Source of the DNA: a phage
Reading direction: 5' to 3' (one strand)
Sequence record: PZ171033.1
DNA length: 64,000 bases
Below, one piece after another: positions 1 through 64,000 of this stretch (positions are counted from its first letter, which is position 1; each line of letters starts with the position of its first letter). Under the pieces are notes generated by a model. The model was not told the DNA's origin. It worked only from the letters and a program-made list of their open reading frames with translations, and did no database searches. A program made the translations under genes and the position numbers.

Positions 1-7
1 GGAGGAG

Positions 8-1897
8 ATGATTAAAACCTACCTGCTGCCTAATGACCTAAGCATGGAAGACTTCATCTTCATTGAACTTCATTCTGCCCCCGGCAAGAAGAAGACTCCT
101 GCAAGGGAAATTAAGGAGTTCATACAGCAGGAACTGCAACAGGTACTGGATGATGCAGAAACTCAATACATTATCTGTACTGATTCTGATTACTTCAAAA
201 TACTGACTAAAGAAGCTAAAGCAGAGGCTAACCTCGGCTATGTTTGCGATTCAGTATGGGGTAAGCAGAAGGTTATCTATGCACCTAGCTACAGGCAAGT
301 ATTTTATGACCCACCTGTAGTGAAATCCAAGATTGCTCAGGGTATGGATGCATTACTTAACCACATACGTGGACAGTATGCTGAACCAGGTCATGGAATC
401 ATTGAATTTGAAGCCTATCCAGATACACCAGAGAAGATTAAAGCCTGGCTAGACCAGTTGCTTGAGATGAATAAGCCACTGGCTATAGACATCGAAGCAT
501 TCGGTTTAAAGCACTATAACGCCGGTATAGGGACAATTACATTCTGTTGGAGTAAGACACAAGGCATAGCCTTTAATGTGGACTATGAGCCAATTAAGGG
601 GGCTACTGAAGCTCCCTATGGGCGTATTAACAGGAACGATGTTGTTCGTAACCTGTTACGTGAGTTCTTCATTAAGTACACTCAACGGCAGATGTATCAC
701 AACATTAGCTATGACGTGTACATACTTATCTATCAGTTATTCATGGATAACCTGATTGATACGGAAGGCTTGCTGCATGGCATGGAAATCATGCTACGTA
801 ATTGGGACTGTACTAAGTTAATCACCTACCTGGCTACTAACAGTTGTGCTGGTAATCACCTTAGTCTGAAAGAACAGGCTCAGGAATATGCTGGTAACTA
901 TGCTCAGGATGACATTAAAGACATTCGTCTTATTCCTAATGAGCAACTGTTACGCTACAACCTCATTGATGGTTTGTGTACGTGGTACACCTACGAGAAG
1001 CACTGGGATACTCTCATTGCTGATGACCAACTGGATGTTTACAACAACATCTTTAAACCAGCCTGTGAAGACATTATTCAGATGCAGTTAACCGGTATGC
1101 CCATGAATATGGAAACCGTTAACCAAGTAGCTGAGGAGATGGAAACTGACAGGAACCAGGCTCTGAAAACTATTCGTGAGTCTAAGCTCATGAAGAACTT
1201 CACCCTGATGCTTCGTCAGGAATGGGTAGACGATAAGAATGCTAAGCTTAAGAAGAAGCAAGTAACATTGGCTGATTGTGACATCGAGTTTAATCCTAAC
1301 TCCGGTCCACAATTGCAGAAGTTGTTATTTGACTATATTGGCTTACCGGTTCTTGGTCTTACTAAGAGCAAGCAACCTGCTACTGACGGTGACACTATTA
1401 AAGCACTGCGTACACATACGCAGAGTGAAGATGTTAAGGAACTGCTCAATGCACTTATCGACTATAAACTCGTGGATAAGATTATCACTAGTTTTATACC
1501 AGCTTTCAGGAATGCCCAACCAGGGCCGGATGGCTGGCACTACCTATTCGGCAACCTCAATCTGGGAGGCACAGTCTCCGGTAGGCTATCGGCTTCAGAG
1601 CCAAATCTACAAACAATTCCATCCGGTTCTAAATATGCCAAGAAGATTAAGAAATGCTTCGAAGCTCCTCCTGGCTGGATATTTTGCGGTTTGGACTTCG
1701 CCTCGCTGGAAGACAGAATCTCTGCACTAACTACTAAAGACCCTCAGAAGCTTAAGGTGTACATGGGTGTGACTGTTTATACAGTTACTATAGAAGGAGT
1801 TGACCATCATATCCGAGATGATGATACAATCGTTTATGATGGTAAAACTTATACCGGTGAGGAGTTCTATGACGCTTTTACCTGTGGCCTTCTATGA
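8..1897 (+). CDS. DNA polymerase, family A, N-terminal part (3'-5' exonuclease plus polymerase motif A); frame runs into an HNH insertion and stops
   Basis: GGAGGA RBS at 1-6 then ATG at 8; exo motif AIDIEAFGL; motif A LDFASLEDRI; the last ~40 aa after KVYMG look non-polymerase. Confidence 0.85.
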   Translation: MIKTYLLPNDLSMEDFIFIELHSAPGKKKTPAREIKEFIQQELQQVLDDAETQYIICTDSDYFKILTKEAKAEANLGYVCDSVWGKQKVIYAPSYRQVFYDPPVVKSKIAQGMDALLNHIRGQYAEPGHGIIEFEAYPDTPEKIKAWLDQLLEMNKPLAIDIEAFGLKHYNAGIGTITFCWSKTQGIAFNVDYEPIKGATEAPYGRINRNDVVRNLLREFFIKYTQRQMYHNISYDVYILIYQLFMDNLIDTEGLLHGMEIMLRNWDCTKLITYLATNSCAGNHLSLKEQAQEYAGNYAQDDIKDIRLIPNEQLLRYNLIDGLCTWYTYEKHWDTLIADDQLDVYNNIFKPACEDIIQMQLTGMPMNMETVNQVAEEMETDRNQALKTIRESKLMKNFTLMLRQEWVDDKNAKLKKKQVTLADCDIEFNPNSGPQLQKLLFDYIGLPVLGLTKSKQPATDGDTIKALRTHTQSEDVKELLNALIDYKLVDKIITSFIPAFRNAQPGPDGWHYLFGNLNLGGTVSGRLSASEPNLQTIPSGSKYAKKIKKCFEAPPGWIFCGLDFASLEDRISALTTKDPQKLKVYMGVTVYTVTIEGVDHHIRDDDTIVYDGKTYTGEEFYDAFTCGLL

Positions 1898-2414
1898 ACA
1901 ACGGTATAAGATTTCCGATGAAGGTTTCATCTTAAATCTTGCAAACAATCAACCCCTAAAACCGACTCTCAATCCTAACGGATACCTTAAGGTTGGGTTA
2001 GCTAATGGGGATGGTACACATCACCAAGAGCTACTTCATATTCTGGTAGCTAAACACTTCATCCCTAATCCTTATGGCTATGAACAGGTGAACCATAAAG
2101 ATGGTAATAAACTGCATTGTCATAAGGATAATCTGGAATGGTGCTCTGCTACTCAGAATGTTGAACATGCACTTAAAACAAGGCTACGTCCTGGTTACAT
2201 GTCTGCTGACGATAAAGAAAAGTATCTCTTTGAGGTGCTGGCAGGTAAGCAAGTTAAAGACATTGCTTTTGAAATAGGTAGACGTTCTGAAACTTTGCAT
2301 AAGATGCTCAGAACTACTGCTGACCGACTTGGTGTTCGAAATGAGTGGGATGATGTTATGAGGAGAAATAGAAAAGATGTTGCTTTACGACAGCTTGCCA
2401 AAATCAACTCATGA
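1869..2414 (+). CDS. HNH homing endonuclease inserted in the DNA polymerase gene
   Basis: Motifs NGYLKVGL...HQELLH...VNHKDGNKLHCHKDNLEWCSATQN; frame differs from both polymerase segments; start codon uncertain (first in-frame ATG after pol motif A is 1869). Confidence 0.8.
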   Translation: MTLLPVAFYEQRYKISDEGFILNLANNQPLKPTLNPNGYLKVGLANGDGTHHQELLHILVAKHFIPNPYGYEQVNHKDGNKLHCHKDNLEWCSATQNVEHALKTRLRPGYMSADDKEKYLFEVLAGKQVKDIAFEIGRRSETLHKMLRTTADRLGVRNEWDDVMRRNRKDVALRQLAKINS

Positions 2415-3207
2415 CTTCACTGGCAAGAAAATTGACAACGTAGTCAAAGCCGGGAGTTCATCAGGTTATGATGGGCACAGTCTTCGTGCATATGCTTACT
2501 TCGGTGAGCAGATGCCAGACATAGAAGACACGGTAGAATCCATTAACTCCATTCAGCATAAGTACAAATCATTACGTAGTGACTCGAAGGCTCCAACCTT
2601 CTTGCTTACCTATGGTGGTACGTATATGGGCTTAATGAAAAACTGTGGCTTCTCTGAAGAGAAGGCTAAAACTACAGAGAAGCGTTATCACGACCTCTAT
2701 GTAGTTAGTGACAGGTGGGTTCAGGCTAAGCTAGACGAAGCTGCCAAAACTGGTTATGTTACTGCCGCATTCGGTTTGAGAGTGCGTACTCCTTTACTGG
2801 CTCAGGTTTTACGTGGGACATGCAAGACTCCGTATGAAGCAGAAGCAGAAGGCAGAACTGCTGGTAATGCTTTAGGACAAAGCTGGTGTCTACTGAATAA
2901 CCGTGCTGGTTCAGAATTTATGCGTAAAGTCAGAGCCAGTGAGTTCAGGTTAGATATTCGTCCTAGTATTCACATTCATGATGCTCAGTACTTCATGATT
3001 CGTGACAACATGGATACCTTACAGTTTACGAACAAGCACTTGGTTGAAGCCGTTAACTGGCAAGATCATCCTGATATTGCCCATCCAGAAGTTGGTTTGG
3101 GTGGGGAACTATCCTTGTTCTACCCAACGTGGGCTAATGAGATTGAAATTCCAAATCACGCTACCCCAGAAGAAGTTCATCAAATAATTCAAAAGGCATT
3201 CGCATGA
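2377..3207 (+). CDS. DNA polymerase, family A, C-terminal part (motifs B and C)
   Basis: YDGHSLRA (DIH-like), motif B RSDSKAPTFLLTYGG, motif C IHIHDAQYF; ATG 2377 with AGGAG 11 nt upstream, but may instead be a spliced exon beginning near 2466. Confidence 0.8.
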   Translation: MLLYDSLPKSTHDFTGKKIDNVVKAGSSSGYDGHSLRAYAYFGEQMPDIEDTVESINSIQHKYKSLRSDSKAPTFLLTYGGTYMGLMKNCGFSEEKAKTTEKRYHDLYVVSDRWVQAKLDEAAKTGYVTAAFGLRVRTPLLAQVLRGTCKTPYEAEAEGRTAGNALGQSWCLLNNRAGSEFMRKVRASEFRLDIRPSIHIHDAQYFMIRDNMDTLQFTNKHLVEAVNWQDHPDIAHPEVGLGGELSLFYPTWANEIEIPNHATPEEVHQIIQKAFA

Positions 3208-3509
3208 CCAAAAGTACTAAAGAAACTGTAGTCAGAAAATATCATTGGATGGTAGCAGCACAGGTAGTATTCCAACTTCCTAAAGTGGATGATGGTTCCC
3301 TGCTTACCATGAACACAATGCTGCTCACTGATGAACCTTATGTGACCTATAAAGATTTGGCACGTGCCAATCACTCCCTGAAGATTAGTCTGGACCAACG
3401 CTTTGATACCTCGGTTGACCTGAAAGACATCGTTTATCTGTCTCTCAGCAACCTGGGTCTGATGTCTGAACCAGAGTTCCAGGCAAATATGATTCCTAAG
3501 GAGAAATAA
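3204..3509 (+). CDS. hypothetical protein
   Basis: Compact ORF with start overlapping upstream stop, in replication module. Confidence 0.5.
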   Translation: MTKSTKETVVRKYHWMVAAQVVFQLPKVDDGSLLTMNTMLLTDEPYVTYKDLARANHSLKISLDQRFDTSVDLKDIVYLSLSNLGLMSEPEFQANMIPKEK

Positions 3510-3793
3510 TGGCTAAGCTCTCCGGTGGATTGAATAACTGGTATGTAGTACCAGTTAAACACCCTCAACGGAAAGAGCAAGAGCCATATCAAGCAGAATG
3601 TGAGGATATTATCCAAGCACTGGGCATGACCTTCGATGAAGGTTGTGCCTTTAAAGCTTTATGGCGAAATGCTGCTGCCCGTATGGGTAATGGTAAACCT
3701 GGAAACTCTTCGGTGTACGACTCAGAGAAGATTGTGCACTATGCCAATCGCATATTGAAAAAGGCTTATAATGAAGATAACCAACAATCATGA
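3509..3793 (+). CDS. hypothetical protein
   Basis: ORF translationally coupled to neighbours. Confidence 0.5.
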   Translation: MAKLSGGLNNWYVVPVKHPQRKEQEPYQAECEDIIQALGMTFDEGCAFKALWRNAAARMGNGKPGNSSVYDSEKIVHYANRILKKAYNEDNQQS

Positions 3794-4751
3794 TGTCTCA
3801 CTGGCTCTGGCTGTATGGCTATTACATGATGAGTACGATTACGTAGACAATCCTAAGTATCTGTCTGTTACTACATTGCTTAAGCCCATTAAGCAAATCG
3901 TCATGAAGCATCGTGTAGATTTGAGTGACCAGTCAATTGATGTTATGGATTTCGTCTCAACATCAATGGGTACTGGTTTACATGACTCTATCGAGAAAGC
4001 CTGGAAGTTAGGTCATAAGACTGCATTGAAGAAGCTAGGTTATCCTCAGCGTGTAATTGATGCAGTAGTCATTAATCCAACCAAAGCAGACTTTGATACT
4101 AACCCTGACCTTATCCCAATCTACATTGAACAACGTGGAACCAGGGTAGTTAAGGGTTGGACTATCGGTGGTAAGTTCGACATCGTAACAGAAGGTCTAT
4201 TACAGGACTTTAAGTCTACCTCAACCTATTCCTGGGTTGCTGGTTCCCGTGATGATGAACACAAGATGCAAGGCAGCTTGTATCGTTGGATTCACAACGA
4301 CATCATTACTGAGGATGTAATTCGTATTAACTACATCTTCACTGACTTCATGAAGCACATGGCTAATAGCAATCCGAACTATCCTGCTAATCGTATTATG
4401 CATAAGGATATTCCACTGCTATCTGTCGATAAGACTGAACGTTGGGTAGAAGAGAAGATTCACCTCATTGAGAAGTACTGGAATGCACCTGAAGAGGAAA
4501 TTCCTGAGTGTACTGACGAGGAGTTGTGGCGAACAGAGCCACAGTTCAAATACTTCTCTGATGCTTCTAAGGTAGATGTACCTGGAGCCAGAAGTACCAA
4601 AAACTTTGACGATATGGCATCTGCTCGTATCTTCATGGCTGAAAAAGGTGGCAAGGGTGCTATCAAGGTCGTGGAGGGGCAGGTTAAGCGTTGTCTGTAC
4701 TGCCCTGTCGCATCCATTTGCAAACAAAGAGAGAGATATTTTCCATCATGA
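3771..4751 (+). CDS. PD-(D/E)XK nuclease with C-terminal Cys cluster (Cas4/RecB-like exonuclease)
   Basis: GKFDIVTEG...QDFK core motif; C-terminal C...CLYCPVASIC four-Cys cluster. Confidence 0.55.
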   Translation: MKITNNHDVSLALAVWLLHDEYDYVDNPKYLSVTTLLKPIKQIVMKHRVDLSDQSIDVMDFVSTSMGTGLHDSIEKAWKLGHKTALKKLGYPQRVIDAVVINPTKADFDTNPDLIPIYIEQRGTRVVKGWTIGGKFDIVTEGLLQDFKSTSTYSWVAGSRDDEHKMQGSLYRWIHNDIITEDVIRINYIFTDFMKHMANSNPNYPANRIMHKDIPLLSVDKTERWVEEKIHLIEKYWNAPEEEIPECTDEELWRTEPQFKYFSDASKVDVPGARSTKNFDDMASARIFMAEKGGKGAIKVVEGQVKRCLYCPVASICKQRERYFPS

Positions 4752-6901
4752 GTATTGACCTTACCGGAGTAGTGCATCATCCGGCGATTGAAGAAATCGT
4801 AGATGTGCTCTGCAATAAAACCCAGAATAATGACCGGGGATTTTTCCGTGTCGAAGTAGCCTACTTCTTGGCTAAAATGGCATCCTGCATGGGTGCAACC
4901 ATCGTAACTAAAGATCGTGGTGACCTGCCGGTAAACATCTACGCTATAGCGTTGGCTACATCTGGTTTCGGTAAAGGTCACTCAGTAAATATCATTGAAG
5001 ACGGGTTCATGACTGGCTTCCGTAAACGCTTTATGGAAGACACCATGCCCGTCATTGCAAATGATCGTTTATGGAAGATTGCTAACGAACGTGCTGCTCG
5101 TCAAGGTACAGACCAGAATGATGAGTTTGATAAAGTCGAAGCAGAATATAAACGTGCTGGAGCATATCCGTTTACGTTTGACTCCGGTACTCCACCAGCA
5201 GTTAAGCAACTACGGCATAAACTGTTAATGGCTGGATGTGGTTCAATCAACCTTCAGATTGATGAAATTGGTTCAAACCTGTTGGCTAACACAGATGTAT
5301 TAACCCTGTTCCTGGAGCTGTATGACCAGGGTAAGGTTAAGCAGAAACTAACCAAAAATACTGCTGAAAGTGTTCGTGGTGAAGAACTGGATGGTAAAAC
5401 TCCAGCTAACCTGTTGCTGTTTGGTACACCAAGTAAGCTACTAGATGGTGGTCAGACCGAAGATCAGTTCTATGACTTCCTTGATACAGGGTATGCACGT
5501 CGTTGTCTATTTGCCATTGGGCACTTAGACAAACGAGCACATGCAACAATGTCTCCGGAAGAAATCTACCGTAACCTGATTAAGCAGGATAACGTACAGT
5601 CTCTGGGTAAGTGGGCTAACCACTTCCATAGTCTGGCTGACCCAAACCTGTTTGGCTTTAAGATGGTTGTAGAAGATGCTGTGGGTATTGCTCTGATTAC
5701 TTACAAAATTGATTGTGAGAAACAAGCAGAAGCTATGGCTGACCACGAAGAAATTCGTAAAGCTGAAATTTCCCACCGTTACTTCAAAGCACTTAAACTG
5801 GCTGGAGCACTGGCGTTTGTTGACCAGAGTTCATTCATTGAAATGTCCCACCTTAAACAAGCAATCTTGCTTGTAGAGGAATCCGGGGCAGCATTCCAGG
5901 GTATTCTCAATCGTGAGAAAGCCTATGTGAAGCTGGCTAAGTATATCGCTTCTGTAGGTAAAGAAGTGACTCATGCTGACTTGCTAGAGTCATTGCCGTT
6001 CTATAAGAGTGGCAATGCAGCTCGTAATGAGATGATGACCCTTGCTACAGCATGGGGCTACAAACAGCACATCATCATTAAGAAAACCTTCAATGAAGGT
6101 ATTGAGTTCTTCCGTGGTGAAACTCTGAAAGAAACTGACATCAATGAGATGATAGTGGCATATAGTGATAGCTTTGCTTATGACTACATTGGTGAACGTG
6201 TACCGTTCGACCAGTTGCATGTATTAACCCAAGCTCCCGGTATGCACTGGGTAAACCATCACATGAAGAATGGACATCGTTCTGAAGAGAACGTTATTCC
6301 AGGATTTAACATGATTGTTATCGACTGTGATGGTGGAGTACCACTGCATACGTGCCATGAACTGATGAAGGAATATAAGTTCATGACTTATACCACTAAG
6401 CGTCATTCTGATGAACAGAATCGCTTCCGTCTGATTATTCCAATGAACTATGAGTTACACCTCGATACTGAGGAATACAAAGAGTTCATGAATAACGTTA
6501 TGTCCTGGCTACCATTCGAAACGGATGAATCTGCTAACCAACGAGCCAAGAAGTGGATGTCCTGCGAGACTGGTTCCTATCATTACAATCTTGAAGCAAA
6601 TCTGTTGGACGTGCGTGACTTTATTCCTCGTACTAGTAAGAACGAGCAGTTCCAGAACCAGATGAAGGAAGTACAGTCGTTGGATAATCTGGAGCGTTGG
6701 TTCGCTAGTCGTATTGCTACCGGTAATCGTAATAATCAAATGATTAAGTACGCACTGGCATTGGTTGACAGTGGTTGGGATTTTGCCCAAGTACAGCAAG
6801 CCGTCCACTCATTCAATAAGAAACTGGCTAATCCATTGCCGGATGATGAATTGAATGCAACCGTAATGGTCACCGTGGCTAAACGCTTTGCTGGTAAGTA
6901 A
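4748..6901 (+). CDS. putative DNA primase / replication initiation protein
   Basis: 718-aa ORF with AGAGAG RBS; C-terminal region resembles primase C-terminal / D5-N-like domains; position between nuclease and SSB. Confidence 0.45.
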   Translation: MSIDLTGVVHHPAIEEIVDVLCNKTQNNDRGFFRVEVAYFLAKMASCMGATIVTKDRGDLPVNIYAIALATSGFGKGHSVNIIEDGFMTGFRKRFMEDTMPVIANDRLWKIANERAARQGTDQNDEFDKVEAEYKRAGAYPFTFDSGTPPAVKQLRHKLLMAGCGSINLQIDEIGSNLLANTDVLTLFLELYDQGKVKQKLTKNTAESVRGEELDGKTPANLLLFGTPSKLLDGGQTEDQFYDFLDTGYARRCLFAIGHLDKRAHATMSPEEIYRNLIKQDNVQSLGKWANHFHSLADPNLFGFKMVVEDAVGIALITYKIDCEKQAEAMADHEEIRKAEISHRYFKALKLAGALAFVDQSSFIEMSHLKQAILLVEESGAAFQGILNREKAYVKLAKYIASVGKEVTHADLLESLPFYKSGNAARNEMMTLATAWGYKQHIIIKKTFNEGIEFFRGETLKETDINEMIVAYSDSFAYDYIGERVPFDQLHVLTQAPGMHWVNHHMKNGHRSEENVIPGFNMIVIDCDGGVPLHTCHELMKEYKFMTYTTKRHSDEQNRFRLIIPMNYELHLDTEEYKEFMNNVMSWLPFETDESANQRAKKWMSCETGSYHYNLEANLLDVRDFIPRTSKNEQFQNQMKEVQSLDNLERWFASRIATGNRNNQMIKYALALVDSGWDFAQVQQAVHSFNKKLANPLPDDELNATVMVTVAKRFAGK

Positions 6902-6957
6902 GCAAACAGGAGTCTTTCTTTGGTTTGAAGGACTCCTAAATTAAATGAGGAAAAATA

Positions 6958-7710
6958 ATGTCCGAAGTAATTCCCAATGATATGAACACTCAGCTAATCC
7001 TGATTGCAGGATTCTCAGCGAGTGGTAAATCAGCATCACTGCGTAACATCAGGAACCAGGAACGCTGGCTCTATCTGAACACCGAAGCAGGTAAACGTCT
7101 GCCTTTCCGTAACAAGTTCAATACTTACAACATCGAAGACCCTTATCAAATCTGGGAAGCATTTGATGTTGCATCTCCTAGTGGAGAAATGGCAGATGAT
7201 GTTGATGGTATCATTATTGACTCAGCAACCTTTATGATGGATATGCTGGAATCCCAGTACGTGTTGCCATCTGCAAACACGCAGAAGGCATGGGGAGATT
7301 TTGCACAGTTCTTTAAGATACTGCTGCAACAGAAAGTCGTTAAGTTTGGTAAGCCAGTAATTATTACTGCTCATGCTAAAGACGAACTTGATGAAGCTGC
7401 TGGTGTAATGAAAACATTCATCCCAGTGAAAGGCTCTCTGAAGAATAACGGGCTTGAAGCCTACTTCTCTACTGTGGTTTACGCAGAACGTGTAGACATT
7501 AAAGAGCTGGAGAAGTACGGAAACAAGATGTTAGAAATTACGGAAGAAGAACGTGACTTAGGATATAAGCACGTATTCCAGACCCGTCCAACCAAGAAGT
7601 CAGTAGGTAAACGACTTCGTTCCCCAATGGGTATGTTCGATAAGTCTGAGACTTATATCGACAACGATGCCCAGAAACTCTTAGACCACCTGGCTGAATA
7701 CTACGCTTAA
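6958..7710 (+). CDS. P-loop ATPase (RecA-like / Sak4-like core)
   Basis: Walker A LILIAGFSASGKS; hydrophobic strand then D (GIIIDS); good RBS GAGGAAAAATAATG. Confidence 0.5.
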   Translation: MSEVIPNDMNTQLILIAGFSASGKSASLRNIRNQERWLYLNTEAGKRLPFRNKFNTYNIEDPYQIWEAFDVASPSGEMADDVDGIIIDSATFMMDMLESQYVLPSANTQKAWGDFAQFFKILLQQKVVKFGKPVIITAHAKDELDEAAGVMKTFIPVKGSLKNNGLEAYFSTVVYAERVDIKELEKYGNKMLEITEEERDLGYKHVFQTRPTKKSVGKRLRSPMGMFDKSETYIDNDAQKLLDHLAEYYA

Positions 7711-7749
7711 GCGTTTGTCTGGTTGTTAATCACTTATTAGGAAAATCAT

Positions 7750-8553
7750 ATGTCATTGTTCAGTAATCTGAAAGAAAAAACCAAAAACGTTGAAGCTGCT
7801 AAAGACTCCCTGGGTGGGGGTGGTTTCGGTGCAAAAGAAACCGATATCTACACCGGTAATGTAAAAGTAGCTTACGTAGGTAAAGCTGACTCTGGTGCAG
7901 ACTGGATGCAGTTAATCATTGATGACTTGAAGAACTCTGATGGCGTACCTGCCGGTGAGTTCCGTGCACAGGTGTACTTCACTTCTGGTAATGCTAAAGG
8001 CAACAAGCCGACTTACGAGAAGAACGGTAAAGAATACTTCCTGCCTGGCTACACTGTCATTAATGACATGATGCTGATGGCTACTGGTACTGAACTGCCT
8101 GAAGCAGACTTCGAAGAAAAGATTGTTAAAGTCTATGACTTCGATGCTAAAGCGGAAGTTAATAAATCAGTCATGGTTCCAGTTGATCTGTTAAACCAGA
8201 CTGTTACCTTCGCTCTGGAAAAAGTTCTGGAATCCAAGCAGGTTAAAGGCGACAACGGTTATGTTGACTCCGGTGAAACCCGTGAAGTAAACGAGATTCA
8301 GAAAGTGTTTCACCCGGAACTGCTGGTCACAGTCGTCGAGGCTCAGGAAGCAGAGAAGGCTGAAAAAGAACTGACCCCAGAACTGGCTGTATTCTATGCA
8401 GCATGGCTGGAAAAGAACAAAGGCAAGACTCGTGACAAGACCAAGAGTTCTGCCGGTGGTAATGGTAAAGGTGGCTTGCCTCCTAAACCAGGTGCAGGTG
8501 CTGGCACGGGTACTGCTCCTGCTGGTGGTAAATCACTGTTCGGTAAACGTTAA
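7750..8553 (+). CDS. single-stranded DNA-binding protein-like
   Basis: 267 aa, size and position match N4 SSB; Gly-rich N- and C-terminal tails; call by synteny, not by motif. Confidence 0.4.
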   Translation: MSLFSNLKEKTKNVEAAKDSLGGGGFGAKETDIYTGNVKVAYVGKADSGADWMQLIIDDLKNSDGVPAGEFRAQVYFTSGNAKGNKPTYEKNGKEYFLPGYTVINDMMLMATGTELPEADFEEKIVKVYDFDAKAEVNKSVMVPVDLLNQTVTFALEKVLESKQVKGDNGYVDSGETREVNEIQKVFHPELLVTVVEAQEAEKAEKELTPELAVFYAAWLEKNKGKTRDKTKSSAGGNGKGGLPPKPGAGAGTGTAPAGGKSLFGKR

Positions 8554-9107
8554 TGAAAATCCCAATTGTCGGTGCAGACATTAGTCTCCGCAATTGGGGT
8601 TTAGCTCGTGGGATGCTGGACATTGAGTCCGGCGTCTTCGAGCAGGTCGAACTTAAACTGGTTCAAACTGAAGTTGACCACAACAAACAAGTTCGAACCA
8701 ACTCCAAAGATATACAAGCCGCTCACGATTTGTTTCTTGGTTGTGAGGAATGGTTACGGTCTGCTAAAGCAGTGTTCGTAGAAGTACCAGTAGGCTCTCA
8801 GTCTGCTAACGGTATGAAATCCTATGGTGTATGCATAGGATTAATCGGTGCATTTCATGCATTGGGTTGTCCAATCTTTGAAGTATCCCCAATTGAAAAC
8901 AAACTTGCACTGGTCGGTGATAAAACTGCATCCAAAGACACGATGATCCGTGCTGCTCATGCCATCTATCCCGAAGCCAACTGGCTCACGGATAAGAAAG
9001 GCAAACTTCTGAATAAGAATGAGCACTTAGCAGATGCAATCGGTGCAATCCATGCTGGTGTAAATCTCCCAGCTTTCCAGAACCTCATTAAGTTATTAAA
9101 GGCGTAA
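8553..9107 (+). CDS. RuvC-like Holliday junction resolvase
   Basis: N-terminal IVGADIS and C-terminal HLADAIGAIHAG resemble RuvC catalytic motifs; ATG overlaps upstream stop. Confidence 0.5.
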   Translation: MKIPIVGADISLRNWGLARGMLDIESGVFEQVELKLVQTEVDHNKQVRTNSKDIQAAHDLFLGCEEWLRSAKAVFVEVPVGSQSANGMKSYGVCIGLIGAFHALGCPIFEVSPIENKLALVGDKTASKDTMIRAAHAIYPEANWLTDKKGKLLNKNEHLADAIGAIHAGVNLPAFQNLIKLLKA

Positions 9108-9108
9108 T

Positions 9109-9561
9109 ATGCAAATCATTTTGAACCAGTCCGAAGTAGAAGCTGCTGTACAGGCTTATGTTGATGATCAAATCAATCTTGCTGGTGACATTAATATTGT
9201 CATCAATGCAGATGGTACTGCCTCCGTTGGTATCAACGAAGAGGTGAGTCATGAAGATGACACTCCACCCTTGGTAGAGAAGAAAACTCGTCGTTCCCGT
9301 AAAAACCCCCAAGAAGCTAAGCATCGTCCGGTAGAACCGGAGCCAGAAGAAGTAGTTGAAGAGGCAAAGGTAGAAGAAACCCAGACCTCTACTGGTGGTC
9401 CGAACGGGAATTCTACGCCGGAACCTGAAGAAGCAGTAGCTGAACCAGAAGCACAAGAAGAAGTTGTGCAGGAAGAGGATATGAAAGAAGACCGTGAGCT
9501 TCCTCCGGAAGAACGACCGGTAACGAAGCCTTCACTGTTCGCTGGCCTTAAACGTAGTTAA
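9109..9561 (+). CDS. hypothetical acidic, Pro/Glu-rich low-complexity protein
   Basis: ORF with strongly acidic PEPEEVVEE-type repeats. Confidence 0.45.
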   Translation: MQIILNQSEVEAAVQAYVDDQINLAGDINIVINADGTASVGINEEVSHEDDTPPLVEKKTRRSRKNPQEAKHRPVEPEPEEVVEEAKVEETQTSTGGPNGNSTPEPEEAVAEPEAQEEVVQEEDMKEDRELPPEERPVTKPSLFAGLKRS

Positions 9562-10282
9562 TCTGGTAGGTGGCTCAGAAGCTGCTGCTATTTGTGGTAG
9601 TGTTCGTAATTCTGATGCTATTGCTTATCAGGATTCTGGACGTGTCGGCTCCATACATAGCATTTATCATCACTGTACTTATACTTTGGAAACTCAGTGA
9701 TAAAAACGGTGGTGACAAGCCGCCAGAGTAACAACAACAACCGAACCAGTGGACTTTAATACTCTCCGAAGTCCACAGGTTCAATCTAAACTAAGCGGAA
9801 AAGTTAGCTTTTTCTTGGGTGTAGAACCTGTTGAAGGAAACAAAGAATTTCACATTGAATAGTTAATATCGTAAAGGGTTCTGTTAGAATCCTTTGAGAT
9901 AGGAACTCCTATCATAACTATTCTTAACTTAATCTTTGCCGTATGGCACTGACGCTAGGGGTGGCCCCCCATCCGTCAGGTAGACTATTTTAAGAATGGG
10001 TTATCACAGCAAATGTAAAGCAACATTCGGGTTAATCAATGGCCTCTCCCTATAGGGGCCATTTCTGAATCTTAGGCTATATCCCAAAGGTTAGTATCTT
10101 TGGGATAAGGCTTCAGATCTCTTATCAACTAACGCTCATGTTGAGCATTCTACTCACACAAGCCCCTATATGGGCTGGGTTAAATGTCGGATAGCATAGC
10201 TACCTACAGCATCGAGATGTTAGGTCTTACATGTAATATAGGGTATAAAGGGAGGACTCGTCCCCTCCCTCCTATTATAATG

Positions 10283-10352
10283 GTCGGGGTAGCACGTAGG
10301 CATGTGCGGATGGTCGCTACTTCCCTCGCTGGTTCGAATCCAGCCCCCGACT
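10283..10352 (+). tRNA. tRNA-like gene (possible pseudo-tRNA)
   Basis: 7-bp acceptor GTCGGGG/CCCCGAC, U8A9, D-arm GCAC-GTAGGCAT-GTGC, T-arm GCTGG-TTCGAAT-CCAGC; anticodon arm imperfect by eye. Confidence 0.4.
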
Positions 10353-10903
10353 TACTGACATCCTATCAATGAGTACATTAGGCTAACGTGCGGAGGTTTA
10401 CACTGTAGCCGGTGTAGGTGGAGAAGACGGCAGGGTAGCTACCTGTGCTTAGTGTACTCTTTGATAGTTTTCGTAAGCGATTATGCGGTTTTTTAGAAAC
10501 GAACCAATAACATAAATGCAAACGATGATGTTGTTCTGATGGCGGCGTAATAGCCTGTAAGTCAGCAAGGTCTTCCGACTCCTTGTAAGCAAATTCGGCG
10601 CAGTGGCCCGCTGTGATTAATAATGGGCACACAACAGGTAAGAGCATTTAGGCTACTGAGAAATCATCCGAGGCAATCAGACCTATCTTCTGTTAAGTGC
10701 TCTTTCCGTTGTGGTGAATGCGCAGGCTGATGCGCAGTGGGACGTGGCTGACTCACGAGGATGGCTCAAGCGAATAAGCAAGCTCGACGCCGCCGAATAA
10801 GCGCCTTATGCCGGAGATCAGCACCGGCCACCACAACAAGTCCAGACGATATCTGAGTGACTATAAAAACAGATGGAGCCAGGTGGAATCCCTGGCAACT
10901 AAT

Positions 10904-10969
10904 TCCGGTGTAGGTACTAGTGTCGTGCACGGCATGAGCATTCTGGTTCGAGTCCAGACGCCGGAACCA
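10904..10969 (+). tRNA. short tRNA-like module ending in encoded CCA
   Basis: T-arm TCTGG-TTCGAGT-CCAGA, acceptor TCCGGTG/CGCCGGA, discriminator A plus CCA; too short for a canonical tRNA. Confidence 0.3.
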
Positions 10970-10971
10970 AT

Positions 10972-11095
10972 TATCAGTTGCACGAGATGGCTTGACATGT
11001 TCAAGTTTGGACTAAGTGTGACACCGCTAGATTGGAGGGCTGCTGCGGTAAGCTATAGACTCCAACCGGAGGTTCGAATCCTTCACTGATAACCA
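10972..11095 (+). ncRNA. oversized tRNA-like RNA (124 nt) ending in encoded CCA
   Basis: Acceptor TATCAGT (10972) pairs with ACTGATA (11085) right after T-arm GGAGG-TTCGAAT-CCTTC; ~50 nt of extra internal sequence. Confidence 0.3.
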
Positions 11096-11177
11096 ATTCA
11101 AAGTAGCATTGCACTAACCCATCCCGGAGTTCAAAGGCCAAACATGGAGCAGTGCTACTCTGAATTAGAAGAATTAT

Positions 11178-11287
11178 GGTGGGTCTGGTGAAGTAGATAG
11201 GGTTCGATTCCCTCCGGTAGAGTAATCTACTAGCGTGCTTGGTGCACGAATAAGACTTAATACTGGTGGTTCAATTCCATCCCCCAC
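11178..11287 (+). ncRNA. oversized tRNA-like RNA (~110 nt)
   Basis: T-arm GGTGG-TTCAATT-CCATC followed by CCCCACT pairing with GGTGGG at 11178; contains a second internal GGTTCGATTCC T-loop-like motif. Confidence 0.25.
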
Positions 11288-11732
11288 TGCCTATTTGAGG
11301 TGTAACAGTTAAATCCAGTTGCCGGAAGTGCTATTCTAGATACGCTGCCAATGTGTGAACGGTAAGGCTGTACAGGACTCGGACTCCCACCTCAAACCAA
11401 AGTCGCCAGATACTTATGGCAAACGGGTAGTAACGAACTAGTCATTCGTCAAACGCCCACCCTATTATGAGTCAGCAAGAACGCCTTCATTTAAACTTAA
11501 ACAAAAAAGCTTAACGCAATAATTATGTAGGGGTATGTAAGGATTGCGAAGAAGGAGCCAGTTAAAGTCTGGCATGACTCACCTAATTGAGGCTGTACTT
11601 ATGTTCTACAGTAGGTGCACAACACTGGGCTGCTACACCCAGAGGTACAGCCTCACCCTATTATGGGTAGCCTATACTAGTTATAGGGCAGATAATCTGT
11701 GGCAGTGTAAGGCTGCACTACCCTTTCATTAA

Positions 11733-11808
11733 TACCCGGTAGGCTTAGTGGTAAAGCCCCACTAGTAAACCAACTAGGACGCAGGTTCGAATCCTGTCCG
11801 GGTAGCCA
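11733..11808 (+). tRNA. tRNA-like gene with encoded CCA
   Basis: Acceptor TACCCGG/CCGGGTA, U8A9, D-arm GGCT-TAGTGGTAA-AGCC, T-arm GCAGG-TTCGAAT-CCTGT, G then CCA; anticodon arm atypical (6-nt loop by eye). Confidence 0.5.
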
Positions 11809-11813
11809 TTTAT

Positions 11814-11898
11814 GCCCACTTAGCTCAGTGGTAGAGCGCAGGAAAGCTTCGAGAGAACAAGGTGTCTGTGGTCACTGGTTCAAATCCAGTAGTGGGTA
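11814..11898 (+). tRNA. tRNA-like gene, long-arm (class II-like) length
   Basis: Canonical D-arm GCTCAGTGGTAGAGC, T-arm ACTGG-TTCAAAT-CCAGT, acceptor GCCCACT/AGTGGGT; 36-nt anticodon/variable region does not fold canonically by eye. Confidence 0.45.
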
Positions 11899-12213
11899 CT
11901 TATTTGCTGCAATATTCCCATAGGGAATGGTGTCGTATACGCCACCTAGTTTCTGGTGAAACTCCAGATGCAGCAATCCATTCAGCAGTAACATAGTCCT
12001 GATTGCATTGCACTCTAAAGACAACACTGGTAAGACAGTCCAGTGGCTGCTATTGTATTGTTATTCCCCTCGACGGGAATTTCGCTAGTGAAGGTAACAC
12101 TTAAAAATCCAAACCCACGTCTTACTGCTATCGGGCTATCAACCCACAGTCGCTTAACACACTAGTGGTAGTAGTTTGACGACCTAGCCTCGTTAGCTGC
12201 GTTAAAGCTACTA

Positions 12214-12249
12214 AGTCCCCTAGAGGGGCGGCTCTAGGGGACTTTTTTA
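12214..12249 (+). terminator. rho-independent terminator
   Basis: 12-bp stem AGTCCCCTAGAG/CTCTAGGGGACT then TTTTTTATTT. Confidence 0.7.
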
Positions 12250-12250
12250 T

Positions 12251-12436
12251 TTGAGTATTAATAGCCGGATAATCAATATGATTGACCTAATCTCAACCCC
12301 GTATGCCTATGAGGTAACGGACAACCGAGGGCATAAGTACTTGGTATTTGCAGGTAGCGTAGCCTATAACAACGCAGTCATGTTTAAGTACAAACTCAAA
12401 CCACTCTATGAGGCTAATAATGGCAACAGTAAGTAA
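12251..12436 (+). CDS. hypothetical protein
   Basis: 61-aa ORF immediately after terminator 12214-12249. Confidence 0.4.
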   Translation: MSINSRIINMIDLISTPYAYEVTDNRGHKYLVFAGSVAYNNAVMFKYKLKPLYEANNGNSK

Positions 12437-12800
12437 AGAAGCAATCGAAGCTAAGATTAAGAGCGTCTACTATTTCAATGGAGCGGATGCAGTGAAGTCT
12501 GCATTCGTTGACCCATCTGCACTACCGGCAGATGATTTGGCTAACCTGGGTCTGGTAACCTATTGTGTAATCATTCTGGAAAACAACTTTAAAGTTGAAG
12601 GTGTATCTGCTTGCGTAGACCCAACTATCTATGATGAACAGAAGGGTCGTCAATATGCATATGAAAATGCATTCAATAAGATTTGGGAATTAGAGGGTTA
12701 CCTACTACGTCAGGCACTGCACGAGAAAGAAGAGACTGCTAAAGCTCTGGCTTCCTTTGCAGAAAACAATACCTGTGATGGTGGTGGTTGTACAATCTGA
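12408..12800 (+). CDS. phage gp49-like family protein
   Basis: ~130 aa; position just upstream of the virion RNAP gene matches N4 gp49; motif YCVIILENNFKVEGVSACVDPTIYDEQKGRQYAYENAF. Confidence 0.45.
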   Translation: MRLIMATVSKEAIEAKIKSVYYFNGADAVKSAFVDPSALPADDLANLGLVTYCVIILENNFKVEGVSACVDPTIYDEQKGRQYAYENAFNKIWELEGYLLRQALHEKEETAKALASFAENNTCDGGGCTI

Positions 12801-12882
12801 TCCAAAGGTGTAAGGTAGTTTTTACCGAAAGGTACTGAACTACCCGACAAAGTAGTAAGGCTCTAGAAGCCGAAACAAAACA

Positions 12883-12910
12883 AGCCCTCCTAGCGAGGGC
12901 TTTATCATTT
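12883..12910 (+). terminator. rho-independent terminator
   Basis: GCCCTC-CTAGC-GAGGGC then TTTATCATTT. Confidence 0.55.
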
Positions 12911-12919
12911 GAGGTAGTT

Positions 12920-13411
12920 ATGTCAGAAGAAATTAAAGTCCATTTCACCAACTACATTGGAACCAAGTGTGTAAATGGATTCCGGATGAACAAGGAAACA
13001 TATTGCAAACTCCGTGGCTGGGATGTGCCTGCTAATGAAGACCCATTAGAAGTAGGTTACTTAGTAGAATACCCAGATTCTAAACCTAACCATGAACAAT
13101 TCCGTGGTTATATTAGCTGGTCACCAAGGGCTGCATTTGAAGCTGCATATTGTGATGTAGATAAGGGTTGTACTTTTGGTCACGCAGTAGAACTTATAAA
13201 ACTGGGTCACAGACTGACCCGTAAAGGCTGGAACGGTAAGGGAATGTATATTACCCTAGTATCTGGTGAAAATTGGGCTATGGATAAACATGAGAATACC
13301 GTATGTGAGAAACGGGATTGGTTGGGCATCAAAACTGTTGATGACCAGTTTATGCCTTGGGTTCCTTCCCAATCGGATGTATTAGCTGAAGATTGGGTAT
13401 TAGCTCAGTAA
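12920..13411 (+). CDS. DUF2829-like protein (possible Tad2-type anti-defence sponge) with N-terminal extension
   Basis: C-terminal HAVELIKLGHRLTRKGWNGKGMY...WVPSQSDVLAEDWVL resembles the DUF2829 signature; GAGG RBS; terminator follows. Confidence 0.4.
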   Translation: MSEEIKVHFTNYIGTKCVNGFRMNKETYCKLRGWDVPANEDPLEVGYLVEYPDSKPNHEQFRGYISWSPRAAFEAAYCDVDKGCTFGHAVELIKLGHRLTRKGWNGKGMYITLVSGENWAMDKHENTVCEKRDWLGIKTVDDQFMPWVPSQSDVLAEDWVLAQ

Positions 13412-13417
13412 GAATTA

Positions 13418-13448
13418 AAGCCCCTCATTTGAGGGGCTTTTTTATTTT
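13418..13448. terminator. bidirectional terminator between convergent genes
   Basis: AAGCCCCTC-ATTT-GAGGGGCTT then TTTTTATTTT; A-rich on the other side. Confidence 0.7.
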
Positions 13449-16400
13449 AGTTTATCAGGTTCATCCAAGGGTTCAGGTTGTGAGCACGTAAGCCTTGACC
13501 GAAACCGAAGGAGTAACCAAGATTGCCCTGTGCAGCAATACTAAAGATGTTGTCCTGAATAGGCAGGCCAACGTTACCAAACATGGTAGGGGTTGGGGCC
13601 AACATAGCCATAGCAGCATGAACTGGGTTATTACGAATCATGGACACTGCAACTTTTGCAGAACGAATCTTAAAGTTGTAGAACCACATCAGACCAACAC
13701 TTTCCATATACCCACGGAAACGACCTGGCAGACGATCATAGTTAATAAACTCTTCCGTTACACGTCCTAGTGCTTCTTCGCGAGTCTTACCTTTACGCTG
13801 AGTTAATTCATCATAGATGATTGCTTTAGCAATAAAGTCAGAGTACTCAACCGTCTTCTGGATACCCTGGAACAAAGCAGTATCCTTAGTGATAAGTGCA
13901 TAACGACCAGCATTACGTACAGACTTAGGCAGCTTATCAGCCAACTTATCCATGTACTCGTGAAGTTTACCTTCAGTAATCAGGATGTCGTCACGACCAA
14001 TACCAGCGTCTGCAATTGAAGAGAACTCACCTGCTTCTAACAGGGGCCAGATACTCAAACGCTTATGACTATCAGAGATGGACTGAATCTCAGCCTTAAG
14101 TTTACGAATCTGGTTCGGGTTAGTAGCTGCACGTAATTCTGCTTCTGCATCTACCTGACGCAGACGAGATTTCAGATACTGGTTAATCTCAGCAGTTTTC
14201 TGTGGAATGCTCTTAGCAATGTTCTTAACAGGTACACCACGAGCAACCATCTGGTAAAGGTTAGCCAGGAAGTTAACAGCAGGTACGACTACTGACTTAA
14301 CTACAATCAGGGTCTTAGCTTCTTTAACTAAATTCTGAACCAGGTTCTCACCACCCATTACGTATTTATAGGCACGGTTACCGAAGACACCCAACATAGC
14401 TTTCTTGAAGGTATCCAGTGTTTCTTGGGACCAACGAGAGTTACCAGACCAGGCATCACCAACAGAAGCTGCACGATAGCCGAGAGCATCATTGAGCATG
14501 TCACGACGTACCCACAGCTCACCAGGACCAAACAGACTTTCTGCTTTCTGACGTGTTTCACTATTCATCAGCTTAAGTGCATCGGCAGTTACTGGGTCCA
14601 GTTTAGAACCAAGAAGGTTAACGTACTGGGACTTATTAGAAGCAGACATCTTAATGTCGTTCTCATACATGCTATGCAGGTTCTCAATTAGCATATCGTT
14701 GAAACGCTGAGCCTTAGCCTCTTCTACCTGACGACCACGCCATACACCGATTGCACGAGCAAGATGGTTCTCACCCTCAATGTGCTTCAGCATGTTAGGG
14801 TCAATGGATTGCTCATAAGCAACCACATTACCATTGGCATCATATACAGGCAGAAGTGGTTCATTACCACGTTCACCACGAGCCAGTGCTTTAGTGATAC
14901 GATCTACAGAAGGCTTGTCAGTAATACGACCAGCTACCATGGTTCCCATAGTAAAGCCTGTACCAAGGTCCACACCACCAGCAGTATTGCGAACGTTCTG
15001 TAAGATACCCTGTGAGAATGGGGCCTGTGCCTGTACTGGTGCGAAGTAGTAGCTACGAGCAGGACCACGATTAGCAGAGCTACCCTGATATGTACCCAGT
15101 CGTACATAGGATTTCTCAATCAAATCAGCAAACTGACTATCTTCAGCAACAATCAGATTAACACCCTGTTTAGTCTCACTAGGGATATGCCCTTTGTACT
15201 GGTTCAGGGTTGCACGCATATCAGATTTGGCTTTAGCCATTTCATCTTTACGCTGACCAACCAGGTAAGAGGTGGCAAAGTCCATCCCATCAACTTCTGT
15301 CTGAGCCAGTGAAGATAACATCTCACGGTCGGACTTGTTCATTGCTTCCAGTGCATACAGGGTAATCAGTTTATCCAGTTGAGCTACATCTACAGTAGAG
15401 CGTGCAGCCTGACGTTCACCCAGCATACGGGAGATTGCAGTAGCATTACGCAGCAGGTTTTTACCGACAGTACCATTAATCATGTACTGAGCCAGTTGCT
15501 TAGATTTACGGTTAATCAGAGGCCAGTTACGACCAGCTTGTTTCTGCAAATCTGCTTCCAGCTTATTCACTTCACGGTCAACAATCTTCTGGTCAGTCAG
15601 TAAGTCACGGATTTCAGCCAGTGACATAGTGTCACGCAGGACAGCTAAATCTGTTTTACCCATACCAGTATGCATTACTTTCCACTCATCATTAGTCAGC
15701 TTACGGCTGAACTTAGATGCGATAGTAGTAGGCAGATGTTCACGGAACTGCTGACGGTCTGCCTGCACCTGTGCACGTACTGCTTTAATCAAATCGTATA
15801 CAGAAGCATTGCTCTTAGTACGACCGGTTAAGTCATTAACCAGGTCATGGAAAGGTTGCCATACCTTACCCTGGTTCATTGCAGCCATAACACCTTCAGC
15901 TACGATTGCACCATTCTTCTCTGTAGCAATAGCAGCTACCAGTTGTGCAGCATGAGCAGCACCTTTAACCAATGGATTATTGGTATTGGCTGCAACTTCA
16001 CGAGCACCTTCCAAAGCACGGGTAGATAGTACATCAATAGAATCCACCAGATACTGGTTAGCACGGTCAATAGCATTACCAGTAGGAGTAGCAACGGAAT
16101 CATAGAAGGATTCTGCATTAAGACTGGTCTGCATAATCGTCTGAGCCAGTGCATCCATACCTTCCTGTACGTTAGTAGCTTTAGTATCACCTGCTACACG
16201 AGCATTCAGACTAGCCATTGCAGCAGTACCAATGTTAGTCAGCATTGCATCAACGGTATTACCTGATTTCTTATCTGCTTTCATGACAGGAATGTCAGCC
16301 AGTACTTTACGTACTTCTTCACTTACCATTGCCAGACCAACAAAGGTAGGCAGTAAAGAAGATCGACCTTGTGCATCAAACTCAATGTTGTTAGCACCCA

Positions 16401-19400
16401 TGATGGTATCGAACTTCTGCTGTGCATAATAACGATCAGCAGGGTTAGTACTATCTGGGTCAGCCATAAATGCTTCGACGGTCAGATTCTTAGTAACATG
16501 CGTGTAGTATTCCTGTGCACGAGCCATAGCAGCAGGGTTAACAGCAGCCTCGGTAGCCAGTGCAGCAACAATATTGGTAAAGAGACGCTGTTCCTGCATA
16601 TTCATGGTGAAGCCATGAGCCTGAACATCACGAGTTACTTTAGTTGCATTTACTACTGCATCAGAGAACTTACCTTTGCGAATTACTTGCTGTACTGGTT
16701 CTGAACCAATGTAGTTAGTAATTAGCTTATCAAAGGTTTTCCCTAGCTCTTCCAGACGAGTATTTTCACCATACGCTTTGTTATGGAACAGAGTAGTATC
16801 TTTGGCTACAGCAGCAGTAGGAGCTTGCCCACGCATTACTACAGCAGAGTTAAACAGTAAGCCAGAGAACATATCTTCTGCATTAGCAGGAGCTTTCTTA
16901 CGTCCAAATACCAGACGTTTGATTGCTTCATATACAGCCTGAACCATAGTTTTAAGTGCAGTGGTTTTCTTCTGCTTACTAATCAGTTCTCGGTTGGTTA
17001 AACCCCAAGCCATGTACTCGTTCAGTGCAGCAGCTTTAGCCATTGCTGGTTCAATAAAGCCATTGGATAGGTGACCATTAATGGTATTCAGTGCATCAGC
17101 ATATGCTTCTCGTACTGCCGGAGATTCATCCCTAACATCCAGAGCACGGAACTGATTCATCAGGTCTTCGATGTTCTGGACTGCTTCATTAGGAGTGCCT
17201 TCATAGTGAGCCAGTACAGATTCAAAAGTAGAAGCATGTACCAATTCATGAACCAGAGTCTCTAAGGAAGGGGTAACTAAGTAGATGGTTTTATCTTCAA
17301 AGTTAGTCCAGCCGTATGCATTACCAGCTTCAGCAGCTTCAATATCTTCCGGTGCTGGGCGAGTAATGTTCTTCTCAATAGCATAGGCATCCAATTGAGC
17401 AGGTGTACCGTAAACAACTTTATAGTCTTTAGCAGCAAGGGATTTCTGTATTTCTTTCAATACTTCTTGCTGTTCAGGAGACATCTCTTTAGCCAGTTTA
17501 GTAATGGCAGTGTTAGACAGCAGACGTACACCAGACTTCAGTACACGACCAACCTGTTCCATCGCCGGTACTTCTTCCACTGGTTCTGCTTTAGTAGCAC
17601 GTACTGCTTCACGACGCTTATTTAATTCAGCATCAAACAGTTCGTTCAGCTTAGCTACTTGCTGGTCTACAGTAAGACCTTCCAGAGAGATTTTACCGTT
17701 GTTCACATAAGGAGCACCTACGGCAGCCATCTGGTCAACAGTGACTTGTACCTGGTCCATTACCTTGTGACGAATATCTACACCCAGAGCAATGTTACGC
17801 AGGTTACGTTCAATCTGCTCAGCACCGACACGTAACAGGTCATCAGTAGCACCCTCACGTTGGTCATACTCCAGAGCAGACTTAGCGATAGCCTGTTTGG
17901 TTTCATCAGACAGTTTACTGAAGTCTACGTTCTTCATGAACTTAGCGTAGGAGTCATAAACATTCTTGATAGGGTTACCCTGCCAGGAAGTATATACAGC
18001 CTCATTAGCTTTGCGACTTGCATCAGTGATGTCATTGATACCAATGTTCATACCATCAAAGATTTTCAGGGTATTCTTCGGAGCACCTTTCATAGTAGAA
18101 AGTGTCTGCATCATCATGCCATCACCAGTACCGATGGTCATAAATGGAATACCTGCAACACCTGCCTGTGAAGGAGCATAAATGCTCATTGGCACACGCA
18201 TACGGTCATCTAAGTTAGTAGCCAGTACTTGGTTAGCAACATCAGTATTCTCACTACCAGCAATGTAGAAAGTCTGTGAACCAGTCTCAATCATTGGAGC
18301 CAGTGAAGATAATGATTCCTGGATTTCATTCAGTTCTTTCTGCGTTAAGAAATCACCTTTCTTCCAGGTTGGGTCTTTTTCTTTTTCTGCCAGCTTAGCC
18401 TGTACTGCTTGCTGGAACATATCCTGCAATACCAGAGATTGAATCTGGGTAGCCTTCTGCAAGTTCTCGGTAGAGTGCATCAGACCTTCACCAACAGTAT
18501 TACGGATACCAGTACGCATTGGTTCAACGAACAGGTGGAGCATGTTCTCTTGTAAGTTCTTCAGGGCATTACCGGATACGGTAAATTTCTGGGGGTCTAA
18601 CTTACCAGTCAGAGCACCATCTACTTGCTGAATAGACAACTCACCTTTACGCATAACTGGAACATTACCAGTCAGTGCTTCCATAGAAGTAAGGAAAGTA
18701 TCCAACATAGCCTGAGCATCAGCTTCAGACGCAGCCTCCTTACCAAACATTGCCATAGCTGGGGAAATGCTAGGGTCAGCAGCTCGTGCTTGCAGAACGT
18801 CACTGAAGCGTTCGTAGATGGTATCAGTAATTGCACTGACCATCTTGCCAGCAATACCACGAGCACCAGAACCATAGATGGTAATGGTCAGTGGGTTTTT
18901 AGCAATACCACGTTTCAGGTCCAGAGTACCGTCTTCATTCAGGTTAAAGTCTTTAATGAACAAGTCCATTAACTTCTGGAGATGATTCATCTGGCTCATA
19001 ACTGGAACGTTGTTACGGTAAGTAGTACGTAACTCATTCAGTGCTTGTTGAAGACCATTGGTAGATGCTTCATACAAGTCAACATTATCGTCGATAGAAC
19101 AATGTTCGTTCATCGTTTTACCAGCACGACCAAAGAACAAACCACCTTTGGCAGTGTTCTTAATCCAGTCTGGAGTGAACTTACCACCAGTCATTAATAC
19201 CATTGCGTTGATTGGGCCGTTGGTTACACCATCAGCTTCAACGTACAGTGGAGTAGTAAAATTAGCACGGTCATCACTGTTCAGGTAACGGGCATATTCC
19301 ATCAGAGCCATGAGAGCTACGAAGGATTTATCACTACCCAGAGAGGTCTTCAGGATGTCTACTGCATCTGTCGGTAAGTGACCAGACTTATCAAACTCAA

Positions 19401-22400
19401 CCATCATATCAACAGCAGGTTTCAGTTTACCTTCCAGAGCTTTAGTTAACTCTTCAGACATAACTTCACGGGACATTTTATGTACCTTGATGCCTAATGC
19501 CTGAGCCAGACCTAACTGGAAGTCAGAGAACGCTTGGCTGTTTTCATTACTCAAGTCGATAGTAGAGAAGGTTGGTAGGATTGCTTCACGAACCAGCTTA
19601 CTGGATTGTGGGTTGTTCTTACCAAGCATCTGCATACGACCTACACGGGTCATGTTATAACCGTAGTGGATAGGTGTATCCAGACCATTCTCTTGTTCTC
19701 GTATCTGATTAATTACACCGAACAGAGAATCATATGCCATAGACACGGACAGGTTTTTACCTTCCAAAGATTTAGCAGTGTTCGCGTTCAGTAATTCTGG
19801 ATTAAGAGTACCAGCACCCATCAGTTCCAGAATGTTGTCACGCCCCAATGCTTCATAGAAGTTAACCATTGGCATATGTACACGGAACTCGGTAGCCTGT
19901 TCAGCTTTCAGTGCAGCCTTCTGTTCAGGGGTATTCTTAACAGCAGGGTTACGCAACTGAGTCTGAGCCACAGAAGGAATGTCATCACCAAAGTACATTT
20001 TCTCTTCTGGTTCTAAGAGGACAGCTTCCTCAATAGCAGTAGGGAATTTATTAATGGCATCATTGTCATCCAACTTCTCAATGGTATACAGACCAACAGT
20101 CTTATTGGAGTCTGGGTCAATCTCAGACACATCCAACATAGACTCTTTAACTTCACCCATCTCAATGAGAGAAGACAGAATCTCTGTAGCCATTGCCATT
20201 GGGATACCTTTGGTATAACCCAGCGGTGCATTAGGATTACGATTCAAACCCCAGTAGGATTCAATCTTCTGAGCCAGTGAGTTAGTAGCTTCAACCAGGG
20301 TCTGGGCATTCTCGAACTCAGCCAGAATACCTTCTGGTAACAGAGATGCTTCTACGCCTGTAATAGCAGCTACGTCTTTCATATCTTTAATGGCAGCATT
20401 CTGTGTAGTAGTCAGTCGCCATTGCAAACCAGCAAGCACAGCAGTCTCTAACAACTGGTCGTTGAACTTAAAGGTATCCCCATCTTGTTCAACTATATTC
20501 AGCAGTTTGCCACCTACCCAACGGTTAGCTTCAGTACCTTCTGCAAAACGTTTACCAACGTTCTTATTAGCAAGGAACTTAGCCAGACGTTCAGACAAAG
20601 TAGTCTTCAGAGTTTCACCAAAGTCCATTAAGTCCTGATAACGCTTAATCACATCACTAGTGAGAGCGTTATTTTCTTTTTGAGTGAATGCCTCAAAGCG
20701 AGCAGCAGAAGACAGTGCTTGCTTAATATCAGTCAAAGGAGATTCTGAACCAATGGTACGGGACTTAGGTTCTTCCGGTAAGGTAAATGCTTTCAGGAAC
20801 TGGTTCGGTGTCTTTTCATTGTTATAGACAGGGAACACTGTTTCCATTTCTGTTTTGGTTTCAGCTACTTCCTGGATGGTATCCTCATTCTTGAGAATAG
20901 CATCTACTGTTTCAGGCTTAGTAGTAGAGACTTCTTCTGTTTTTGGACTAGTCTCCTTAGTAGGAGCAGTCTTATTTTCTACCACAGGTTTAGCTTTAGG
21001 CTGTACAGTAGTAGTGTCCTCTTGCACTGGTGCAGGAGATTCATCAACCTGATTCACTGGTTCATTAGTCTGTTGAGACTGAGTGGCATCAAGACCACCT
21101 TGACGGAACTCTTTAACTACCTGGGCAGCAGGCTTGTTCAGACGTGAATCCAACGAGGTAACTTTCACATGAGAAACATTAAGCTCCGGGTAAGCCGTAG
21201 CAAGTGCATTAGCAATATCAGCTACGGTTTTGGCTTCCAGTCCTACTTGCTGGGCAAACTTAACAGACTTGGTATCGTAAGGATTGACACCGAGGCCAGT
21301 ACGACTACGTACCCATTCACGGGAAGGCGAGAGAGCCTGATAATGAACAGACTTATTCTTATCCGCATTCCCCGAAATCAGATGCTCATTCAACGCTCCG
21401 ACCTTATTCTGCATGTGCTGGGCGAACTTCATAAAGTCGCTCAGATAAGCGGAGGCCAAATCGAAGTTACCAGAGTTATACGCAGAACGAATGCGTTTCG
21501 CATGTTGCAACGCAGAGTACTGTCCTTCATTAGAACGAGACTCGTCGGTTTTAATCTGTTTACTAACAATGTCTTGAGGACGTAAGCCTAGTTCTTCTGC
21601 TTTAGCGTCGAACTCACGTGCACCCTGTAACAAGGCAGCAGCAGATTGCAGGGCAGCACGTTGACGATTCCCCAGTGTAATCTTACCTTCACTTGCGTGC
21701 TTCAGAACCATGTTCACTGAATCTGCATCCAGTACTTCTGGAGACACATCAGCAGCCATAGCAATGTTGTTTGCTTGGGCTTGATTAGCTTCTTCAGTAG
21801 CTTTCAGCTTACCTGCTTCAGCCTGTTCCTGAATCATGGAATGGATGGCACGGAATGCACGGAGTACTTTAGGGGTATTCTGTACGTTAGCCATCAAGCC
21901 AGAGAACTGGTCTACGATTGTAGCAGCAGGAGAACCTTGTTCCAGATTAGCCAGAGCACCTGGGTCACGGTTAATGAAGCTATCCATAGACATGATGTTG
22001 TCATACATCTGGATTGCAGCTTCCATTTGAACGTTAGGGTCTTCAGCAGTATTAACCAGGTCAGCCATCTTCTGAATAGCTTCAACACGGTTAGTGGAAC
22101 CAGAAACAGCTTCACGGATTGCCGGGTTAGCTTGTTCCAATTCTACCGGGTCAAACTTCATTGCCTGAGTTAAGTCAGCAGCATACTGGGTAGCAGCAGC
22201 TTTCTCTTCTGGAGTGATGTCCATTGCATCCACTGCTTCTTGTACAGTTGCCTGTGCTTGTTCTGCCTGAGCAGCAGCTTCCTGTGCAGCAGCATTAACC
22301 GTAGCATCAGCTACAGGGGATGCTTGTTCATTACGCTTAGCAACTTCTTCACCACGTTGAATCAGGATGTTAGTAAGAGGGGATGCAGCTTTTGCTAATG

Positions 22401-23817
22401 TTTTGCCAACCAGAGAAGCACCAGCCAGGGTAGTACGAAGAGCAGGGCCAGCAGAAGCACCAACTGCTTTAACAGTTGTACCAGGAGCTTGAGCAACCCC
22501 AGCACTACCGAATCCATAAAGTGCACCCAGACCTGCTTGCTCACCAACCCCTTTGAGGGTGTCACGGGATGCATCAACGTTTTCTTTGATTGCAGTATTC
22601 TGTGCGAACTGACCAAAGCCGGATTGAATACCTTCTTCGACTGTTTCACGTAGCATATTAGAACCAGCACCTGCCAGTGAACCTACCTTAAGTGGGTTAA
22701 GTTCAAAGCGAGATACCAGTGGACCGGTAGCAGCAGCAACTGGAGCAGTTAAGCCAGCAGCAATGATACCTGTTTCAGATGCAGTCTGACGTCGTGCTTC
22801 ATCAGGAGATAAACCATCAGCAATATGTTGCTGGTAAACAGGAGACTTACTTGCCAGTTCTTGGTGGGACATCTTCATGATTTCAGAAGCAGTCTGTTGG
22901 TATGCACCACCAGCTTCCATACCACCAATTGCAATAGCAGGTGCAGCAACACGACCAGCAGACAGTGCAACCTGTGCAGGACGTGAACCTAACCCAGCAG
23001 CTAAGGTAATACCTTTAACAGCTTTATCACCTCCTACCATTACTTTACCTAATGCAGATACACCACGGATAAGTGGACCACCAGTAAAGAGGGAACCAAC
23101 ACCTTCACTCAGTCCGTCGGAAGCAGCCATACCATTATCAAGTGTATTAGCAACAGAATCAAAAGCGTCACGACCAATACGAGACAGGGAGGCAACCAAA
23201 TCGCTCTCTCCGTTTTTTATATCTTGTTCATAGAGTTTCTGGTTCTTTTGGGCAGAAATCTGGTTCTGATTCTGAACAACTTTACGGGTAGCATTCAGTG
23301 CATCAGACTGTAGATTGTGTACACCTTCATTCAACCAATCCATCCCGGAAGCAATGGATGCCCCGGCATTATCATTGACCAGACCTGTGCCAAGAGCAGC
23401 AATGCCCCCAAGGGTATTAGCAACACCAAGACCAACACCAGAAAGAGTATCGCCAAATGCTTCTGCGTTAGTACGTTGTTTAGATAAGCCCTGACGTACA
23501 ACATCAGTAGCATTAGCTCGGCTATTAAGAATCTGTAAACCTTGCTCATTACCATACTTATTAATGATTTCTAAGGGAGAGGCTTGAGTGAAATCTGCCT
23601 GAAGTGAACCGGGTTCGAATGCACCGATTCCAAGATTACCTACTCGTCCAGTCTGGAGATTGTAAGCGTTCTCTGGGGTTAATTGGAAAGGGCTTTGCCC
23701 TTGTGCAGCTTGCTTCTGAGAGGTTGCAGTAGAGACATCGACTTGCTTAGCATTAGTGATGCTGTCTGCGAAACCTGCCAGACGGTCAAATGTTGACATA
23801 GCATGTTTCCTGTTCAA
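13447..23817 (-). CDS. virion-encapsidated RNA polymerase (N4 gp50-like vRNAP), 3456 aa
   Basis: Single 10.4-kb ORF; central T7-like motifs A (YVEADGVTNGPINAM) and B (KRGIAKNPLTITIYGSG); size matches N4 vRNAP. Confidence 0.9.
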   Translation of the reverse strand: MNRKHAMSTFDRLAGFADSITNAKQVDVSTATSQKQAAQGQSPFQLTPENAYNLQTGRVGNLGIGAFEPGSLQADFTQASPLEIINKYGNEQGLQILNSRANATDVVRQGLSKQRTNAEAFGDTLSGVGLGVANTLGGIAALGTGLVNDNAGASIASGMDWLNEGVHNLQSDALNATRKVVQNQNQISAQKNQKLYEQDIKNGESDLVASLSRIGRDAFDSVANTLDNGMAASDGLSEGVGSLFTGGPLIRGVSALGKVMVGGDKAVKGITLAAGLGSRPAQVALSAGRVAAPAIAIGGMEAGGAYQQTASEIMKMSHQELASKSPVYQQHIADGLSPDEARRQTASETGIIAAGLTAPVAAATGPLVSRFELNPLKVGSLAGAGSNMLRETVEEGIQSGFGQFAQNTAIKENVDASRDTLKGVGEQAGLGALYGFGSAGVAQAPGTTVKAVGASAGPALRTTLAGASLVGKTLAKAASPLTNILIQRGEEVAKRNEQASPVADATVNAAAQEAAAQAEQAQATVQEAVDAMDITPEEKAAATQYAADLTQAMKFDPVELEQANPAIREAVSGSTNRVEAIQKMADLVNTAEDPNVQMEAAIQMYDNIMSMDSFINRDPGALANLEQGSPAATIVDQFSGLMANVQNTPKVLRAFRAIHSMIQEQAEAGKLKATEEANQAQANNIAMAADVSPEVLDADSVNMVLKHASEGKITLGNRQRAALQSAAALLQGAREFDAKAEELGLRPQDIVSKQIKTDESRSNEGQYSALQHAKRIRSAYNSGNFDLASAYLSDFMKFAQHMQNKVGALNEHLISGNADKNKSVHYQALSPSREWVRSRTGLGVNPYDTKSVKFAQQVGLEAKTVADIANALATAYPELNVSHVKVTSLDSRLNKPAAQVVKEFRQGGLDATQSQQTNEPVNQVDESPAPVQEDTTTVQPKAKPVVENKTAPTKETSPKTEEVSTTKPETVDAILKNEDTIQEVAETKTEMETVFPVYNNEKTPNQFLKAFTLPEEPKSRTIGSESPLTDIKQALSSAARFEAFTQKENNALTSDVIKRYQDLMDFGETLKTTLSERLAKFLANKNVGKRFAEGTEANRWVGGKLLNIVEQDGDTFKFNDQLLETAVLAGLQWRLTTTQNAAIKDMKDVAAITGVEASLLPEGILAEFENAQTLVEATNSLAQKIESYWGLNRNPNAPLGYTKGIPMAMATEILSSLIEMGEVKESMLDVSEIDPDSNKTVGLYTIEKLDDNDAINKFPTAIEEAVLLEPEEKMYFGDDIPSVAQTQLRNPAVKNTPEQKAALKAEQATEFRVHMPMVNFYEALGRDNILELMGAGTLNPELLNANTAKSLEGKNLSVSMAYDSLFGVINQIREQENGLDTPIHYGYNMTRVGRMQMLGKNNPQSSKLVREAILPTFSTIDLSNENSQAFSDFQLGLAQALGIKVHKMSREVMSEELTKALEGKLKPAVDMMVEFDKSGHLPTDAVDILKTSLGSDKSFVALMALMEYARYLNSDDRANFTTPLYVEADGVTNGPINAMVLMTGGKFTPDWIKNTAKGGLFFGRAGKTMNEHCSIDDNVDLYEASTNGLQQALNELRTTYRNNVPVMSQMNHLQKLMDLFIKDFNLNEDGTLDLKRGIAKNPLTITIYGSGARGIAGKMVSAITDTIYERFSDVLQARAADPSISPAMAMFGKEAASEADAQAMLDTFLTSMEALTGNVPVMRKGELSIQQVDGALTGKLDPQKFTVSGNALKNLQENMLHLFVEPMRTGIRNTVGEGLMHSTENLQKATQIQSLVLQDMFQQAVQAKLAEKEKDPTWKKGDFLTQKELNEIQESLSSLAPMIETGSQTFYIAGSENTDVANQVLATNLDDRMRVPMSIYAPSQAGVAGIPFMTIGTGDGMMMQTLSTMKGAPKNTLKIFDGMNIGINDITDASRKANEAVYTSWQGNPIKNVYDSYAKFMKNVDFSKLSDETKQAIAKSALEYDQREGATDDLLRVGAEQIERNLRNIALGVDIRHKVMDQVQVTVDQMAAVGAPYVNNGKISLEGLTVDQQVAKLNELFDAELNKRREAVRATKAEPVEEVPAMEQVGRVLKSGVRLLSNTAITKLAKEMSPEQQEVLKEIQKSLAAKDYKVVYGTPAQLDAYAIEKNITRPAPEDIEAAEAGNAYGWTNFEDKTIYLVTPSLETLVHELVHASTFESVLAHYEGTPNEAVQNIEDLMNQFRALDVRDESPAVREAYADALNTINGHLSNGFIEPAMAKAAALNEYMAWGLTNRELISKQKKTTALKTMVQAVYEAIKRLVFGRKKAPANAEDMFSGLLFNSAVVMRGQAPTAAVAKDTTLFHNKAYGENTRLEELGKTFDKLITNYIGSEPVQQVIRKGKFSDAVVNATKVTRDVQAHGFTMNMQEQRLFTNIVAALATEAAVNPAAMARAQEYYTHVTKNLTVEAFMADPDSTNPADRYYAQQKFDTIMGANNIEFDAQGRSSLLPTFVGLAMVSEEVRKVLADIPVMKADKKSGNTVDAMLTNIGTAAMASLNARVAGDTKATNVQEGMDALAQTIMQTSLNAESFYDSVATPTGNAIDRANQYLVDSIDVLSTRALEGAREVAANTNNPLVKGAAHAAQLVAAIATEKNGAIVAEGVMAAMNQGKVWQPFHDLVNDLTGRTKSNASVYDLIKAVRAQVQADRQQFREHLPTTIASKFSRKLTNDEWKVMHTGMGKTDLAVLRDTMSLAEIRDLLTDQKIVDREVNKLEADLQKQAGRNWPLINRKSKQLAQYMINGTVGKNLLRNATAISRMLGERQAARSTVDVAQLDKLITLYALEAMNKSDREMLSSLAQTEVDGMDFATSYLVGQRKDEMAKAKSDMRATLNQYKGHIPSETKQGVNLIVAEDSQFADLIEKSYVRLGTYQGSSANRGPARSYYFAPVQAQAPFSQGILQNVRNTAGGVDLGTGFTMGTMVAGRITDKPSVDRITKALARGERGNEPLLPVYDANGNVVAYEQSIDPNMLKHIEGENHLARAIGVWRGRQVEEAKAQRFNDMLIENLHSMYENDIKMSASNKSQYVNLLGSKLDPVTADALKLMNSETRQKAESLFGPGELWVRRDMLNDALGYRAASVGDAWSGNSRWSQETLDTFKKAMLGVFGNRAYKYVMGGENLVQNLVKEAKTLIVVKSVVVPAVNFLANLYQMVARGVPVKNIAKSIPQKTAEINQYLKSRLRQVDAEAELRAATNPNQIRKLKAEIQSISDSHKRLSIWPLLEAGEFSSIADAGIGRDDILITEGKLHEYMDKLADKLPKSVRNAGRYALITKDTALFQGIQKTVEYSDFIAKAIIYDELTQRKGKTREEALGRVTEEFINYDRLPGRFRGYMESVGLMWFYNFKIRSAKVAVSMIRNNPVHAAMAMLAPTPTMFGNVGLPIQDNIFSIAAQGNLGYSFGFGQGLRAHNLNPWMNLIN

Positions 23818-23860
23818 ACTTATATCGTATATAGGTAACTTACTCTACAGTAAGCCAGTT

Positions 23861-23890
23861 AAAGAAAAAAGCCCCGTAGGGCTTTTATTA
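23861..23890 (-). terminator. terminator upstream of the vRNAP gene (minus strand)
   Basis: AAGCCC-CGTA-GGGCTT flanked by A-run and T-run; minus strand reads hairpin then TTTTTTCTTT. Confidence 0.65.
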
Positions 23891-23893
23891 GTA

Positions 23894-25858
23894 TTACCGA
23901 TTTTGTCTTGGTTGCATATACTCAGGCAGTCCTTGTGCCTGACGTAAGTACCGTGCAGCACGTTCTTCATCTTCCTTGGCTCGTGCCCTGTCCACACTAG
24001 CCTGTGACTGAAAACCTCTTGGAGCCAGGTTAGCTGGGTCAGCTTGTACTTGTGCCTGTGCAGCTTGGAGCATTGCAGCAGCTTTAGTAACAGCCTCCTG
24101 TCGTGCAGGTAACAGTGCAGTAAGACCACTTTGTCCGGTGTTAATCTTATTCTGGGTATTTGCCAGTGCAGCTACAGCAGCATCATATGCAGTCTGTGCT
24201 GCCTGAATGTTCTGCATAGCCTGAGCACGACCTAGGTTACGAACACTACCTTCTAATGGTTCACCTCGTTTTACACCCTCAATTAACTGTTCTACCTGAC
24301 GGTCATTAAGACGCATACCATTACCGGCTTCATTGGTAATGAATGGGTTAACTGCATCAATAGCACGACTAATATAACCTTCCGGTACACCAGTCTGTGC
24401 ACGTTGCATAACAGCAGCAGCCATAGCTGGTGACATATTCCCACGTTGGGAAATATCATTCAGTCGGTTCAGTACCCAGTTACGGTCAGCACCTTTAAAG
24501 TCACCCTCCAACAGACGGTTAGCAATCTCACCTACTGGGGTATTATCGGTGACAGTACCAAGGAAGTCAGTGTTAAGACTACCGGTGTTATCCTGCATAG
24601 AACGAGTACCAATCATACCAGTAGCCAGAGTAGATACTGCCTGATTACCTTGGTTATTCTGAACCATAGCTAGTGGGTCAGCCCCCACTTCTGCTTGAGC
24701 AATAACAGGTTTAATCTGTTCCCAAGTCATATCCTTATAAGCACCTGGAGCAGAGTTAGGGAGTGCAGCCCAAGTATCTTTAAGGTTACCGTTCTTACGG
24801 GCCTCGAAGATAGCCTTACCAATCTTATCCTGGTTCTCAGGAGAAAGAGGCTGGCTTTGCCAATCTGAACCAAGAACTTTAGGAGCGAAGTCTTTCAGAG
24901 TAGCTTGGTTAATCTGGAATGCACCAACAGGTGAAGCACCTTGGTTCTTCTTCATACCATCCTGGTGTTTAATTACATCACCAATACTCATTTGAGTAAT
25001 AGGAGTAGATGTACTGGCAAACTGGTAAGTAACATCATAAGGAGAACCCTGACGAGTACCAGCAGTACCTGGAGCAGATGTAGCACCAACATTATTACCG
25101 TAAACACCCGGGTATGCTCGTGCAAGCATTTCCTGCAAACGTGCCTGTGCAACCGGGGACAGGTTCTTACTATATGCTTCTGCCAACAGACGGGCATCAT
25201 TAGGGTTCTCAGCACCACGAGTAATCTGTGACATTACACCCATAGCTGCCTGACTATCAGCATCATTACGTTGGGCAACACCTAAATCAAAACGGTTCTG
25301 TGCCTGATTAATAGCCTGACCACCCTGACCTTGAAGACGACCCAACATGTCCAATTGTTGGTCAGCAGGGAGTGCAGACAGTGCATCACGGGTCTGACTT
25401 AATGCAGCATTAATACGGTTCTGGTCGCCGGACTGATAAGCCTCAGACAGCAAACGAATAGCTGGGGAAGCATTATCTAATGCAGTGTTAGTATCCTGTA
25501 AACGACCAAAGCGATATGCATTGTAGTCATTGGTTCCCTGCTGACCTTGTTGGGTCAGTAATGTACCTGCTCGCTCATCCAGATTCTGGAGAGTACGTTG
25601 GTTTACCAATGAGGGGTCAACCCCCTGAAACAGTGCACCGGATGCTAAAGCATTACGGTACTCATTCGGGTCTTGATACTGCATAGCATTCATCATGACG
25701 GCATTGCCAGCCTCCTGCTTGGCAGCGTTCTGGAAATTACCCAGTGCATCACTTAAGCCGGAGGTGGCGTTACCAATCATGCTGCCAAATGTGCGAATGC
25801 TGTCACCAACTCCAGAGAAGTTAGGTGCATCAACATTTCTCCACGTTATCTGAGCCAT
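23894..25858 (-). CDS. virion internal protein (N4 gp51-like), Gln/Ala-rich
   Basis: 654-aa ORF directly upstream of vRNAP in the late block; low-complexity Q/A-rich N-terminus. Confidence 0.55.
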   Translation of the reverse strand: MAQITWRNVDAPNFSGVGDSIRTFGSMIGNATSGLSDALGNFQNAAKQEAGNAVMMNAMQYQDPNEYRNALASGALFQGVDPSLVNQRTLQNLDERAGTLLTQQGQQGTNDYNAYRFGRLQDTNTALDNASPAIRLLSEAYQSGDQNRINAALSQTRDALSALPADQQLDMLGRLQGQGGQAINQAQNRFDLGVAQRNDADSQAAMGVMSQITRGAENPNDARLLAEAYSKNLSPVAQARLQEMLARAYPGVYGNNVGATSAPGTAGTRQGSPYDVTYQFASTSTPITQMSIGDVIKHQDGMKKNQGASPVGAFQINQATLKDFAPKVLGSDWQSQPLSPENQDKIGKAIFEARKNGNLKDTWAALPNSAPGAYKDMTWEQIKPVIAQAEVGADPLAMVQNNQGNQAVSTLATGMIGTRSMQDNTGSLNTDFLGTVTDNTPVGEIANRLLEGDFKGADRNWVLNRLNDISQRGNMSPAMAAAVMQRAQTGVPEGYISRAIDAVNPFITNEAGNGMRLNDRQVEQLIEGVKRGEPLEGSVRNLGRAQAMQNIQAAQTAYDAAVAALANTQNKINTGQSGLTALLPARQEAVTKAAAMLQAAQAQVQADPANLAPRGFQSQASVDRARAKEDEERAARYLRQAQGLPEYMQPRQNR

Positions 25859-25870
25859 GATGGTTTCCTA

Positions 25871-26335
25871 TTAACGAGTTAGTTTATTAGCAGCAATGTA
25901 AGCATCAGCCGAAGACTGGTCACGGTTCTCTGCTGTAGCACGGCTACGAGCACGGTCTTCCAGTGCAGTGTTATAAGACTTAATCTGGTTATTCAGGTTA
26001 GTGTTAGTAACACTCTTAGTAAAGTTCAACTGGTCTTTGGCTAACTTGTTAGCCTGGAAACCACTATAGATACCAGCTAAGGAACCAAGTGCACCAAGTC
26101 CTAGTTGAAAGGTGGGTACGTTCATACCCAACTGATTAGCTGAACCAGATAAGAAGGAAGTTGGGGAAGCCACTCCTGTACCTGCATTCATACCAATAGC
26201 TGCACCAGGGGTATAGTTCATAGCTGGGGTATTAAAGTTCTGATTGTTATTAGACATCCAAGACATAGCAGCTGGCTGTGGGGTTTGGTTGCCTGTTAAG
26301 AATGACAAATCCATGAGGATTCTCCTGTTAAACAA
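25871..26335 (-). CDS. virion protein (N4 gp52-like)
   Basis: 154-aa ORF, Gly/Asn-rich, between two large internal protein genes. Confidence 0.5.
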   Translation of the reverse strand: MFNRRILMDLSFLTGNQTPQPAAMSWMSNNNQNFNTPAMNYTPGAAIGMNAGTGVASPTSFLSGSANQLGMNVPTFQLGLGALGSLAGIYSGFQANKLAKDQLNFTKSVTNTNLNNQIKSYNTALEDRARSRATAENRDQSSADAYIAANKLTR

Positions 26336-28982
26336 GGTCTGTATTAAGAGTCATATCAGAGTAGCTTCCAATCATGTTTAAAGACATGTCAGCTATATCT
26401 GAACCAGTCATGAGAGTACGTGAGAGGAAAGAATCCATCGACTCCATTGACACAAATTGCATAGGGTCAATTACACCCTGCCCAGCAGTACCAAACATTT
26501 CTTCATACTGCTTATTGATTGCCATCATATCAGTATTGTACTGCTGCATTACATTCTCTGCTTTCTGAATAGTAGCAGCCGTAGATGCATTAATATACTG
26601 ACTAATACCATTACCCACTGAACTGGTAAGTTGCATTATGTTCTGAGCATTCATCATTTCACTGGCTAAGGTAGATAAAGATGTACCAGTAGATAAAGCA
26701 GTACCAACATTCATAGCTACCATTGAAGCAACAGCAGCAATGATAAAACCTAGCTTATCACCAAACAGTGAAGTAGATACTTTAGTGACAATAGATATCA
26801 TAATCATTGCAGCAATGGCGTTTGCTACAGCACCCACTATTACAGCAGCTAATCCAACAAAACCAAGTGATGCGCCAACTGCACTGTAAGCCCCAAGAAT
26901 ACCTGCACCACCAGCACCCATAGTGAATACAGATACAACGACAGCAACTACAACGACCACTATCTTAAAGACAGAAGTTTGATACCACTTCTTCTTAACC
27001 TTCTTATACGAGTTCATTACTAAGTAGGAACAGGCAGTAGACAGTTGAGTACTACGAGTCAGTGACATTGAACGGTAGATGTTAGTGTGTAGTGGAATAA
27101 TGAATCCACTCTCTTCTGCATCACCCATTGCTTCAGCAACATCAATGTTCACTGATTTATTTTTATATACTCTATTGTTGTGGTTTAGGCCCAATACCCT
27201 AAGTTTACGATAAGTGTTATTACCATCCTGCCAAAGCAACTCATACTCCTGCATGGAATAAAACGTAGTGGTAACTTCCAGTTTCTTAGTAGAACCAGAG
27301 TTACTGGCAGTACGTATGTTCTTACGGGTAAGAGTTATATCCCCTGCATATCTGGCTCGAAGTTGTCCTTGTTTAGCACCAGTCCATGCTTCACCTGAAT
27401 GGGTAGTTTCAGACACATAGTTCCAACCAATAGTCATGTCATACTTATATTGCTTATTACTATGTACCCTAAACTCTCGCTTAGGTATGACAGGGTATTC
27501 TGGCAAGGGTGGAGGTGTTCCAACAGTTTGTCCTTCATACCTGTTCCACCATTCCACATATGCATCAACTGCATCATTTGCTGCCTGATAACCTGCAATC
27601 ACTGCTTCCAGTGTAGGGTAGGTTGGATCAGGTGGGAATGCTTCAGTAGCCATCTGAAAGAAACGGTAGATGTATTCCTTAGCAGTATCTTCTGGAGTAT
27701 TAAGAGATACACCGAATGTGCCATAGATGTATTGAATATCACCTATGTCGTCATTCTTCTTAAGCTCAGTCACTACTTTATCAAGCTTACCACCAGTAGC
27801 TTTATAGAGTGCCTTCTTACAGTGAGGGTAGATTGGGTCATTCTCTACCCATTGTTTATCATTCCTGATTGGAATGAATGGATAGAATCGGTTATCGGTA
27901 GCTTCAGTCTCAAACAGTGAATCAAGTACAACGTTACCTGAGTTATGCTTATAGATAAGCATCTTAGGTGTACCAACAGCAGTCATCTCAGTATCAGTGC
28001 GAGTAGTCTGGGATGAGTACTTACGAACCAGTGTCTCTGTAGTTGTAGTGATTGTATCTGTGCGAGTAACACCACCACCTAAATCAACAACATTGGTAGT
28101 TACAGTAGTACTGGATTGAACTTCACCAAACTTTGTATGAGTCATTACCCTATCAGATACAACCACAGTTACATCATCAGGTTTCTCAGTAAATCCTCTA
28201 CGGTAAACCTTAACGTAAGAGTTCCAGTTATCCACACTTGGTTCAGTAACAGTACTGTCTTCATCCGGCCTACCATCAGAGTAAACAGAATGAGTCTGTA
28301 TAGTCTTAGTAAGATTGGTTGTATTAGCTGTCGTATCACTTGAGATGGTAGTCCATAGCAGGGTAGATGGTAAGTCATCCTCGTCATCGTAGACAGTAGT
28401 CGGTCCTACTACCGGTGGATTGGTAGTAGGGGACTTATAGAATGAGTAATCAGCATAGAGATACAAAGCACCTGGTTCAAAGTTAGTAGGTGTGAATGTA
28501 ATAGTGGAACCTCCATCCAGAGAGGTCATAGTAATTTCATTGGTATCTTCATCAATGTCTACGTCGAATCGTTCCATGATTCGACTTGGGGCATTATCAT
28601 AAAGATATTGATCACACCATTGCTCAAAATCAGCAAAGCCAATCTCTGCTGCCTGAACATAGACAGATTCTCCAGCAGGTGGAGTAATTTGACCCTCTAT
28701 AACAGTAGGGTCAATCTTAGCCAGTACGCCTAATGAAGAACCTGCCATGCCAACTTCTGAATCATAGTGGTTCTTGCTCCAGCTGGAGAACAGTCGCATA
28801 CGAATACCGGGTCCATTCAGATAACTATCGGAGATAGTGTCTGCCATAGTGAATCCTGTATTGGAAACAATGTTACCAATGACTACAGTCTTCATATAGT
28901 TTGGGCGTTTATGGATATCCCCTGCCATGTTATAGACAGAGGATGCTACGTATACTTTGGTCTTCCCACTGAATAAGCCCAT
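26328..28982 (-). CDS. large virion protein with transmembrane segments (N4 gp53-like, ejection/core protein)
   Basis: 884 aa; long hydrophobic stretch VVVVVAVVVSVFTMGAGGAGILGA... Confidence 0.55.
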   Translation of the reverse strand: MGLFSGKTKVYVASSVYNMAGDIHKRPNYMKTVVIGNIVSNTGFTMADTISDSYLNGPGIRMRLFSSWSKNHYDSEVGMAGSSLGVLAKIDPTVIEGQITPPAGESVYVQAAEIGFADFEQWCDQYLYDNAPSRIMERFDVDIDEDTNEITMTSLDGGSTITFTPTNFEPGALYLYADYSFYKSPTTNPPVVGPTTVYDDEDDLPSTLLWTTISSDTTANTTNLTKTIQTHSVYSDGRPDEDSTVTEPSVDNWNSYVKVYRRGFTEKPDDVTVVVSDRVMTHTKFGEVQSSTTVTTNVVDLGGGVTRTDTITTTTETLVRKYSSQTTRTDTEMTAVGTPKMLIYKHNSGNVVLDSLFETEATDNRFYPFIPIRNDKQWVENDPIYPHCKKALYKATGGKLDKVVTELKKNDDIGDIQYIYGTFGVSLNTPEDTAKEYIYRFFQMATEAFPPDPTYPTLEAVIAGYQAANDAVDAYVEWWNRYEGQTVGTPPPLPEYPVIPKREFRVHSNKQYKYDMTIGWNYVSETTHSGEAWTGAKQGQLRARYAGDITLTRKNIRTASNSGSTKKLEVTTTFYSMQEYELLWQDGNNTYRKLRVLGLNHNNRVYKNKSVNIDVAEAMGDAEESGFIIPLHTNIYRSMSLTRSTQLSTACSYLVMNSYKKVKKKWYQTSVFKIVVVVVAVVVSVFTMGAGGAGILGAYSAVGASLGFVGLAAVIVGAVANAIAAMIMISIVTKVSTSLFGDKLGFIIAAVASMVAMNVGTALSTGTSLSTLASEMMNAQNIMQLTSSVGNGISQYINASTAATIQKAENVMQQYNTDMMAINKQYEEMFGTAGQGVIDPMQFVSMESMDSFLSRTLMTGSDIADMSLNMIGSYSDMTLNTDLV

Positions 28983-28983
28983 A

Positions 28984-29826
28984 TTAGTTCAGCCCGTTGT
29001 TAGACTTCAGCTTGGTCAGAATGGTATCAATACTTGAGTTAGTGAAACCATTAGGTGGGTTCAAGCCTTCATCAATAGTCTTCTGTGTAATCCATGCATC
29101 GGTAAACAGCTTAGCTGCTTTAACTTCTGCATCTCGTTGGTAAGAAGTAATCTGTTGTGAATACAACTCTTTCTGTTTGCCAATAGAACCAAGAATAGGT
29201 AATGCATCAGAACGGGTTTCTTGGGTCTGTGCACGTTGTACTTCATATTGTTCCTGTATCAAACGTTCTTGTGCAGGAAGAATTTTTTCTGAAGTATACA
29301 GTGCAGCACAGTACGTTTCAGACTCAGTAGCAATCTTCATCTTAGTAAGAGCATACTCACTCTTAGCAGACAGTGCCTGAATCTTAGCCAGTACAAACTG
29401 TGCCTTAGACGTTGCCAGTTGAACACGTGCAGTAACTGCCTGAATCTGTGCCATAGCAGCAGCCCAGTATGCTTGGTCACGACCAAGTAAGAACTGAACA
29501 GCATTACTCATGCACGATTCCATCATAGCAATGTATGCTTTGGTGTATTCACCACCGGTAATACGGTTAGCTTTAAACTCAGCTTTAAGGTGATTGTGTG
29601 CAGATTCCATTAATGCATCAAACGTACCACTACCACCTACTTCACGCGTAGTAAGTGATTCATTTGTTACTTTAGTAATAGCATCAAAGATTAGGGAATT
29701 ATCACCACCAGGGATATCCCATTCAGGGCCAGACATATCAATGTCAGGAAGGGTAAAGTCATCACCCTTAGTTAACTCTTCTAGGAGTCGGTTAGCTTCT
29801 ACCTCAGCAGAACAAGACATAATCAT
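28984..29826 (-). CDS. virion protein (N4 gp54-like)
   Basis: 280-aa ORF in structural block; coiled-coil-like Ala/Gln-rich middle. Confidence 0.5.
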
Positions 29827-29896
29827 TCCTCTTGGTTCAAAAAGAAACGGCCCACGGAGTTACCCCAGTGAGCCGTGTTGAACTGTAGCTTATACG

Positions 29897-30535
29897 TTAA
29901 TCGTTAAGGCTACCAGCAGCAATCTGTGCTTGAGCCAGTTGAGCCAATTCAGCTTCCGTCAACGGAGGCAGTACTTCAATGGAGAACTCACGTGCTTCTG
30001 TTGCACGGATGTCTGGTAAGCCATTCTTACCTTTACGAGTCGTAATGTTGATGAACTTACGCTCTTTAAGAAACTCATAGATACAATACGGAATATGATA
30101 ACCATTGTCGGTTACTTCACCGAACGGAACAAACTTACGTACAGTACCCATATATTCGTTAGCTACGGTGATAATCTCACCCGGCAGGTCTTTCTTCTTA
30201 GGGTCAAGGTTCTGGATACGTACACGAATCAGTCGAGTCTGTTCTGCACGAATCTTCTGACCCAGGGTCATCTTCTTAACACCAGCTTCTTGTTTTTCAC
30301 CAAGCGGGTTAACAGTAGCTTCTACTACTGGTTCATCTTTTACTTGTGCAGCTTCAATCTTCTCACGAAGCTTCTCAACGGAAATGTTGTTAGAGAACTT
30401 GATATTCATCAACGTTGCACGTTGCTTAAGAACTTCAAGTTCGCTAGGCATTGCAATATCGTTAACGGTATCTTCGTTGCCCTGTACGTTCACTTCTACG
30501 TCAGTGGTCGGTTTATCGTTAATGCTCATGTTCAT
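29897..30535 (-). CDS. structural protein, hypothetical
   Basis: 212-aa ORF between major capsid gene and internal protein genes. Confidence 0.5.
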   Translation of the reverse strand: MNMSINDKPTTDVEVNVQGNEDTVNDIAMPSELEVLKQRATLMNIKFSNNISVEKLREKIEAAQVKDEPVVEATVNPLGEKQEAGVKKMTLGQKIRAEQTRLIRVRIQNLDPKKKDLPGEIITVANEYMGTVRKFVPFGEVTDNGYHIPYCIYEFLKERKFINITTRKGKNGLPDIRATEAREFSIEVLPPLTEAELAQLAQAQIAAGSLND

Positions 30536-30565
30536 ATTTCCTGTGGTTCATTTAGTTTTATTAAG

Positions 30566-30595
30566 AGGGGGACTTATGTCCCCCTTGTTTTATTT
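30566..30595. terminator. strong hairpin immediately downstream of the major capsid gene
   Basis: AGGGGGAC-TTAT-GTCCCCCT; U-tract only on the plus-strand side. Confidence 0.5.
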
Positions 30596-30602
30596 CGGAC
30601 TA

Positions 30603-31805
30603 TTACAGAGGAGCAACAGTCTTAATCAGAGCCAGACGTTCTGGGCGTTTAACCAGGATACCATAGTACCACTTGATAGAACTGAAGCCAGTTTCACCAT
30701 ACGGGTCATTACGGTCAGCAGTTTCTTTACCCGGCATCTTAGTCATGATGGTGAACTTAACAGACTTACCATCAGTCTGGAAGCCAATGGTAGAGAAGGA
30801 ATCATCACCAACTACCAGCATCGGGAATACGTCGTAGTGCTCCTGACCAGATACCATAGAAGTACGGTAACCCGGGTTAGAACTAACCTGTGCACCAGCA
30901 CCTGCCCAATGCAGCATCTCAGGAACCTGGATGATACGGAACTTATCAATACAACCGATTTCACCATTCATCAGTGTACCAGCATCAGCATAGTGCTGAA
31001 CTTCGATGAATGCTTTGTTACCGAACAGGTCTTTCATCGCTTTCAGTTCTGGAACCAGTTCAGAACCAACGTACATTACACGAGTACCACCAAGTACTTT
31101 GGTATCTGTCAGTTTAGAACCAGTGATGATAGTAGTCTGGGTCGGAGTACGGTTCTCAGTAAGAATCTGGTCAAGACGCATCAGGTTCTTATAAGAAACT
31201 ACAGACGGGGTAGAACCTTCACCGGTGATGGTAGCGTCAGAGACAGCAGCACCTGCATACAGTACAGTACCAGCAGCAGCCAGCAGGTCTTTCTGGAGAA
31301 CAGCTTCAGTCAACTGTACAGCACCGTTCATCAGTTCACGAGACAGGTGTTCTTTCAGTTGGTCATCAGAATCAAAGTCCAGGGACTCTTGAGTAAATTC
31401 GTAGAAGAAGCCGAACTTATGAATAGAACCTTCTCGAGCCAGACGAGTAAAGCCTACACGGTTAACACGACCACCATTCTCTGACAGCAGAGGCAGTTTA
31501 GAGGTGATATTACCAACGTCTTTAGAAGAACCATACAGGTTACCATTAACGATGGTAGCACCATTAGCATCAATACCCTGGTCGTTAATGTTCTTATCGT
31601 CGAGCAGAGGAACGTACTCATACACCTTAACAGTCTTACCGTAGTTCTTCGGCATGTTAACGGTGTTAGCCAGAGGCATGAAATACTGATCTTTACGGGA
31701 CTGAATAATAGCTTTCTTCAGCCAGTAATAGGTATTCATCTGGTCGGAACCAGCACCATCAATGCTAGATTTCTGACCGTCAATTGGAGCGTTATAGTTT
31801 AACAT
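30603..31805 (-). CDS. major capsid protein
   Basis: 400 aa (N4 gp56 is ~401 aa); sits between scaffold-like and head genes; strong hairpin immediately downstream. Confidence 0.7.
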
Positions 31806-31821
31806 ATCATCTCATTCCTGT

Positions 31822-33042
31822 TTAAAGACTACCCGGTACTGGGAGTTTAGCGAAATCTTCATCACTCATAGCGAGTGGGTTTACAATAGGTGTTGCTTTA
31901 CGTGTAGCAGCCCGATTAAGGGAAGCTGCTTTAGCTTGCTCATTGTTAGCCAGAGTCTGCTTAGGTTGTGCCACACGCACTACCGGCTGAACTGCTGGTT
32001 TAACTGCTTGTACCGGTTCAGGCTTAGCCACTTGGTTAAATGCTCCTTGTTGTGCAAGGAGGTTACCAACATAGTTATAAGCCTGAATGAACGGAGTACC
32101 TACCGGAATCTGACCTAACACCTGAAGACGGTTCACTTCATTAGCAATGGTGTCATAAATACCATTCTCACGCTGTTCGTGAATGGTGTGGAGTAAGCCA
32201 CGATTCTGATAAAGAGCATCTTTACTGGCAGCATCCCATGTCGAGCTAATAACACCTAATGTAGCTTGTCCTTCTTGAGTAGACTTTAAGTCGTCAATTT
32301 CGGTTGCAAAATCTGCTTCGGTGTCTGTAACACGGTGTTTGCCACCCTGGTAGTTAATTTCCTCTTCCGGATTAAAGTCCAGAGGATCTGTACCAGAGTC
32401 TTTCAACAACTTTTTAATGGCTTCAGGATTCTTCTTATCCAGGTCAATCAGGAAAGAAAGTTTTTCCTCATCCATTAAACCGTTGTTCTGTAACATCAGC
32501 ATTACCTTACGATACGGCTGAAGTTCTTGCATCTTACGAGTATAGTTAGCACCCATCTGCATCAGGCTAATGGCCTCCTCCGGAGAACGGGGAGTAATCA
32601 TTTTGCCGTTAGCTTTAAAAGGAGCCATCAACTTCTCATAACCTTCCTTATAGTTGAAGTCAGCAGGCAGACCTTCAGACTGTTTGCCTTCTTCTTTCTG
32701 TTCCTGGCCTGGTTCAGCAGTAGAAGGTTCAGCTTCAGTAATCGGCTTACCGTTACTATCAACTTCTGTGTCAACAACTTTATCATCAACTTTATCAGAA
32801 GTTAAAGAATTTGCTGAATCATCTTCAACTGGTTCAGTCTCAGGGGAGGTTTCTTCGGTTGGTAGGTCTTCAACAGCAGGGGTGACAACTTCTTCATCAG
32901 GAGTCTGTACGCCGTTGGTTTCTGGGTTGTTCTGAGTGGAAGTATCTTCCTCAGCAATAATAGCTGGGGCTTCCATATTCAGAATCTCATCATCCGACAT
33001 TGCGAGAATGTCGGAAGCTGTGGTTGCAGCTTCCGTAGTCAT
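31822..33042 (-). CDS. putative scaffolding protein
   Basis: 406 aa, very acidic N-terminus, helical; position between portal and capsid genes. Confidence 0.4.
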   Translation of the reverse strand: MTTEAATTASDILAMSDDEILNMEAPAIIAEEDTSTQNNPETNGVQTPDEEVVTPAVEDLPTEETSPETEPVEDDSANSLTSDKVDDKVVDTEVDSNGKPITEAEPSTAEPGQEQKEEGKQSEGLPADFNYKEGYEKLMAPFKANGKMITPRSPEEAISLMQMGANYTRKMQELQPYRKVMLMLQNNGLMDEEKLSFLIDLDKKNPEAIKKLLKDSGTDPLDFNPEEEINYQGGKHRVTDTEADFATEIDDLKSTQEGQATLGVISSTWDAASKDALYQNRGLLHTIHEQRENGIYDTIANEVNRLQVLGQIPVGTPFIQAYNYVGNLLAQQGAFNQVAKPEPVQAVKPAVQPVVRVAQPKQTLANNEQAKAASLNRAATRKATPIVNPLAMSDEDFAKLPVPGSL

Positions 33043-33061
33043 AGGAAATATCTCCGGTTAA

Positions 33062-33406
33062 TTATTCGTCTTCAGGTTCAGCACGAACTGCGTCGAGTTC
33101 TTCTTCCACCTGTAGAATAACGTCAGCTTCGTTTTCGCCCATACGAATAGCGAGATCGAGCCAACGACGTAAGTGACCAGCAGCTTGAGCCATGTTCAAT
33201 GCATCTGCACGGTTATTGGCTTCAAGCAGTGGGTCACCAGACTCCTGCACGTAACGTGCACAATCTTCCGTACAGAACTGGCGAAGGATTACTTTACGGA
33301 ACAGTGGATTCTCCAGAAGTTTACGTACATCTTCTGCGTGTGCAACTGCACCTTTAGCAGCTTCCAGTCGATGTTCCAGTCCAGCGATTGTTGATTCTTT
33401 ACTCAT
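33062..33406 (-). CDS. hypothetical head-associated protein
   Basis: 114-aa ORF between portal and scaffold-like genes. Confidence 0.45.
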   Translation of the reverse strand: MSKESTIAGLEHRLEAAKGAVAHAEDVRKLLENPLFRKVILRQFCTEDCARYVQESGDPLLEANNRADALNMAQAAGHLRRWLDLAIRMGENEADVILQVEEELDAVRAEPEDE

Positions 33407-33419
33407 GTGAAGGTCTGCC

Positions 33420-35690
33420 TTACAGGTTCATGCCAAGAGCCGATGCTGGGTCTTGGCTAGGGTCATAGTATTGAGAACTGAGTGAATAAGCCGGGTCTTG
33501 CTGAGCAGCTAAATCACGTTCTGGTATAGAGTTCCCGTTAGTCAAAGTATTATATCCAACAGCTGCAGATATGTTGGGGGTAGTTTCCCCTTCTTTAATA
33601 GGTGTTGTCAATGCCTTAGTTATCTGAAGGTTCTGGTTTCCTTGAGATTGTGCTTTTTGTTTTTCCATATCACGAGCATGTTTAGTACCAGATTCCTGTT
33701 CCAGATAATCCAGGTCTTTAAGGTCACCAGCAGAAGCAGCCTCTTTAGCCTTAGCCATATTGAGTGTAATCTTGCTTTGTAACTCTTCATTCTCAAGCTG
33801 TGCTTTCTGAATCGCCAATTGTTTAAGCTGTTCTTCCATAGGGTCCGGTTGTGGTTGCCAAGTACGTAACTCATGAGCCAGGTCAGGCATACGTTTAAGT
33901 TCTGCAATTTTAGCTACGAGAGATAACGTAATAGTCTGGTCAACCGTATTACCAAGTGTTTGAACCATGAAGCTCAAGTCCTGAGACTTCTGGTTATCAA
34001 TTTCAGCAGTGTTAATATCAACCTCAATATCGAAGTTACCTTTAAGGTCTTCTCGGTTAATTTCTACATACTGCTCGTTAGTAATACGTACTACTTCCTT
34101 CTCAGATAAGAACACAGCATTCATTGCACAAATCTTAGTACCAATGTCTGCCATGCCTTTAGCTAATCGACGAAGGATTGCCATCTCACGTTTGGATGCT
34201 GCATCAAGTGCACCACGAATACCAGCAGCCACATCTCCATAAGCTGAACCAGTTACACCACCTGAGAATGCTTTAACACCAGTTAGTGATTCTGCTTCCT
34301 GGTTTTGCATCTGGGTCATTACTATTGCCGACTGAGGTAATTCAGGGAACTTATGTTCCATAATGGCCTGACTAGGATTGCCCTGCATTGGGTTGTATTC
34401 ATAGTCCTGCCCATCATCGTATCGACGACGGTTCAGTGTATCCAGCATTCCTTTAGGATAACCACGTTGACCATTTGCACTTCGACCCAACAGGTCAATC
34501 ATCCCACGCATAGTTGCACCAAGAATTGCTTGGTTATCCCCTAACAGTTCAGCATCAGCTTCACCAAAGAGTTCACGTTTACGTGGCATGTAAGGAACAA
34601 CTACCAAAGGCAACTTACCATCCGGGAATGGGTTCTTCTCCATACGAATAAGGGTAGAACCAATCCAGGTAGCAACAATTGGTTCCAGAGAACCATCATC
34701 ATTGATGTCGTAAAATCCCCAGTATTCATAGGCAACAACTTTCTTACGAAGTGCATCCTTAAACTGGAAGTCACTTGGAGTTTTACTTTCATGGTCTGGG
34801 TCAGTCATAGGACTGGAACTTTCCCAGTCAATCTTATCTAAATTGTGATAACGGTCCTTGTTCTTCATGAGGTCTGCTTTACATGTCTCAAAGGAGATAA
34901 CTGCATACAGAGCCTTATCCAAATCACCATTACAACTTGGGTCAATGACTACGTTATTAGGGTTAAGCATTTCAACAGTAGGTCTGTTAACCAGTGCTTT
35001 CTCTACTTCTACTTCTGTAACTCCAGTCTGGATTGCATAGGTAGCTTCTCCAGTTTCATTGAAGTAGTTAACAGCTTCCTTAATATCTTCCGGCATTGTT
35101 TCATCGTACTCACGAGGATTCTCTGCCTGAAGCTGTAAAGCTTGTTGGAGAACATCTGCCTGTTCCTGGTTCTCAATTGGATACAACTGGAAGACTGGTG
35201 TTTCTGTTTTAATCTTAACAGTCTTACGTTCCCAACCAATACGAGCGATACCAGTACCGTCATCTACGACACTGTGTACGTAATCATCTATCAGTTTCAC
35301 TTTATTAAGCTGGGTACGGAATTGGTAGTTAAGAACTAATTCATTCTGACGTGCAGCTAACTCATCTTCATAAGTAACAGGAGTTACTTTAAAGAGCTTA
35401 TTAGACGATAGGAATGGTTCAGACAATGGAGCATATCGCCACTCTGCCTGACGGCGAACCAGTCTGGGTTGGACTTGTGAACGTCCCTTAACCTTTGGGG
35501 GTTTAGCCTTACCTTTGACTTCCATCAGGTCATTCCACTCACGAATCTGAGCCATGATTGCATCATGAGCAGGTTTAGCTGATTCCAAATCACCTTTCAG
35601 TAATTGGATACTTGGTTCCTTCTTCCAGTCCGTTAATTTCTCTGATTGAGCCGGGTCTGGTAAAGGCTTAAAAGTGTCTTGGTGTTCCAT
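33420..35690 (-). CDS. portal protein
   Basis: 756 aa (N4 gp59 portal is of similar size); position between lysis cassette and capsid genes. Confidence 0.65.
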
Positions 35691-35692
35691 AG

Positions 35693-36199
35693 TTATTCCT
35701 GTTCAAAAAGTTTACGGTCAGCCTGAATCTGTTTACCCAACTCAATTAGTTGGCTGTCACGGAGTCTAACAGTTGCCCGGAGTTCTTCAACCAAACGTCT
35801 GCCTTCTTCAAGACTGTTGTCGAGTCTGGCTGCATGGCTTGCAAGACTTCTGCACTCAAAGGTTCCGGCTTCGGCTTGACGTTTATATACCGATGCTCGT
35901 CTTTCAGACTGTTGCATCCGGCTGTCGTAATCACTGCTAACGCGAGCAAGCTCGCTTGCGTAATTACTCTCAGCCGTCTGCAACCGGGAAGTGAGTAACC
36001 CGACTTCATAACTATGGTTTCTTTGGAGAGCATTGTATTTGTCCTGTAATTTTTGTGTTGCCTTTTGGTCTTCAATCTTTTGGTCATCCCATTTCTTTTG
36101 AACAGTAGACTGTCCATTGGAGTTACCCCAAAAGTAAATGGTGGCCCCGAGGACCACCACCAGAAGATAAGGCCAACCTTTAGAGATTAGCATCTTCAT
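35693..36199 (-). CDS. i-spanin (Rz-like)
   Basis: N-terminal TM helix [21 protein letters not shown] then coiled-coil region; directly downstream of endolysin. Confidence 0.55.
35746..36033 (-). CDS. o-spanin (Rz1-like lipoprotein) embedded in the i-spanin gene in another frame
   Basis: Signal peptide with lipobox [11 protein letters not shown]; Pro-rich short mature part; fully nested in 35693-36199. Confidence 0.5.
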   Translation of the reverse strand: MLSKETIVMKSGYSLPGCRRLRVITQASLLALAVITTAGCNSLKDEHRYINVKPKPEPLSAEVLQAMQPDSTTVLKKADVWLKNSGQLLDSVTAN

Positions 36200-36815
36200 T
36201 ACATGCCTCCAGTGGCACATTGCCTATTCGGTTAGCTACCCAACCATACGTAAAGTCTGGCATGTTTAATGAGGTGTAGTGGTTCAGTTGTTTGGCATCA
36301 AGTAGCTTAATCATTACCTGACATGCTGCAACTTTGCCTCGTTTTTTCTGTAATGCTTTATATGCATTAACAGTACTTACACCGACTTTACCATCAACCT
36401 GTATTTTAGGGTAGTCTTTGCCATTGCGGGACATTTCATTAAGAGACATCTGCAACCACTTAGCCGGGCGAGTTACACCAGTGTTAACACCAGCGTCAAC
36501 CAGCTTATGTGTTACAGCAGGAGATATATCAGCGAAGGCTACGAAGTTAGGCTTAAGAACGTAGTCATCAATGTATATCTCAGCAGCCATCTCTTTGGAT
36601 AAACCTTTCATAGAACCATCCCAACCATACTCAGTAGCCAAAACTTCTTTATGAGATTTAGCTACCGATTGGGTAATACCATGATTGGTTTCGCCACCTG
36701 GGTCACGGGGATTGTTTACATAACCCCCTTCCATATAGAACACTGCCCCCAGGATAGCAGCGATAACCCCTCCCACTGCACCACCTTTCGCAGCAAGTTT
36801 CTGTTTAGCTTTCAT
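36180..36815 (-). CDS. endolysin, N-acetylmuramidase (GH108 family, N4 gp61-like) with peptidoglycan-binding C-terminus
   Basis: GH108 signature MEGGYVNNPRDPGGETNHGITQ; 211 aa. Confidence 0.85.
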   Translation of the reverse strand: MKAKQKLAAKGGAVGGVIAAILGAVFYMEGGYVNNPRDPGGETNHGITQSVAKSHKEVLATEYGWDGSMKGLSKEMAAEIYIDDYVLKPNFVAFADISPAVTHKLVDAGVNTGVTRPAKWLQMSLNEMSRNGKDYPKIQVDGKVGVSTVNAYKALQKKRGKVAACQVMIKLLDAKQLNHYTSLNMPDFTYGWVANRIGNVPLEACNEDANL

Positions 36816-37065
36816 GTGAATCTTCCTTTGGTCGGAATCGTACCAATCTGCCTACGATGTTTAAGGCAAACAGTGCAATTGCAATATTGGAACCATGGGG
36901 AATATCTTCCAGGATGTGACGGGGTAATCCTGTCAGCATTGGTTGGATAATATCTATAGCAGAAAACAAAATTAAACCTAATGTACTAATCTGAACGGAT
37001 GCCCACTTCCAGCATCTTTTCCAGTTAGGTACTAACTCTACTTTTCTTTTTAGCCTGCGAACCAT
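36805..37065 (-). CDS. putative holin
   Basis: Small protein with two predicted TM helices (ISTLGLILFSAIDII and SNIAIALFALNIVG), immediately upstream of endolysin. Confidence 0.5.
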   Translation of the reverse strand: MVRRLKRKVELVPNWKRCWKWASVQISTLGLILFSAIDIIQPMLTGLPRHILEDIPHGSNIAIALFALNIVGRLVRFRPKEDSHES

Positions 37066-37379
37066 GCGAATATCTCCCGTCTTGCAGCAGCTAATACACC
37101 AATAATTGCACCTGTCCCAGCCCACACCCACTTACCGAAAATTCCAGCACCAACAACTTTATGCTTAATGGTGATGAACTCTTCAATAGTAGGTTCATTC
37201 TTAGCTAAGCTATCCTCCACATTTTTTAGTCTATTACCTATGTCATTGATTGAATCCCGTAGTTCTGACAGAGTCTCCTCCAGTTTCTCACGGTCTTGTC
37301 TGTCTCTTGTCTGGTTCTCAAACAGAGTCTTCAATCGTTCCTCCAGTCTGACTAGGAGCAGTTCACCCGATTCATTCAT
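37050..37379 (-). CDS. coiled-coil protein with C-terminal TM helix (lysis-associated or virion protein)
   Basis: 109 aa; C-terminal VVGAGIFGKWVWAGTGAIIGVLAAA. Confidence 0.4.
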   Translation of the reverse strand: MNESGELLLVRLEERLKTLFENQTRDRQDREKLEETLSELRDSINDIGNRLKNVEDSLAKNEPTIEEFITIKHKVVGAGIFGKWVWAGTGAIIGVLAAARREIFAWFAG

Positions 37380-37596
37380 AATATTACCGTAGTTGTGTAG
37401 TTAGAATCCCCAATAGGGTCATATCATAAGATGACTCTTAGATAATACTTAGTAAGATGAGGTACATCCAGACATAGTGTCTGATATCAGCTCATGGTGG
37501 GTGGTATTCAGTTGGGTATGTTTAATATATCCGAGTAAGTAATTACCCTAACAGCAGTATCAATTAGGGTAATGCAAACAGTAAACTCTATATAAG

Positions 37597-37620
37597 AAAA
37601 GGCCCGTTCGGGCCTTTGTT
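37597..37620. terminator. bidirectional terminator in tail region
   Basis: GGCCC-GTTC-GGGCC flanked by A-run and T-run. Confidence 0.6.
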
Positions 37621-39531
37621 TTAGTTAGAAATCTGATACGGAATGGTAACCCGCACACCAAACGTTGCTGCCTGGCTCCATGTGTTCGTCAAATGGACTC
37701 GCAGTTTATTGCTAGATATTTGTTCTAATTGTATCTGGCATTGAGCTGTAGCAGCACTTCTTGTTGTAACAAAGGCCAGTGCTTCTGATATTTTTACAGG
37801 GTCAGTATACGTTATATCTTGGTAGGTATTCACACCAGCTACTACCGATGAAAACGTCAATGTATCGTTTTTAACGTTATTAAACGCCACAGACCGCTTA
37901 CCCGGAACCACCATAAACCCGGATGCCACGGTAGACGTTATTTCAGTGTTATTTGGAGTCAGAAAAGGGCAGCTCAATACACCGGAACTAGCAGTAGTAT
38001 TATAATGAGTATCTATGATCGAAATCGTAGTTATACGAAGAACAGATAATGGAACTTGATGTGATAACCAGTCAGACTCCATCAGCTTCGCTTTGAACTC
38101 AAGGTGATTAACAGCCCACGCATCAATGGCGATGACGACGTTTTCTAAACCTTTCAGGTATATAGTACATGACGAATCGAAAAGTAAAGACCAGGCTGTT
38201 CCGGATACGATACGAGCGTAAGCGTACTTATTGTAATACGGATCACTTGGGGTTGCAGCATTTCCGCGTGGAGTTAAACCGTCGTATATTGACTGCGTAT
38301 CAAAGTTCTCAAAGTAACACCCGTGGAACCCAAAGTTCTGATACCGCATATATGCAGCAGTATCTGAACCTACAATATAGTTCGTGAAGTTCTCGAAAGC
38401 GCAACCAAAGAAATTAATTGGCCCATTACCAGCAGAGCCAGTCATCGGGAAAAATCTATTAAACGCTGCGGCACGACAACCAAAGAAGGAGGCGTTATAA
38501 GCTTGGTCAATTCCAACACAATCTTTACATGCCAGCCATTCCGTCTGATGGAATTTACTATAAAAACCTCCTGCGACAGAAAATGGTAGGGCCAACCCCA
38601 TAAATGTTACAAACGACGTCTGGATTGAACCGCCTGCACTGTATAACCCTTTTTGGGTTCCTATAACCCCCATAGAATAGGCTGGGATGCCTTTTACCAG
38701 TACATCCTTAAGGACAATATCCGCCTGTGTGCAAGAGATAGCATAATCATCGGCAACGTTACAGTATAATTGACTATGCGTGCTGGTGGGCACTTTGTTT
38801 GTCATGATTCCGGAATAACCACGTATCTCTAACCGACGCCCTGTGAATGTGACTTGATTGTCAAGGCGCACAATACTTCCTGGTGGTATGGTTATGATAA
38901 CGTGGGTAGCATCCGAGTTTAGTATTTGCTGGATGGCGGCGGAATCGTCTGCCACCCCGTCGCAAACTGCCCCGTACATTTGCGGGGTAACGGTAAAAAT
39001 TCCATCCTGAACCGTTCCGCCCTGCGAAATACTAACCATAGACGCACCGGTGGAGGAAGCCAATTCATCTCTCAAATTGGGGTCGGTCTGTGGCTTCCAG
39101 TCCACATTACCAACAGGGTTGATTCCTGTGGTAATTGTTACAGGTAAAGAACCTAAGTAGGTGTAACCTATGCCATTATGGAACAATAACTCATTTCGTG
39201 TATTCACTACCAAACCAGTAGCAAACGAGTCGGATAGGCTCACGAACTCTCTACGTGTAGCAGCCAGTTCACCCAAATCAATTGTGCCTGCTGAATGATC
39301 CAGGACTGCATGTTCATTGAGGCTTACAGCAGTAGTTCCTGCCGGAAGTACAGGTAATGAGTAAGCACGCTGGGTAGATTTATCATAGATTACTTTGTAA
39401 CCACCTAAGTCTACACCTACAGAAAAGTAGACCACCTCATTCTGCTTAACACCAAACTTACGGGCAATTGCTTGCTTGTTGGTAAGAATACCAGTAGAGC
39501 CTTTACCACCTTGTGAGAATAACTCGTTCAT
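37621..39531 (-). CDS. tail protein (beta-helix / tail-fibre-like)
   Basis: 636 aa, Gly/Ser/Thr-rich beta-type composition; in tail gene position. Confidence 0.5.
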   Translation of the reverse strand: MNELFSQGGKGSTGILTNKQAIARKFGVKQNEVVYFSVGVDLGGYKVIYDKSTQRAYSLPVLPAGTTAVSLNEHAVLDHSAGTIDLGELAATRREFVSLSDSFATGLVVNTRNELLFHNGIGYTYLGSLPVTITTGINPVGNVDWKPQTDPNLRDELASSTGASMVSISQGGTVQDGIFTVTPQMYGAVCDGVADDSAAIQQILNSDATHVIITIPPGSIVRLDNQVTFTGRRLEIRGYSGIMTNKVPTSTHSQLYCNVADDYAISCTQADIVLKDVLVKGIPAYSMGVIGTQKGLYSAGGSIQTSFVTFMGLALPFSVAGGFYSKFHQTEWLACKDCVGIDQAYNASFFGCRAAAFNRFFPMTGSAGNGPINFFGCAFENFTNYIVGSDTAAYMRYQNFGFHGCYFENFDTQSIYDGLTPRGNAATPSDPYYNKYAYARIVSGTAWSLLFDSSCTIYLKGLENVVIAIDAWAVNHLEFKAKLMESDWLSHQVPLSVLRITTISIIDTHYNTTASSGVLSCPFLTPNNTEITSTVASGFMVVPGKRSVAFNNVKNDTLTFSSVVAGVNTYQDITYTDPVKISEALAFVTTRSAATAQCQIQLEQISSNKLRVHLTNTWSQAATFGVRVTIPYQISN

Positions 39532-39550
39532 AAATACCTCTTTGTTTTTC

Positions 39551-39576
39551 TAGTAAAAACCCCTCCGGAGAGGGGA
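39551..39576 (-). terminator. terminator after the 1046-aa tail gene (minus strand)
   Basis: CCCCTC-CGGA-GAGGGG preceded on plus strand by AAAAAC (T-run on minus). Confidence 0.6.
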
Positions 39577-39584
39577 ATATTTAA

Positions 39585-42500
39585 TTAGCTTGCAATATAC
39601 ACGCCTGCATTAGTATATCCACTCAGTACTCTTGTTTTGAAAGTTGTATCAACAGTACTCGATGCAGGAGTAGTTCCAAGAACACAGGATTGAATTCGAC
39701 CGACAACCTGAACACCGGAACCAAAGTCAGTACCCATAGTAGTATCAGGGGAAGCGATAGGTTTATCAGAATGCGAGTCCCAACGAAAAACACATCCAAC
39801 AAAGTCAAACAAACCAGATCGGTATGTAGCCCCTGATCCTCCCACACCAAATAACTCACAAGATGTGAATGTTATTTTATTGTACGAGGTGTTACCTGTA
39901 CGTGTAACAGCATTATCAAAAAAACCCTTGTTCATACGTTGGTTACTAACAGCAATAGTCATATCAGTCCAAGCAGAAGTACATGGAATTACATGAGCAC
40001 TGCGTTCAATATGAATTTCCTGTTTAGTACCATACGAAGTAAACTTGAATCCATCCACACGAGCAGCATTCAACGAATCCTGGTTAATACGTCCAAGACG
40101 TTCCAGCTCAATATTACTGACCTTCACAATATACCGGGAACCTGAACGGTTAATTGCGTTCATTTGAGCAGAAGTAATGCTGGTATAGTTGCGTTCGTTG
40201 TAGACAACACGATAATTAGTATTACCTAAATAGCGATTACTACCACCACCAAAAGTGACACCATCTACGGTATGGAACTGAGGAAGAACCTGATACTGCT
40301 CAAAATTACTTCCCCCAGACACACCAAGGTTAATGGTGCGAATGTCCATGTTGGGATTGGTATTCGCAATATCGTACTCTACATTGTTTATAAAGATGTC
40401 CGGGCAATATCCCAGCATTGCATGGTCTGCCTTAGGCTCCATGGCAGTAACAACACTGTGACCAGTACAACCAGAGTGTAGAGTTACCTTAAGGTTTTTA
40501 ACAATAACCTTACCATCCCAGGAGTTATTATAATCATACTTAGTAGACCAGAAATCTTCCGATGCCTTATCTAAACTAAGGTTATGATGACAATCCAGGG
40601 CAGTCCATGTTCCCCAGCCCATACCATTACAATGGTTGGTTATAGTGCATCCTTGGATAAATACATCAGATACACCGCAGTGACCACCAACACTACGCAG
40701 TTTACTATCGCGTACGGTAAGCCCACGATAATAATTACCATCTATACCGGACCAACCAGACAGTGAGTTTATGCGTTCAGCTGTTACACTAGAGGCTTGG
40801 GTAAGCATTACGGTATAGCCTCCCCCATACGTTTCAGGGAAGTTTGCATCCAAACTATAATCAGTAATATAAGACCGAGCACAACGGTTAAATTCAATAA
40901 AGCTCATAGCAAAGCCATTATTCTTAGAAGCAACATTATTACCAAGAATATTAACGTTATTGCGTTCGCAGAATATAACCCAACCAATACCAGCACCATC
41001 CAGGATAATGTTTGGAGCTTTAAATGTAAGTTCTTTAACAAATGGTTTGTAACTTACAGTTGGTGCAGAAGTAAAAGAATGGTAATGATTATAGCTTAAT
41101 GCCCCTTTCTGGTCAGTCTCGTTAACCTCAATTTTGTATTGAGGTGAACCTGCTGCTGACGCATTTGCCTTACGCTGCAACCAAACATCTGTGGATTCAA
41201 AAGAAAGCCACCCGGATAGCCCAGTTACATCTATAGATTTTTTACCACGAGAAAAAGTTTCAGATGCAAACTGTGCGGTTACATCCCGAGATTCCTGAGG
41301 AATACGGAAAAGAATACTGGTATTGTTCCAGTTCTCACTATTGCCATCATTGGTAGTACAGATAATGGTTGCTGCACTAAAGTCAGCAGGTACTTCTATA
41401 TCAATAGGGTCAGTAGGATGAGCATCCAGTACATAAGTACCAGAGGCGCTAACGGAAAGTCCTTTGGCCTTAGCCTCTGCAAGCATAGCCTTAAAAACTG
41501 CTGTGTGGTTGGTTTCTGTACCATTACTAAACATTTCAGGGGTAAGAATAACACCCTTATTATTTAATAATTCATCGACTGAACCAGGTAACGGAACCAG
41601 GTCTACGGTGATGCTACCCGGATTGTAAGTAAGTTTCCCATTGGATACCGAACCAATGTAAATGTTGGTTGGTAATGGTGGCAAACCATAAGCCTTCTGG
41701 GCAGCTACGTCATAAATAATCTTCTTGTCATTAAGGTACTGGGTAGTGTTAGTACTCAGAATGACGTCAGTATCTTTGACATTAGACGAGCGTGCCACTT
41801 CCTGAATGGTTCGGTCTGACATAATTAATGTCTCAGACTCGCCACCAATAGTAATAATAAGACGATCATTGGTTGCCAATGGCTCGGTCAACATAATACG
41901 TTGGTTATCAGCATCAACGGTATAAGAGTTTTCTGACAGACCAGCATAGTAACGAGCACCATTCTTATAAATAGCAGGTATAGACTGGAAGATATAAGGA
42001 ATCTGAATTACCTGTTCGCCCCCGGAAGCATAACCACCATTGTATAACCAGTTAATCTGAACCCAGTCATTAACATTAGGATTATCAGGTACAGCAGGAG
42101 TTCCAGTTAAAAGGATTATTACTTCATCACCTTCCTCAAGAGGTTGAGCCAGGGTTACTGACAGACTATCCACGTTAAACTCAAAACCACGCCCTACATA
42201 CTGCATATTGCCGTTAATGACGATAAAAGGTACACCTACTGTTCCATCCGGTACGTTAATGGAAGTTTCACCACCAGTAGCAGAACCGTTTGCGTATACC
42301 CAAGGAATATAAGCACCCCCACCAGAGGAAGTATCACCACTATTGGAACCAGATGTAGCAACAGTGATCCATGAACCAGTTGCAGTAGTATCGTTAGGTA
42401 TAATGCCGGTACGGTCATCTTCTACATAAAGATAGTCAGTTACCTGACGGTCACTCGCACGGGAGAACCCGTAGATACGAGCATACTTAGCATTAGTAGT

Positions 42501-42725
42501 GAGGGCTTTAAGTTCTGTCTCAGACTGTACACCAATAACCATTCCATACTGATTCAGAAGATCATACAGAAGTTTAAGGTTACCCAAGTTACAGTAAACA
42601 GTACGAACCACATGGTAAGCATTACCAAGCAGTGCATCTACCATTGGATCATTAGAACTGTTCTGACAGTAAGGATTGGACCAATCCTGACTTGCATCAA
42701 AGGGGGTATGTGCGTTCATCGCCAT
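39585..42725 (-). CDS. large tail protein (N4 gp65-like sheath/receptor-binding or tailspike)
   Basis: 1046 aa; repetitive beta-rich sequence typical of tail fibres/spikes; own terminator downstream. Confidence 0.55.
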   Translation of the reverse strand: MAMNAHTPFDASQDWSNPYCQNSSNDPMVDALLGNAYHVVRTVYCNLGNLKLLYDLLNQYGMVIGVQSETELKALTTNAKYARIYGFSRASDRQVTDYLYVEDDRTGIIPNDTTATGSWITVATSGSNSGDTSSGGGAYIPWVYANGSATGGETSINVPDGTVGVPFIVINGNMQYVGRGFEFNVDSLSVTLAQPLEEGDEVIILLTGTPAVPDNPNVNDWVQINWLYNGGYASGGEQVIQIPYIFQSIPAIYKNGARYYAGLSENSYTVDADNQRIMLTEPLATNDRLIITIGGESETLIMSDRTIQEVARSSNVKDTDVILSTNTTQYLNDKKIIYDVAAQKAYGLPPLPTNIYIGSVSNGKLTYNPGSITVDLVPLPGSVDELLNNKGVILTPEMFSNGTETNHTAVFKAMLAEAKAKGLSVSASGTYVLDAHPTDPIDIEVPADFSAATIICTTNDGNSENWNNTSILFRIPQESRDVTAQFASETFSRGKKSIDVTGLSGWLSFESTDVWLQRKANASAAGSPQYKIEVNETDQKGALSYNHYHSFTSAPTVSYKPFVKELTFKAPNIILDGAGIGWVIFCERNNVNILGNNVASKNNGFAMSFIEFNRCARSYITDYSLDANFPETYGGGYTVMLTQASSVTAERINSLSGWSGIDGNYYRGLTVRDSKLRSVGGHCGVSDVFIQGCTITNHCNGMGWGTWTALDCHHNLSLDKASEDFWSTKYDYNNSWDGKVIVKNLKVTLHSGCTGHSVVTAMEPKADHAMLGYCPDIFINNVEYDIANTNPNMDIRTINLGVSGGSNFEQYQVLPQFHTVDGVTFGGGSNRYLGNTNYRVVYNERNYTSITSAQMNAINRSGSRYIVKVSNIELERLGRINQDSLNAARVDGFKFTSYGTKQEIHIERSAHVIPCTSAWTDMTIAVSNQRMNKGFFDNAVTRTGNTSYNKITFTSCELFGVGGSGATYRSGLFDFVGCVFRWDSHSDKPIASPDTTMGTDFGSGVQVVGRIQSCVLGTTPASSTVDTTFKTRVLSGYTNAGVYIAS

Positions 42726-43426
42726 CCTCGTTGTTCAAATTTAGTTTCGGTAATTGAAATACTTCCATTAGCCAGGTCGTAATCAACAACCTCACCACAG
42801 ATGCTTTCATATGTTTGCAGATACTCTGCTGCTTTAGCGTTAGCTTCGGGAGTATTCAAACCAGTGTGGTAACGGTAACCCACCCAGTTATGAAGTGCCG
42901 TCATTAGCGTATCAGCTAAATCAACTTCCTGTTCTTCATCACCCGTAAGAACTGGGTGCTTAGCTTGATACGTTACGTTAAGTGCCTCAAAGTGTCGAGG
43001 TCGCATACACTGAATAGTATCAGGCCGTGGAGTGAAAATAGCACGAGGGTCTGAGTCGTCGTTCAGTCTACGTCGATTCCCAGAGTTATCAAACACATTT
43101 AGGATTTTAATAACATCATCCTGGAAAGGCTTCATGAACCCATCCATGATGTACGGATATTGAACCTCAAGGGTAGGCTTAGTAAATCTGGAGTAAGCAT
43201 ATTTGGATTGAAGAGGATAATCAGTACGACCTTCCTTCATCTCCACAATGCAGCTATTTGTCTTAAGAGGGAAACGACTATACAGTCGTACCAGTCCTTC
43301 ATTAATAGCTGCCAGTATCTCCGGCTTACTATCTGGTTCAATATCCAGTCTGTCATCCGTGACTGAACCAGTACCTTTTAAGGTACTTAGTGCCAAGCCA
43401 CGGTATACTTCCGATAATTTCTGCAT
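42716..43426 (-). CDS. virion/tail-associated protein
   Basis: 236-aa ORF between terminase and tail genes, overlapping stop/start. Confidence 0.45.
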   Translation of the reverse strand: MQKLSEVYRGLALSTLKGTGSVTDDRLDIEPDSKPEILAAINEGLVRLYSRFPLKTNSCIVEMKEGRTDYPLQSKYAYSRFTKPTLEVQYPYIMDGFMKPFQDDVIKILNVFDNSGNRRRLNDDSDPRAIFTPRPDTIQCMRPRHFEALNVTYQAKHPVLTGDEEQEVDLADTLMTALHNWVGYRYHTGLNTPEANAKAAEYLQTYESICGEVVDYDLANGSISITETKFEQRGWR

Positions 43427-43432
43427 GGTTCC

Positions 43433-45043
43433 TCACACAATGTATGAACGTAGTGGATTAACACTATCTTCTTCTTCCTCATCCCACATTGGGTCACCCT
43501 TGTTATCCACCAAAGTCATACCTGCTTGTGGTTTCCAAGGATTGAGATAACCCAGCATGGAGATAGTATCAATACAGTCATCCTTACCTTTAATCCCATT
43601 AATGGTAGCTAGTTTAATCTGGCCCATGAACAGACCCATAATAGTCGTATCTCTCAACTCTTCTGGGAAGTACATCTTACCAGCTTTGAACCATGGAACT
43701 ACCAGGTTAAAGCGTGACAGTTTAGAGGTTACAGGACGGATGCCTGGCTTACCACCCTCAGAGGATGCAAAGTTAAAGAAGACATTACGGTTAATCATTT
43801 CTTTCTGAAGGAGTGAGATAAATCCATTTTGTTGTCCTGTAATTTCGACACCAACGTTTTGTGGTTGGTATTCCTGAACCAGACGGAAGAGGTCGTCAAA
43901 GTTCTTATCCATAAGCTGACGATTAGCCACACCATCAACCCAGAACCAATCTCCATTAGAACTATAAGCCCAAACTGATATGACACTGTAGTCACTGGTC
44001 TGTTTCTCCGAAGTAGCAAAGTCAGTTGTAATATAATAGTTGTAGCAGGACTTCATCCTTAACAGTTGCTGTCTGCTGTACCATTTAATCTCACTATCCT
44101 GAACAAGGCGTTCATCTTCAGAACTAATACGAAGCATAAGTTCCTGGTAGAAGCCAGCCAGCTTACCAGTCTTAACTGCCATGTCATATTGGGCTTTGAT
44201 GTAGTCGTAGGAGAAACGGTCATCCCATGCACCCTGAAATTCTTCTCTACTACAGGGGAACTTCTCACATACAGGCCATACGTTTACATCCCATGCACCA
44301 GACTCTACTGCTTCAATGATAATGTCTTCCTTATTAAAGGGAGTACCATTGAAGATTACTTTACGACGAGTAGGGTCAAGAGCATGGTTCACACCTTTAT
44401 AAACAGTATCTTTAATAGCTTCCATGCTAGTCTTAGAGTTAGCATCACCATCACTAATCAAGTCATCCAGTACACAGAGTGTTGGACGTTTACCATATAT
44501 CTTCGTACCACGAAGACCTGTCTTAGCACCAAACAACTTAACACCAAGTCGATGTCCTTCTACATTACGGAACTCCAGTAGGTTATCCGTAAAGGTAGCT
44601 TCAGGTATCCATTGCTGAAGGAACTCACTATTCTTGTAACGAAATTCAATGTTCTTACGTGCAGACTTAGCACCGTTATCCATTGAGTCAGATACGTAAA
44701 TCATTCCTTCTACTTTACCCAGGCTAGGTAAGTGACCAAACACTGCCAGAAACAAAGTAAAGTATTCCATGAATACAGCAGTCTTACCTGCACCACGGAA
44801 GCACAGGTTAACTACATACTGGTTCGGACTAATCATCTTATCCAGCATCTTCAGGTGAACTGGAGGTGTTTTGTTGGATTCACCTTCTTTGCCATTAACC
44901 AACTTAATAAAGTTGGCAAAGGTAAGAGCAAACTGACTAGGAACATAGTTAGATGAATTAAGGTGGGAGTAATCCACCTGGTCCAGCCATTCATCTAGTT
45001 CCTGTTTAATTAACTCAGACATCTGTAATGTCCTCATCTGCAC
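43433..45043 (-). CDS. terminase large subunit
   Basis: Walker A FRGAGKTAV, Walker B-like LCVLDDLISD, C-terminal nuclease-type acidic residues; 536 aa. Confidence 0.85.
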   Translation of the reverse strand: MQMRTLQMSELIKQELDEWLDQVDYSHLNSSNYVPSQFALTFANFIKLVNGKEGESNKTPPVHLKMLDKMISPNQYVVNLCFRGAGKTAVFMEYFTLFLAVFGHLPSLGKVEGMIYVSDSMDNGAKSARKNIEFRYKNSEFLQQWIPEATFTDNLLEFRNVEGHRLGVKLFGAKTGLRGTKIYGKRPTLCVLDDLISDGDANSKTSMEAIKDTVYKGVNHALDPTRRKVIFNGTPFNKEDIIIEAVESGAWDVNVWPVCEKFPCSREEFQGAWDDRFSYDYIKAQYDMAVKTGKLAGFYQELMLRISSEDERLVQDSEIKWYSRQQLLRMKSCYNYYITTDFATSEKQTSDYSVISVWAYSSNGDWFWVDGVANRQLMDKNFDDLFRLVQEYQPQNVGVEITGQQNGFISLLQKEMINRNVFFNFASSEGGKPGIRPVTSKLSRFNLVVPWFKAGKMYFPEELRDTTIMGLFMGQIKLATINGIKGKDDCIDTISMLGYLNPWKPQAGMTLVDNKGDPMWDEEEEDSVNPLRSYIV

Positions 45044-45704
45044 GAACTAGTTTAGAACCAGCAACCTCTTTGGTAGGTACACCACTATTGATTGCATTGA
45101 TTTGCTGCTCAGCTAATGCAGCAAGTGTTGCCTTGAGGTCAGTTAATCCAGAGTTCTCTCTCAAGTCCAGATTGATATTTGTTACCTGGTCTTTCGGTTT
45201 AGCTAAGTGAGTAAGGATAGAGTTAGCTGCATCACATCTTACTTTCTCACTCGCTGCTGTAGTCATTAGTTCAACCTGAACGTTGATAGCCTTCTGATAA
45301 TTATCTTGGTTCACAATCCACACTGGAACCAAACTTTGTTCCATGATGAGGTTAACTAGCTTACCCCTGTGGTAAGCAGATACATAAGCACTAATATCTT
45401 TCTCACTGGTTCCTCGTGCTACGAGTTCTGCTTGTCGGTTGGGGAATGTCTTGAAGTAGGCTTCCTTATTTGAGTAGCCCATGTGCTTGTAAGTCACATA
45501 CTGAACTGCATTCATGTAGTCCTGTGTCTTAAACTTACCTTCCTTCATTACACCAGAGTAGGAGATAAAGTTTTCACGGAAGGACTCAGCAACCAGTTGG
45601 TCTTGGGTTATGTTGTTAATCGTGTCTACCAACTCCTGGGTCACACTGTTTTTGAAGTTAGCAGGTAGTGCATTAATAATCTGCTGCTTAGTTAGTTCAC
45701 TCAT
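45015..45704 (-). CDS. putative terminase small subunit / first gene of late operon
   Basis: 229 aa, overlaps terminase large start; call by position. Confidence 0.4.
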   Translation of the reverse strand: MSELTKQQIINALPANFKNSVTQELVDTINNITQDQLVAESFRENFISYSGVMKEGKFKTQDYMNAVQYVTYKHMGYSNKEAYFKTFPNRQAELVARGTSEKDISAYVSAYHRGKLVNLIMEQSLVPVWIVNQDNYQKAINVQVELMTTAASEKVRCDAANSILTHLAKPKDQVTNINLDLRENSGLTDLKATLAALAEQQINAINSGVPTKEVAGSKLVRADEDITDV

Positions 45705-45875
45705 ACTTATCTCGCTACAAAGTTATGTCTATTAAAGAAGATTCTTTTCTTGGGGTGAGTTACCCCTTGAAGAAACGATACCATACAGTTACACTTTAGT
45801 CATGATATAGAAAAAGTTCATGATACTAAATAGTATGTAATGTTCCGATGACCCTATTCCCAAAAGGAGTAACAT

Positions 45876-46166
45876 TTGAGAATCTATATGAGAGTCCATG
45901 ACTCTAAAGATGAATACGCAGAGGTAGACCACACCGAAGCTGGTATTCTTTCAGATGATATTATCATCACACATGATGAAGATACCTATCATGAATTAGC
46001 TGGGATGATGCTTTTAGAGAATCGTCCGGGCATTAACATCCTGGAACCAAGAGAAACTTACTCTTTAGAAAAACGTTTTTCAGCTCTCGTGTTCTTCACA
46101 AAATTACCTCATAGTGTCTCCGTCAGGCGAAGCAAAGACAGTGTTCGGATGACGGTGACGATGTGA
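45876..46166 (+). CDS. early protein, paralog family member 1
   Basis: Shares core IIITHDEDTYHELAGMMLLENRPGINILEP with neighbouring ORFs. Confidence 0.55.
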   Translation: MRIYMRVHDSKDEYAEVDHTEAGILSDDIIITHDEDTYHELAGMMLLENRPGINILEPRETYSLEKRFSALVFFTKLPHSVSVRRSKDSVRMTVTM

Positions 46167-46317
46167 TTAGTCATGCCGCCTAGTAGACAGTGGCGGTACT
46201 CGTAAAGAGTTAATAACTTCTACAGTCAGGGTTGCCCGGCTCCTTTCCTACCTAGTAGGCTAACGATACACATGTATCTAGGGTGATGAACTGGCCCGTG
46301 ATAGAAAACGGTAAGGG

Positions 46318-46357
46318 GTAGAGTCGAGAGGCTCTACCCCATTTCTTTTTTAGGAGG
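46318..46357 (+). terminator. rho-independent terminator
   Basis: 9-bp stem GGGGTAGAG/CTCTACCCC then ATTTCTTTTTT. Confidence 0.7.
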
Positions 46358-46366
46358 TATGCAAAT

Positions 46367-46762
46367 ATGAGCATCTACGCTTTTGATATTGATATTACCG
46401 GTGTACTTCGTAAGCAGGAACCCTACTACCTAGGGGAACCAGAGATGGTAAGTAAGTTCTTATCTAAACATGCAGTCTTCCTACCAGACTGTGAAGAATC
46501 CCATGAGATAGTTGGTTCATTCTTCTTAAGTAACCTGCAAATCAATACACGTATACTTACTGAACCAGTTGTGTATGACCTTACTGAGTATGCAGACTTC
46601 GAAACATTCTTCCCAGGAGTTAGGTTCTATAAAGTACCTGGCTGGGAAATGATTGTTGAACATAACCTCTTTAATAAAACACTTTCCATTTACTTCAGAC
46701 CTATCCCTAAAGGAAGGAAAATCCATCATGAAATTCATACTGACCGCCCCCAGTTTTATTAA
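46367..46762 (+). CDS. early protein, paralog family member 2
   Basis: Core AVFLPDCEESHEIVGSFFLSNLQINTRILTEP; strong RBS AGGAGG; preceded by terminator. Confidence 0.6.
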   Translation: MSIYAFDIDITGVLRKQEPYYLGEPEMVSKFLSKHAVFLPDCEESHEIVGSFFLSNLQINTRILTEPVVYDLTEYADFETFFPGVRFYKVPGWEMIVEHNLFNKTLSIYFRPIPKGRKIHHEIHTDRPQFY

Positions 46763-47042
46763 AGGGGAATCCTTATACACAACAGACTTTACTTTAGAAG
46801 AAGTCATAGACAGCAACCCTCAGCATGTAATTCTGGTTCCTACCCTAGAGGACTACCATGAAGTAAGGGGTCAACTCTTCTTAGCAGGTAATGATCGTAA
46901 GGTTGTGTGTATCATTCCTCCTTCTGTCTATACCAATAGTGGTGCGTATGATGCTCTACCTTTTATGTTGGTATCCGAGGACTACCAATGGGATAGTCGC
47001 TACGAGAATGAGGAATACCGCTACTACTATGTAAGGAAGTAA
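46728..47042 (+). CDS. early protein, paralog family member 3
   Basis: Core HVILVPTLEDYHEVRGQLFLAGNDRKVVCIIPP; internal ATG start chosen over track start 46653. Confidence 0.55.
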   Translation: MKFILTAPSFIKGESLYTTDFTLEEVIDSNPQHVILVPTLEDYHEVRGQLFLAGNDRKVVCIIPPSVYTNSGAYDALPFMLVSEDYQWDSRYENEEYRYYYVRK

Positions 47043-47045
47043 GAT

Positions 47046-47363
47046 ATGCACTTCTATGGTTTGAGCTATCGTAGTACCAACCCCCTTAATCTGGGGGTAG
47101 GTAAATCCCATTGGATGAGAATAAGCACGCCTATGACCATGTACTACGAACAATGTGAAAAAGCGGATGAGTTCATCGGAACCTGTCTATTATTAGGCGT
47201 ACCTATTACCTTTATTAAAATAGATACTTCCATTGAAGTTCCAGAGAATGTAGTTGTATACATCTACTCTTCCTGTGAACCTCTGATAGAAACTACCCTT
47301 ACGGGTAGACTTATTACCCTCTACCCTTCTACCTCATATTTATCTAGCGACGAGAGTCTCTAA
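47046..47363 (+). CDS. early protein, divergent paralog family member 4
   Basis: Same size class and tandem position; weaker core match (EQCEKADEFIGTCLLLG). Confidence 0.45.
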   Translation: MHFYGLSYRSTNPLNLGVGKSHWMRISTPMTMYYEQCEKADEFIGTCLLLGVPITFIKIDTSIEVPENVVVYIYSSCEPLIETTLTGRLITLYPSTSYLSSDESL

Positions 47364-47647
47364 TGGTTATCAGTAAAATTTATCCAGAGCCTAATGAGGA
47401 AAATTACATCCTCCATAAAGAAATAGCTGACCCGAATGCTGATGTACTTATCCTGGTTCCAGATGAACAGTCTCTACATGTGATACAAGGATTACTCTTC
47501 CTATACAATAAGAATTCGGTAGTACATCTACTTGAACCAGAAACACCTATGTCCTGGCAGGGTAGCTTTAGTCCTTGGCATCTTAATACAGACAAGTACA
47601 TCCTTTCATTCGAGGGTAACACTCCCATCTATAAGGAAAGGAACTAA
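47363..47647 (+). CDS. early protein, paralog family member 5
   Basis: Core DVLILVPDEQSLHVIQGLLFLYNKNSVVHLLEP. Confidence 0.55.
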   Translation: MVISKIYPEPNEENYILHKEIADPNADVLILVPDEQSLHVIQGLLFLYNKNSVVHLLEPETPMSWQGSFSPWHLNTDKYILSFEGNTPIYKERN

Positions 47648-47650
47648 AAC

Positions 47651-47989
47651 ATGAACGTTAAGCTCTTGGGAATGAGTGGTACTGACTTACTGCATTATTC
47701 CTCTGTACCAGAAAAAGCAATCATCCATATTATGACCTATGGGAGTTCTACACTAATAATGGAACCAGGAGAGTTAGCAGACTTTGCACAGGGGCATAAA
47801 CTTATTACTAACAGTAATGCAGAGATAGTTATCCTGCAAAACGGTGAGTCAGTCTCCATACCATTGGGAGATTATGCTCATGTGTTTATCAAAGATGCTA
47901 CCGTAAGGAATAGTAGTGGTAACCCTAACCATCCTGACTATTACTCTGGCATAGCACGTATCATCACCAGAACCTCCCCTCCTATTTAA
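47651..47989 (+). CDS. early protein, possible divergent paralog 6
   Basis: Tandem position, similar size; weak core match (ELADFAQGHKLITNSNAEIVIL). Confidence 0.45.
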   Translation: MNVKLLGMSGTDLLHYSSVPEKAIIHIMTYGSSTLIMEPGELADFAQGHKLITNSNAEIVILQNGESVSIPLGDYAHVFIKDATVRNSSGNPNHPDYYSGIARIITRTSPPI

Positions 47990-48148
47990 CTGCTTATAAG
48001 TGAGATAGCTATGATATTTTTGCATGTCAAAATGTTGATAGCTATGTATGGCTACAGTGGTGTGGCTGGGGCTACACCCTTACACTCAACCATCCCCCCC
48101 GGTATGTTGACCGTGTAGCCACTACCCTACCCCACCTTACACGTTACA

Positions 48149-48161
48149 CATGCTCCGCATG
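48149..48161 (+). promoter_or_regulatory. vRNAP-promoter-like hairpin (5-bp stem, 3-nt loop)
   Basis: CATGC-TCC-GCATG; template strand reads GCGGAGC; 44 nt upstream of ORF 48205. Confidence 0.45.
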
Positions 48162-48204
48162 TTATGGACATGTCGTCCTATCATCAACTATTGGAGCTAT
48201 CATC

Positions 48205-48528
48205 ATGACCACTACCGCTACTGTACGTATGACTGCAGGAACTTTACTTGGTACTGTTAACTCAGCTGCTACTACTGTTGCAGATACATTTGGTACAGCA
48301 ACTAAAGCAGTAGGTATGCTTAATTCATATGTAAGTACTATGGCAGAGAAACAAGCCATCCGTACTAAATTAGAAATGCATACCTTTGTTAATAAACTGG
48401 CAGAGGAAACAGCTATGACTGAGACTCTGCGTAAGAAAAGTATCGAGGAATTCTGCAAGGATTCAGAGAACGCTCGTATCTATAACGCAGAATATTCCAA
48501 AGTAATTGACATCCTGACTAAAGACTAA
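48205..48528 (+). CDS. hypothetical early protein
   Basis: ORF with GGAG RBS, downstream of promoter-like hairpin 48149-48161; terminator follows. Confidence 0.5.
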   Translation: MTTTATVRMTAGTLLGTVNSAATTVADTFGTATKAVGMLNSYVSTMAEKQAIRTKLEMHTFVNKLAEETAMTETLRKKSIEEFCKDSENARIYNAEYSKVIDILTKD

Positions 48529-48535
48529 GTCACAT

Positions 48536-48562
48536 AGGAGACTCTTCGGAGTCTCCTGTTTT
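48536..48562 (+). terminator. rho-independent terminator
   Basis: AGGAGACTC-TTCG-GAGTCTCCT then GTTTT. Confidence 0.65.
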
Positions 48563-48637
48563 GAACATTAGATAGATAGTCAAAAGTAGATAACTATCTA
48601 CTTTAAGTTAACTAACTCGCACTATCTTTAAAAGAAA

Positions 48638-48650
48638 GACGCTCCGCGTC
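48638..48650 (+). promoter_or_regulatory. vRNAP-promoter-like hairpin (5-bp stem, 3-nt loop)
   Basis: GACGC-TCC-GCGTC; same GCTCCGC core; upstream of ORF 48762. Confidence 0.45.
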
Positions 48651-48761
48651 TAAAGGATAAGAATGAATCCACTTCTTATCGAAATCTTAAGTCTTTTCTT
48701 GGGTTTAGTCACCGACAGACAAACCCATAAATCAAAAAATCATTTATCTGGAGAGTACAAA

Positions 48762-49142
48762 ATGTCTATTCAAAAATTCACTTTCGGTCAATCTAACACT
48801 GCTGCTTCTACTGCTAAAGCTGATAAACCAAAAGCTCAGTTCTGGCTGAACATTGGTTATGTGGCTAATGAAGGCTCTGATGATGAGAAATTCATCTCAC
48901 TGCCTACTGGTATTCCATTGGATACTCAGGAACCGCTGCCTACTAACAGCAGCAATGCTGACTTCCGTGCTATGCGTTGTGCACAGAACGATTTGCTGGA
49001 ACAGTTAATCGAATATGCTCAGAACCTGGAACCAGGTGAAGAGGGTATCATTAACCTGCAAGTTCAACTTCGTCGTGTGAAAGCAGAGGCTGCTGACATC
49101 CCAGCAGACGAGAATAAATATGCTCGTAAACTGACTTTCTAA
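48762..49142 (+). CDS. hypothetical early protein (possible N4 gp2-like ssDNA-binding activator; speculative)
   Basis: Internal ATG with GGAGAG RBS preferred over track start 48663; flanked by promoter-like hairpin and strong terminator. Confidence 0.45.
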
Positions 49143-49152
49143 TCAACCAATA

Positions 49153-49180
49153 GACTCCCTTCAGGGAGTCTTTTATTTTT
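49153..49180 (+). terminator. rho-independent terminator
   Basis: AGACTCCC-TTCA-GGGAGTCT then TTTTATTTTT. Confidence 0.7.
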
Positions 49181-49285
49181 AACTAGACGATAAGCTATTT
49201 CTACTTTTTGAGTATCTTTAGACGAAGGGTACTGAAACAGTAACCAGATAGATATAGATTTATATTAGATGAAGGAGTAACCATT

Positions 49286-49582
49286 ATGCGTACAATTTGT
49301 AACCGTTATAACTCACAGAAGTTGATTGAAATGTTACAACCTTGGGGTAGTAAGATGGCACTGAATGCACGTTGGCAGGTATCTGTAGAAGGTGCAAATG
49401 GTCAGTGTTATGACCACTTCTTTGTAGCTAAGCCTACTCGTAAACAAATCCGTAAACTCCATAAAGTACGTAAGCATTACTTACTAAGCAAATGCTACGA
49501 ATGCGGAAAAAGGATAGAACTGGGTAAAGAATTTACCTGGGATGGCTTAAACTATGCACACACTGACTGCCTGAAAGGATAA
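49286..49582 (+). CDS. hypothetical protein with Cys/His cluster
   Basis: C-terminal CYECGKRIELGKEFTWDGLNYAHTDC; GAAGGAG RBS. Confidence 0.5.
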   Translation: MRTICNRYNSQKLIEMLQPWGSKMALNARWQVSVEGANGQCYDHFFVAKPTRKQIRKLHKVRKHYLLSKCYECGKRIELGKEFTWDGLNYAHTDCLKG

Positions 49583-49586
49583 GACT

Positions 49587-49805
49587 ATGTTGGACTTCAT
49601 TGCGTTTGTAATACTCTGTTATGTGCTGTATCGCCTGCGTGGTTACATTCTCAATGGAGCCAAGTGGGTAAGAACTAAGCTGGTACTTATCTGTAAGTTA
49701 CCAGTTGTATTCGTTAAGTGTCTGTTTGCTTCCATAGTAGCTAAAGAAGTTCGTAAGCAACTCTGGGCTAAAGAAGCAGAAGAGTTTGCAAAGAGGAACC
49801 AGTGA
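49587..49805 (+). CDS. small membrane protein
   Basis: Hydrophobic N-terminus FIAFVILCYVLY. Confidence 0.4.
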   Translation: MLDFIAFVILCYVLYRLRGYILNGAKWVRTKLVLICKLPVVFVKCLFASIVAKEVRKQLWAKEAEEFAKRNQ

Positions 49806-49967
49806 TATTCACTAACATTGAGGATGCCATTGAAGAATGTATCTTCCGTAGATATCACACTGGAGTACAGAAAAGACACTATGGTGTTGTACAGCTCAAT
49901 GGCTATCAAATGGCTGTAAGAATTGTACGTAACAATAAACCTTTTAACTTTATGTGGAGTACTAAAC

Positions 49968-50150
49968 ATGCGTAAGTCATTAATCATGGGAACCAGAGAA
50001 GATGTGTCACGTTTACGTAATCGTAATGCAGCAAGCAAACGGGCACTCAGCATGACCAATGAACAACTGAAAGAATTCATTGATTCAGGACTTAAGCAAA
50101 GTAAAGCTCGTATCGTAACCTTTAATCACCCTGCAATCTTAGGAGAATAA
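49968..50150 (+). CDS. hypothetical small protein
   Basis: ATG with GGAG 7 nt upstream; shorter than track ORF 49923. Confidence 0.4.
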   Translation: MRKSLIMGTREDVSRLRNRNAASKRALSMTNEQLKEFIDSGLKQSKARIVTFNHPAILGE

Positions 50151-50151
50151 A

Positions 50152-50367
50152 ATGTATTTCACTATCTTAATCACCTTAACCTACTTAAGCGTATGGCTTA
50201 CCTCAGAAGCAGCTAATATCACTAAAATGTTTCGTATTAAAGGAGATGTCAGGGGATTTGCTGTATTCGGGTATGTCACTGTACTAAGTAAGGGAGCCAG
50301 TGTTGGATATGTAATATGGTACATTTGGTACTGCTTCGGTGATTTACTTACGAATCTGTTCAAATGA
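50152..50367 (+). CDS. small membrane protein
   Basis: Two hydrophobic segments; terminator downstream. Confidence 0.4.
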   Translation: MYFTILITLTYLSVWLTSEAANITKMFRIKGDVRGFAVFGYVTVLSKGASVGYVIWYIWYCFGDLLTNLFK

Positions 50368-50430
50368 ACTGGCCTATCTCAATAATCATGCTTGCACTGT
50401 TAACCTATGGTGCATTAGTAGAACTGGGAG

Positions 50431-50462
50431 TCCTCCATTAGGGGGACTTCTATTTTTTATTT
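50431..50462 (+). terminator. rho-independent terminator
   Basis: GTCCTCC-ATTA-GGGGGAC (imperfect) then TTCTATTTTTTATTT. Confidence 0.55.
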
Positions 50463-50487
50463 AGATAAATAGACTCAGGAGATAACC

Positions 50488-50706
50488 ATGCAACAAGAAC
50501 ATATCGAATCATTAGAGTATATGTGCCGTATGTACGGTGTTTATGAAGTAGCTAAAACAATAAAGAATTATGCTAAGAAAACCAGTAAAGAGTATAAGAA
50601 AGCTGGTAATGAAGGTGCAATAATCCACCAGGATGCTGAAATCTTAGATACTGCATGCAATGCAATGGCTATTGCCCATCCACTAAGGAGTAAAGATGTT
50701 AAATGA
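50488..50706 (+). CDS. hypothetical protein
   Basis: ORF with GGAG RBS after terminator. Confidence 0.45.
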   Translation: MQQEHIESLEYMCRMYGVYEVAKTIKNYAKKTSKEYKKAGNEGAIIHQDAEILDTACNAMAIAHPLRSKDVK

Positions 50707-51007
50707 AATTGTTTGTATACTTCCTCATTCAGCTAAGATAGCTGACCGGAATATACGTATACACTTACCATTCCCATTAAGCAATCCATTCACTCGTAAT
50801 GAAAGAACCACAGTAGAAGATGTAGAGGTAGCTTATGAAGCTTACCTTCGTAATCGTCTTATTAGTGGTGACAAGTTAATTACAGCAGAGATGGAAAGGA
50901 TTGCATCCTTTGTAACAGATAGTACAGGTAAGCCTGTTGGCTTAATTGGTACTGAATCTGATGTTAACGTTATTCGTAAAATATTAATGGAGGCTTTAAG
51001 CCAATGA
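50696..51007 (+). CDS. hypothetical protein
   Basis: Translationally coupled ORF. Confidence 0.45.
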   Translation: MLNEIVCILPHSAKIADRNIRIHLPFPLSNPFTRNERTTVEDVEVAYEAYLRNRLISGDKLITAEMERIASFVTDSTGKPVGLIGTESDVNVIRKILMEALSQ

Positions 51008-51225
51008 TGTACACGAGCGATTATGGTATTTGCCCAGTCTGTAAGAAAGGACGTGGAGTTGCCAATCATAAACGTTGTAGTCGTATATTACAGAAACAAC
51101 GGAACCAGGAAGAATGGGATAAGTTGTTAAATAATCAGCACAAAGAAGAAAATCAACAGATGGCTGTTAAAGCATCTACTCAACGTATTCGCCGTATTAA
51201 CTATATACAAGGATACCAAAAGTGA
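51004..51225 (+). CDS. small zinc-ribbon-like protein
   Basis: CPVCKKGRG...HKRC motif. Confidence 0.4.
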   Translation: MMYTSDYGICPVCKKGRGVANHKRCSRILQKQRNQEEWDKLLNNQHKEENQQMAVKASTQRIRRINYIQGYQK

Positions 51226-51479
51226 TTATTACCTATCCTACTCACAAGATGGTTGAATATATGGGAAGCACTGTCGATGTCCCTTTATGGGTTAATTACA
51301 TTGCTTTGCTTCCTAATGTATTTACTAAGAGTTCAACCTTAATTGGATTCAGTCATAAACCTAAACTAACTGACCAAGGAATATGGGTTAGTAAGAAAGG
51401 TAAGCAAGAAGATATAGGCGTTATGACACGCTTTAAACCCACTAAAGATTTAATCTACGGTACTTTAAGGAAAGTATGA
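51222..51479 (+). CDS. hypothetical protein
   Basis: Coupled ORF. Confidence 0.4.
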   Translation: MIITYPTHKMVEYMGSTVDVPLWVNYIALLPNVFTKSSTLIGFSHKPKLTDQGIWVSKKGKQEDIGVMTRFKPTKDLIYGTLRKV

Positions 51480-51790
51480 ATAACATAATAGTAGTACACG
51501 ATAATACATTTACTGATGTAGATAAGATGATGCGTAATATTGATTATGTATCTCAGACTAGTAAAGCATTCAATGAAGAGTTTACTCTGTACTGTAATGC
51601 TGAATCTCCACTGGTTCCTATTCTTAAGGAATCAGGACTACCATTCTCTACAGAGAACTTCCCGGAAGAACCAGACTATGTAATTTCATTTATCTATGAC
51701 TTACATGATGGTTCTGAAACTAGTGAATTAGCTATGAACCAGTGGCGTAGTAAACGTCCTGTATTCCCATTCCAGGTACTTAAACCATGA
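51476..51790 (+). CDS. hypothetical protein
   Basis: Coupled ORF. Confidence 0.4.
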   Translation: MNNIIVVHDNTFTDVDKMMRNIDYVSQTSKAFNEEFTLYCNAESPLVPILKESGLPFSTENFPEEPDYVISFIYDLHDGSETSELAMNQWRSKRPVFPFQVLKP

Positions 51791-52167
51791 AGATTATGTC
51801 ATTAGGTGACGATACCAATGCTTTACTTGGTGTATCTGCACGTCCAATTATTATTGTTAATAAACATCGTGGTAAATCCGGTGAGTATATTGGACGTGGT
51901 TCACCGTTAGGCAATCCATTTGTCATTGGTAAACATGGAACCAGAGAGCAAGTAATTGCTAAGTATAAAGTCTGGTTACAAGAACAGATTGATAAAGGTA
52001 ATCCAGTTGTATTGGATGAACTTAATCGTCTGGGTAATAAAGCCATTGATGAGAAAGGGCTAGCCTTACAATGCTTCTGTTATCCGAAACCGTGTCATGG
52101 TGAGGTTATTAAAGAGAAGCTAGTGAAAGCTATGTATAACTATTTTGTGGAGAATCCTAATGGATAA
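51787..52167 (+). CDS. hypothetical protein, DUF4326-like (GNPF motif)
   Basis: Motif YIGRGSPLGNPF. Confidence 0.4.
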   Translation: MKIMSLGDDTNALLGVSARPIIIVNKHRGKSGEYIGRGSPLGNPFVIGKHGTREQVIAKYKVWLQEQIDKGNPVVLDELNRLGNKAIDEKGLALQCFCYPKPCHGEVIKEKLVKAMYNYFVENPNG

Positions 52168-52345
52168 GCAATGCAAATGTGGTAAAGGCCATGTATCCCA
52201 ATGGGATGGTAAATGTGGTCATTGCCGAACCAAGAAAGAACAGCGTGACCATGAATATGCTCTTACTTACTTAGAAGTAACTCGTAAATACAACAATATG
52301 ACCACACACGATGCTTATACTTACAACAGAGAGGCATGTAAATGA
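52145..52345 (+). CDS. small Cys-rich (zinc-finger-like) protein
   Basis: CKCGKGH...CGHC. Confidence 0.4.
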   Translation: MWRILMDKQCKCGKGHVSQWDGKCGHCRTKKEQRDHEYALTYLEVTRKYNNMTTHDAYTYNREACK

Positions 52346-52722
52346 AAGAAATCTTAGTATTCGGAAGTAATTTAGCAGGCCGTCATGGTGCTGGTGCAGC
52401 AAAAGTTGCATATAAGAAGCATGGTGCTCGTTGGGGTATGGGCGTAGGCCATTATGGTTGCAGCTATGCAATCCCAACCAAAGACCAGAACATCAAATCT
52501 ATGAAACTGGATGACATCAAAGTATTCGTAGATGCTTTCATCCTATACGCAGCATCACACCCAGAGTGGGACTTTAAAGTAACACGCATTGGTTGTGGTT
52601 TAGCTGGATATAAGGATGAAGAAATTGCTCCTATGTTTGCCAATGCTACAGGCAATGTCATGTTTGACGAAGCCTGGAAGCCTATTCTGGGAAATGATTA
52701 TATCTACTGGGGAACCTTCTAA
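52342..52722 (+). CDS. hypothetical protein with Gly-rich Rossmann-like motifs
   Basis: ILVFGSNLAGRHGAGAAKVA and IGCGLAGY motifs; family not recognised with certainty. Confidence 0.4.
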   Translation: MKEILVFGSNLAGRHGAGAAKVAYKKHGARWGMGVGHYGCSYAIPTKDQNIKSMKLDDIKVFVDAFILYAASHPEWDFKVTRIGCGLAGYKDEEIAPMFANATGNVMFDEAWKPILGNDYIYWGTF

Positions 52723-52982
52723 TGACATATGAAGAACTATGGGCTGCTCAGGTCAGAGCCAGAGCACTCACACGGCATGACATCTATTGTGCATTACAGA
52801 ACGAATTAAAGGGACGTACTAAGCTAGGTCACATATCAGGTTTCATTAAAATACCTATGCGTAGTCTAGTATGGCCTTATAAAGAAAAAAGTAATGAATT
52901 TAGCGGTAATGGTTTATATGTACGTATCAACTACCTTGGTCAAGAGAACAATATTCGTATTGCCTTTTGGACTAAGCGTTAG
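52722..52982 (+). CDS. hypothetical protein
   Basis: Coupled ORF ending just before promoter-like hairpin. Confidence 0.4.
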   Translation: MTYEELWAAQVRARALTRHDIYCALQNELKGRTKLGHISGFIKIPMRSLVWPYKEKSNEFSGNGLYVRINYLGQENNIRIAFWTKR

Positions 52983-52987
52983 GTAAT

Positions 52988-53002
52988 AGCTGCTCCGCAG
53001 CT
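52988..53002 (+). promoter_or_regulatory. vRNAP-promoter-like hairpin (6-bp stem, 3-nt loop)
   Basis: AGCTGC-TCC-GCAGCT; same GCTCCGC core; 34 nt upstream of RNAPII small subunit gene. Confidence 0.45.
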
Positions 53003-53035
53003 TTTGGTTATTAATAACATTTAGGAGAATATGCG

Positions 53036-53854
53036 ATGTACTCATCTATTGAACATCAGAAGCAGCTTGAAGTCCTTTTTAACAAAAACCAATTACTGCC
53101 TCGCATGAGGAAGGAATTCGAGGACTCCAAAGAAATTGACTTTAAGGCATTCGCTGCCTATTTAGAAATTGATTATAAGCTGCTCATTGATGCAATGGTG
53201 CAGATTGCCCTACATAAACGTGCTGACATCCAGACTATGATTGGCTCTCTCATGAGTCACTCAGATGATGCTCAGTACATCGCTGACTGTCTGTATAAGA
53301 TGGCAGAGAATGACTGCTTCAACTATGACCCTACCATCGACAAGTTCGGTGTTATCTATGAGATTAGTGAAGATGTTCAGATGGAACTGGAAGCATTCCA
53401 GTATCCATTACCAATCGTCAGTAAACCTAAGCCTGTCCTGACTAACCGGGACACTGGTTACTATGAGTCTAAAGGCTCAATCATCCTCAAGAAGAACCAT
53501 CATGAGATGGACGTCTGCCTTGACCACATTAACCGCATGAACAACCAACGTCTCTGTATTAACTGGGACGTTGCTAACTATGTAAAAGACTCTCGTCCTA
53601 ACATGGATAAACCCAAAGAGGGTGAAACCCGTCAGGATTATGAGAAACGTGTTAAAGCCTTTGAGAAGTACAGTCGTACTGCTAAGGAAGTAATGGAGTT
53701 AGTAACCAAAGAGGGCAATAACTTCTCGCTAGCGCATAAGTATGACAAGAGGGGCAGAACCTATGCCTGTGGATACCACATTAACTATGCGGGGACTTCA
53801 TATAACAAGGCAGTGATTGAATTTGCAGATAAAGAACTAGTAAACGAGGATTAG
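53036..53854 (+). CDS. phage RNA polymerase II, small subunit (N4 gp15-like; N-terminal half of a T7-type RNAP)
   Basis: 272 aa; DxxGR-type motif YDKRGRTYACGY; TAGGAG RBS. Confidence 0.75.
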   Translation: MYSSIEHQKQLEVLFNKNQLLPRMRKEFEDSKEIDFKAFAAYLEIDYKLLIDAMVQIALHKRADIQTMIGSLMSHSDDAQYIADCLYKMAENDCFNYDPTIDKFGVIYEISEDVQMELEAFQYPLPIVSKPKPVLTNRDTGYYESKGSIILKKNHHEMDVCLDHINRMNNQRLCINWDVANYVKDSRPNMDKPKEGETRQDYEKRVKAFEKYSRTAKEVMELVTKEGNNFSLAHKYDKRGRTYACGYHINYAGTSYNKAVIEFADKELVNED

Positions 53855-53855
53855 T

Positions 53856-54437
53856 ATGAAGACATGTTCAGTATGTAAGAAGAACTTGCCTCTGGACATG
53901 TTCAATAAACAGTCCACTGGCAAACAGGGTGTTAGGGCAGACTGTAAAGACTGCCTTAAACGCTTTATCCGTTCAAAACACGGAGTCATTAATCAGATGT
54001 ACTCCGGTTGTATCAGTAGAACCAAGAAGAAGGGATTTACTTCCGTATCCTTCACTAGGGAGGAGCTAGAGAAATGGGTATATTCATGCAAAGAATTTCA
54101 CACATTGTATGACAAGTGGGTATTGGAAGATTATCCAACTGCCTTGAAACCTAGCTTAGACAGACTGGATGATTACAAAGGTTATTCCCTGGATAACATT
54201 CGTATTGTTACAGCCAATACCAACGTAAAGAGGTACTACTCTGATGCAATCAACGGCATCAATACTAAATCAGCTAAGCCCGTTGAGCAGTACTCACTAG
54301 ATGGTGAATACATTAGGACATTCCATTCACTTAGTGCTGCTGCACGAAGTGTTAATGGTATACCTTCTAATATTAATCAAGTAATTAATGGTACGTATGC
54401 GCAAGCATATGGCTATAAGTGGAAACTAGGAGCCTAA
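53856..54437 (+). CDS. homing-endonuclease-like protein (zinc finger + HNH_3-like domain + NUMOD1-type DNA-binding tail)
   Basis: CxxC...CxxC N-terminus; SLDRLDDYKGYSLDNIRIVTANTN; C-terminal ...INGTYAQAYGYKWK. Confidence 0.6.
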   Translation: MKTCSVCKKNLPLDMFNKQSTGKQGVRADCKDCLKRFIRSKHGVINQMYSGCISRTKKKGFTSVSFTREELEKWVYSCKEFHTLYDKWVLEDYPTALKPSLDRLDDYKGYSLDNIRIVTANTNVKRYYSDAINGINTKSAKPVEQYSLDGEYIRTFHSLSAAARSVNGIPSNINQVINGTYAQAYGYKWKLGA

Positions 54438-54438
54438 G

Positions 54439-55656
54439 ATGCAGATTTTCACAGCTAAAGAATATTTAAAAATTGATATTGCCAATTCTTACGGGCTGGA
54501 TAAGAAGACATGGGATGAACGTATTAGCTGGTTCGATGAGAACGAAGCTAACCTGCTTAATCTGGTAGATGAAGCAGAAGAATCCGCACTGTTCTATGCA
54601 GGTGTAAACGCATGGAAAGATATGAAAGCCGGTAAGCCTATCGGTTATGCCGTAGCTCTGGATGCTACATCATCAGGCTTACAGTTACTGGCTTGCCTGA
54701 CTGGTGACCGTTCTGCTGCTGAACTGTGTAACGTAGTTAACTACATGGGCGAGAATGGTAAGCCATTACGTCGTGATGCTTATACAGTTATCTATCACAA
54801 GATGCTGGACATCCTTGGTGAAGCATCACGTATTAAACGTAGTGACACTAAGCAAGCAGTTATGACTGCATTCTACGGTTCAGAAGCCAAACCTAAAGAA
54901 GTATTCGGTGAGGGTATCCGTCTCAAGACTTTTGAGAATGTAATGGAAACGGTTGCTAGTGGTCCTTGGGCATTGAACAAGTTCTTACTGCAATGTGGTA
55001 ACCCGGATGCTAACCGTTACGTATGGGTACTGCCTGACAACTTCCATGCTGTCATTAAGGTCATGGTTCCAGAGGTACAGACTGTTAACTTCTTAGGAAA
55101 ACCATTCGACATCACTCGTATGGTTCAGGGTACTGAAGAGAAGACTCGTATGCTCTCTGCTAATATCACTCACTCTATTGATGGGATGGTGGTACGTGAG
55201 ATGCTGCGTCGTTGTAACTTCAACATGAACCAGGTGAGCTATGTTAAGTCACTTTGTGAAGGAACCTGTGATTACATGGTAGGTACTAGTGAGAATTACG
55301 ACATGGTTAGCCAACTGTGGCATAGCTATGAGAAATCAGGTTTCCTGTCTACCCGCATCTTTGATTATCTGGATTCCGACTCAGTTAAACTGGTTGATAC
55401 AGATGTAGTGCTGGCTATGCTGAACACTCTGCCTAAGAAATCATTCCCTGTAATGACCGTACATGACTGCTTCCGTTGCCATCCTAACTATGGCAATGAC
55501 CTGCGTCGTCAGTACAATCAGATTCTGTCTGACATTGCTAAGAGTGACCTACTGGGCTTCATTCTGTCTCAGGTACTGGGGCAAGAGTTCTCTGCTGGTA
55601 AGCTGGATGACAGCCTCTGGCAGGACATTCTCGAAACAGACTATGCATTAAGTTAA
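54439..55656 (+). CDS. phage RNA polymerase II, large subunit (N4 gp16-like; catalytic half of a T7-type RNAP)
   Basis: 405 aa; motif A ALDATSSGLQLLA, motif B KQAVMTAFYGS, motif C VMTVHDCF. Confidence 0.8.
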   Translation: MQIFTAKEYLKIDIANSYGLDKKTWDERISWFDENEANLLNLVDEAEESALFYAGVNAWKDMKAGKPIGYAVALDATSSGLQLLACLTGDRSAAELCNVVNYMGENGKPLRRDAYTVIYHKMLDILGEASRIKRSDTKQAVMTAFYGSEAKPKEVFGEGIRLKTFENVMETVASGPWALNKFLLQCGNPDANRYVWVLPDNFHAVIKVMVPEVQTVNFLGKPFDITRMVQGTEEKTRMLSANITHSIDGMVVREMLRRCNFNMNQVSYVKSLCEGTCDYMVGTSENYDMVSQLWHSYEKSGFLSTRIFDYLDSDSVKLVDTDVVLAMLNTLPKKSFPVMTVHDCFRCHPNYGNDLRRQYNQILSDIAKSDLLGFILSQVLGQEFSAGKLDDSLWQDILETDYALS

Positions 55657-55663
55657 TAAACTA

Positions 55664-55696
55664 GCCTCATTCCTTCGGGAGTGAGGCCTATTTTTT
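55664..55696 (+). terminator. rho-independent terminator after RNAPII genes
   Basis: 10-bp stem GCCTCATTCC/GGAGTGAGGC with TTCG tetraloop, then CTATTTTTT. Confidence 0.75.
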
Positions 55697-55713
55697 GCTT
55701 GGAGGTAATAACT

Positions 55714-55896
55714 ATGCTAATCCTTTTTGAAGTAATCTTTCAGCTAATACTGATAGTTTTATCTGTACTAGTTCTGACTACGATAGTCCGTGCCCACAAA
55801 TCTAAGTTTGCTTATTACTACTACGGAGCATACTCACTAGGCTGCTTTGTAATAGCAGGATGGATAGCTTTTGCTATCTACTGTGTAAACAACTAA
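55714..55896 (+). CDS. small membrane protein
   Basis: Two TM-like segments; GGAGG RBS; terminators on both sides. Confidence 0.45.
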   Translation: MLILFEVIFQLILIVLSVLVLTTIVRAHKSKFAYYYYGAYSLGCFVIAGWIAFAIYCVNN

Positions 55897-55924
55897 CCCT
55901 CTTAACGGAGGGTTTATTTTTTTA
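55895..55924 (+). terminator. rho-independent terminator
   Basis: AACCCTC-TTAACG-GAGGGTT then TATTTTTTTAT. Confidence 0.65.
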
Positions 55925-55970
55925 TCTGTCATGTATACTAACTCTGCTATTTACTTATGAGGAAATTGAT

Positions 55971-56804
55971 ATGCCAACTTTAAAAGTAGGTTTTAACAAA
56001 ACCACTAATGTTGCAACTGTACTGGATGCCAGTGGCTCTATCCCAGGTGGTTCCGTAGAAGTAGGAACCTTTGTACATCCAGATGCCACTTATCCAGATA
56101 GCTTAGTTATTTTTCATGGTGTTCGTGACCTGCTGTATAAACGTTCTGCTAAAGACCCAAGTAAAGCAGGCTTCTGGCCTAACAACATCGTGGATATGCA
56201 GTCTATCTCTATTGATATGAAAGCTACTCCACGACTGACTATTGCTACCAAACTGTCTCGTGTAGTCTCTGCTATCGAAGGTGAAGACATTAACTGGCAT
56301 GTTGATGTAGCAGGTGGTAAAGCACCATTTACTTATAAATGGCAATTCAAAGCTAATACTGCTGGTGCAGCATTCGCTGATATTAGCTCCAGTACTAACC
56401 CATCTGCTGCTACTGCAACATTGACCCTTAATAATGTAACAGCTGCTTCTGCTGGCACTTATAAGGTGATTGTTACTGATGCTAATGGAACCACTGTAGA
56501 AGATACGTCTTTGCTGGCTGTAGGCTACTACGAAGCAAGTTCACTGGTAGCTACTCCTGCTTCACTGGCTCTGTCTGTTGCTGCTGATACTACTGATGGC
56601 AAGAGCGTAACAATTGCTGCTATGCCTGTTGGTTCTTCTGCTGGTGCTTTATCTATCAAGACTGCTCCAGATTCTGCTCGTGCTACGGCTACCATTGCTG
56701 GTAATGTACTTACAGTTAAGCCAGTAGCTGCTGGTAATGCTACTTCTGTAGTAGTTACCAACGGTACGGTCGATGTAACCATCGCCATTACTGTTGCAGA
56801 ATAA
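55971..56804 (+). CDS. Ig-like domain protein, probable capsid decoration protein (N4 gp17-like)
   Basis: Ig-like/Big_2-like segments (TLTLNNVTAASAGTYKVIVTDANG; NATSVVVTNGTVDVTIAITV); directly after RNAPII genes as in N4; tandem terminators downstream. Confidence 0.55.
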   Translation: MPTLKVGFNKTTNVATVLDASGSIPGGSVEVGTFVHPDATYPDSLVIFHGVRDLLYKRSAKDPSKAGFWPNNIVDMQSISIDMKATPRLTIATKLSRVVSAIEGEDINWHVDVAGGKAPFTYKWQFKANTAGAAFADISSSTNPSAATATLTLNNVTAASAGTYKVIVTDANGTTVEDTSLLAVGYYEASSLVATPASLALSVAADTTDGKSVTIAAMPVGSSAGALSIKTAPDSARATATIAGNVLTVKPVAAGNATSVVVTNGTVDVTIAITVAE

Positions 56805-56817
56805 GAGTATCCTTTGT

Positions 56818-56886
56818 TTGGGGTTATAAACCCCAATATGAAACTCCCAAGTTTGACCTCCCCATCGAAGGGAGGTCTTTTTTTGG
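56818..56886 (+). terminator. tandem hairpins / terminator after the decoration protein gene
   Basis: TTGGGGTT-ATA-AACCCCAA, then GACCTCCC-CATCGAA-GGGAGGTC followed by TTTTTTT. Confidence 0.75.
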
Positions 56887-56909
56887 TTTAAACATCCTGG
56901 AGCCAGAAA

Positions 56910-57098
56910 ATGTATAAAGAGATTGCATTTTTCTCATTCTTACTGGGTGGTTTAATAGGTGCAGGATTTGTAGCTATTTCCAATACCTACTTTGGTTCTA
57001 CTCCAAACTCTGTAACACAAACTCTCAAGCATGAATGTGAATTAAATATCCCTCGTAATCAAAACTGTGTAATGCAGTTCGTACCGGAGAAGAAATGA
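56910..57098 (+). CDS. small membrane protein
   Basis: N-terminal TM helix IAFFSFLLGGLIGAGFVAI. Confidence 0.4.
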   Translation: MYKEIAFFSFLLGGLIGAGFVAISNTYFGSTPNSVTQTLKHECELNIPRNQNCVMQFVPEKK

Positions 57099-57304
57099 AA
57101 GTAATAAATCGTTCTGAGAACAATGAGGTAACTTTCGGTGATGTACAACCTGCTAATGGTTTTATTTATAACCAGACAGTGTGCTTAAAGATTCACTTAC
57201 CTGATGGTAAACCTGCTGCTGTTGCTGTAGAGACGGGAAAATCATTCTGTCTATCTGCAAGTACATTCGTAACACCAATAAACCTGGAAGGATATTACCT
57301 TTGA
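57095..57304 (+). CDS. hypothetical protein
   Basis: Coupled ORF. Confidence 0.4.
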   Translation: MKVINRSENNEVTFGDVQPANGFIYNQTVCLKIHLPDGKPAAVAVETGKSFCLSASTFVTPINLEGYYL

Positions 57305-57486
57305 AATTAACCCAGTCCCAAGCAATCTTCCTTCGTATGGTTCAAGGTGGTTCTGCCACCAGCAACCGTAATAACAAAACCGCACAGTCTCTTAAGAAAC
57401 TGGGCTTAGTTCAGTTCAATACTGGTCTTGGGTGGTCATTAACCCCTATCGGTGTACTTCAACTCAATGAAATGAAAGGTAACTAA
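57301..57486 (+). CDS. hypothetical protein
   Basis: Coupled ORF. Confidence 0.4.
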   Translation: MKLTQSQAIFLRMVQGGSATSNRNNKTAQSLKKLGLVQFNTGLGWSLTPIGVLQLNEMKGN

Positions 57487-57816
57487 ATGAAAACTTTACT
57501 TAAAGGTATTGCAGTAGCTGCACTGATAGCTTTGGTTCCAAATGCACAGGCAATTGAACCTGAACCAATTCTGGAAGGTGCTCAGGCTTACCTGGATGAC
57601 ACCCGTGATGCGTTCGGGCAAGGATTCTTCATGGGCAGTATGATCTCTTATATCGAGAGTATAAATAATTGCGTTCCCGAAGGTGTTAAGTATTCAGTCA
57701 TTCTGCCTAAGATTGCCAAAGTAGTTATTTATGATTCTGCAATCCTCAAGATGAAGAATACATCTCAAATTGTTGTGTACTCAGTACACAAGGCATATCC
57801 CTGCACTAAATCTTAA
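57487..57816 (+). CDS. secreted/periplasmic protein
   Basis: Signal peptide MKTLLKGIAVAALIALVPNAQA. Confidence 0.45.
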   Translation: MKTLLKGIAVAALIALVPNAQAIEPEPILEGAQAYLDDTRDAFGQGFFMGSMISYIESINNCVPEGVKYSVILPKIAKVVIYDSAILKMKNTSQIVVYSVHKAYPCTKS

Positions 57817-57850
57817 TCAGCAATCCCATTAGCTTTAGGAGAGTAAGTAA

Positions 57851-58164
57851 ATGGCAAGCATCGACTCCTTGACTGTATGTAATTCACGTCAAGCTCGTAA
57901 CTTTATTATCCGTGCCCTGAAAGCAGGTAACGTACCGTTCCTGACTTCATCACCTGGCATGGGTAAATCTGCAATCATTCGTTCTATTGCAGAAGAATTT
58001 GGTATGAAGTTAATTGACCACCGTCTATCTACTTCTGCCCCGGAAGACCTGTCTGGCTTACCTTTCCGTAATGGTGACCGTGCAGAGTTTATTCCATTCG
58101 CTGACTTATTCCCCATTGAGGGAGACGAAGTACCAGAAGGCTATAATGGCTGGCTCTTATTCCT
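57851..58164 (+). CDS. MoxR-type AAA+ ATPase, exon 1 (ends inside Walker B)
   Basis: Walker A SSPGMGKSA; ORF stops at 58171 right after GWLLFLN; proposed 5' splice site after T at 58164. Confidence 0.6.
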
Positions 58165-59046
58165 TAACTAACGGGGCTTCATGAGAGCAATCTCATGTCG
58201 AAAGTTACCTAAACAGGGAACCTCTTCTAAACTGGTTGGCTCAAGTGTATACTTGAGTTTTAATCAATTGGAGACAATCCTGTGCTAAATAATGAAATTT
58301 GGAAAGATGTGCCCGGCTTACCGTATGAAGTTTCCAACTTTGGCGTAGTACGCCGAAAGGAAGGAAAGTATAAATACAAAAACAGGACACATATAAAACC
58401 GTATCTTAATAACAAAGGATACTACTGCGTGAACCTGTACATGAATAGTAAAGTGTACAAATACCAAGTTCACCGTCTGGTAGGATTAGCCTTTGTACCA
58501 AACCCTAATAACTATCCTGTTATTAATCATATAGATGGAAACCCTCTTAATAACCACGAGAGTAACCTGGAATGGTGTACCCAGTCTCATAACATGAAAC
58601 ATGCTTGGGATACTGGACTGCAAACAAACAGGCACGCTAATGCTAGTAATAAAAATCGTGGAGGCTCCTCCAAATATGTAGGCGTATCCTGGAGTGAGCA
58701 AAGACAAAGATGGTGTGCCCATATAAGGGTTAACAAGAAATCTATTGGTTTGGGACGTTACAAAACAGAGGAAGAAGCTGCTAAAGCTTACGACTCCTAC
58801 GTAACTAATAACAATCTTACACAGATTGGGTACAGTACCAATTTCATTTAAACGCCAAACGACTATCGAAAACACACAGAAATGTGGAAGTGAGTAGAGT
58901 AGGGTGCAAGCCAATGGCACTCGAAACGGTAACAGCCCTAGCAATAGGGCTTTGATATAGTCTCCTCTGCATGGTGACATGCAGCAGTCAGTATTCACTG
59001 AGTGTACTGACGGCATTAGTAGTTGCGAACTAATGTGAAGATAATG
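58165..59046 (+). mobile_element. probable group I intron (882 nt) carrying an HNH-AP2 homing endonuclease ORF
   Basis: 5' exon ends in U, insertion ends in G; joining 58164 to 59047 restores Walker B LLFLDEFN in frame; 117 + 195 nt non-coding flanks around the endonuclease ORF. Confidence 0.55.
58282..58851 (+). CDS. HNH-AP2 homing endonuclease (intron-encoded)
   Basis: HNH motif NHIDGNPLNNHESNLEWCTQSHN; AP2 domain YVGVSWSEQRQRWCAHIRVNKKSIGLGRYKTEEEAAKAYD. Confidence 0.8.
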   Translation: MLNNEIWKDVPGLPYEVSNFGVVRRKEGKYKYKNRTHIKPYLNNKGYYCVNLYMNSKVYKYQVHRLVGLAFVPNPNNYPVINHIDGNPLNNHESNLEWCTQSHNMKHAWDTGLQTNRHANASNKNRGGSSKYVGVSWSEQRQRWCAHIRVNKKSIGLGRYKTEEEAAKAYDSYVTNNNLTQIGYSTNFI

Positions 59047-59785
59047 CGATGAGTTCAACTCAGCTAAGAAAGAAGTAGTAGCTGCTGCATACAAACTGAT
59101 TCTCGACCGTATGACTGGACAGAAAAAACTTCACCCTAATGTGATGATTATCTGTGCCGGTAACAAAGCTACTGACCGTGCCATCGTTAACCCACTGGGT
59201 ACTGCAATGCAGTCTCGTGTTGTCCACTTTGAAATGGAACTTAACTTCGACATCTTTGTTGAAGACGTTATGATTCCGTACAAGTGGGATGAACGTCTGG
59301 TTGCATTCTTACATGCTAACCCAGGCTATCTGCATGACTTTGACCCAGCCCATAAGAACAAAACGTTCTGTTGCCCTCGTACTTGGGACTTTGTTAACAA
59401 AGACCTCAAGAACCTCCCGGAAGGTGCTCTGCCTGACGAGGATTCCCTATACTACAGTGGTTTTGTTACACCAGGTAAGGCCGTAGAGTTTGTTCAGTTC
59501 ACTCAGGTATACAATCGTATGATTACGATTGAGAAGGTAGTCAAAGACCCCATGGGCTGTGCACTGCCGGAAGATACCAACCTATGCTGGGCTACCGTTA
59601 ACCATCTGGCTAACAAAACTACTGAAGAGAACTTCGCTGATGTTCTCCAGTACATTGAACGCTTTAAAACGTTCACCCATAAGATTCTGTACTTCCGTAC
59701 AGTGGGCAAAGCATTACCAGAAATTCAGGCTACCCCTGAATGGCGTAAGGCTGCTGCCAATATCTCTCGTTACATTCACGGATAA
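59047..59785 (+). CDS. MoxR-type AAA+ ATPase, exon 2
   Basis: In-frame DEFNSA... with no start codon upstream of track ATG 59111; sensor-1-like VMIICAGN. Confidence 0.6.
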
Positions 59786-59792
59786 TCACATC

Positions 59793-60269
59793 ATGAACTG
59801 GAATGACTTGTTCACATACAGCAATGGTGCTCTTTACTGGAAAGTATCTAGAGGCCGTGCACTAGCTGGGGCTGTTGCCGGGAGTGTGGACAATAGTGGA
59901 TACGTTAGAGTCAAATGCTTCAAAAAGATGTACTTGGTTCACCGTATAATCTATGAAATGGAAATCGGCCCAATCCCTGATGGCTACCAGGTAGACCATA
60001 TTGACCATAACAGGTTAAATAACTACCCAAGTAACTTCCGTTTAGTCACCAATTTAGATAACTGCCGTAACCAAAAGAAAAGGATAACCAATTCTTCTGG
60101 TATTACAGGAGTCTATTGGCACTCCAGAGATGAAATATGGGCTGCTTCCATAAATGATAATGGTAAGCAAATTTATTTAGGAAAATTCCCTAGTAAAGAA
60201 GAAGCTGCTAAAGCCAGGAAAGAGGCTGAAAAGCTTATTGGTTACCATAAAAATCATGGAGCACCTTAA
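59793..60269 (+). CDS. HNH-AP2 homing endonuclease (free-standing)
   Basis: HNH motif YQVDHIDHNRLNNYPSNFRLVTNLDN; AP2 ITGVYWHSRDEIWAASINDNGKQIYLGKFPSKEEAAKA; ATG 59793 chosen inside track ORF 59559. Confidence 0.75.
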   Translation: MNWNDLFTYSNGALYWKVSRGRALAGAVAGSVDNSGYVRVKCFKKMYLVHRIIYEMEIGPIPDGYQVDHIDHNRLNNYPSNFRLVTNLDNCRNQKKRITNSSGITGVYWHSRDEIWAASINDNGKQIYLGKFPSKEEAAKARKEAEKLIGYHKNHGAP

Positions 60270-61444
60270 TGAATAACATACCTACACATACCCTTACTGA
60301 TGAACAGTTAATGAGGGAGTACGACAGGATCCAAGCTAACGCCTTTCTAGGCAAGTCTGCTGCCTTTTTTGGTTCATTGCTGTGTAGTCTTAAGTTCTCA
60401 TGGAAACGCGAGGACTGTCCCACTGCATGTACAGATGGGATAGAACTCCATTTCAATCCAGACTTCTTTATCTGGATGTGTCCTGATGCAAGAGAAACAG
60501 TACTAATGCACGAACTCTGGCATGTGGCATATCTGCATGGAATCCGTTGTGGAAGCCGTGACCCAGAAATCTGGAACCAGGCATGTGACCACTTCATTAA
60601 CCTTCAGTTAGAGGAAGATGGTTACAAGTTCACTGGTATCGACAAAGGCATTTGCAAAGACCCTCAATATAAAGGATGGGTCGAAGAAGACATCTACGAT
60701 GACCTGATGAAGAACCCTCAGAAAAGGCAGAAGCCGTCAGGGGGTGCTGGAGCAGGTCTTGCTGGCGACATGAAAGCTCCCTCTTCGGGGCAGTCCCAGG
60801 GTGCTGTTGTCAACAACGTAGTACGTGCAATGCAAAGTCAGAAGATGGCTGGTGGAACAATGCCCGGTAAGGGTGCTGGTCGTATGGAAGAGGTTATTAC
60901 CCAATTCCTTAAGCCAGTGGTTCCATGGCAGGAAGTCCTCATGAACTTCTTTACCGACATTGATGACACTCACTATACGTGGGCCAGACCTAACCGTCGT
61001 TACACTGACATCTATCTACCTTCACTGGAAGATGATGAAGGGCGTCTACGACACTTAGCTTACTTTGAGGATGTATCAGGTTCTATTAGTAGTGCTGACT
61101 CTCTGCGTTTTAACTCAGAGGTTGCCTACGTTAAGAGCCAGTTCAACCCTAAAAAGATGTCCTTAATTACCTTCGACGATATTATCCAAGAAGAGATGGA
61201 CATCACTGAAGAAGATACTTTTGAAGAGATTAGGATTACAGGTCGTGGTGGTACAAACCTTGAACCAGTACGAGAATGGATTATTAAGAATAAGCCAACC
61301 GCTGCAATCATATTCTCCGATATGTATGTTCGCCCAATGGAAGAATTGCCATTTGATATACCTATCATTTGGTGTGTTCTGAATAATCCTAATGCTACCG
61401 TACCTTTTGGGGAGGTAGTTCATATCCCTAAAGGAATGAAATAA
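60269..61444 (+). CDS. VWA-domain protein with HExxH metallopeptidase-like motif (MoxR partner)
   Basis: LMHELWHVAYLH; C-terminal VWA-like region; adjacent to AAA+ ATPase. Confidence 0.55.
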   Translation: MNNIPTHTLTDEQLMREYDRIQANAFLGKSAAFFGSLLCSLKFSWKREDCPTACTDGIELHFNPDFFIWMCPDARETVLMHELWHVAYLHGIRCGSRDPEIWNQACDHFINLQLEEDGYKFTGIDKGICKDPQYKGWVEEDIYDDLMKNPQKRQKPSGGAGAGLAGDMKAPSSGQSQGAVVNNVVRAMQSQKMAGGTMPGKGAGRMEEVITQFLKPVVPWQEVLMNFFTDIDDTHYTWARPNRRYTDIYLPSLEDDEGRLRHLAYFEDVSGSISSADSLRFNSEVAYVKSQFNPKKMSLITFDDIIQEEMDITEEDTFEEIRITGRGGTNLEPVREWIIKNKPTAAIIFSDMYVRPMEELPFDIPIIWCVLNNPNATVPFGEVVHIPKGMK

Positions 61445-61950
61445 TGGTTGTTAATGGTAATTCTCTATATCGTTCATCTCAGTTGCTGGATGTCCCTGAC
61501 CGTAAGATATCCGAACATGGTGTAAGCTATGGATTAGGTGAAGCTGGTTATGATATTCGTATCAAACAAGATATTACCTTCTATCGCTTATTTGGGTTGA
61601 TTCCAATGGTGAAGGTCGTTGATGGAAAGCAAGTATCACGACATTTTGGTAAGTTCACATTGGCTTCAGCAATTGAGAAGTTCAACATGTCCCCATCCTG
61701 TGTAGCTATCGTTCACGATAAGTCTACCTGGGCAAGACGTGCATTATCAGTGTTCAATACCGTAATAGAACCAGGTTGGAAAGGGTATTTGACTCTTGAA
61801 CTGGTCTATCATGGTCGCAAGAAATTGCATATCCCGGCTGGTGCTGGGATAGCCCAAGTATTATTTCATCTGGTTCAAGAACCTGCTAATTACAATGGCA
61901 AGTATATGAACCAGGAAAACAAACCAGTAGCTGCAAGAAGCAGTAAATAA
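61444..61950 (+). CDS. dCTP deaminase-like protein (dUTPase fold)
   Basis: Motif VIEPGWKGYLTLELVYHG...GAGIAQVLFH. Confidence 0.55.
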   Translation: MVVNGNSLYRSSQLLDVPDRKISEHGVSYGLGEAGYDIRIKQDITFYRLFGLIPMVKVVDGKQVSRHFGKFTLASAIEKFNMSPSCVAIVHDKSTWARRALSVFNTVIEPGWKGYLTLELVYHGRKKLHIPAGAGIAQVLFHLVQEPANYNGKYMNQENKPVAARSSK

Positions 61951-61959
61951 GGAAGCAAC

Positions 61960-62169
61960 ATGTCAGTATTTCAAGTAACTCATGCAACCTCAGATGTACG
62001 TGTAACCATTAATGCTGCAAATGTAGTAGGAGTGGAACAAATTCCACTGTCTGATTGTGCACGTATCACATTCGTAAATGATAGTACTATGGACACCAAA
62101 GAAACCTATCGTTCGGTACGTAATTACCTGAAGAAAGCTCTTGCTCCTGCAAGCAAAGATGCTGAGTAA
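61960..62169 (+). CDS. hypothetical protein
   Basis: 69-aa ORF followed by 9-bp-stem hairpin. Confidence 0.4.
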   Translation: MSVFQVTHATSDVRVTINAANVVGVEQIPLSDCARITFVNDSTMDTKETYRSVRNYLKKALAPASKDAE

Positions 62170-62242
62170 GTAACTGCCTAAATAGCCCAGCATAGTTGGG
62201 CTATTTGTGAAGAAACTAACTCAACCACTCAAAGGAATTATC

Positions 62243-62485
62243 ATGGAGTCTTTAGCCGTATTTTTCGCTGCATTCTTTATCCTGGTTGTATACCTTATCC
62301 CAACTATCATTGCTTTTGCACGAGGCCATGCCTCTAAGTGGGGTATTGGTGTACTCAATATCGTACTCGGATGGTCACTGGTATTCTGGGTAATTGCACT
62401 GATTTGGTCACTGTCCAACAAAGGTCAGAACCAGGTTACAAATGTAACTGTTGTTCAAACCAATGGTGGCAGTAAAGCAGAGTAA
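62243..62485 (+). CDS. superinfection-immunity-like membrane protein
   Basis: PTIIAFARGH...NIVLGWSLVFWVIALIWS resembles the Imm family signature; AAGGA RBS; terminator downstream. Confidence 0.5.
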   Translation: MESLAVFFAAFFILVVYLIPTIIAFARGHASKWGIGVLNIVLGWSLVFWVIALIWSLSNKGQNQVTNVTVVQTNGGSKAE

Positions 62486-62557
62486 CTAACCGTAATAGTC
62501 TCATGAGGCTATTACTGGAAGTTCCTTCCAGCTCATTGCTTATCCATCTCCTAATCC

Positions 62558-62587
62558 AAGCCCACCTAACCCGTGGGCTTTTTTAAT
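62558..62587 (+). terminator. rho-independent terminator
   Basis: AAGCCCAC-CTAACCC-GTGGGCTT then TTTTAATT. Confidence 0.65.
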
Positions 62588-62600
62588 TACAGGTACTCTT

Positions 62601-62987
62601 ATGTCAAACAGACAAAATGGTAAGTCTATCTTCCAGGGGATGGACTTTGGTAAGTTGGAACAAACTGCAATGCTTGCTGTTGGGAAGTCTCTTCATAACA
62701 CCGTAGAGCAGGGTGAGATTGACCCGGATATCTACGCAGCAATGCAAGTTCTTATTCAGAAAGGGTGGACTAGTAGAACACTCCGTGTCCAACCATATAT
62801 TCCCCCGGAACCCCATCTGAAATCTAAGGTAGAACGAATCATTGATGACTTCTGGGCTTACCCAGGCGAAGGACACATGTATCTGTATCTGGAACAGTTA
62901 CAGAAGAATCCAATCACTAAGGATTCATTCAAAGGTGGGAGCACTACTCACCATTACCCTTGGTATAGAAAAGGTAGCAAATACTAA
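62601..62987 (+). CDS. hypothetical protein
   Basis: 128-aa ORF after terminator. Confidence 0.45.
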   Translation: MSNRQNGKSIFQGMDFGKLEQTAMLAVGKSLHNTVEQGEIDPDIYAAMQVLIQKGWTSRTLRVQPYIPPEPHLKSKVERIIDDFWAYPGEGHMYLYLEQLQKNPITKDSFKGGSTTHHYPWYRKGSKY

Positions 62988-63430
62988 TGCGTATTCCATT
63001 CCTTAAAAAAAGAAAGCAATCCCCTGTTCTTTATAAGAAAGGTATTGAGGATGAGTATGAACTCAACCGTAAAGCCCGTTCCTACGCAACAAAATTATTC
63101 ATGGGGACCAATACCCCCGATAGATTACTGGACTTTGTTTTCGAACAAGTCTTTATCATATACAGCTTAGCTATGTCTGCTGGTTCACAAGAAGTAAGTG
63201 ATAAGGCAAGAGATGCTCTCTGTATGCTCCGTAAAGAGTATGAAGCCCTCATGTATGAAGACTTGTACTCCTTTAAAGAAGAAACCGCTGTAGCGTGTTC
63301 TGTGGCCCTTACTGAAGGTATAGCAGTATTACAGGAACTACCCCGTAGTGAGTTTAAGCTGGTATATGTTCAGGCCAAGAAGATTACAGAAAGCCGTAGT
63401 GGTATCACCAACTATCTAAGGTCATTCTAA
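62987..63430 (+). CDS. hypothetical protein
   Basis: Coupled ORF. Confidence 0.45.
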   Translation: MRIPFLKKRKQSPVLYKKGIEDEYELNRKARSYATKLFMGTNTPDRLLDFVFEQVFIIYSLAMSAGSQEVSDKARDALCMLRKEYEALMYEDLYSFKEETAVACSVALTEGIAVLQELPRSEFKLVYVQAKKITESRSGITNYLRSF

Positions 63431-64000
63431 TGATTAAGGCAACTGTCATTGCAGATTCCGTTCATCATGCAACGGGTACTCGTATTACTACCTTTGAATT
63501 GGTTTATCCCCGATTCATTCACAGTGAGTTTATGACCCACCGTGTATTCAACCGCAATGCTTCAAGTAGTCGTGCTATCCCTACCGCTAAGTTCATCGAA
63601 CAGGTTCGTAATGAGCCAGTGATGCCAAGTCACTGGGGCAAGAACCAGAAAGGTATGCAAGCAGACGAGGAACTCACTCCTATGGAGATTGAGGATGCTA
63701 AGTTTATCTGGGATAACGCTGCATCTGCTGCTGCTGTATATGCCGAACAACTCCGACGTGGGCAAGTACATAAGCAGATTGTTAACCGTATTCTGGAACC
63801 ATTTACGCATATCCGTGTAGTGGTAACTTCAACTAGCTGGGCTAATTTCTATGGATTGCGTGACCATAAGGACGCACAACCAGAGATTCGTGAATTGGCT
63901 CAAGCAATGCGTAAGGCTCATAATGAAAGTGTTCCATCTAAGCTGTCCCAAGGTGAGTGGCATCTGCCTTACATCGGCTTTCCTGACCGTAGTGCTGCTT
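63430..64000 (+). CDS. ThyX-like (flavin-dependent thymidylate synthase-like) protein, 3'-truncated by window end
   Basis: ATG overlapping upstream stop (TAATG); FELVYPRFIHSEFMTHRVFNRNASSSR aligns to the ThyX FxxxxPxFxxxxxxRHR...S.R region; not in ORF track because it has no stop in window. Confidence 0.45.
   Translation, partial: MIKATVIADSVHHATGTRITTFELVYPRFIHSEFMTHRVFNRNASSSRAIPTAKFIEQVRNEPVMPSHWGKNQKGMQADEELTPMEIEDAKFIWDNAASAAAVYAEQLRRGQVHKQIVNRILEPFTHIRVVVTSTSWANFYGLRDHKDAQPEIRELAQAMRKAHNESVPSKLSQGEWHLPYIGFPDRSAA

What the first reader, a model, noticed from the sequence alone, without database searches (positions are those of the whole stretch)
9562..12250. 2.6-kb ORF-free region with seven T-arm motifs and several tRNA-like genes with atypical anticodon arms or sizes
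Seven GGTTCGAATCC-type T-loops occur, all plus-oriented. Three modules have proper acceptor, D and T arms (10283, 11733, 11814) but anticodon arms that do not fold canonically by eye. Others end in an encoded CCA yet are too short (10904-10969, 66 nt) or too long (10972-11095, 124 nt; 11178-11287, ~110 nt). This could be a mix of tRNAs, pseudo-tRNAs, interrupted tRNAs or tRNA-like decoys.
Basis: seen in the sequence. Interest (0 to 1): 0.7.

Follow-up and report, generated by a model that had tools for sequence, protein, structure and literature searches.

The report
Phage array of tRNA-like and tmRNA-like RNAs
This stretch of an N4-like E. coli phage is a long, tightly folded non-coding RNA array built from tRNA-shaped RNAs that cannot decode normally, a tmRNA-like piece that keeps an intact degradation-tag reading frame but has no tRNA-like head, and conserved framing hairpins; the same parts are shared, unannotated, by hundreds of unrelated phages including P1 and HK620.

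Summary
Seven T-loop motifs, all on the + strand, lie within 1.6 kb, against about 0.1 expected by chance. The window is a Gamaleyavirus (G7C-like, N4-like) genome.

After a 53-aa membrane ORF and a truncated ORF, 9860-12250 is non-coding. A conserved sigma70-like promoter (9863-9890) and a strong terminator (12213-12250) bracket it.

The six tRNA-shaped modules are real. Related phages show compensatory base changes in their stems. None is canonical beyond M1:
- M1 is near-canonical (anticodon CGC).
- M7 has a 6-nt anticodon loop.
- M8 has a 22-nt loop.
- M4 is a 66-nt RNA without a D arm that ends in ACCA.
- M5 and M6 are oversized.

- 10464-10628 is homologous to the coding piece of two-piece tmRNA. 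It has a resume codon, the tag ANDDVVLMAA*, helix 5 and two pseudoknots (20 of 33 pairs covary), but no tRNA-like domain.
- Conserved "framing hairpins" and a cloverleaf scaffold each carry variable cargo.
- These modules recur in 460-623 phage records and in about 10% of complete E. coli genomes, and match no Rfam family at its gathering score.

The function is inferred, not shown. Most likely the array is one precursor, cut at its tRNA-like structures, that acts on host translation or ribosome rescue.

The parts
9570..9731 (+). 53-aa hydrophobic small ORF. It lies inside the reported interval but is not part of the RNA array.
   Evidence: ORF list. The translation VAQKLLLFVVVFVILMLLLIRILDVSAPYIAFIITVLILWKLSDKNGGDKPPE looks like a membrane peptide.
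9791..9859 (+). Truncated remnant of the gp47.2-like small gene of relatives.
   Evidence: tblastn of St11Ph5 gp47.2 matches residues 9-31 only, followed by a stop.
9863..9890 (+). Sigma70-like promoter with an extended -10 (TTAATA-16-TGnTAGAAT); the inferred start of the array transcript.
   Evidence: Consensus scan. The site is 96-98% conserved in all Gamaleyavirus relatives and sits at the boundary of the conserved block. Function is inferred.
9893..10281 (+). Highly structured leader made of stem-framed hairpins (for example 9920-9997 and 10069-10118). 10098-10276 also occurs in phages such as Bas88 and SU7.
   Evidence: MFE -133.9 kcal/mol, z = -6.5, 0 of 100 shuffles as stable. Inverted repeats I2, I8, I18 and I20. 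92-95% conserved in relatives. Matches in Bas88/SU7.
10282..10353 (+). M1: near-canonical tRNA-like gene with anticodon loop GUCGCUA (CGC). It has a U.U mismatch in the anticodon stem, no G3:U70 pair and no encoded CCA.
   Evidence: ARAGORN tRNA-Ala(cgc). Rfam gives only tRNA-Sec at 28.3 bits, below GA 47. Cloverleaf MFE, z = -2.3. Compensatory G27:C43 to A:U, and U30.U40 to A:U, in relatives.
10363..10467 (+). Framing hairpin 1 (arms CUAUCAAUGAGUACAUU / AGUGUACUCUUUGAUAG) enclosing a 63-nt cargo.
   Evidence: Inverted repeat I1. MFE z = -4.2. Same register and GCAUU..AGUGC core as the hairpin family.
10464..10628 (+). tmRNA-like coding module without a tRNA-like domain. It contains a 5' element UAGUUUUCGU (10466-10475), resume codon GCA at 10518, tag ORF 10518-10550 (ANDDVVLMAA*), helix 5 at 10536-10565 with the stop codon in its loop, pseudoknot PK2 at 10566-10598 and pseudoknot PK3 at 10600-10628.
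   Evidence: Rfam tmRNA_permuted 31.2 bits, E 6.7e-4, and beta_tmRNA over the tag region. Homology to bona fide permuted tmRNAs in L235 and L191. 33 pairs are 88.5% paired against 41-45% in slid controls; 20 pairs have compensatory changes; 0 of 500 shuffles match. The 10-codon ORF is intact in 27 of 27 true modules, and the last codon is always Ala, using all four codons.
10629..10715 (+). Framing hairpin 2, the consensus type (CACAAC-A-GG-U-AAGAGCAUU ... AGUGCUCUU-U-CC-GUUGUG), with a 47-nt cargo. The 3' arm contains a boxA-like UGCUCUUU.
   Evidence: MFE z = -3.4. 15 of 18 pairs have compensatory changes across 42 arm pairs (that set was pre-selected for pairing).
10710..10835 (+). Cloverleaf scaffold RNA. 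Acceptor UGUGGUG (10710-16) / CACCACA (10829-35); D-like hairpin UGCGCA-GGCUGA-UGCGCA; a 68-nt cargo at the anticodon-arm position; T-like arm GCCGG-AGAUCAGCA-CCGGC. The D-like loop GCUGA is complementary to the T-like loop UCAGC.
   Evidence: 28 scaffold variants carry 22 distinct cargos of 26-156 nt. 20 pairs are 94.8% paired against 25-55% in slid controls, and 7 pairs have compensatory changes. A Pseudomonas phage carries 10715-10830 at 91% identity.
10839..10900 (+). Module Z: a recurrent element (CCAGACGAUAUCUGAGUGRCU..AAAAACAGAUGG + hairpin GCCAGG-UGGAAUC-CCUGGC). In other phages it sits directly 5' of a framing hairpin.
   Evidence: Found in 16 loci including non-Gamaleyavirus contigs. 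Function unknown.
10904..10969 (+). M4: a 66-nt tRNA-shaped RNA with no D stem. It has acceptor UCCGGUG/CGCCGGA, a short hairpin in place of the anticodon arm, a canonical T arm and an encoded ACCA.
   Evidence: Sequence and fold. The central hairpin is kept with a different sequence in L075. Not called by ARAGORN or Rfam.
10972..11095 (+). M5: a 124-nt tRNA-shaped RNA with acceptor UAUCAGU/ACUGAUA, a T arm, an encoded ACCA and large extra arms.
   Evidence: Fold. Compensatory U3:A70 to C:G in the acceptor and A:U to G:C in the T stem among relatives.
11095..11166 (+). Framing hairpin 3, a divergent copy (AAUUCAAAGUAGCAUU / AGUGCUACUCUGAAUU).
   Evidence: Inverted repeat I3. MFE z = -3.7, 0 of 200 shuffles as stable.
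11178..11289 (+). M6: a 112-nt tRNA-shaped RNA with two T-arm hairpins. Acceptor GGUGGG/CCCACU; no terminal CCA.
   Evidence: Fold. A double compensatory change in the acceptor (G2,U3 to A,C with AC to GU) and A:U to G:C in the inner stem. 11193-11283 matches T4-like phages VR5 and VR25 at 77%.
11293..11732 (+). Further stem-framed modules: UUUGAGGUG..CACCUCAAA at 11293-11397 and the hairpin at 11588-11655. 11500-11560 is shared with 9 IMG/VR loci.
   Evidence: MFE z = -2.1. Inverted repeat I5. Shared segments.
11733..11808 (+). M7: a tRNA-like gene with normal acceptor, D and T arms and an encoded GCCA, but a 5-bp anticodon stem (CUAGU/ACUAG) closing a 6-nt loop AAACCA.
   Evidence: ARAGORN tRNA-???. 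Rfam tRNA 39.3 bits. Cloverleaf MFE z = -2.3. Compensatory G6:C67 to A:U. Annotated 'tRNA-OTHER' in relatives.
11814..11898 (+). M8: a tRNA-like gene whose anticodon stem (CAGG/UCUG) closes a conserved 22-nt loop AAAGCUUCGAGAGAACAAGGUG. Its acceptor and T arm are shared with the 'tRNA-Ile(aat)' of relatives.
   Evidence: Rfam tRNA 53.9 bits with the loop treated as an insertion. Chimeric relation to the relatives' tRNA. The same loop sits on the HK620 scaffold. 93% identity in more than 120 Kuttervirus genomes and a 111-kb phage carrying tRNA genes (EP_H11). The acceptor covaries in SFP10.
11899..12212 (+). Structured 3' modules, for example the stem UUGCUGCA..UGCAGCAA at 11904-11976.
   Evidence: MFE z = -3.8, 0 of 100 shuffles as stable.
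12213..12250 (+). Intrinsic terminator (13-bp stem followed by a T run); the inferred end of the array transcript.
   Evidence: Terminator scan. Inverted repeat I7, 100% complementary.

Best explanation
The interval from about 9860 to 12250 is one highly structured, non-coding transcription unit of a Gamaleyavirus. It is an array of RNA cassettes drawn from a pool shared by many phages of Enterobacteria.

Shown:
- It contains six tRNA-shaped RNAs. Their helices are kept by compensatory change, but their anticodon regions are replaced, shortened or expanded.
- It contains one module homologous to the coding piece of two-piece (permuted) tmRNA. This keeps the resume codon, a 10-codon proteolysis-type tag frame, helix 5 and two pseudoknots, and has no tRNA-like domain.
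- It contains conserved 'framing hairpins' and a cloverleaf scaffold that carry variable inserts.

Inferred:
- The array is transcribed from the conserved sigma70-like promoter to the terminator as one precursor.
- The tRNA-like structures act as punctuation for the host tRNA-processing enzymes (RNase P and the 3' trimming and CCA enzymes). The hairpins act as processing or stabilising stems.
- Each module is thereby released as a stable small RNA that displays a specific arm on a tRNA-like frame.
- The products act on the host translation apparatus. The tmRNA-like RNA feeds into, or interferes with, ribosome rescue. The tRNA mimics bind or divert proteins that recognise tRNA shape.

The confidence of 0.6 blends about 0.9 for the anatomy and about 0.3 for the functional account.
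For: Identity and context: the closest records are G7C-like phages. The region lies between the gp47 homolog and the virion RNA polymerase.

Clustering: seven + strand T loops against about 0.1 expected.

Structure:
- M1 and M7 fold as cloverleaves; the hairpins have z = -3.4 to -4.2.
- The flanking segments have z = -6.5, -2.1 and -3.8.
- Compensatory changes occur in M1, M4, M5, M6 and M7 among relatives and in the M8 acceptor between this phage and SFP10.

tmRNA-like module:
- Rfam tmRNA_permuted 31.2 bits, E 6.7e-4.
- Sequence homology through the tag and first pseudoknot to ARAGORN- and Rfam-verified permuted tmRNAs: L235 at 124 bits, L191 at 87 bits.
- 20 of 33 pairs are compensatory, and 88.5% are paired against 41-45% in slid controls.
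- The tag frame is intact in 27 of 27 modules. The final codon is Ala with all four synonymous codons, Leu uses CUG/UUG, and the stop uses UAA/UGA.

Hairpin and scaffold: covariation supports both, and the scaffold carries 22 distinct cargos.

Cassette behaviour: blocks are present or absent among close relatives, with breakpoints at module ends.

Spread:
- 623 phage records match some part.
- 460 records carry the tmRNA-like module, including P1, HK620, Felix O1-like, Kuttervirus and 46-48 kb siphoviruses.
- 559 of 5426 complete E. coli genomes have it; the one checked lies in a prophage between Q and holin.

Transcription: the promoter-like site is conserved in all relatives, and the terminator is strong. 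In Bas80, L124 and a Felix O1-like contig, a consensus promoter sits immediately 5' of the tmRNA-like module. In HK620 the array lies in the constitutive pR'-to-tR' leader.
Against: - No expression, processing or aminoacylation data were available. The promoter and the processing steps are inferred from sequence only.
- The tmRNA-like module is below Rfam's gathering score (31.2 against 47).
- It has no acceptor or T-arm partner. A search for a complementary acceptor 3' strand beside a T arm within +/-3 kb found nothing consistent. How its tag frame could be read is therefore unexplained.
- None of the tRNA-like acceptor stems has the G3:U70 alanine identity pair.
- The hairpin set used for covariation was pre-selected for pairing, and related sequences inflate shuffle statistics.
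- Conserved arms could partly reflect recombination hot spots rather than RNA function.
- The variable 'cargo' could be neutral spacer in some cases.
Confidence: 0.6

Rival explanations
1. The tRNA-shaped RNAs are decoys. They mimic the tRNA body so as to soak up host anti-phage nucleases or toxins that attack tRNAs, or other tRNA-binding factors. The variable arms reflect an arms race.
For: The acceptor and T-arm geometry is kept while the anticodon region is non-decoding. The scaffold mimics the tRNA elbow by loop-loop complementarity. The modules sit next to genuine phage tRNA genes in many phages. The cargo is diverse.
Against: The best-known tRNA-targeting defences recognise specific anticodon loops (my knowledge), and these RNAs lack them. 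No defence or counter-defence gene is linked to the array. This reading does not explain the coding-constrained tag frame.
Confidence: 0.2
2. The region is evolutionary debris: decayed tRNA and tmRNA pseudogenes and recombination scars in a dispensable spacer, with no present function.
For: The mosaic presence and absence among close relatives shows that individual modules are dispensable. The tmRNA-like module has no tRNA-like domain. Annotation pipelines call these genes pseudo, OTHER or nothing.
Against: Compensatory substitutions occur in every module tested. The tag frame is intact in 27 of 27 modules with synonymous variation. Identity of 77-93% is kept across unrelated phage families and even a Pseudomonas phage. 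The folding energies are extreme.
Confidence: 0.08
3. It is an ordinary phage tRNA gene cluster that supplies decoding tRNAs for codon-usage matching.
For: ARAGORN and Rfam call three of the modules tRNA. Relatives are annotated with tRNA-Ala, -Ile, -Cys and -Thr. M1 becomes a perfect cloverleaf in L005.
Against: Only M1 has a 7-nt anticodon loop. M7 has 6 nt, M8 has 22 nt, and M4 to M6 have no anticodon arm of normal form. The relatives' 'tRNA-Ile(aat)' and 'tRNA-Cys(aca)' have an unusual A at position 34. M1 has anticodon CGC but lacks the G3:U70 identity pair.
Confidence: 0.05
4. The tmRNA-like RNA is an antagonist of host ribosome rescue. Either its conserved 5' element base-pairs with the tag-coding region of host tmRNA, or the RNA titrates SmpB, S1 or RNase R, so that host trans-translation is blocked or redirected during infection.
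For: UAGUUUUCGU (10466-10475) is perfectly complementary to E. coli tmRNA nt 97-106, which are tag codons 3-6. All 19 variants keep 9-12 contiguous pairs in that register. There is a precedent for a partial phage tmRNA that inhibits host tmRNA: the TLD-only RNA of phage DS6A (PMC4131195).
Against: The match alone is not significant (BLAST E 0.14), and the whole-RNA duplex energy equals that of shuffles. The element is also the homolog of the tmRNA D-loop (L235 ACUAGUUUCGAC). Salmonella phages (KFS-SE2, Kuttervirus) keep the E. coli-type element although, from memory, the Salmonella tag region differs (GAAACC). Antisense action would not require a conserved tag frame.
Confidence: 0.1
5. The conserved inverted repeats act at the DNA level, as recombination or cassette-exchange sites or as N4-type hairpin promoters or origins, and RNA structure is incidental.
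For: Module boundaries coincide with conserved arms, and cassettes are exchanged between relatives and between phage families. The short boundary words CACAAC/GUUGUG recur between slots.
Against: The same elements occur in lambdoid, P1-like, Felix O1-like and Kuttervirus phages, which do not use N4 hairpin promoters. They are always in the sense orientation of a transcription unit, beside tRNA genes. G.U pairs are tolerated only in the RNA sense. Homologous recombination does not require intramolecular pairing.
Confidence: 0.05

Closest known systems
Two-piece (circularly permuted) tmRNA: the coding piece (Rfam RF04321 / RF01850)
   Same: The resume region AUAAAU-GCA-AAC-GAU is shared. So are a 10-codon tag ending in hydrophobic-Ala-Ala/Val-Ala, the stop codon in the loop of helix 5, and H-type pseudoknots after the tag. 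The module aligns to verified permuted tmRNAs carried on viral contigs.
   Different: There is no acceptor strand, no T arm, no CCA and no partner acceptor piece. The P2/PK1 region is about 45 nt instead of about 95 nt. The score is below Rfam's gathering threshold. The module is flanked by framing hairpins and, in several phages, begins right at a promoter.
TLD-only tmRNA of mycobacteriophage DS6A and other CDS-less tmRNAs (PMC4131195, PMC11915505)
   Same: Both are phage-borne partial tmRNAs that retain only one functional half. DS6A shows that such halves can act on the host system (it inhibits host tmRNA).
   Different: DS6A keeps the tRNA-like head and lacks the tag. The module here is the converse: tag and pseudoknots without the head. 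No such form is listed in those surveys. M4 (66 nt, no D stem, ACCA end) resembles a mini-TLD in outline but lacks G3:U70.
Phage tRNA gene clusters with accompanying stable RNAs (the T4 tRNA region with species 1 and 2 RNAs; T5 and Felix O1 tRNA clusters). This comparison is from my own knowledge.
   Same: Both are polycistronic arrays of tRNA and tRNA-like genes processed by host RNase P, and both include stable RNAs of unknown function. Here the modules sit inside or beside such clusters in Felix O1-like, Kuttervirus, P1 and Bas80 phages.
   Different: In this window no module except perhaps M1 is a plausible decoder. The conserved framing hairpins, the cloverleaf scaffold with exchangeable cargo and the tmRNA-like module are not features I know from T4 or T5.
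Bacterial Y RNA-like YrlA (RF02553) and engineered 'tRNA scaffold' RNAs
   Same: A tRNA-like module serves as a frame attached to another functional RNA element. The scaffold here keeps the acceptor and an elbow-like loop-loop contact while the arm at the anticodon position varies.
   Different: The YrlA model scores only 18.7 bits against a gathering score of 69. No Ro/Rsr gene or Ro-binding helix is present. The T-like loop is 9 nt and is not a canonical T loop.
rRNA operon leader elements (boxA antitermination site; RNase III processing stems). This comparison is from my own knowledge.
   Same: The consensus 3' arm CAGUGCUCUUU matches rrn boxA CACUGCUCUUU in 10 of 11 positions. Long imperfect stems flank the functional RNAs in a long untranslated transcript that would need protection from Rho.
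   Different: Here the boxA-like word is base-paired, and it is lost in divergent copies that keep the pairing. No test of NusB/E binding or RNase III cleavage was possible.

Membership tests
Canonical tRNA (RF00005) | Score at or above the family's gathering threshold, or a call by a tRNA finder | tested here: met
   M7 scores 39.3 bits and M8 53.9 bits (GA 29). ARAGORN calls M1 and M7. M4, M5 and M6 are called by neither, even at E up to 10.
Canonical tRNA (RF00005) | A 5-bp anticodon stem closing a 7-nt loop with U33 and a 3-base anticodon | tested here: not met
   M7 has a 6-nt loop AAACCA. M8 has a 22-nt loop. M4 to M6 have no such arm. Only M1 has a 7-nt loop (GUCGCUA), with a U.U mismatch in the stem that is repaired in L005.
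Canonical tRNA (RF00005) | Aminoacylation and decoding on the ribosome | not testable with these tools
   This needs charging assays or tRNA sequencing. M1 has anticodon CGC but lacks the G3:U70 alanine identity pair (sequence).
tmRNA (RF00023 / RF04321 / RF01850) | An mRNA-like domain: a resume codon followed by a short tag frame that ends in a hydrophobic Ala-rich C-terminus, with the stop codon in helix 5 | tested here: met
   The tag is ANDDVVLMAA* at 10518-10550. The frame is intact in 27 of 27 modules with synonymous variation. All 4 outer pairs of helix 5 covary.
tmRNA (RF00023 / RF04321 / RF01850) | Pseudoknots flanking the tag frame | tested here: met
   Two H-type pseudoknots lie 3' of the tag. 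Pairs with compensatory change: PK2 stem 1, 3 of 5; PK2 stem 2, 4 of 4; PK3 stem 1, 2 of 4; PK3 stem 2, 4 of 4. A PK1 equivalent is not evident.
tmRNA (RF00023 / RF04321 / RF01850) | A tRNA-like domain: an acceptor stem with G3:U70, a T arm and a 3' CCA, in one piece or as a base-paired acceptor piece | tested here: not met
   The 7 nt at the position of the acceptor 5' strand are not conserved. No complementary strand next to a T arm was found within +/-3 kb in any phage. ARAGORN finds no tmRNA in the window, HK620, Bas80, P1 or Kuttervirus loci.
tmRNA (RF00023 / RF04321 / RF01850) | Score at or above the family's gathering threshold | tested here: not met
   31.2 bits against GA 47 (RF04321) and 18.5 against 84 (RF01850). 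P1 scores 26.3 bits. The genuine permuted tmRNA in L235 scores 124.1 and 87.5.
YrlA / bacterial Y RNA (RF02553) | A model match at gathering score, and a Ro-binding helix | tested here: not met
   18.7 bits against GA 69. The match merely spans the T arm of M7 and the D arm of M8.
Self-cleaving ribozymes (hammerhead, twister, pistol, hatchet) as processing elements | A model match at gathering score in the window | tested here: not met
   There are no such matches in the window even at E up to 10. One related prophage cargo (L027) scores Hammerhead_1 at 24.7 bits against GA 34.
rrn-type boxA antitermination element | A conserved single-stranded boxA (UGCUCUUUAACA) that binds NusB/NusE | tested here: inconclusive
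   UGCUCUUU is present in hairpin 2 and in most consensus copies. It is base-paired and is replaced in divergent copies (UGCGCUUC, UACUAUUC, CGCCCUGA). Binding cannot be tested here.

The most novel reading that the evidence does not exclude
Hundreds of phages of Enterobacteria, including the model phages P1 and HK620, carry a previously unrecognised 'headless' tmRNA: a tag-coding and pseudoknot RNA under purifying selection for its 10-residue tag but with no tRNA-like domain. If the tag really is translated, these phages use a new form of trans-translation. In it, the mRNA-like template is supplied in trans to a head provided by the host tmRNA or by one of the array's tRNA mimics, perhaps tethered through the 10-nt complementarity to host tag codons 3-6. 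This would let the phage re-specify the fate of proteins released from stalled ribosomes. The array as a whole would then be a modular 'RNA toolkit', built on tRNA-like frames and framing hairpins, that no RNA family database describes.
Probability: 0.15. Interest if true: 0.92.

Novelty: new variant of a known kind. Interest (0 to 1): 0.78.

Why it matters
Phage tRNA genes are usually read as codon-usage helpers or, more recently, as replacements for tRNAs destroyed by host defences. This locus shows a third situation: a whole transcription unit of tRNA-shaped RNAs that cannot decode, combined with a tmRNA-derived module.

All of it is built from cassettes that circulate among N4-like, lambdoid, P1-like, Felix O1-like, Kuttervirus and siphovirus genomes and sit unannotated in about 10% of complete E. 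coli genomes.

It matters for three reasons:
1. It explains why annotation pipelines give inconsistent calls here (tRNA-Ala, -Ile, -Cys, -Pro, -Leu, OTHER, or hypothetical proteins).
2. It offers tractable model systems (P1, HK620) for asking what tRNA mimics and a head-less tmRNA do.
3. The conserved tag frame makes a concrete, testable prediction: phage-specific C-terminal tags on host or phage proteins.

Tried and rejected
- **Introns in M5, M6 or M8.** Rejected. There are no intron-family matches, and the M8 'insert' is a conserved loop that also sits on another scaffold.
- **A complete one-piece or two-piece tmRNA assembled from window modules.** M1 or M4 were considered as the acceptor piece. 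Rejected: neither acceptor strand is complementary to the sequence 5' of the module, there is no G3:U70, and a systematic search found no partner.
- **The framing hairpin as the permuted acceptor stem plus intervening loop.** Rejected: no T arm abuts its 5' arm, no CCA follows it, and most hairpins are not next to a tmRNA-like module.
- **Integron attC-like sites.** Rejected: the GTT/AAC core is not conserved in variants (GAUAGU, GAUGUG).
- **CRISPR-repeat mimics, type III toxin-antitoxin repeats, retron RNAs.** Considered from memory. There are no tandem identical units and no linked genes, so these were not pursued.
- **Sarcin-ricin-loop mimicry by the M8 loop.** Only a C-GNRA-G mini-hairpin is shared; rejected by eye.
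- **Global antisense pairing of the module with E. coli tmRNA.** The duplex energy equals that of shuffles.
- **Host-specific adaptation of the 5' element in Salmonella phages.** Not seen.
- **Literature searches** for the sequences, for tmRNA-like or ssrA-like phage elements and for P1 found no description. The P1 genome paper could not be opened.
- **Small ORFs annotated over the region in relatives** overlap M4 and M5 and are taken to be spurious.

Full report
**1. What the window is**

The best matches of 9500-12300 are G7C-like N4-like coliphages (Gamaleyavirus, Schitoviridae) at 84-94% identity. Only one record covers 80% or more of the query. In annotated relatives the region lies after the ssDNA-binding protein gene (gp45), gp46 and gp47, and before the oppositely oriented virion RNA polymerase. 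In the window these are the ORF at 9109-9561 and the 3456-aa ORF at 13447-23817.

**2. Check of the observation**

- The T-loop pattern GGTTCRAWTCC (up to 1 mismatch) occurs 10 times in the window. Seven copies lie at 10331-11887, all on the + strand. The expectation is 2.7 per window, and no shuffle reaches 10.
- ARAGORN reports only 10282-10353 (tRNA-Ala cgc) and 11733-11808 (tRNA-??? with a two-base anticodon).
- Rfam at gathering score reports tRNA at 11733-11805 and 11814-11898, the latter with a 24-nt insertion in the anticodon loop.
- The 5' end needs a correction. 9570-9731 encodes a plausible 53-aa membrane peptide, and 9791-9859 is a truncated remnant of a small gene present in relatives.
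- A sigma70-like promoter with an extended -10 (9863-9890) is 96-98% conserved in all relatives. A 13-bp-stem terminator (12213-12250) closes the region. These bracket about 2.35 kb of non-coding sequence.
- That sequence folds far better than shuffles: z = -6.5, -2.1 and -3.8 for the three inter-module stretches.

**3. The tRNA-shaped modules are maintained RNAs**

MFE folds give cloverleaves for M1 and M7 and multi-armed tRNA-like shapes for M4, M5 and M6. Among only 3-8 distinct Gamaleyavirus copies there are already compensatory changes:

| Module | Change seen in relatives |
|---|---|
| M1 | Anticodon stem G27:C43 to A:U; the U.U mismatch is repaired to A:U in L005 |
| M4 | Central hairpin rebuilt with a different sequence |
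| M5 | Acceptor U3:A70 to C:G; T stem A:U to G:C |
| M6 | Double change in the acceptor; A:U to G:C in an inner stem |
| M7 | Acceptor G6:C67 to A:U |

The M6 change shows that the apparent CCA is inside the acceptor strand.

M8 shares its acceptor and T arm with the 'tRNA-Ile(aat)' found at the same place in relatives, but it has a different D arm and anticodon arm. Its 22-nt loop AAAGCUUCGAGAGAACAAGGUG is nearly identical in three settings:
- HK620-type scaffolds;
- more than 120 Kuttervirus genomes;
- a 111-kb phage carrying tRNA genes (EP_H11).

The acceptor stem is completely different but still paired in SFP10. Decay is therefore not the explanation, and neither are ordinary decoding tRNAs (except perhaps M1).

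**4. A tmRNA-derived module**

- A permissive Rfam scan hit tmRNA_permuted (31.2 bits, E 6.7e-4) and beta_tmRNA over 10447-10599.
- The sequence reads AUAAAU-GCA AAC GAU GAU GUU GUU CUG AUG GCG GCG UAA, which encodes ANDDVVLMAA*.
- Aligning homologs from HK620, an E. coli prophage, Bas80 and relatives showed the same frame with different residues, for example ANEEMYLAVA and ANNETYLMVA.
- A scan of IMG/VR for the resume region found 45 distinct modules. It also found genuine permuted tmRNAs. L235 is called tmRNA* by ARAGORN and scores 124 bits (RF04321) and 87.5 bits (beta_tmRNA), with tag ANDERFLMAA. L191 is the other.
- A profile of the phage modules aligns to L191 and L224 through the tag and the first downstream pseudoknot.
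- On a 35-sequence alignment, my proposed structure has 33 pairs: helix 5 with the stop codon in its loop, plus two H-type pseudoknots. 88.5% of cells pair, against 41-45% when partners are slid. 20 pairs show changes on both sides, and no shuffle reaches the observed values.
- I then selected modules without reference to the frame, using the resume word plus the PK3 loop word. All 27 true modules have their first stop at codon 11. The last codon is always Ala and uses GCG, GCU, GCC and GCA. Leu uses CUG and UUG. The stop uses UAA and UGA. The other two frames are littered with stops. The two exceptions are unrelated coding genes.
- This is the signature of a translated tag.
- Yet there is no tRNA-like domain. 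The seven bases where the acceptor 5' strand should be are unconserved. In Bas80, L124 and a Felix O1-like contig a consensus promoter places the RNA 5' end at the conserved UAGUUUUCG element. No partner acceptor strand could be found.
- Surveys of tmRNA list 79 phage sequences and TLD-only or CDS-less forms, but no head-less form.

**5. Framing hairpins and a cloverleaf scaffold**

- Scanning IMG/VR for the invariant word ACAACAGGTAAGAGCATT (window 10631) returned more than 120 loci.
- In all of those inspected (86 clusters), the word is the 5' arm of an imperfect hairpin, CACAAC-A-GG-U-AAGAGCAUU [40-200 nt variable] AGUGCUCUU-U-CC-GUUGUG.
- The window has three copies: 10363-10467, 10629-10715 and 11095-11166. 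Their z-scores are -3.4 to -4.2.
- Across 42 arm pairs, 15 of 18 positions show compensatory change. The caveat is that candidates were required to pair.
- Directly 3' of many hairpins lies a conserved cloverleaf: UGUGGUG-AA-UGCGCA/GGCUGA/UGCGCA-[cargo]-GCCGG/AGAUCAGCA/CCGGC-CACCACA. In the window this is 10710-10835.
- There are 28 scaffold variants carrying 22 different cargos of 26-156 nt. Seven of 20 pairs show compensatory change, and 94.8% of cells pair against 25-55% in slid controls.
- The D-like loop (GCUGA) and the T-like loop (UCAGC) are complementary. This suggests an elbow-like contact, but both are invariant so it cannot be tested by covariation.
- In some loci a genuine tRNA occupies the same slot: Arg-UCU in L024 and Gly-UCC in L090.
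- HK620 shows the full pattern: hairpin, tmRNA-like module, hairpin, scaffold, tR'.

**6. Cassette behaviour and spread**

- Among close relatives the region is a mosaic. Blocks end at 10278, 10450, 10552, 10838, 10905, 10972, 11095, 11285, 11397, 11585, 11728, 11808 and 11870, which are module boundaries.
- Parts of the region match 623 phage records.
- The tmRNA-like module alone matches 460 records. These include Klebsiella N4-likes, Sashavirus, 46-48 kb siphoviruses, HK620/HK633, Felix O1-like, Kuttervirus and P1-like phages, almost always with no annotation.
- In phage P1 it lies between the dmt terminator and tRNA-Asn/Thr, with tag ANDDLMMVAA*, both pseudoknots and a following hairpin.
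- 559 of 5426 complete E. coli genomes contain it. The example examined is a lambdoid prophage, between the Q antiterminator and holin.
- In HK620 it lies between qut and the late terminator, in the constitutively made leader RNA.
- M4 to M6 are largely restricted to Gamaleyavirus and Klebsiella N4-likes (95 records). A part of M6 occurs in T4-like phages.

**7. How it most likely works**

Shown: the anatomy, the structural selection, the coding-type constraint on the tag, and the modular exchange.

Inferred:
- It is a single transcript running from promoter to terminator.
- The host tRNA-processing enzymes cut it at the tRNA-like structures, with the hairpins acting as processing or protective stems.
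- This releases small RNAs that present specific arms on tRNA-like frames.

Because the frames are conserved while the inserts vary, I take the frames to be generic handles for processing and stability, and the inserts or arms to be the effectors. The tmRNA ancestry, the tRNA mimicry and the constant association with real tRNA genes point to the translation and ribosome-rescue machinery as the target. I put about 0.9 on the anatomical description and about 0.3 on this functional account.

**8. Unresolved points**

How a tag frame without a tRNA-like head could be read is the central puzzle.

One lead is that the invariant 5' element UAGUUUUCGU is perfectly complementary to E. coli tmRNA nt 97-106 (tag codons 3-6), and all variants keep 9-12 pairs in that register. 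Four things weaken it:
- The match is not significant on its own (E 0.14).
- The element is also the homolog of the tmRNA D-loop.
- Whole-RNA pairing is no better than shuffles.
- Salmonella phages do not adapt it.

The consensus 3' hairpin arm resembles rrn boxA, which would suit a long untranslated transcript. However, it is base-paired and is not kept in divergent copies.

**9. Comparison and novelty**

The nearest known things are the following:
- the coding piece of two-piece tmRNA (same tag, helix 5 and pseudoknots; no head);
- the TLD-only RNA of phage DS6A (the converse half);
- phage tRNA clusters with stable RNAs of unknown function;
- YrlA-type tRNA-like modules.

The window is not a member of the tmRNA family, because a defining feature (the tRNA-like domain) was tested and not met. 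M7 and M8 score as tRNA but fail the anticodon-loop criterion. No Rfam 15 family matches the hairpin, the scaffold or module Z. My literature searches found no description.

I rate it a new variant of known kinds (tRNA-like and tmRNA-like RNAs), arranged in an array architecture that I have not seen described.

Noticed in passing
L242 2493-2760 (phage P1, OP279344.1 about 64941-65208): The model phage P1 carries the head-less tmRNA-like module (tag ANDDLMMVAA*, PK2, PK3) followed by a framing hairpin. It lies in the unannotated gap between the dmt terminator and tRNA-Asn/tRNA-Thr.
   Followed up: partly
window 10466-10475: The invariant 5' element UAGUUUUCGU of the tmRNA-like module is perfectly complementary to E. 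coli tmRNA nt 97-106 (tag codons 3-6, D-E-N-Y). All 19 variants keep 9-12 contiguous pairs in that register. The match is not significant alone (E 0.14), and the element is also readable as the D-loop homolog.
   Followed up: partly
window 10696-10713 and the hairpin family in L015-L134: The consensus 3' arm CAGUGCUCUUU matches the rrn boxA region CACUGCUCUUU in 10 of 11 positions. Some copies have the lambda-type GCUCUUA. This may be an antitermination signal for a long untranslated transcript, but it is base-paired and is lost in divergent copies.
   Followed up: partly
L235 1742-2151 and L191 1392-1734 (IMG/VR contigs): These are genuine circularly permuted (two-piece) tmRNA genes on viral contigs, with tags ANDERFLMAA and ANDAFYGDTAIAA. 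They are the closest complete relatives of the head-less module.
   Followed up: partly
L027 1317-1363 (- strand of the locus; E. coli-type prophage contig): The cargo of one framing hairpin contains a hammerhead-like core (CUGACGAG...CGAAAC). It scores Hammerhead_1 at 24.7 bits (GA 34, E 0.016), which hints that some cargos are self-cleaving ribozymes.
   Followed up: partly
window 10725-10730 and 10818-10822: The D-like loop GGCUGA and the T-like loop AGAUCAGCA of the cloverleaf scaffold contain complementary pentamers (GCUGA/UCAGC). This suggests a Watson-Crick 'elbow' in place of the tRNA D-loop/T-loop contact. Both are invariant, so the idea cannot be tested by covariation.
   Followed up: no
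window 11838-11859; L013 3307-3336; L243 1494-1579: A conserved 22-nt loop with a C-GNRA-G mini-hairpin (UUC-GAGA-GAA here, UUC-GGAA-GAA in HK620) followed by CAAGGUG. It is displayed on three different tRNA-like frames in N4-like, lambdoid and Kuttervirus phages. Its partner is unknown.
   Followed up: partly
L001 3537-3615, L010 6624-6702 and the equivalents in other relatives: Relatives carry 'tRNA-Ile(aat)' and 'tRNA-Cys(aca)' genes of 75-79 nt with A at position 34. This is unusual for bacterial-type decoders, so they may be further non-decoding mimics.
   Followed up: no
window 10839-10900: Module Z is a roughly 60-nt element. Its hairpin covaries (CCAGG/CCUGG, CCGG/CCGG, CUGG/CCAG). It recurs directly upstream of framing hairpins in unrelated prophage contigs and matches no known family.
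   Followed up: partly
window 10808-11089 (+), 10378-10647 (-), 10184-10372 (+): Mechanical ORFs of 62-93 aa overlap the structured RNAs. The first is annotated as a hypothetical protein in phage UE-S5a. These are probably annotation artefacts.
   Followed up: partly
window 10410-10420 and 10905-10915: The 11-mer CCGGTGTAGGT occurs twice: in the cargo of framing hairpin 1 and at the 5' end of M4. This may be a trace of duplication or recombination between modules.
   Followed up: no

Follow-up and report, generated by a model that had tools for sequence, protein, structure and literature searches.

The window, by which we mean the whole 64,000-nt stretch of phage DNA analysed here, comes from a Gamaleyavirus, a G7C/N4-like coliphage. 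Near the middle of its genome, immediately after the genes for SSB, a RuvC-like protein and gp47, lies a cluster of hairpins. The structured stretch (9866–10281) is continuous and heads a 2.4-kb ORF-free array of tRNA-like RNAs. On the + strand, a tRNA-like cassette (10282–10353) opens the remainder of this array (10282–12247). It is followed by a tmRNA-like tag module (about 10356–10640), directly downstream of the hairpin modules, by two tRNA-like minihelices with CCA ends (10904–10969 and 10972–11097), by two tRNAs (11733–11805 and 11814–11898) and by a strong intrinsic terminator found in a terminator scan, which closes the array (12213–12247). The array also shows cassette-like indels, and some of its tRNA-like elements are degenerate; a Tad2-like anti-defence gene is among the neighbours of the hairpins. 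The pseudo-tRNA annotated in phage PD205 corresponds to the cassette at 10282–10353 and does not overlap the hairpins. The tag module contains two H-type pseudoknots and a 10-codon tag ORF (ANDDVVLMAA-stop), whose stop codon lies in the loop of a helix; tmRNA families match it weakly, and it is widespread, being present in hundreds of phage genomes.

Five hairpins had been described here in an earlier note made from the sequence alone. We observed all of them, either exactly where they had been placed or 1–2 nt off. Hairpin 1 (H1) has a 9-bp stem with one G.T pair (AAAGGGTTC, 9873–9881, with GAATCCTTT, 9887–9895). Hairpin 2 pairs CTGACG (9949–9954) with CGTCAG (9974–9979), and GGGG (9958–9961) with CCCC (9965–9968) across TGG inside it. 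Hairpin 3 is formed by AATGGCCTCT (10038–10047) and AGGGGCCATT (10054–10063), hairpin 4 by a perfect 10-bp stem (TATCCCAAAG, 10080–10089, with CTTTGGGATA, 10098–10107), and hairpin 5 by AGCCC (10161–10165) and GGGCT (10172–10176). A repeat search finds the three longest of the five. We also observed helices beyond those of the note: GAUAGG/CCUAUC (9898–9913), UGCC-GUAU-GGCA (9937–9948), GAUAAGG/UCUUAUC (10104–10126), GCUCA/UGAGC (10134–10146), GGAUAGC/GCUACC (10189–10204) and AGGGAGG/CCUCCCU (10249–10270).

The hairpin cluster exceeds chance. The + strand of 9860–10290 folds at −151.3 kcal/mol, compared to −115.2 ± 4.8 kcal/mol in 100 dinucleotide shuffles (z = −7.5), none of which matched the native energy. 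Among 150-nt sliding windows scanned over 7.5–14.6 kb, 9750–10274 is the longest run with z of −1.8 to −3.7.

We searched 9866–10281 for known families. Rfam 15, with its ribozymes, riboswitches, 6S, SRP, tmRNA and sRNAs, gave no match at the gathering threshold, and at E ≤ 10 its sole match in the cluster was a spurious one to mir-9413 (E = 2.3; 19 bits, where the gathering score is 100). ARAGORN found no tRNA or tmRNA in this stretch, the tRNA-like elements beginning at 10282, and the combination of cloverleaf, T-arm with a GGUUCGAAUCC-type loop and acceptor stem that marks a tRNA is not found there. The modules have no blastn match in E. coli genomes and are therefore not host-derived. Some likenesses noted by eye were dropped: to 5S rRNA loop E/helix IV (Rfam 5S is unmatched), to a Type I-F CRISPR repeat hairpin (GCCGUAU-GGC; the stem falls short of the length required, and its closing pairs are lost through covariation), to a K-turn in the internal loop of module B (the G.A positions do not fit) and to a T7-like promoter in CCCTATAGGG. 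In GenBank, the modules are unannotated or lie under spurious 'hypothetical protein' calls, and we found no description of them in the literature on Gamaleyavirus/N4-like and phiEco32 phages, phage non-coding RNA and tmRNA. No database or paper that we searched describes the two folds, B and A+D, set out below; we propose them as new families.

Folds of modules B, A and D

The folds were compared in three lineages of enterobacterial podophages: Gamaleyavirus, Gordonclarkvirinae (phiEco32-like) and the 7-11-like Salmonella phages (Grimontviridae). Module B (9914–10010, + strand), which includes hairpin 2, is a five-helix RNA delineated by two alignments (A3 and A6) and a covariance model. It consists of P1 (9915–9919/9999–10003), AU-rich P2 (9921–9927/9990–9996), P3 with a GUAU loop (9937–9940/9945–9948), P4 (CUGACG, 9949–9954, with CGUCAG, 9974–9979) and an apical GGGG/CCCC helix (9958–9968). 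In family B as a whole, which spans ∼100 nt, a closing helix and an AU-rich helix are accompanied by a hairpin with a GUAU loop and by a long hairpin that carries a conserved internal loop, GCUAGGG...AACAUCCG; the conserved motifs are GCUAGGG, CAUCCG and GGUUAUC. We define the family by P1 of the form UAAC(C)/(G)GUUA, an AU-rich P2, P3 with a GUAU or AUAU loop, a 6-bp P4, the internal loop GCUAGGG...(A)CAUCCG and a variable apical hairpin. Every B helix is present in the window. Apical loops of the modules change freely, while the stems are retained.

In the A6 alignment of 37 distinct sequences, made by fitting to the model structure and biased in its favour, 95.7% of the cells are paired and double changes occur at 17 of the 25 pairs. 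Pairing in P4 is complete (100%), and four of its pairs covary. No shuffle out of 500 equalled the native alignment on any measure, and slid alignments were 31–47% paired. In an independent MAFFT alignment, double changes were observed at 7 pairs. The covariance model scores 99–131 bits across the three phage lineages. The window itself (9912–10016) scores 100.2 bits (E = 9e-23) against model R1, partly by construction, as it is among the 11 training sequences. Gordonclarkvirinae carry a second, divergent paralogue of B.

Modules A (9873–9913) and D (10104–10281), both on the + strand and holding hairpins 1 and 5, respectively, correspond to a single contiguous RNA of ∼230 nt in phiEco32-like and 7-11-like phages. 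H1 (9873–9895, + strand; AAAGGGUUC-UGUUA-GAAUCCUUU) is the 5′ hairpin of this A+D RNA. It has 14 sequence variants in the three lineages, in which stem positions 5 and 6 swap among G.U, A-U and G-C with pairing kept and the loop is UGUUA, UGUCA, UGUAA, UUACGA or UUCG. The second hairpin, H2, is duplicated in the window. Its short-looped copy H2a (9898–9913, + strand; GAUAGG-AACU-CCUAUC) lies 5′ of module B and has the H2 stem of Gordonclarkvirinae (GAUAGGA/UCCUAUC), and H2b (10104–10126, + strand; GAUAAGG-CUUCAGAUC-UCUUAUC) lies 5′ of the core of module D. The 7 pairs of H2b are 98.9% paired with double changes at 3, for example A-U to G-C in five sequences.

In the core of module D (10127–10223, + strand), a helix of CUAAC (10129–10133) and GUUAG (10219–10223) closes round hairpins H3 (GCUCA/UGAGC, 10134–10146), H4 (AGCCC/GGGCU, 10161–10176; hairpin 5 of the earlier note) and H5 (GGAUAGC/GCUACC, 10189–10204). 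The closing helix is unchanged in all 13 sequences, so that covariation is mute on it, and it is predicted by RNAalifold and by the majority of single-sequence folds. H3 is taken from single-sequence folds, as MAFFT mis-registers its columns; its counterparts are unrelated yet self-complementary (GUAAC..GUUAC in phiEco32, GUCACC-GAAA-GGUGAC in 7-11). H4 has two covarying pairs and is missing in IME11, G7C and pSb-1. The motif UGUUAGGUCUUACAUG (10218–10233, + strand) has its 5′ part in the closing helix, and its GUCUUACAUG portion is predicted to be single-stranded. It is nearly invariant: Gamaleyavirus shares it unchanged with IME267, phiEco32 and Salmonella phage 7-11, and the sole change, from G to A, is seen in SU10, NJ01 and O18-011, three sequences of Kuravirus. 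A scan of the 64-kb window for sites complementary to it returned the motif itself only. The D terminal hairpin (10239–10281, + strand), AGGGAGG-ACUCGUCC-CCUCCCU within UAGG/CCUA and then UUAUAAU, is 90.9% paired and has two covarying pairs (GGGAGG/CCUCCC versus GGCGG/CCGCC). Taken together, the D helices are 95.2% paired with double changes at 7 pairs, and none of 500 shuffles reached their covariation score. We define family A+D by H1, H2 and the CUAAC/GUUAG helix closing round 2–3 hairpins in the 5′ part, and by UGUUAGGUCUUACAUG and the terminal hairpin GGGAGG-(A/U)UCGUCC-CCUCCC, with its C-rich loop, in the 3′ part. All these elements are found in the window, where B and C interrupt them between H1/H2a and H2b.

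Hairpin 3 (10038–10063, + strand; AAUGGCCUCU-CCCUAU-AGGGGCCAUU, then UCUGAAUCUU) sits where the B RNAs of other lineages have an intrinsic terminator, as seen against IME267, SU10 and SE131. Its stem is near-invariant in Gamaleyavirus (the lone stem change, in pSb-1, is G.U to A-U), and loop indels are seen. Hairpin 4 (10080–10107, + strand; UAUCCCAAAG-GUUAGUAU-CUUUGGGAUA) is confined to Gamaleyavirus, with loop substitutions in EC1-UPM and 24-32N and one stem mismatch in IME11. For both hairpins, 3 as well as 4 being specific to Gamaleyavirus, a putative role at the RNA level is suggested by conservation in one genus, with stems that are nearly invariant.

Conservation and distribution of the modules

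The structures thus exist, are conserved and covary. The earlier note had named loss of the stems in related phages as the observation that would speak against it; we found the reverse, with hairpins 1, 2 and 5 covarying. Of 56 Gamaleyavirus records, 52 are 95–99% identical over the region 9919–10110 and the remaining four 90–95%. These 56 records are all such matches in the phage collection, and in each of them at least 80% of the query is covered. In seven relatives, A+B+C is 95–97% identical, compared to 95–98% for gp46, 90–95% for SSB and 80–88% for gp47. By sequence identity, A+B+C appears as conserved as gp46, the best-conserved neighbouring protein gene, and more so than SSB and gp47. 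Within Gamaleyavirus, recent horizontal spread rather than selection could be partly responsible for the conservation of A–C.

B and A+D were present in all Gamaleyavirus, Gordonclarkvirinae and 7-11-like genomes examined, and lie at distinct sites between genes in IME267, phiEco32 and 7-11. The modules occur without the tag module at the Gordonclarkvirinae loci examined and 1.3 kb from it in 7-11; since they stand apart from it in other phages, they are not part of the tmRNA-like module. Exact-pattern scans of IMG/VR and metagenomes did not find module B outside the same three lineages, the other matches to the pattern being chance ones within coding DNA. A+D and B are autonomous units that have been exchanged between unrelated phages, their sub-modules too.

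The modules are non-coding, since neither strand of 9863–10183 has an ORF of at least 30 amino acids and relatives differ in the module stretch by indels of 1, 6, 7 and 23 nt, frame-shifting lengths among them. Small CDSs annotated in G7C, PhAPEC5/7 and 24-32N shift position between genomes. A sigma-70 scan gave matches at chance level and led to no promoter assignment; the only sigma-70-like candidate at the cluster (9863–9890) was rejected, as it overlaps H1 and is not kept in other lineages.

Readings of the hairpin cluster

We favour, with a probability of about 0.78, the reading that the hairpin cluster is made up of genes or modules for non-coding RNA, arranged in tandem and read on the + strand. 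The modules would most likely be trans-acting stable small RNAs; their function, transcription, ends and stability are predicted from the sequence comparisons.

The strongest competitor, which we nevertheless consider unlikely, is that the hairpins are cis-acting punctuation, that is, RNase E, III or P sites or stabilisers of the tRNA-like precursor that lose their function once it is cut. The cluster is the 5′ end of a tRNA-like array that requires processing, and a hairpin and single-stranded A(A)CUAAC precede each closing helix. Hairpin 4 can also be extended, in competition with H2b, to a composite hairpin (10069–10118) whose 21-nt arms are almost as long as those that RNase III cuts. These arms are 81% complementary, the 3′ arm overlaps the covarying helix H2b, and no other hairpin of the cluster has arms of this length; RNase III sites of the T7 early-mRNA type have ∼20 bp or more of near-continuous double-stranded RNA, often interrupted by an internal loop. 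The distribution of the modules, however, points away from punctuation. In Gordonclarkvirinae and 7-11-like phages they are flanked by protein genes and have no tRNA-like element immediately beside them, B having its own terminator and A+D a terminal hairpin and U-rich tail. Since the modules also occur alone and away from tRNA arrays, they are better seen as RNA genes in their own right. Moreover, internal-loop and single-strand motifs that are invariant in three phage families are needless for a cleavage site or a protective hairpin, and known processing hairpins are far simpler than a fold of five helices in which 17 pairs covary. A cis-regulatory leader of one gene is ruled out by the genes downstream of A+D, which are unrelated between IME267 and 7-11.

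It is much less probable that the hairpins act as terminators or attenuators between the replication genes and the RNA array. The earlier note had seen no clear U-tract after the hairpins and took them to look like RNA processing or protein-binding structures, or an origin, rather than terminators. The first observation holds in this window, where the terminator scan flags no hairpin in 9866–10281. The second holds in part: these are structures at the RNA level and not ordinary terminators, with processing or protein binding as putative roles, but two of the hairpins, hairpin 3 and the D terminal hairpin, lie where the homologous RNAs of phiEco32-like and 7-11-like phages end. There, B ends in a canonical terminator (stem and U6) and A+D in a hairpin with a U-rich tail, CCCCCUAUUUUAUU in IME267 and CCCUAUUUUAAAA in 7-11. 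B is followed on the + strand by GGCUCUC-UUAG-GAGAGUCC-U6 in IME267, SU10, pSal-SNUABM-01 and SE131, and in IME267, SU10 and SE131 the hairpin 3′ of B is a GC-rich stem-loop with a U run, as expected of an intrinsic terminator. Hairpin 3 itself is GC-rich and followed by UUUCU. Every Gamaleyavirus sequence, however, has CCUAUUAUAAU or AUUUCUGAAUC in place of the U-tails, and terminators would leave the multi-helix covarying folds and invariant motifs unexplained.

Even more improbable is an element acting at the DNA level, such as the origin suggested in the earlier note, a cruciform, a hairpin promoter of the N4 vRNAP type or sites bound by SSB or a resolvase. SSB, the RuvC-like gene and gp47 do lie directly upstream, and the minus strand of 9860–10290 also folds well (z = −6.3). 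Extruded DNA hairpins serve N4-like phages as promoters, the N4 vRNAP promoter being a DNA hairpin of 5–7 bp with a 3-nt loop (5′ G, central purine, 3′ A) at the left genome end (PMC4496689). The short inverted repeats seen here in an N4-like genome recall these early promoters, but they differ in loop size and sequence, in genome position and in strand-specific G.U evolution: the loops are of 4–8 nt, or are the 3-nt UGG and UGU (CCA and ACA on the other strand). Through substitutions, stem pairs change between G.U, A-U and G-C on the + strand only; G.U would be an A.C mismatch on the minus strand and in a cruciform. The modules share the orientation of the tRNAs and the array terminator, their homologues are followed by U-tract terminators on the + strand, and they also occur in phages with other replication and transcription machinery (phiEco32-like and 7-11-like). 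The G.U wobble pairs, the terminators and the neighbouring tRNAs argue against an origin or a vRNAP promoter and point to RNA of the + strand.

That the hairpins are decayed tRNA gene remnants or functionless chance palindromes, as the degenerate elements and cassette-like indels of the array and the resemblance of H1 to a T-arm sequence (GUUAGAAUCCUU versus GUUCGAAUCCUU) might suggest, is equally improbable given compensatory changes in three phage families, conservation on a par with the best-conserved neighbouring protein gene, presence in all 56 matching Gamaleyavirus records and no tRNA match by ARAGORN or Rfam (E ≤ 10) in 9866–10281.

Proposed function and known systems

In Gamaleyavirus, B and the lineage-specific hairpins 3 and 4 are placed between the two 5′ hairpins of A+D, with a duplicated H2 on the flanks, and the one-time terminator tails have been stripped of their U-tracts. 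Since these U-tracts are lost, the modules would head one long transcript that runs through the tmRNA-like module and the tRNA-like elements to the terminator at 12213–12247. The tRNA-processing and RNase E machinery of the host would cut this precursor into stable, compact RNAs, which may act in trans, their invariant loops and single-strand motifs binding a protein or an RNA of host or phage. The company of the tmRNA-like module, odd tRNAs and Tad2-like gene suggests take-over of translation or tRNA surveillance, or counter-defence. A more specific proposal, which we regard as speculative, is that B and A+D form a new class of counter-defence or translation-hijack RNAs, compact decoys for a host factor of the tRNA, ribosome-rescue or RNA-surveillance machinery, in a mobile 'RNA island' that passes between unrelated virulent phages of enterobacteria. 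They would then cooperate with the tmRNA-like module and the odd tRNA-like RNAs.

The tRNA gene cluster of phage T4 encodes two stable RNAs, 'species 1' and 'species 2' (also called RNA C and RNA D), which host processing enzymes release from the tRNA precursors; to our knowledge, the function of these two has gone unexplained for decades. By description, the present modules are similar, being small structured non-tRNA RNAs on the same strand beside phage tRNA genes. They differ in that their homologues are also independent, terminator-ended genes away from tRNA arrays, in three podophage families. GOLLD (RF01998) and ROOL (RF03087) are large 'ornate' phage-associated non-coding RNAs, often near prophage tRNA genes, that form single units of 500–800 nt in Firmicutes and rumen phages. 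The modules share with them elaborate covarying folds, phage association and proximity to tRNA genes, whereas they are of 100–230 nt, belong to virulent enterobacterial podophages and have no Rfam match. The 3′ part of phiEco32-like A+D (GUCUUACAUG, AAUAUUAAUUAAUA, a GGGAGG/CCUCCC hairpin and CCUAUUUUAUU) recalls Hfq-type sRNAs, which have a seed, an AU-rich stretch, a GC-rich terminator hairpin and a U-tail. This likeness is one of layout only, as the large structured 5′ domain is atypical and the U-tail is gone in Gamaleyavirus; no target of A+D was found in the 64-kb window, nor a match in E. coli genomes by blastn. Likeness to tmRNA (ssrA) belongs to the neighbouring module at about 10356–10640 and not to modules A–D.

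Phage non-coding RNAs are badly under-annotated, and two strongly covarying RNA families are added here. Their presence in all genomes examined and their exchange across unrelated lineages indicate a selected, portable function. Against E. coli, Shigella and Salmonella, phages of all these groups (Gamaleyavirus, Gordonclarkvirinae and 7-11-like) already serve in phage therapy or have been proposed for it. The modules are small and deletable and occur in phages of the BASEL collection (Bas96 and Bas86–93), which offers a testable entry point to the question that they raise, of how virulent phages use structured RNAs beyond tRNAs.

The hairpin cluster of the phage and its surroundings

The window phage belongs to the N4-like coliphages, genus Gamaleyavirus (best DNA matches 24-32N, St11Ph5, Bp4, EC1-UPM and G7C; 85–96% identity). 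The hairpin cluster lies directly 3′ of the homologues of N4 gp45 (SSB), gp46 (RuvC-like) and gp47, and forms the 5′ end of a ∼2.4 kb stretch (∼9740–12250) that has no credible ORF, contains several tRNA-like elements and is closed by a 13-bp perfect intrinsic terminator on the + strand (12213–12247). Downstream lie the genes of a PF13876 protein (Pfam 'N4 Gp49/phage Sf6 gene 66'; 12408–12800), which stands where related records have the N4 gp48 homologue and is labelled 'anti-CRISPR protein' in one GenBank relative, and of a Tad2-like protein (Thoeris anti-defence, PF11195; 12920–13411; E = 3e-23).

We found all five hairpins described in the earlier note, at most 1–2 nt from the positions it gave, and none of them has a clear U-tract, as it had observed. 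At least six more helices, which it had missed, are present in the same stretch. The region 9860–10290 folds with −151.3 kcal/mol compared to −115.2 ± 4.8 in shuffles (z = −7.5; −6.3 for the opposite strand). In 150-nt sliding windows, z stays low without a break over 9750–10274, which sets this stretch apart from the flanking genes and from the tRNA-like part of the array. We divided the structured stretch (9866–10281, + strand) into module A (9873–9913; H1 and H2a), module B (9914–10010), C (hairpins 3, 10038–10063, and 4, 10080–10107) and D (10104–10281; H2b, H3, H4, H5 and a terminal hairpin). Two adjacent, very stable hairpins were also observed in coding sequence at the start of the gp46 RuvC-like ORF (8557–8643; AAAUCCCAAUUG.../...CAAUUGGGGUUU and GCUCG.GGGAUGCUGGAC/GUCCGGCGUCUUCGAGC), where 8540–8710 has a folding z of −5.6 and the sliding window reaches −6.5 and −6.8 on the two strands. 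Another hairpin, just upstream of the cluster and 3′ of a 53-aa ORF (phrog_19025), has 14-nt arms that are 93% complementary (9743–9782; GAACCAGUGGACUU/AAGUCCACAGGUUC); from BLAST coverage rather than hairpin alignment, it appears to be common only to the EC1-UPM/IME11/24-32N subgroup.

The stems are kept within Gamaleyavirus. Identity over 9919–10110 is 95–99% in 52 of the 56 records and 90–95% in the other four. The segment 9866–10105, 95–97% identical to seven relatives, is conserved on par with gp46, the best-conserved neighbour gene, and more than SSB (90–95%) and gp47 (80–88%). The rare substitutions fall at loop positions or change G.U to A-U, and the single stem mismatch is in IME11. 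From 10134 onwards variability rises through loss or replacement of whole hairpins. H2 is duplicated in this genus, H2a (9898–9913) and H2b (10104–10126) flanking the B+C block. Hairpins 3 and 4 are specific to Gamaleyavirus, and their support is conservation alone.

In GenBank records the modules are either blank or covered by short 'hypothetical protein' CDSs (G7C gp47.2, 3971–4141 of locus L001; PhAPEC5_51.1, 4473–4595 of L002; also L007 3550–3672 and L006 3424–3657). The position of these CDSs varies from phage to phage, and they are probably mis-annotations. In G7C, gp47 and the RNA cluster are separated by an inserted HNH homing endonuclease gene (L001 3438–3935), of which the window has none, and PhAPEC7 gp44 has an intron-like insertion. 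Mobile insertions have a hotspot in this region.

Homologues and covariation of the modules

Distant BLAST matches showed that 9864–9904 and 10098–10283, which correspond to A and D, adjoin each other in an intergenic gap of Suseptimavirus IME267. Contiguous A+D is also found in phiEco32, ECBP2, SU10, NJ01 and O18-011, with a more distant copy in Salmonella phage 7-11. In Gordonclarkvirinae genomes (phiEco32-like) module B (9923–10009) lies ∼2.2 kb away from A+D; SE131 and pSal-SNUABM-01, which are 7-11-like, have it as well. With the IME267 copies as queries, A+D matched 156 records of the phage collection and B matched 103, every one of them Gamaleyavirus, Gordonclarkvirinae or 7-11-like. 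Pattern scans of IMG/VR and of a metagenome collection gave no module B outside these three lineages. Nothing similar to the modules was found in E. coli genomes, no Rfam family matches them, and the literature searched does not mention them. As IME267 and 7-11 have unrelated ORFs downstream of A+D, we rejected A+D as the leader of a particular gene.

Module B was folded with RNAalifold and a hand-checked structure into five helices: P1 (UAACC/GGUUA), P2 (CUUAA/UUAAG), P3 (NCC-GUAU-GGN), P4 (hairpin 2 of the earlier note) and P5, a variable apical hairpin. In a MAFFT alignment of 11 sequences, 89.7% of the cells pair, seven pairs have double changes and no shuffle reached the covariation score, while slid controls pair at 29–47%. 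A covariance model derived from it recovered B from all genomes of the three lineages (99–131 bits), and also a divergent second paralogue in Gordonclarkvirinae (27–37 bits; L054 439–535, L043 8116–8226(−), L060 11346–11441(−) and L038 3530–3583(−) among the compared loci). The paralogue has P3 as GGC-AUAU-GCC and P4 as CACCG/CGGUG, with the core GCUAGGG...AACAUCCG unchanged; a copy of an AUAGCCC...GGGCUAU hairpin lies 5′ of it. In the alignment of 37 distinct sequences, which leans towards the structure because it was fitted to the model, 95.7% of the cells pair, 17 of the 25 pairs have double changes and none of 500 shuffles comes up to it in any of the five measures. P4 is 100% paired there, as CUGACG/CGUCAG, CCGAUG/CGUCGG, UCGGUG/CGCCGA or CACCG/CGGUG. 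The apical hairpin is kept with freely varying sequence; there is essentially no variation in the internal loop GCUAGGG(A/C)GAG...CUC(G/A)AACAUCCG or in the 3′ GGUUAUC.

In module A, H1 has 14 variants, in which G.U, A-U and G-C alternate at two stem positions, and five different loops. Pairing over H2, H4 (the earlier note's hairpin 5) and the terminal hairpin, taken as one set, amounts to 95.2%; seven of their pairs have double changes, and 0 of 500 shuffles reached their covariation score. H3 is swapped in phiEco32 and 7-11 for unrelated self-complementary sequences. The consensus fold and most of the single-sequence folds have the H3–H5 domain closed by a CUAAC...GUUAG pairing; since this pairing never varies, it lies beyond judgement by covariation. 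All three lineages have the motif UGUUAGGUCUUACAUG unaltered, apart from a single G to A substitution carried by some Kuraviruses. Sub-modules are exchanged as well, for example the H4 variant GCCCACUAAGGGGGCGGG common to PhAPEC5/7 and phiEco32.

The tmRNA-like module and other tRNA-like neighbours

Between the hairpin modules and a tmRNA-like module (∼10356–10640) lies a precise ∼75-nt cassette (10282–10355), called tRNA-Ala(cgc) by ARAGORN, below the Rfam tRNA threshold and annotated as a pseudo-tRNA in PD205. It is present in Bp4, ECBP1, pSb-1 and the window phage, and absent from EC1-UPM, IME11, 24-32N, G7C and PhAPEC5/7, where ...CCUAUUAUGACAUCC is continuous.

Matches of the module to the tmRNA family are weak but consistent (RF04321, tmRNA_permuted; 27–34 bits vs a gathering score of 47), being sub-threshold in the window, EC1-UPM, Bp4, IME11, 24-32N, 7-11, EC6 and ASO78B. 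ARAGORN called no tmRNA in the window or the related loci scanned, and we found no paper on the module in the literature searched. Outside the window, copies are at L017(−) 6893–6749, L104 (EC6) 1360–1664, L103 1466–1640 and ∼1460–1700 of L105 and L106. The layout is a long helix whose tip varies, a conserved AUAAAU, a 10-codon tag frame (10518–10550) and, 3′ of the tag stop, two H-type pseudoknots whose covariation was judged by eye. The tag is ANDDVVLMAA* in the window, with a further variant ANDDVILMAA*; it is ANEEAYLMVA* in PhAPEC5/7, ANDNAFRVAA* in 7-11, ANDNVFLAVA* in EC6, ANDNTFLAVA* in selz and, read by eye from the sequence, ANDSEVLMAA* in SilasIsHot. The E. coli ssrA tag is ANDENYALAA. 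Codons for the terminal Ala-Ala-stop differ between phages. Matches to the tag region were found in 777 phage records, among them Felixounavirus, Ackermannviridae, siphoviruses and other N4-likes.

The EC6 module lies within a tRNA array; 3′ of it comes a minihelix (CGGGGCG/CGCCUCG-ACCA; L104 1666–1750) whose acceptor stem has the alanine identity set, G3.U70 and A73. Two tRNA-like minihelices ending in ACCA also lie 3′ of the module in the window (10904–10969 and 10972–11097; UCCGGUG/CGCCGGA and UAUCAGU/ACUGAUA); they have C3-G70 and lack the alanine set, and the 125-nt element at 10972–11097 has a long insert in place of the anticodon arm. Of two adjacent odd tRNAs (11733–11805 and 11814–11898), one has an unreadable anticodon loop and the other 24 nt in the anticodon region compared to 11 in the tRNA model. 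In the relatives IME11, 24-32N and Bp4 the tRNA-Ile is intact, its anticodon being the unusual AAU; a tRNA-Cys(ACA) is present as well in Bp4 and ECBP1.

Interpretation of the modules as probable RNA genes

The evidence supports the modules being RNA genes, namely two undescribed structured small-RNA families that move between phage lineages. Abundant G.U pairs, which would be A.C on the other strand, point to a + strand RNA. A less likely rival takes the hairpins for pure processing signals. The earlier note had read them as RNA processing or protein-binding structures, or an origin; it was partly right, its RNA structures being upheld and its origin not. The modules combine invariant internal-loop and single-strand motifs with covarying scaffolds and free apical loops, a combination compatible with a folded RNA that offers a constant surface to a partner.

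A further, unlikely reading is that the hairpins are terminators. In IME267, SU10, pSal-SNUABM-01 and SE131, B is followed by a textbook terminator, GGCUCUC-loop-GAGAGUCC-UUUUUU, at the position of Gamaleyavirus hairpin 3, and A+D ends in GGGAGG/CCUCCC followed by CCUAUUUUAUU (IME267) or CCCUAUUUUAAAA (7-11). The corresponding Gamaleyavirus tails read CCUAUUAUAAU/GAC. The 'hairpin + CCCUAUUAUG' ending of the Gamaleyavirus D is repeated at 11458 and 11654. Counted with the copy in D, this ending, made up of hairpin, C-rich segment and CCUAUUAUG/R, occurs three times in the array (10267–10281, 11458–11472 and 11654–11668); the stand-alone homologues have a similar terminator tail, CCCUAUUUUAUU. 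These recurring endings with altered tails suggest that the array was assembled from terminator-ended sRNA cassettes with weakened terminators, in which case transcription would run on to 12247.

The hairpins could also be parts of the adjoining tmRNA-like gene; however, the two stand apart in 7-11 and Gordonclarkvirinae, and we therefore do not count the tmRNA-like module in the hairpin finding. A DNA-level origin or promoter is contradicted by the strand-specific compensatory evolution, and a vRNAP promoter fails on loop size, loop sequence and genome position (PMC4496689). Decayed junk is contradicted by the same strand-specific changes.

The two RNA families are new, but their general kind is known. 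They come nearest in kind to RNAs C and D, stable RNAs of the T4 tRNA cluster, and to GOLLD and ROOL, which are large ornate phage-associated RNAs; none of these is a relative. In Gamaleyavirus the modules keep company with the tmRNA-like module, non-canonical tRNA-like RNAs and the Tad2-like anti-defence gene. From this company and the conserved motif pattern, we favour the inference that the modules are trans-acting stable RNAs, serving host take-over of translation or tRNA surveillance, or counter-defence.

Follow-up and report, generated by a model that had tools for sequence, protein, structure and literature searches.

The gp69/gp70 gap of a G7C-like phage is a conserved, probably regulatory divergent region inside the genome, not a genome end

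The 171-bp gap that separates the late genes from the small rightward genes of this phage is an ordinary conserved divergent region inside the genome, probably regulatory, and not a genome end. We put a probability of roughly 0.8 on the joint reading that the window (the whole 64,000-nucleotide stretch analysed, from record PZ171033.1) is a permuted Gamaleyavirus contig, that its gp69/gp70 control region is internal, that the two genome ends are joined at 48062-48463, and that the gap carries putative divergent sigma-70-type promoters. The architecture and termini of the N4/G7C-like phage group are already described. The sole, mildly new point is a hairpin element conserved across genera, whose role is conjectural.

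Layout of the window and genes flanking the gap

By its homologies, the window is identified as a circularly permuted piece of a G7C-like (Gamaleyavirus, Schitoviridae) N4-type coliphage. DNA searches gave ~90% identity to PE007, 24-32N, Mimir124, SP5M, PhAPEC5, ECBP1 and other G7C-like coliphages. The features that matter for the gap and its surroundings are the following.

Up to ~13.4 kb of the window, + strand: middle genes
13447-45704, - strand: 3456-aa virion RNA polymerase ORF, structural and packaging genes
43433-45043, - strand: N4 gp68-like large terminase subunit, which follows gp69 in the leftward operon (phrog_38, E = 2e-100; relatives' annotations)
45015-45704, - strand: gp69-like gene, first of the leftward late/packaging operon, ATG start at 45704
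45705-45875, no strand: divergent intergenic control region gp69/gp70, 171 bp (ORF map and conservation)
45876 onward, + strand: small genes
45876-46166, + strand: N4 gp70-like ORFan, TTG start (phrog_7213; alignment with gp70 of N4, KP8, Moo19 and G7C)
46367-47989, + strand: gp71-like gene and four small ORFans, the rest of the right-end block (PHROG matches; relatives' annotations)

The sequence-only reading had described a divergent 171-bp junction at 45705-45875, and the ORF map bears out these coordinates exactly, with leftward gp69 on one side and rightward gp70 on the other. The gp69-like ORF matches phrog_2109 (E = 1e-105) and shares 77% amino acid identity with N4 gp69. Homologues of gp69 occur in 465 phage records, and several relatives' records annotate the protein as terminase small subunit. 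On the other side of the gap, we take TTG 45876 to be the true gp70 start: a Shine-Dalgarno sequence, AAGGAG, lies 6 nt 5' of it, and the N-terminus read from it, MR[LI][FY], lines up with those that begin at ATG in N4 and KP8 gp70. GenBank relatives place the gp70 start at an ATG 12 nt downstream of this TTG. Pfam returned no match for gp69, the six right-end ORFs, gp1 or gp2, and an Rfam search of 45000-49500 gave nothing at gathering score, with two sub-threshold chance hits only.

The same arrangement is found in N4 (NC_008720, gap at 68895-69054) and G7C (NC_015933, gap at 70042-70224 as annotated), with the same flanking genes in the same divergent orientation. Like the gap in the window, these two are internal, with the right terminal repeat at most a few kb away. 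All three share an GATTCTTTTCTTGGGG...CCCCTTG(A/C)AGAAAC hairpin element, -35/-10-like boxes with a 17-bp spacer and a CCTATT..AAAGGA ribosome-site block.

Homology identifies the genes at 45876-47989 as an N4 gp70/gp71-type right-end accessory block, which comprises six rightward genes in this phage and three in N4 and in both occupies the stretch up to the right terminal repeat, here ~2.2 kb. They are ORFans with PHROG matches only, and the homology of gp70 and gp71 to N4 was already remarked on by the annotators of PhAPEC5 and G7C. Only 3-5 of 11 close relatives carry the last two small ORFs (47363-47989), which thus form a variable accessory cassette before the right repeat. Within the block, gp70 and gp71 are separated by a 200-bp non-coding gap (46167-46366) that is ~97% conserved among 11 genomes at 46150-46250. 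It contains a hairpin, CCGCC (46176-46180)...GGCGG (46192-46196), and an TTAATAAC block also present in the equivalent N4 and KP8 gaps, and it ends with a strong terminator (46315-46340). This second gap, which has no match in Rfam, is possibly a small RNA or a leader.

Conservation, hairpin and direct repeats of the gap

The gap is under strong sequence constraint. Across 11 distinct G7C-like genomes, 149 of its 171 columns are invariant, and its identity is 95.1%, versus 93.4% for gp69 and 85.7% for gp70. The stretch 45800-45849, which includes both copies of a direct repeat, is 100% invariant in these genomes. The gap ranks with the most conserved non-coding DNA of the phage group, making it a reasonable target for studying the timing of terminase expression. 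Four blocks are kept across genera (Moo19, N4, Klebsiella KP8 and VLCpiP4a); the DNA match of Klebsiella phage VLCpiP4a is confined to window positions 45701-45774, at 81% identity.

Cross-genus block 1: GATTCTTTTCTTGGG
Cross-genus block 2: CCTTG(A/C)AGAA
Cross-genus block 3: TA(C/G)ACTTTAG
Cross-genus block 4: CCTATT(C/G)CC..AAAGGA, the ribosome-site block

Three further features of the gap have no strand assignment.

45740-45775: conserved element made of GATTCTTTTCTT, the hairpin and TTGAAGAAA (cross-genus comparison)
45752-45766: hairpin GGGGT-GAGTT-ACCCC (sequence)
45800-45825: two TCATGATA copies, 18 bp apart (sequence; inside the 100% invariant stretch 45800-45849)

The hairpin had been called imperfect. 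It is present at 45752-45766, but its 5-bp stem GGGGT/ACCCC is perfect and closes a GAGTT loop. It folds on either strand, with z about -2, and 1.4% of simulations contained a GC-rich hairpin whose stem had 5 bp or more, versus 13% of the window's real 171-bp tiles. The direct repeats are also as previously reported, with TCATGATA copies at 45800-45807 and 45818-45825; an 8-mer direct repeat within 60 bp was found in 17% of composition-matched simulated 171-mers. Against chance alone, the hairpin and the TCATGATA repeats are therefore unremarkable, and it is their conservation that argues for their being real features.

The stem is found in Gamaleyavirus, Moo19 and N4 and is shorter in KP8-like Klebsiella phages. 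Gamaleyavirus members have GGGGT-GAG(A/T)T-ACCCC, N4 has GGGGT-TAGC-ACCCC (loop TAGC versus GAGTT in the window), and KP8-like phages have GGT-TGAAAG/TTAAAT-ACC, with the stem shortened to GGT/ACC. A 15-mer scan of IMG/VR returned mostly chance matches; after filtering, 14 true loci were left, and one new Kaypoctavirus loop variant was added. The loop thus varies from 4 to 7 nt between genera while the flanks of the element persist. RNAalifold analyses of both strands with six distinct hairpin variants detected no compensatory changes, so that the structure gains no independent support from covariation, its base pairs being either invariant or lost. An apparent G-C to T-A swap in the KP8 stem depends on how the shorter stem is aligned.

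The hairpin element was not found in Achromobacter phage Axy11, Erwinia phage Gutmeister, Salmonella phage UTK0001, Pollock and Pectobacterium phage Possum, five more distant Schitoviridae, indicating that it is limited to Enquatrovirinae. Upstream of gp69, these five phages have other organisations, with an extra leftward gene, tRNA arrays or a repeat ~300 bp away. In Possum, the annotated 636-bp repeat starts ~300 bp from gp69. In the Humphriesvirinae (Salmonella UTK0001, Pollock), tRNA arrays lie upstream of gp69, and a palindrome, AGTACTATATAGTACT, precedes the gene. An intrinsic (rho-independent) terminator was also considered for the hairpin and rejected, as neither strand has a T-run 3' of the stem and the terminator scan was negative.

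TCATGATA is not enriched window-wide (3 found versus 2.85 expected), and in a search for a promoter signature its one-mismatch variants elsewhere in the window were at chance level. N4 and KP8 lack it; the equivalent place in these phages holds two copies of TTTAGAC and a TACAAT. As a possible middle-promoter motif, CTTTAG(A/T)C or TTTAGAC is not enriched in the window. An 11-mer, ATGACCCTATT (45848-45858), is common to the gap and to a non-coding gap of the late block, near 37412, which is within chance, as ~5 such matches are expected. That gap in the late block, 240 bp long (37380-37620), carries a hairpin with a 10-bp stem, ATTACCCTAA...TTAGGGTAAT, and may be another late promoter region.

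Candidate divergent promoters

From its sequence, the gap most likely holds overlapping divergent sigma-70-type promoters together with the conserved hairpin. We listed -10-like hexamers with A2 and T6 and a -35 hexamer 16-18 bp away, which gave 8/12 sigma-70-type candidates, several of them overlapping, on both strands of the gap. A stricter scan tool, which demands at least 9/12 consensus matches, found no promoter inside the gap and no excess of promoter-like sites in 45400-48800. The assignments below rest on 8/12 consensus matches, which are common in AT-rich DNA.

45767-45795, + strand: best-supported candidate rightward promoter, -35 TTGAAG (45767-45772), 17-bp spacer, -10 TACACT (45790-45795), 8/12
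45803-45775, - strand: best candidate leftward gp69 promoter, -35 ATGACT (45803-45798), 17-bp spacer, extended -10 TGgTATCGT (45783-45775)

The rightward candidate has a predicted start near 45802. Its boxes keep a 17-bp spacer of variable sequence in Gamaleyavirus, Moo19, N4 (TTGCAG/TAGACT) and KP8 (TTGAAG/TAGACT); the N4 pair, a 7/12 match below the cutoff of our listing, was taken from the alignment. Both boxes sit in cross-genus blocks, and the 17 bp between them are the most variable part of the gap. For the leftward candidate, TGnTAnnGT is kept in six Gamaleyavirus/Moo19 haplotypes despite four variable neighbouring positions. This extended -10 is not kept in N4 or KP8, and the homologous place in these phages holds an overlapping pair, TTTAGA-16-TACAAT on the + strand and TTGTAA-17-TAAAGT on the - strand. 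On the - strand, TCATGATA reads TATCATGA, which yields two TATCAT boxes (5/6 of TATAAT) with poor -35 partners.

In N4, late transcription proceeds leftward within the genome's right half and uses the host sigma-70 polymerase together with N4SSB (PMC4496689), and N4SSB-activated sigma-70 late promoters of N4 were described by Cho et al. 1995, to the extent summarised in PMC4496689. In LUZ7, a relative of N4, the resemblance of late promoters to the sigma-70 consensus is only weak (PMC9163698). The leftward candidates of the gap are like these N4 and LUZ7 promoters in their orientation, their place at the head of the late operon, their -10-like boxes and their poor -35 sequences, a likeness of position and consensus only. 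In the searchable literature we found no transcript-start data for the gap region of N4 or G7C-like phages and nothing usable on mapped N4 middle or late promoter sequences.

We propose that the rightward TTGAAG-17-TACACT promoter would drive gp70 and the genes after it, and that transcription of the late terminase operon, aided by the phage SSB, would come from the leftward ATGACT-17-TGgTATCGT promoter, the two TATCAT boxes or both. The best leftward candidate would start transcription at ~45768, so that the gp69 mRNA would carry the GGGGT/ACCCC hairpin as a stem-loop at its very 5' end. Such 5'-terminal stem-loops are a common stabilising or regulatory feature of mRNAs. As the candidate promoters of the two directions physically overlap, they could compete. 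The right-end ORFans of LUZ7 are transcribed mid-infection, so that transcription of gp70 could be the work of the phage RNAP II instead of the host polymerase.

The GATTCTTTTCTT-stem-loop-TTGAAGAA arrangement is kept in Gamaleyavirus, Moovirus, Enquatrovirus and Kaypoctavirus, with a drifting loop length. It might be a dedicated, so far undescribed Enquatrovirinae cis-regulatory element rather than a passive 5' stem-loop, an idea that we hold to be a long shot but worth stating. Such an element could make the terminase late promoter SSB-dependent, or, as a switch, it could keep the overlapping rightward and leftward promoters from being active together.

An unlikely reading, compatible with promoters and not exclusive of them, is that the TTCTTGG...CCTTGAA dyad and/or the two TCATGA hexamers form a double-stranded operator through which a phage regulator switches the divergent units. 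The dyad symmetry, though imperfect, the total invariance of 45800-45849 and the overlap with the candidate promoters would suit an operator, and TCATGA is palindromic, so that the TCATGATA pair is also an inverted repeat. However, TTCTTGG and CCTTGAA are separated by 11 bp in Gamaleyavirus, 10 bp in N4 and 9 bp in KP8, which a rigid dimer would not tolerate, and a stem-loop fits better than a rigid double-stranded operator with flanks of constant sequence whose spacing varies by 2 bp. Moreover, TCATGATA is missing from N4 and KP8, and Pfam searches found no DNA-binding domain in the neighbouring small proteins.

Genome ends and the early region

The sequence-only reading had placed the end of the late genes at a physical end of N4. 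This is refuted by the N4 genome itself, in which gp69 (68202-68894, - strand) is followed by the rightward genes gp70, gp71 and gp72, which extend to 70076; the record, 70153 bp long, is non-redundant and leaves out the right repeat copy. The starts of gp69 and of the right repeat lie at 70041 and 71758 in G7C and at 69912 and 72366 in Mimir124. The gp69/gp70 junction is internal in the records of N4, G7C, Mimir124, 24-32N, PhAPEC5 and KP8, and in N4, G7C, Mimir124 and KP8 it is 1.2-2.3 kb away from the right terminal repeat. In every linear record, the gp69 and gp70 flanks of the gap belong to one unbroken stretch of the right arm. A change from late genes read leftward to small genes read rightward does not mark the genome ends of N4-like phages.

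The left ends of the G7C, Mimir124 and N4 records align to window positions 48062-48064, and at least 11 further distinct G7C-like phage records start at 48062-48070. The ends of Mimir124 were set by PhageTerm, with a 401-bp repeat, and its left end is the same as that of G7C, reported as verified by Sanger run-off (PMC11640937). Both annotated copies of the Mimir124 repeat (1-403 and 72366-72768) align to window 48062-48463, and the 24-32N record starts at the position equivalent to 48062 and ends at that equivalent to 48463.

48062-48463, + strand: direct terminal repeat, single collapsed copy, with 48062 as the physical left end; homology alone places the right boundary

Within the window, this repeat is found a single time, flanked by right-end unique sequence (47950-48061) and by left-end unique sequence from 48464. 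The contig therefore runs through a collapsed repeat at 48062-48463 and not at the gap. The proposal that the contig is joined through collapsed terminal repeats was hence right as to a permutation through a single repeat copy and wrong as to its place, the join being ~2.2 kb to the right of the gap. Nothing points to the different end structure suggested as an alternative; by homology, the ends are of the usual N4 type. Repeat length differs among N4-like phages (1160 bp as annotated in G7C, 401-403 bp in Mimir124, 636 bp in Possum). The repeat of the window, homologous to those of N4-like phages, opens with the conserved left-end sequence GTGGCTGGGGCTACACCC.

The left-terminal block at 48062-48147 (GTGGCTGGGGCTACACCCTTACAC...CCCCCCC...TACCCCACCTTACAC) is shared by G7C-like phages and N4, with conservation reaching as far as the first hairpin promoter, and on sequence grounds it is a better candidate than the gap for the terminase recognition or cutting site. 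We regard it as quite improbable that the gap is, instead of or besides a promoter region, a packaging recognition site or a replication origin. It adjoins the terminase genes, is non-coding and more conserved than the flanking genes, and has repeats and a hairpin. However, how far it lies from the right terminal repeat differs between phages (~2.2-2.3 kb in this phage and Mimir124, 1.5-1.7 kb for G7C, 1.1-1.3 kb for N4), which makes a cutting or recognition site unlikely, and the sequence conserved where the cut is made is that of the left-end block. The gap shows no iteron array, AT-rich unwinding stretch or skew switch specific to it, and the literature yielded nothing usable on an origin or a packaging site near the right end of N4.

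The genes to the right of the gap had been taken for the early region. The promoters of the N4 virion polymerase are DNA hairpins in which the stem has 5-7 bp and the loop 3 nt; a GC-rich heptamer, GC-T(C/T)C-GC on the non-template strand, is centred at -11 and followed by a T-run to a G start (PMC4496689). Our hairpin scan recovered N4 P1 at 90-102 and P2 at 557-573. Window-wide, GC-TCC-GC with a stem of at least 5 bp occurs at only three sites, all with a 6-bp stem and all on the + strand.

48148-48162, + strand: early promoter P1, ACATGC-TCC-GCATGT, inside the repeat, upstream of gp1, homologous to N4 P1
48637-48651, + strand: early promoter P2, AGACGC-TCC-GCGTCT, upstream of gp2, matches N4 P2
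52988-53002, + strand: early promoter P3, AGCTGC-TCC-GCAGCT (hairpin scan)

These positions indicate that the early region begins at the physical left end, 48062. The assignment of 45876-47989 to it is thus untenable, as these genes are the right-end block and early-promoter hairpins begin only at 48148. In the same window-wide scan, 45705-45875 showed no early-promoter features. Like N4 P1-P3, the GGGGT/ACCCC hairpin is a short, GC-rich DNA hairpin in an N4-like genome, and it is conserved among such phages; in addition, LUZ7 middle promoters are GC-rich hairpins with a 3-4-nt loop (PMC9163698). It is nevertheless very improbable that it serves as an N4-type single-stranded virion-polymerase promoter, for instance for a right-end early transcript or for replication priming. 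Its loop has 5 nt (4 in N4, 6-7 in KP8) and not the 3 nt of the established rules (PMC4496689), and it has no GC-T(C/T)C-GC heptamer. Downstream of it lie TTGAAGAAAC on the + strand and AAGAAAAGAA on the - strand, and neither strand has a T-run and G start spaced 11 nt from the loop centre. The three genuine promoters of the window are very uniform and located elsewhere, and the middle promoters of N4 are AT-rich and not hairpins.

That the gap joins the physical ends through collapsed repeats, or that the phage has an unusual end structure, is hardly credible: late genes do run leftward and small genes rightward from it, and the GenBank records of nithesis and Bas96 are cut exactly there, mimicking an end, but the junction is internal in the six records cited above, the termini reported as experimental or PhageTerm-determined map to 48062, and 45705-45875 has no homology to the terminal repeats of Mimir124 and G7C. 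The records concerned, PV252060 (nithesis) and PQ850623 (Bas96), end exactly at the gp69 start, equivalent to window position 45705, most likely through automatic re-orientation to the terminase gene rather than at physical ends. Such public records invite misreading the gap as a genome end. Re-orienting or trimming of contigs of this kind should be guided by the first hairpin promoter and by the conserved left-end sequence, which lies at 48062 here.

Away from the gap, the middle region includes a long, largely non-coding stretch at 9732-12250. It contains a tRNA-Ala gene (10282-10353) and an odd tRNA-like call with a 2-base anticodon (11733-11808), and more tRNA-like sequence is visible in its gaps.
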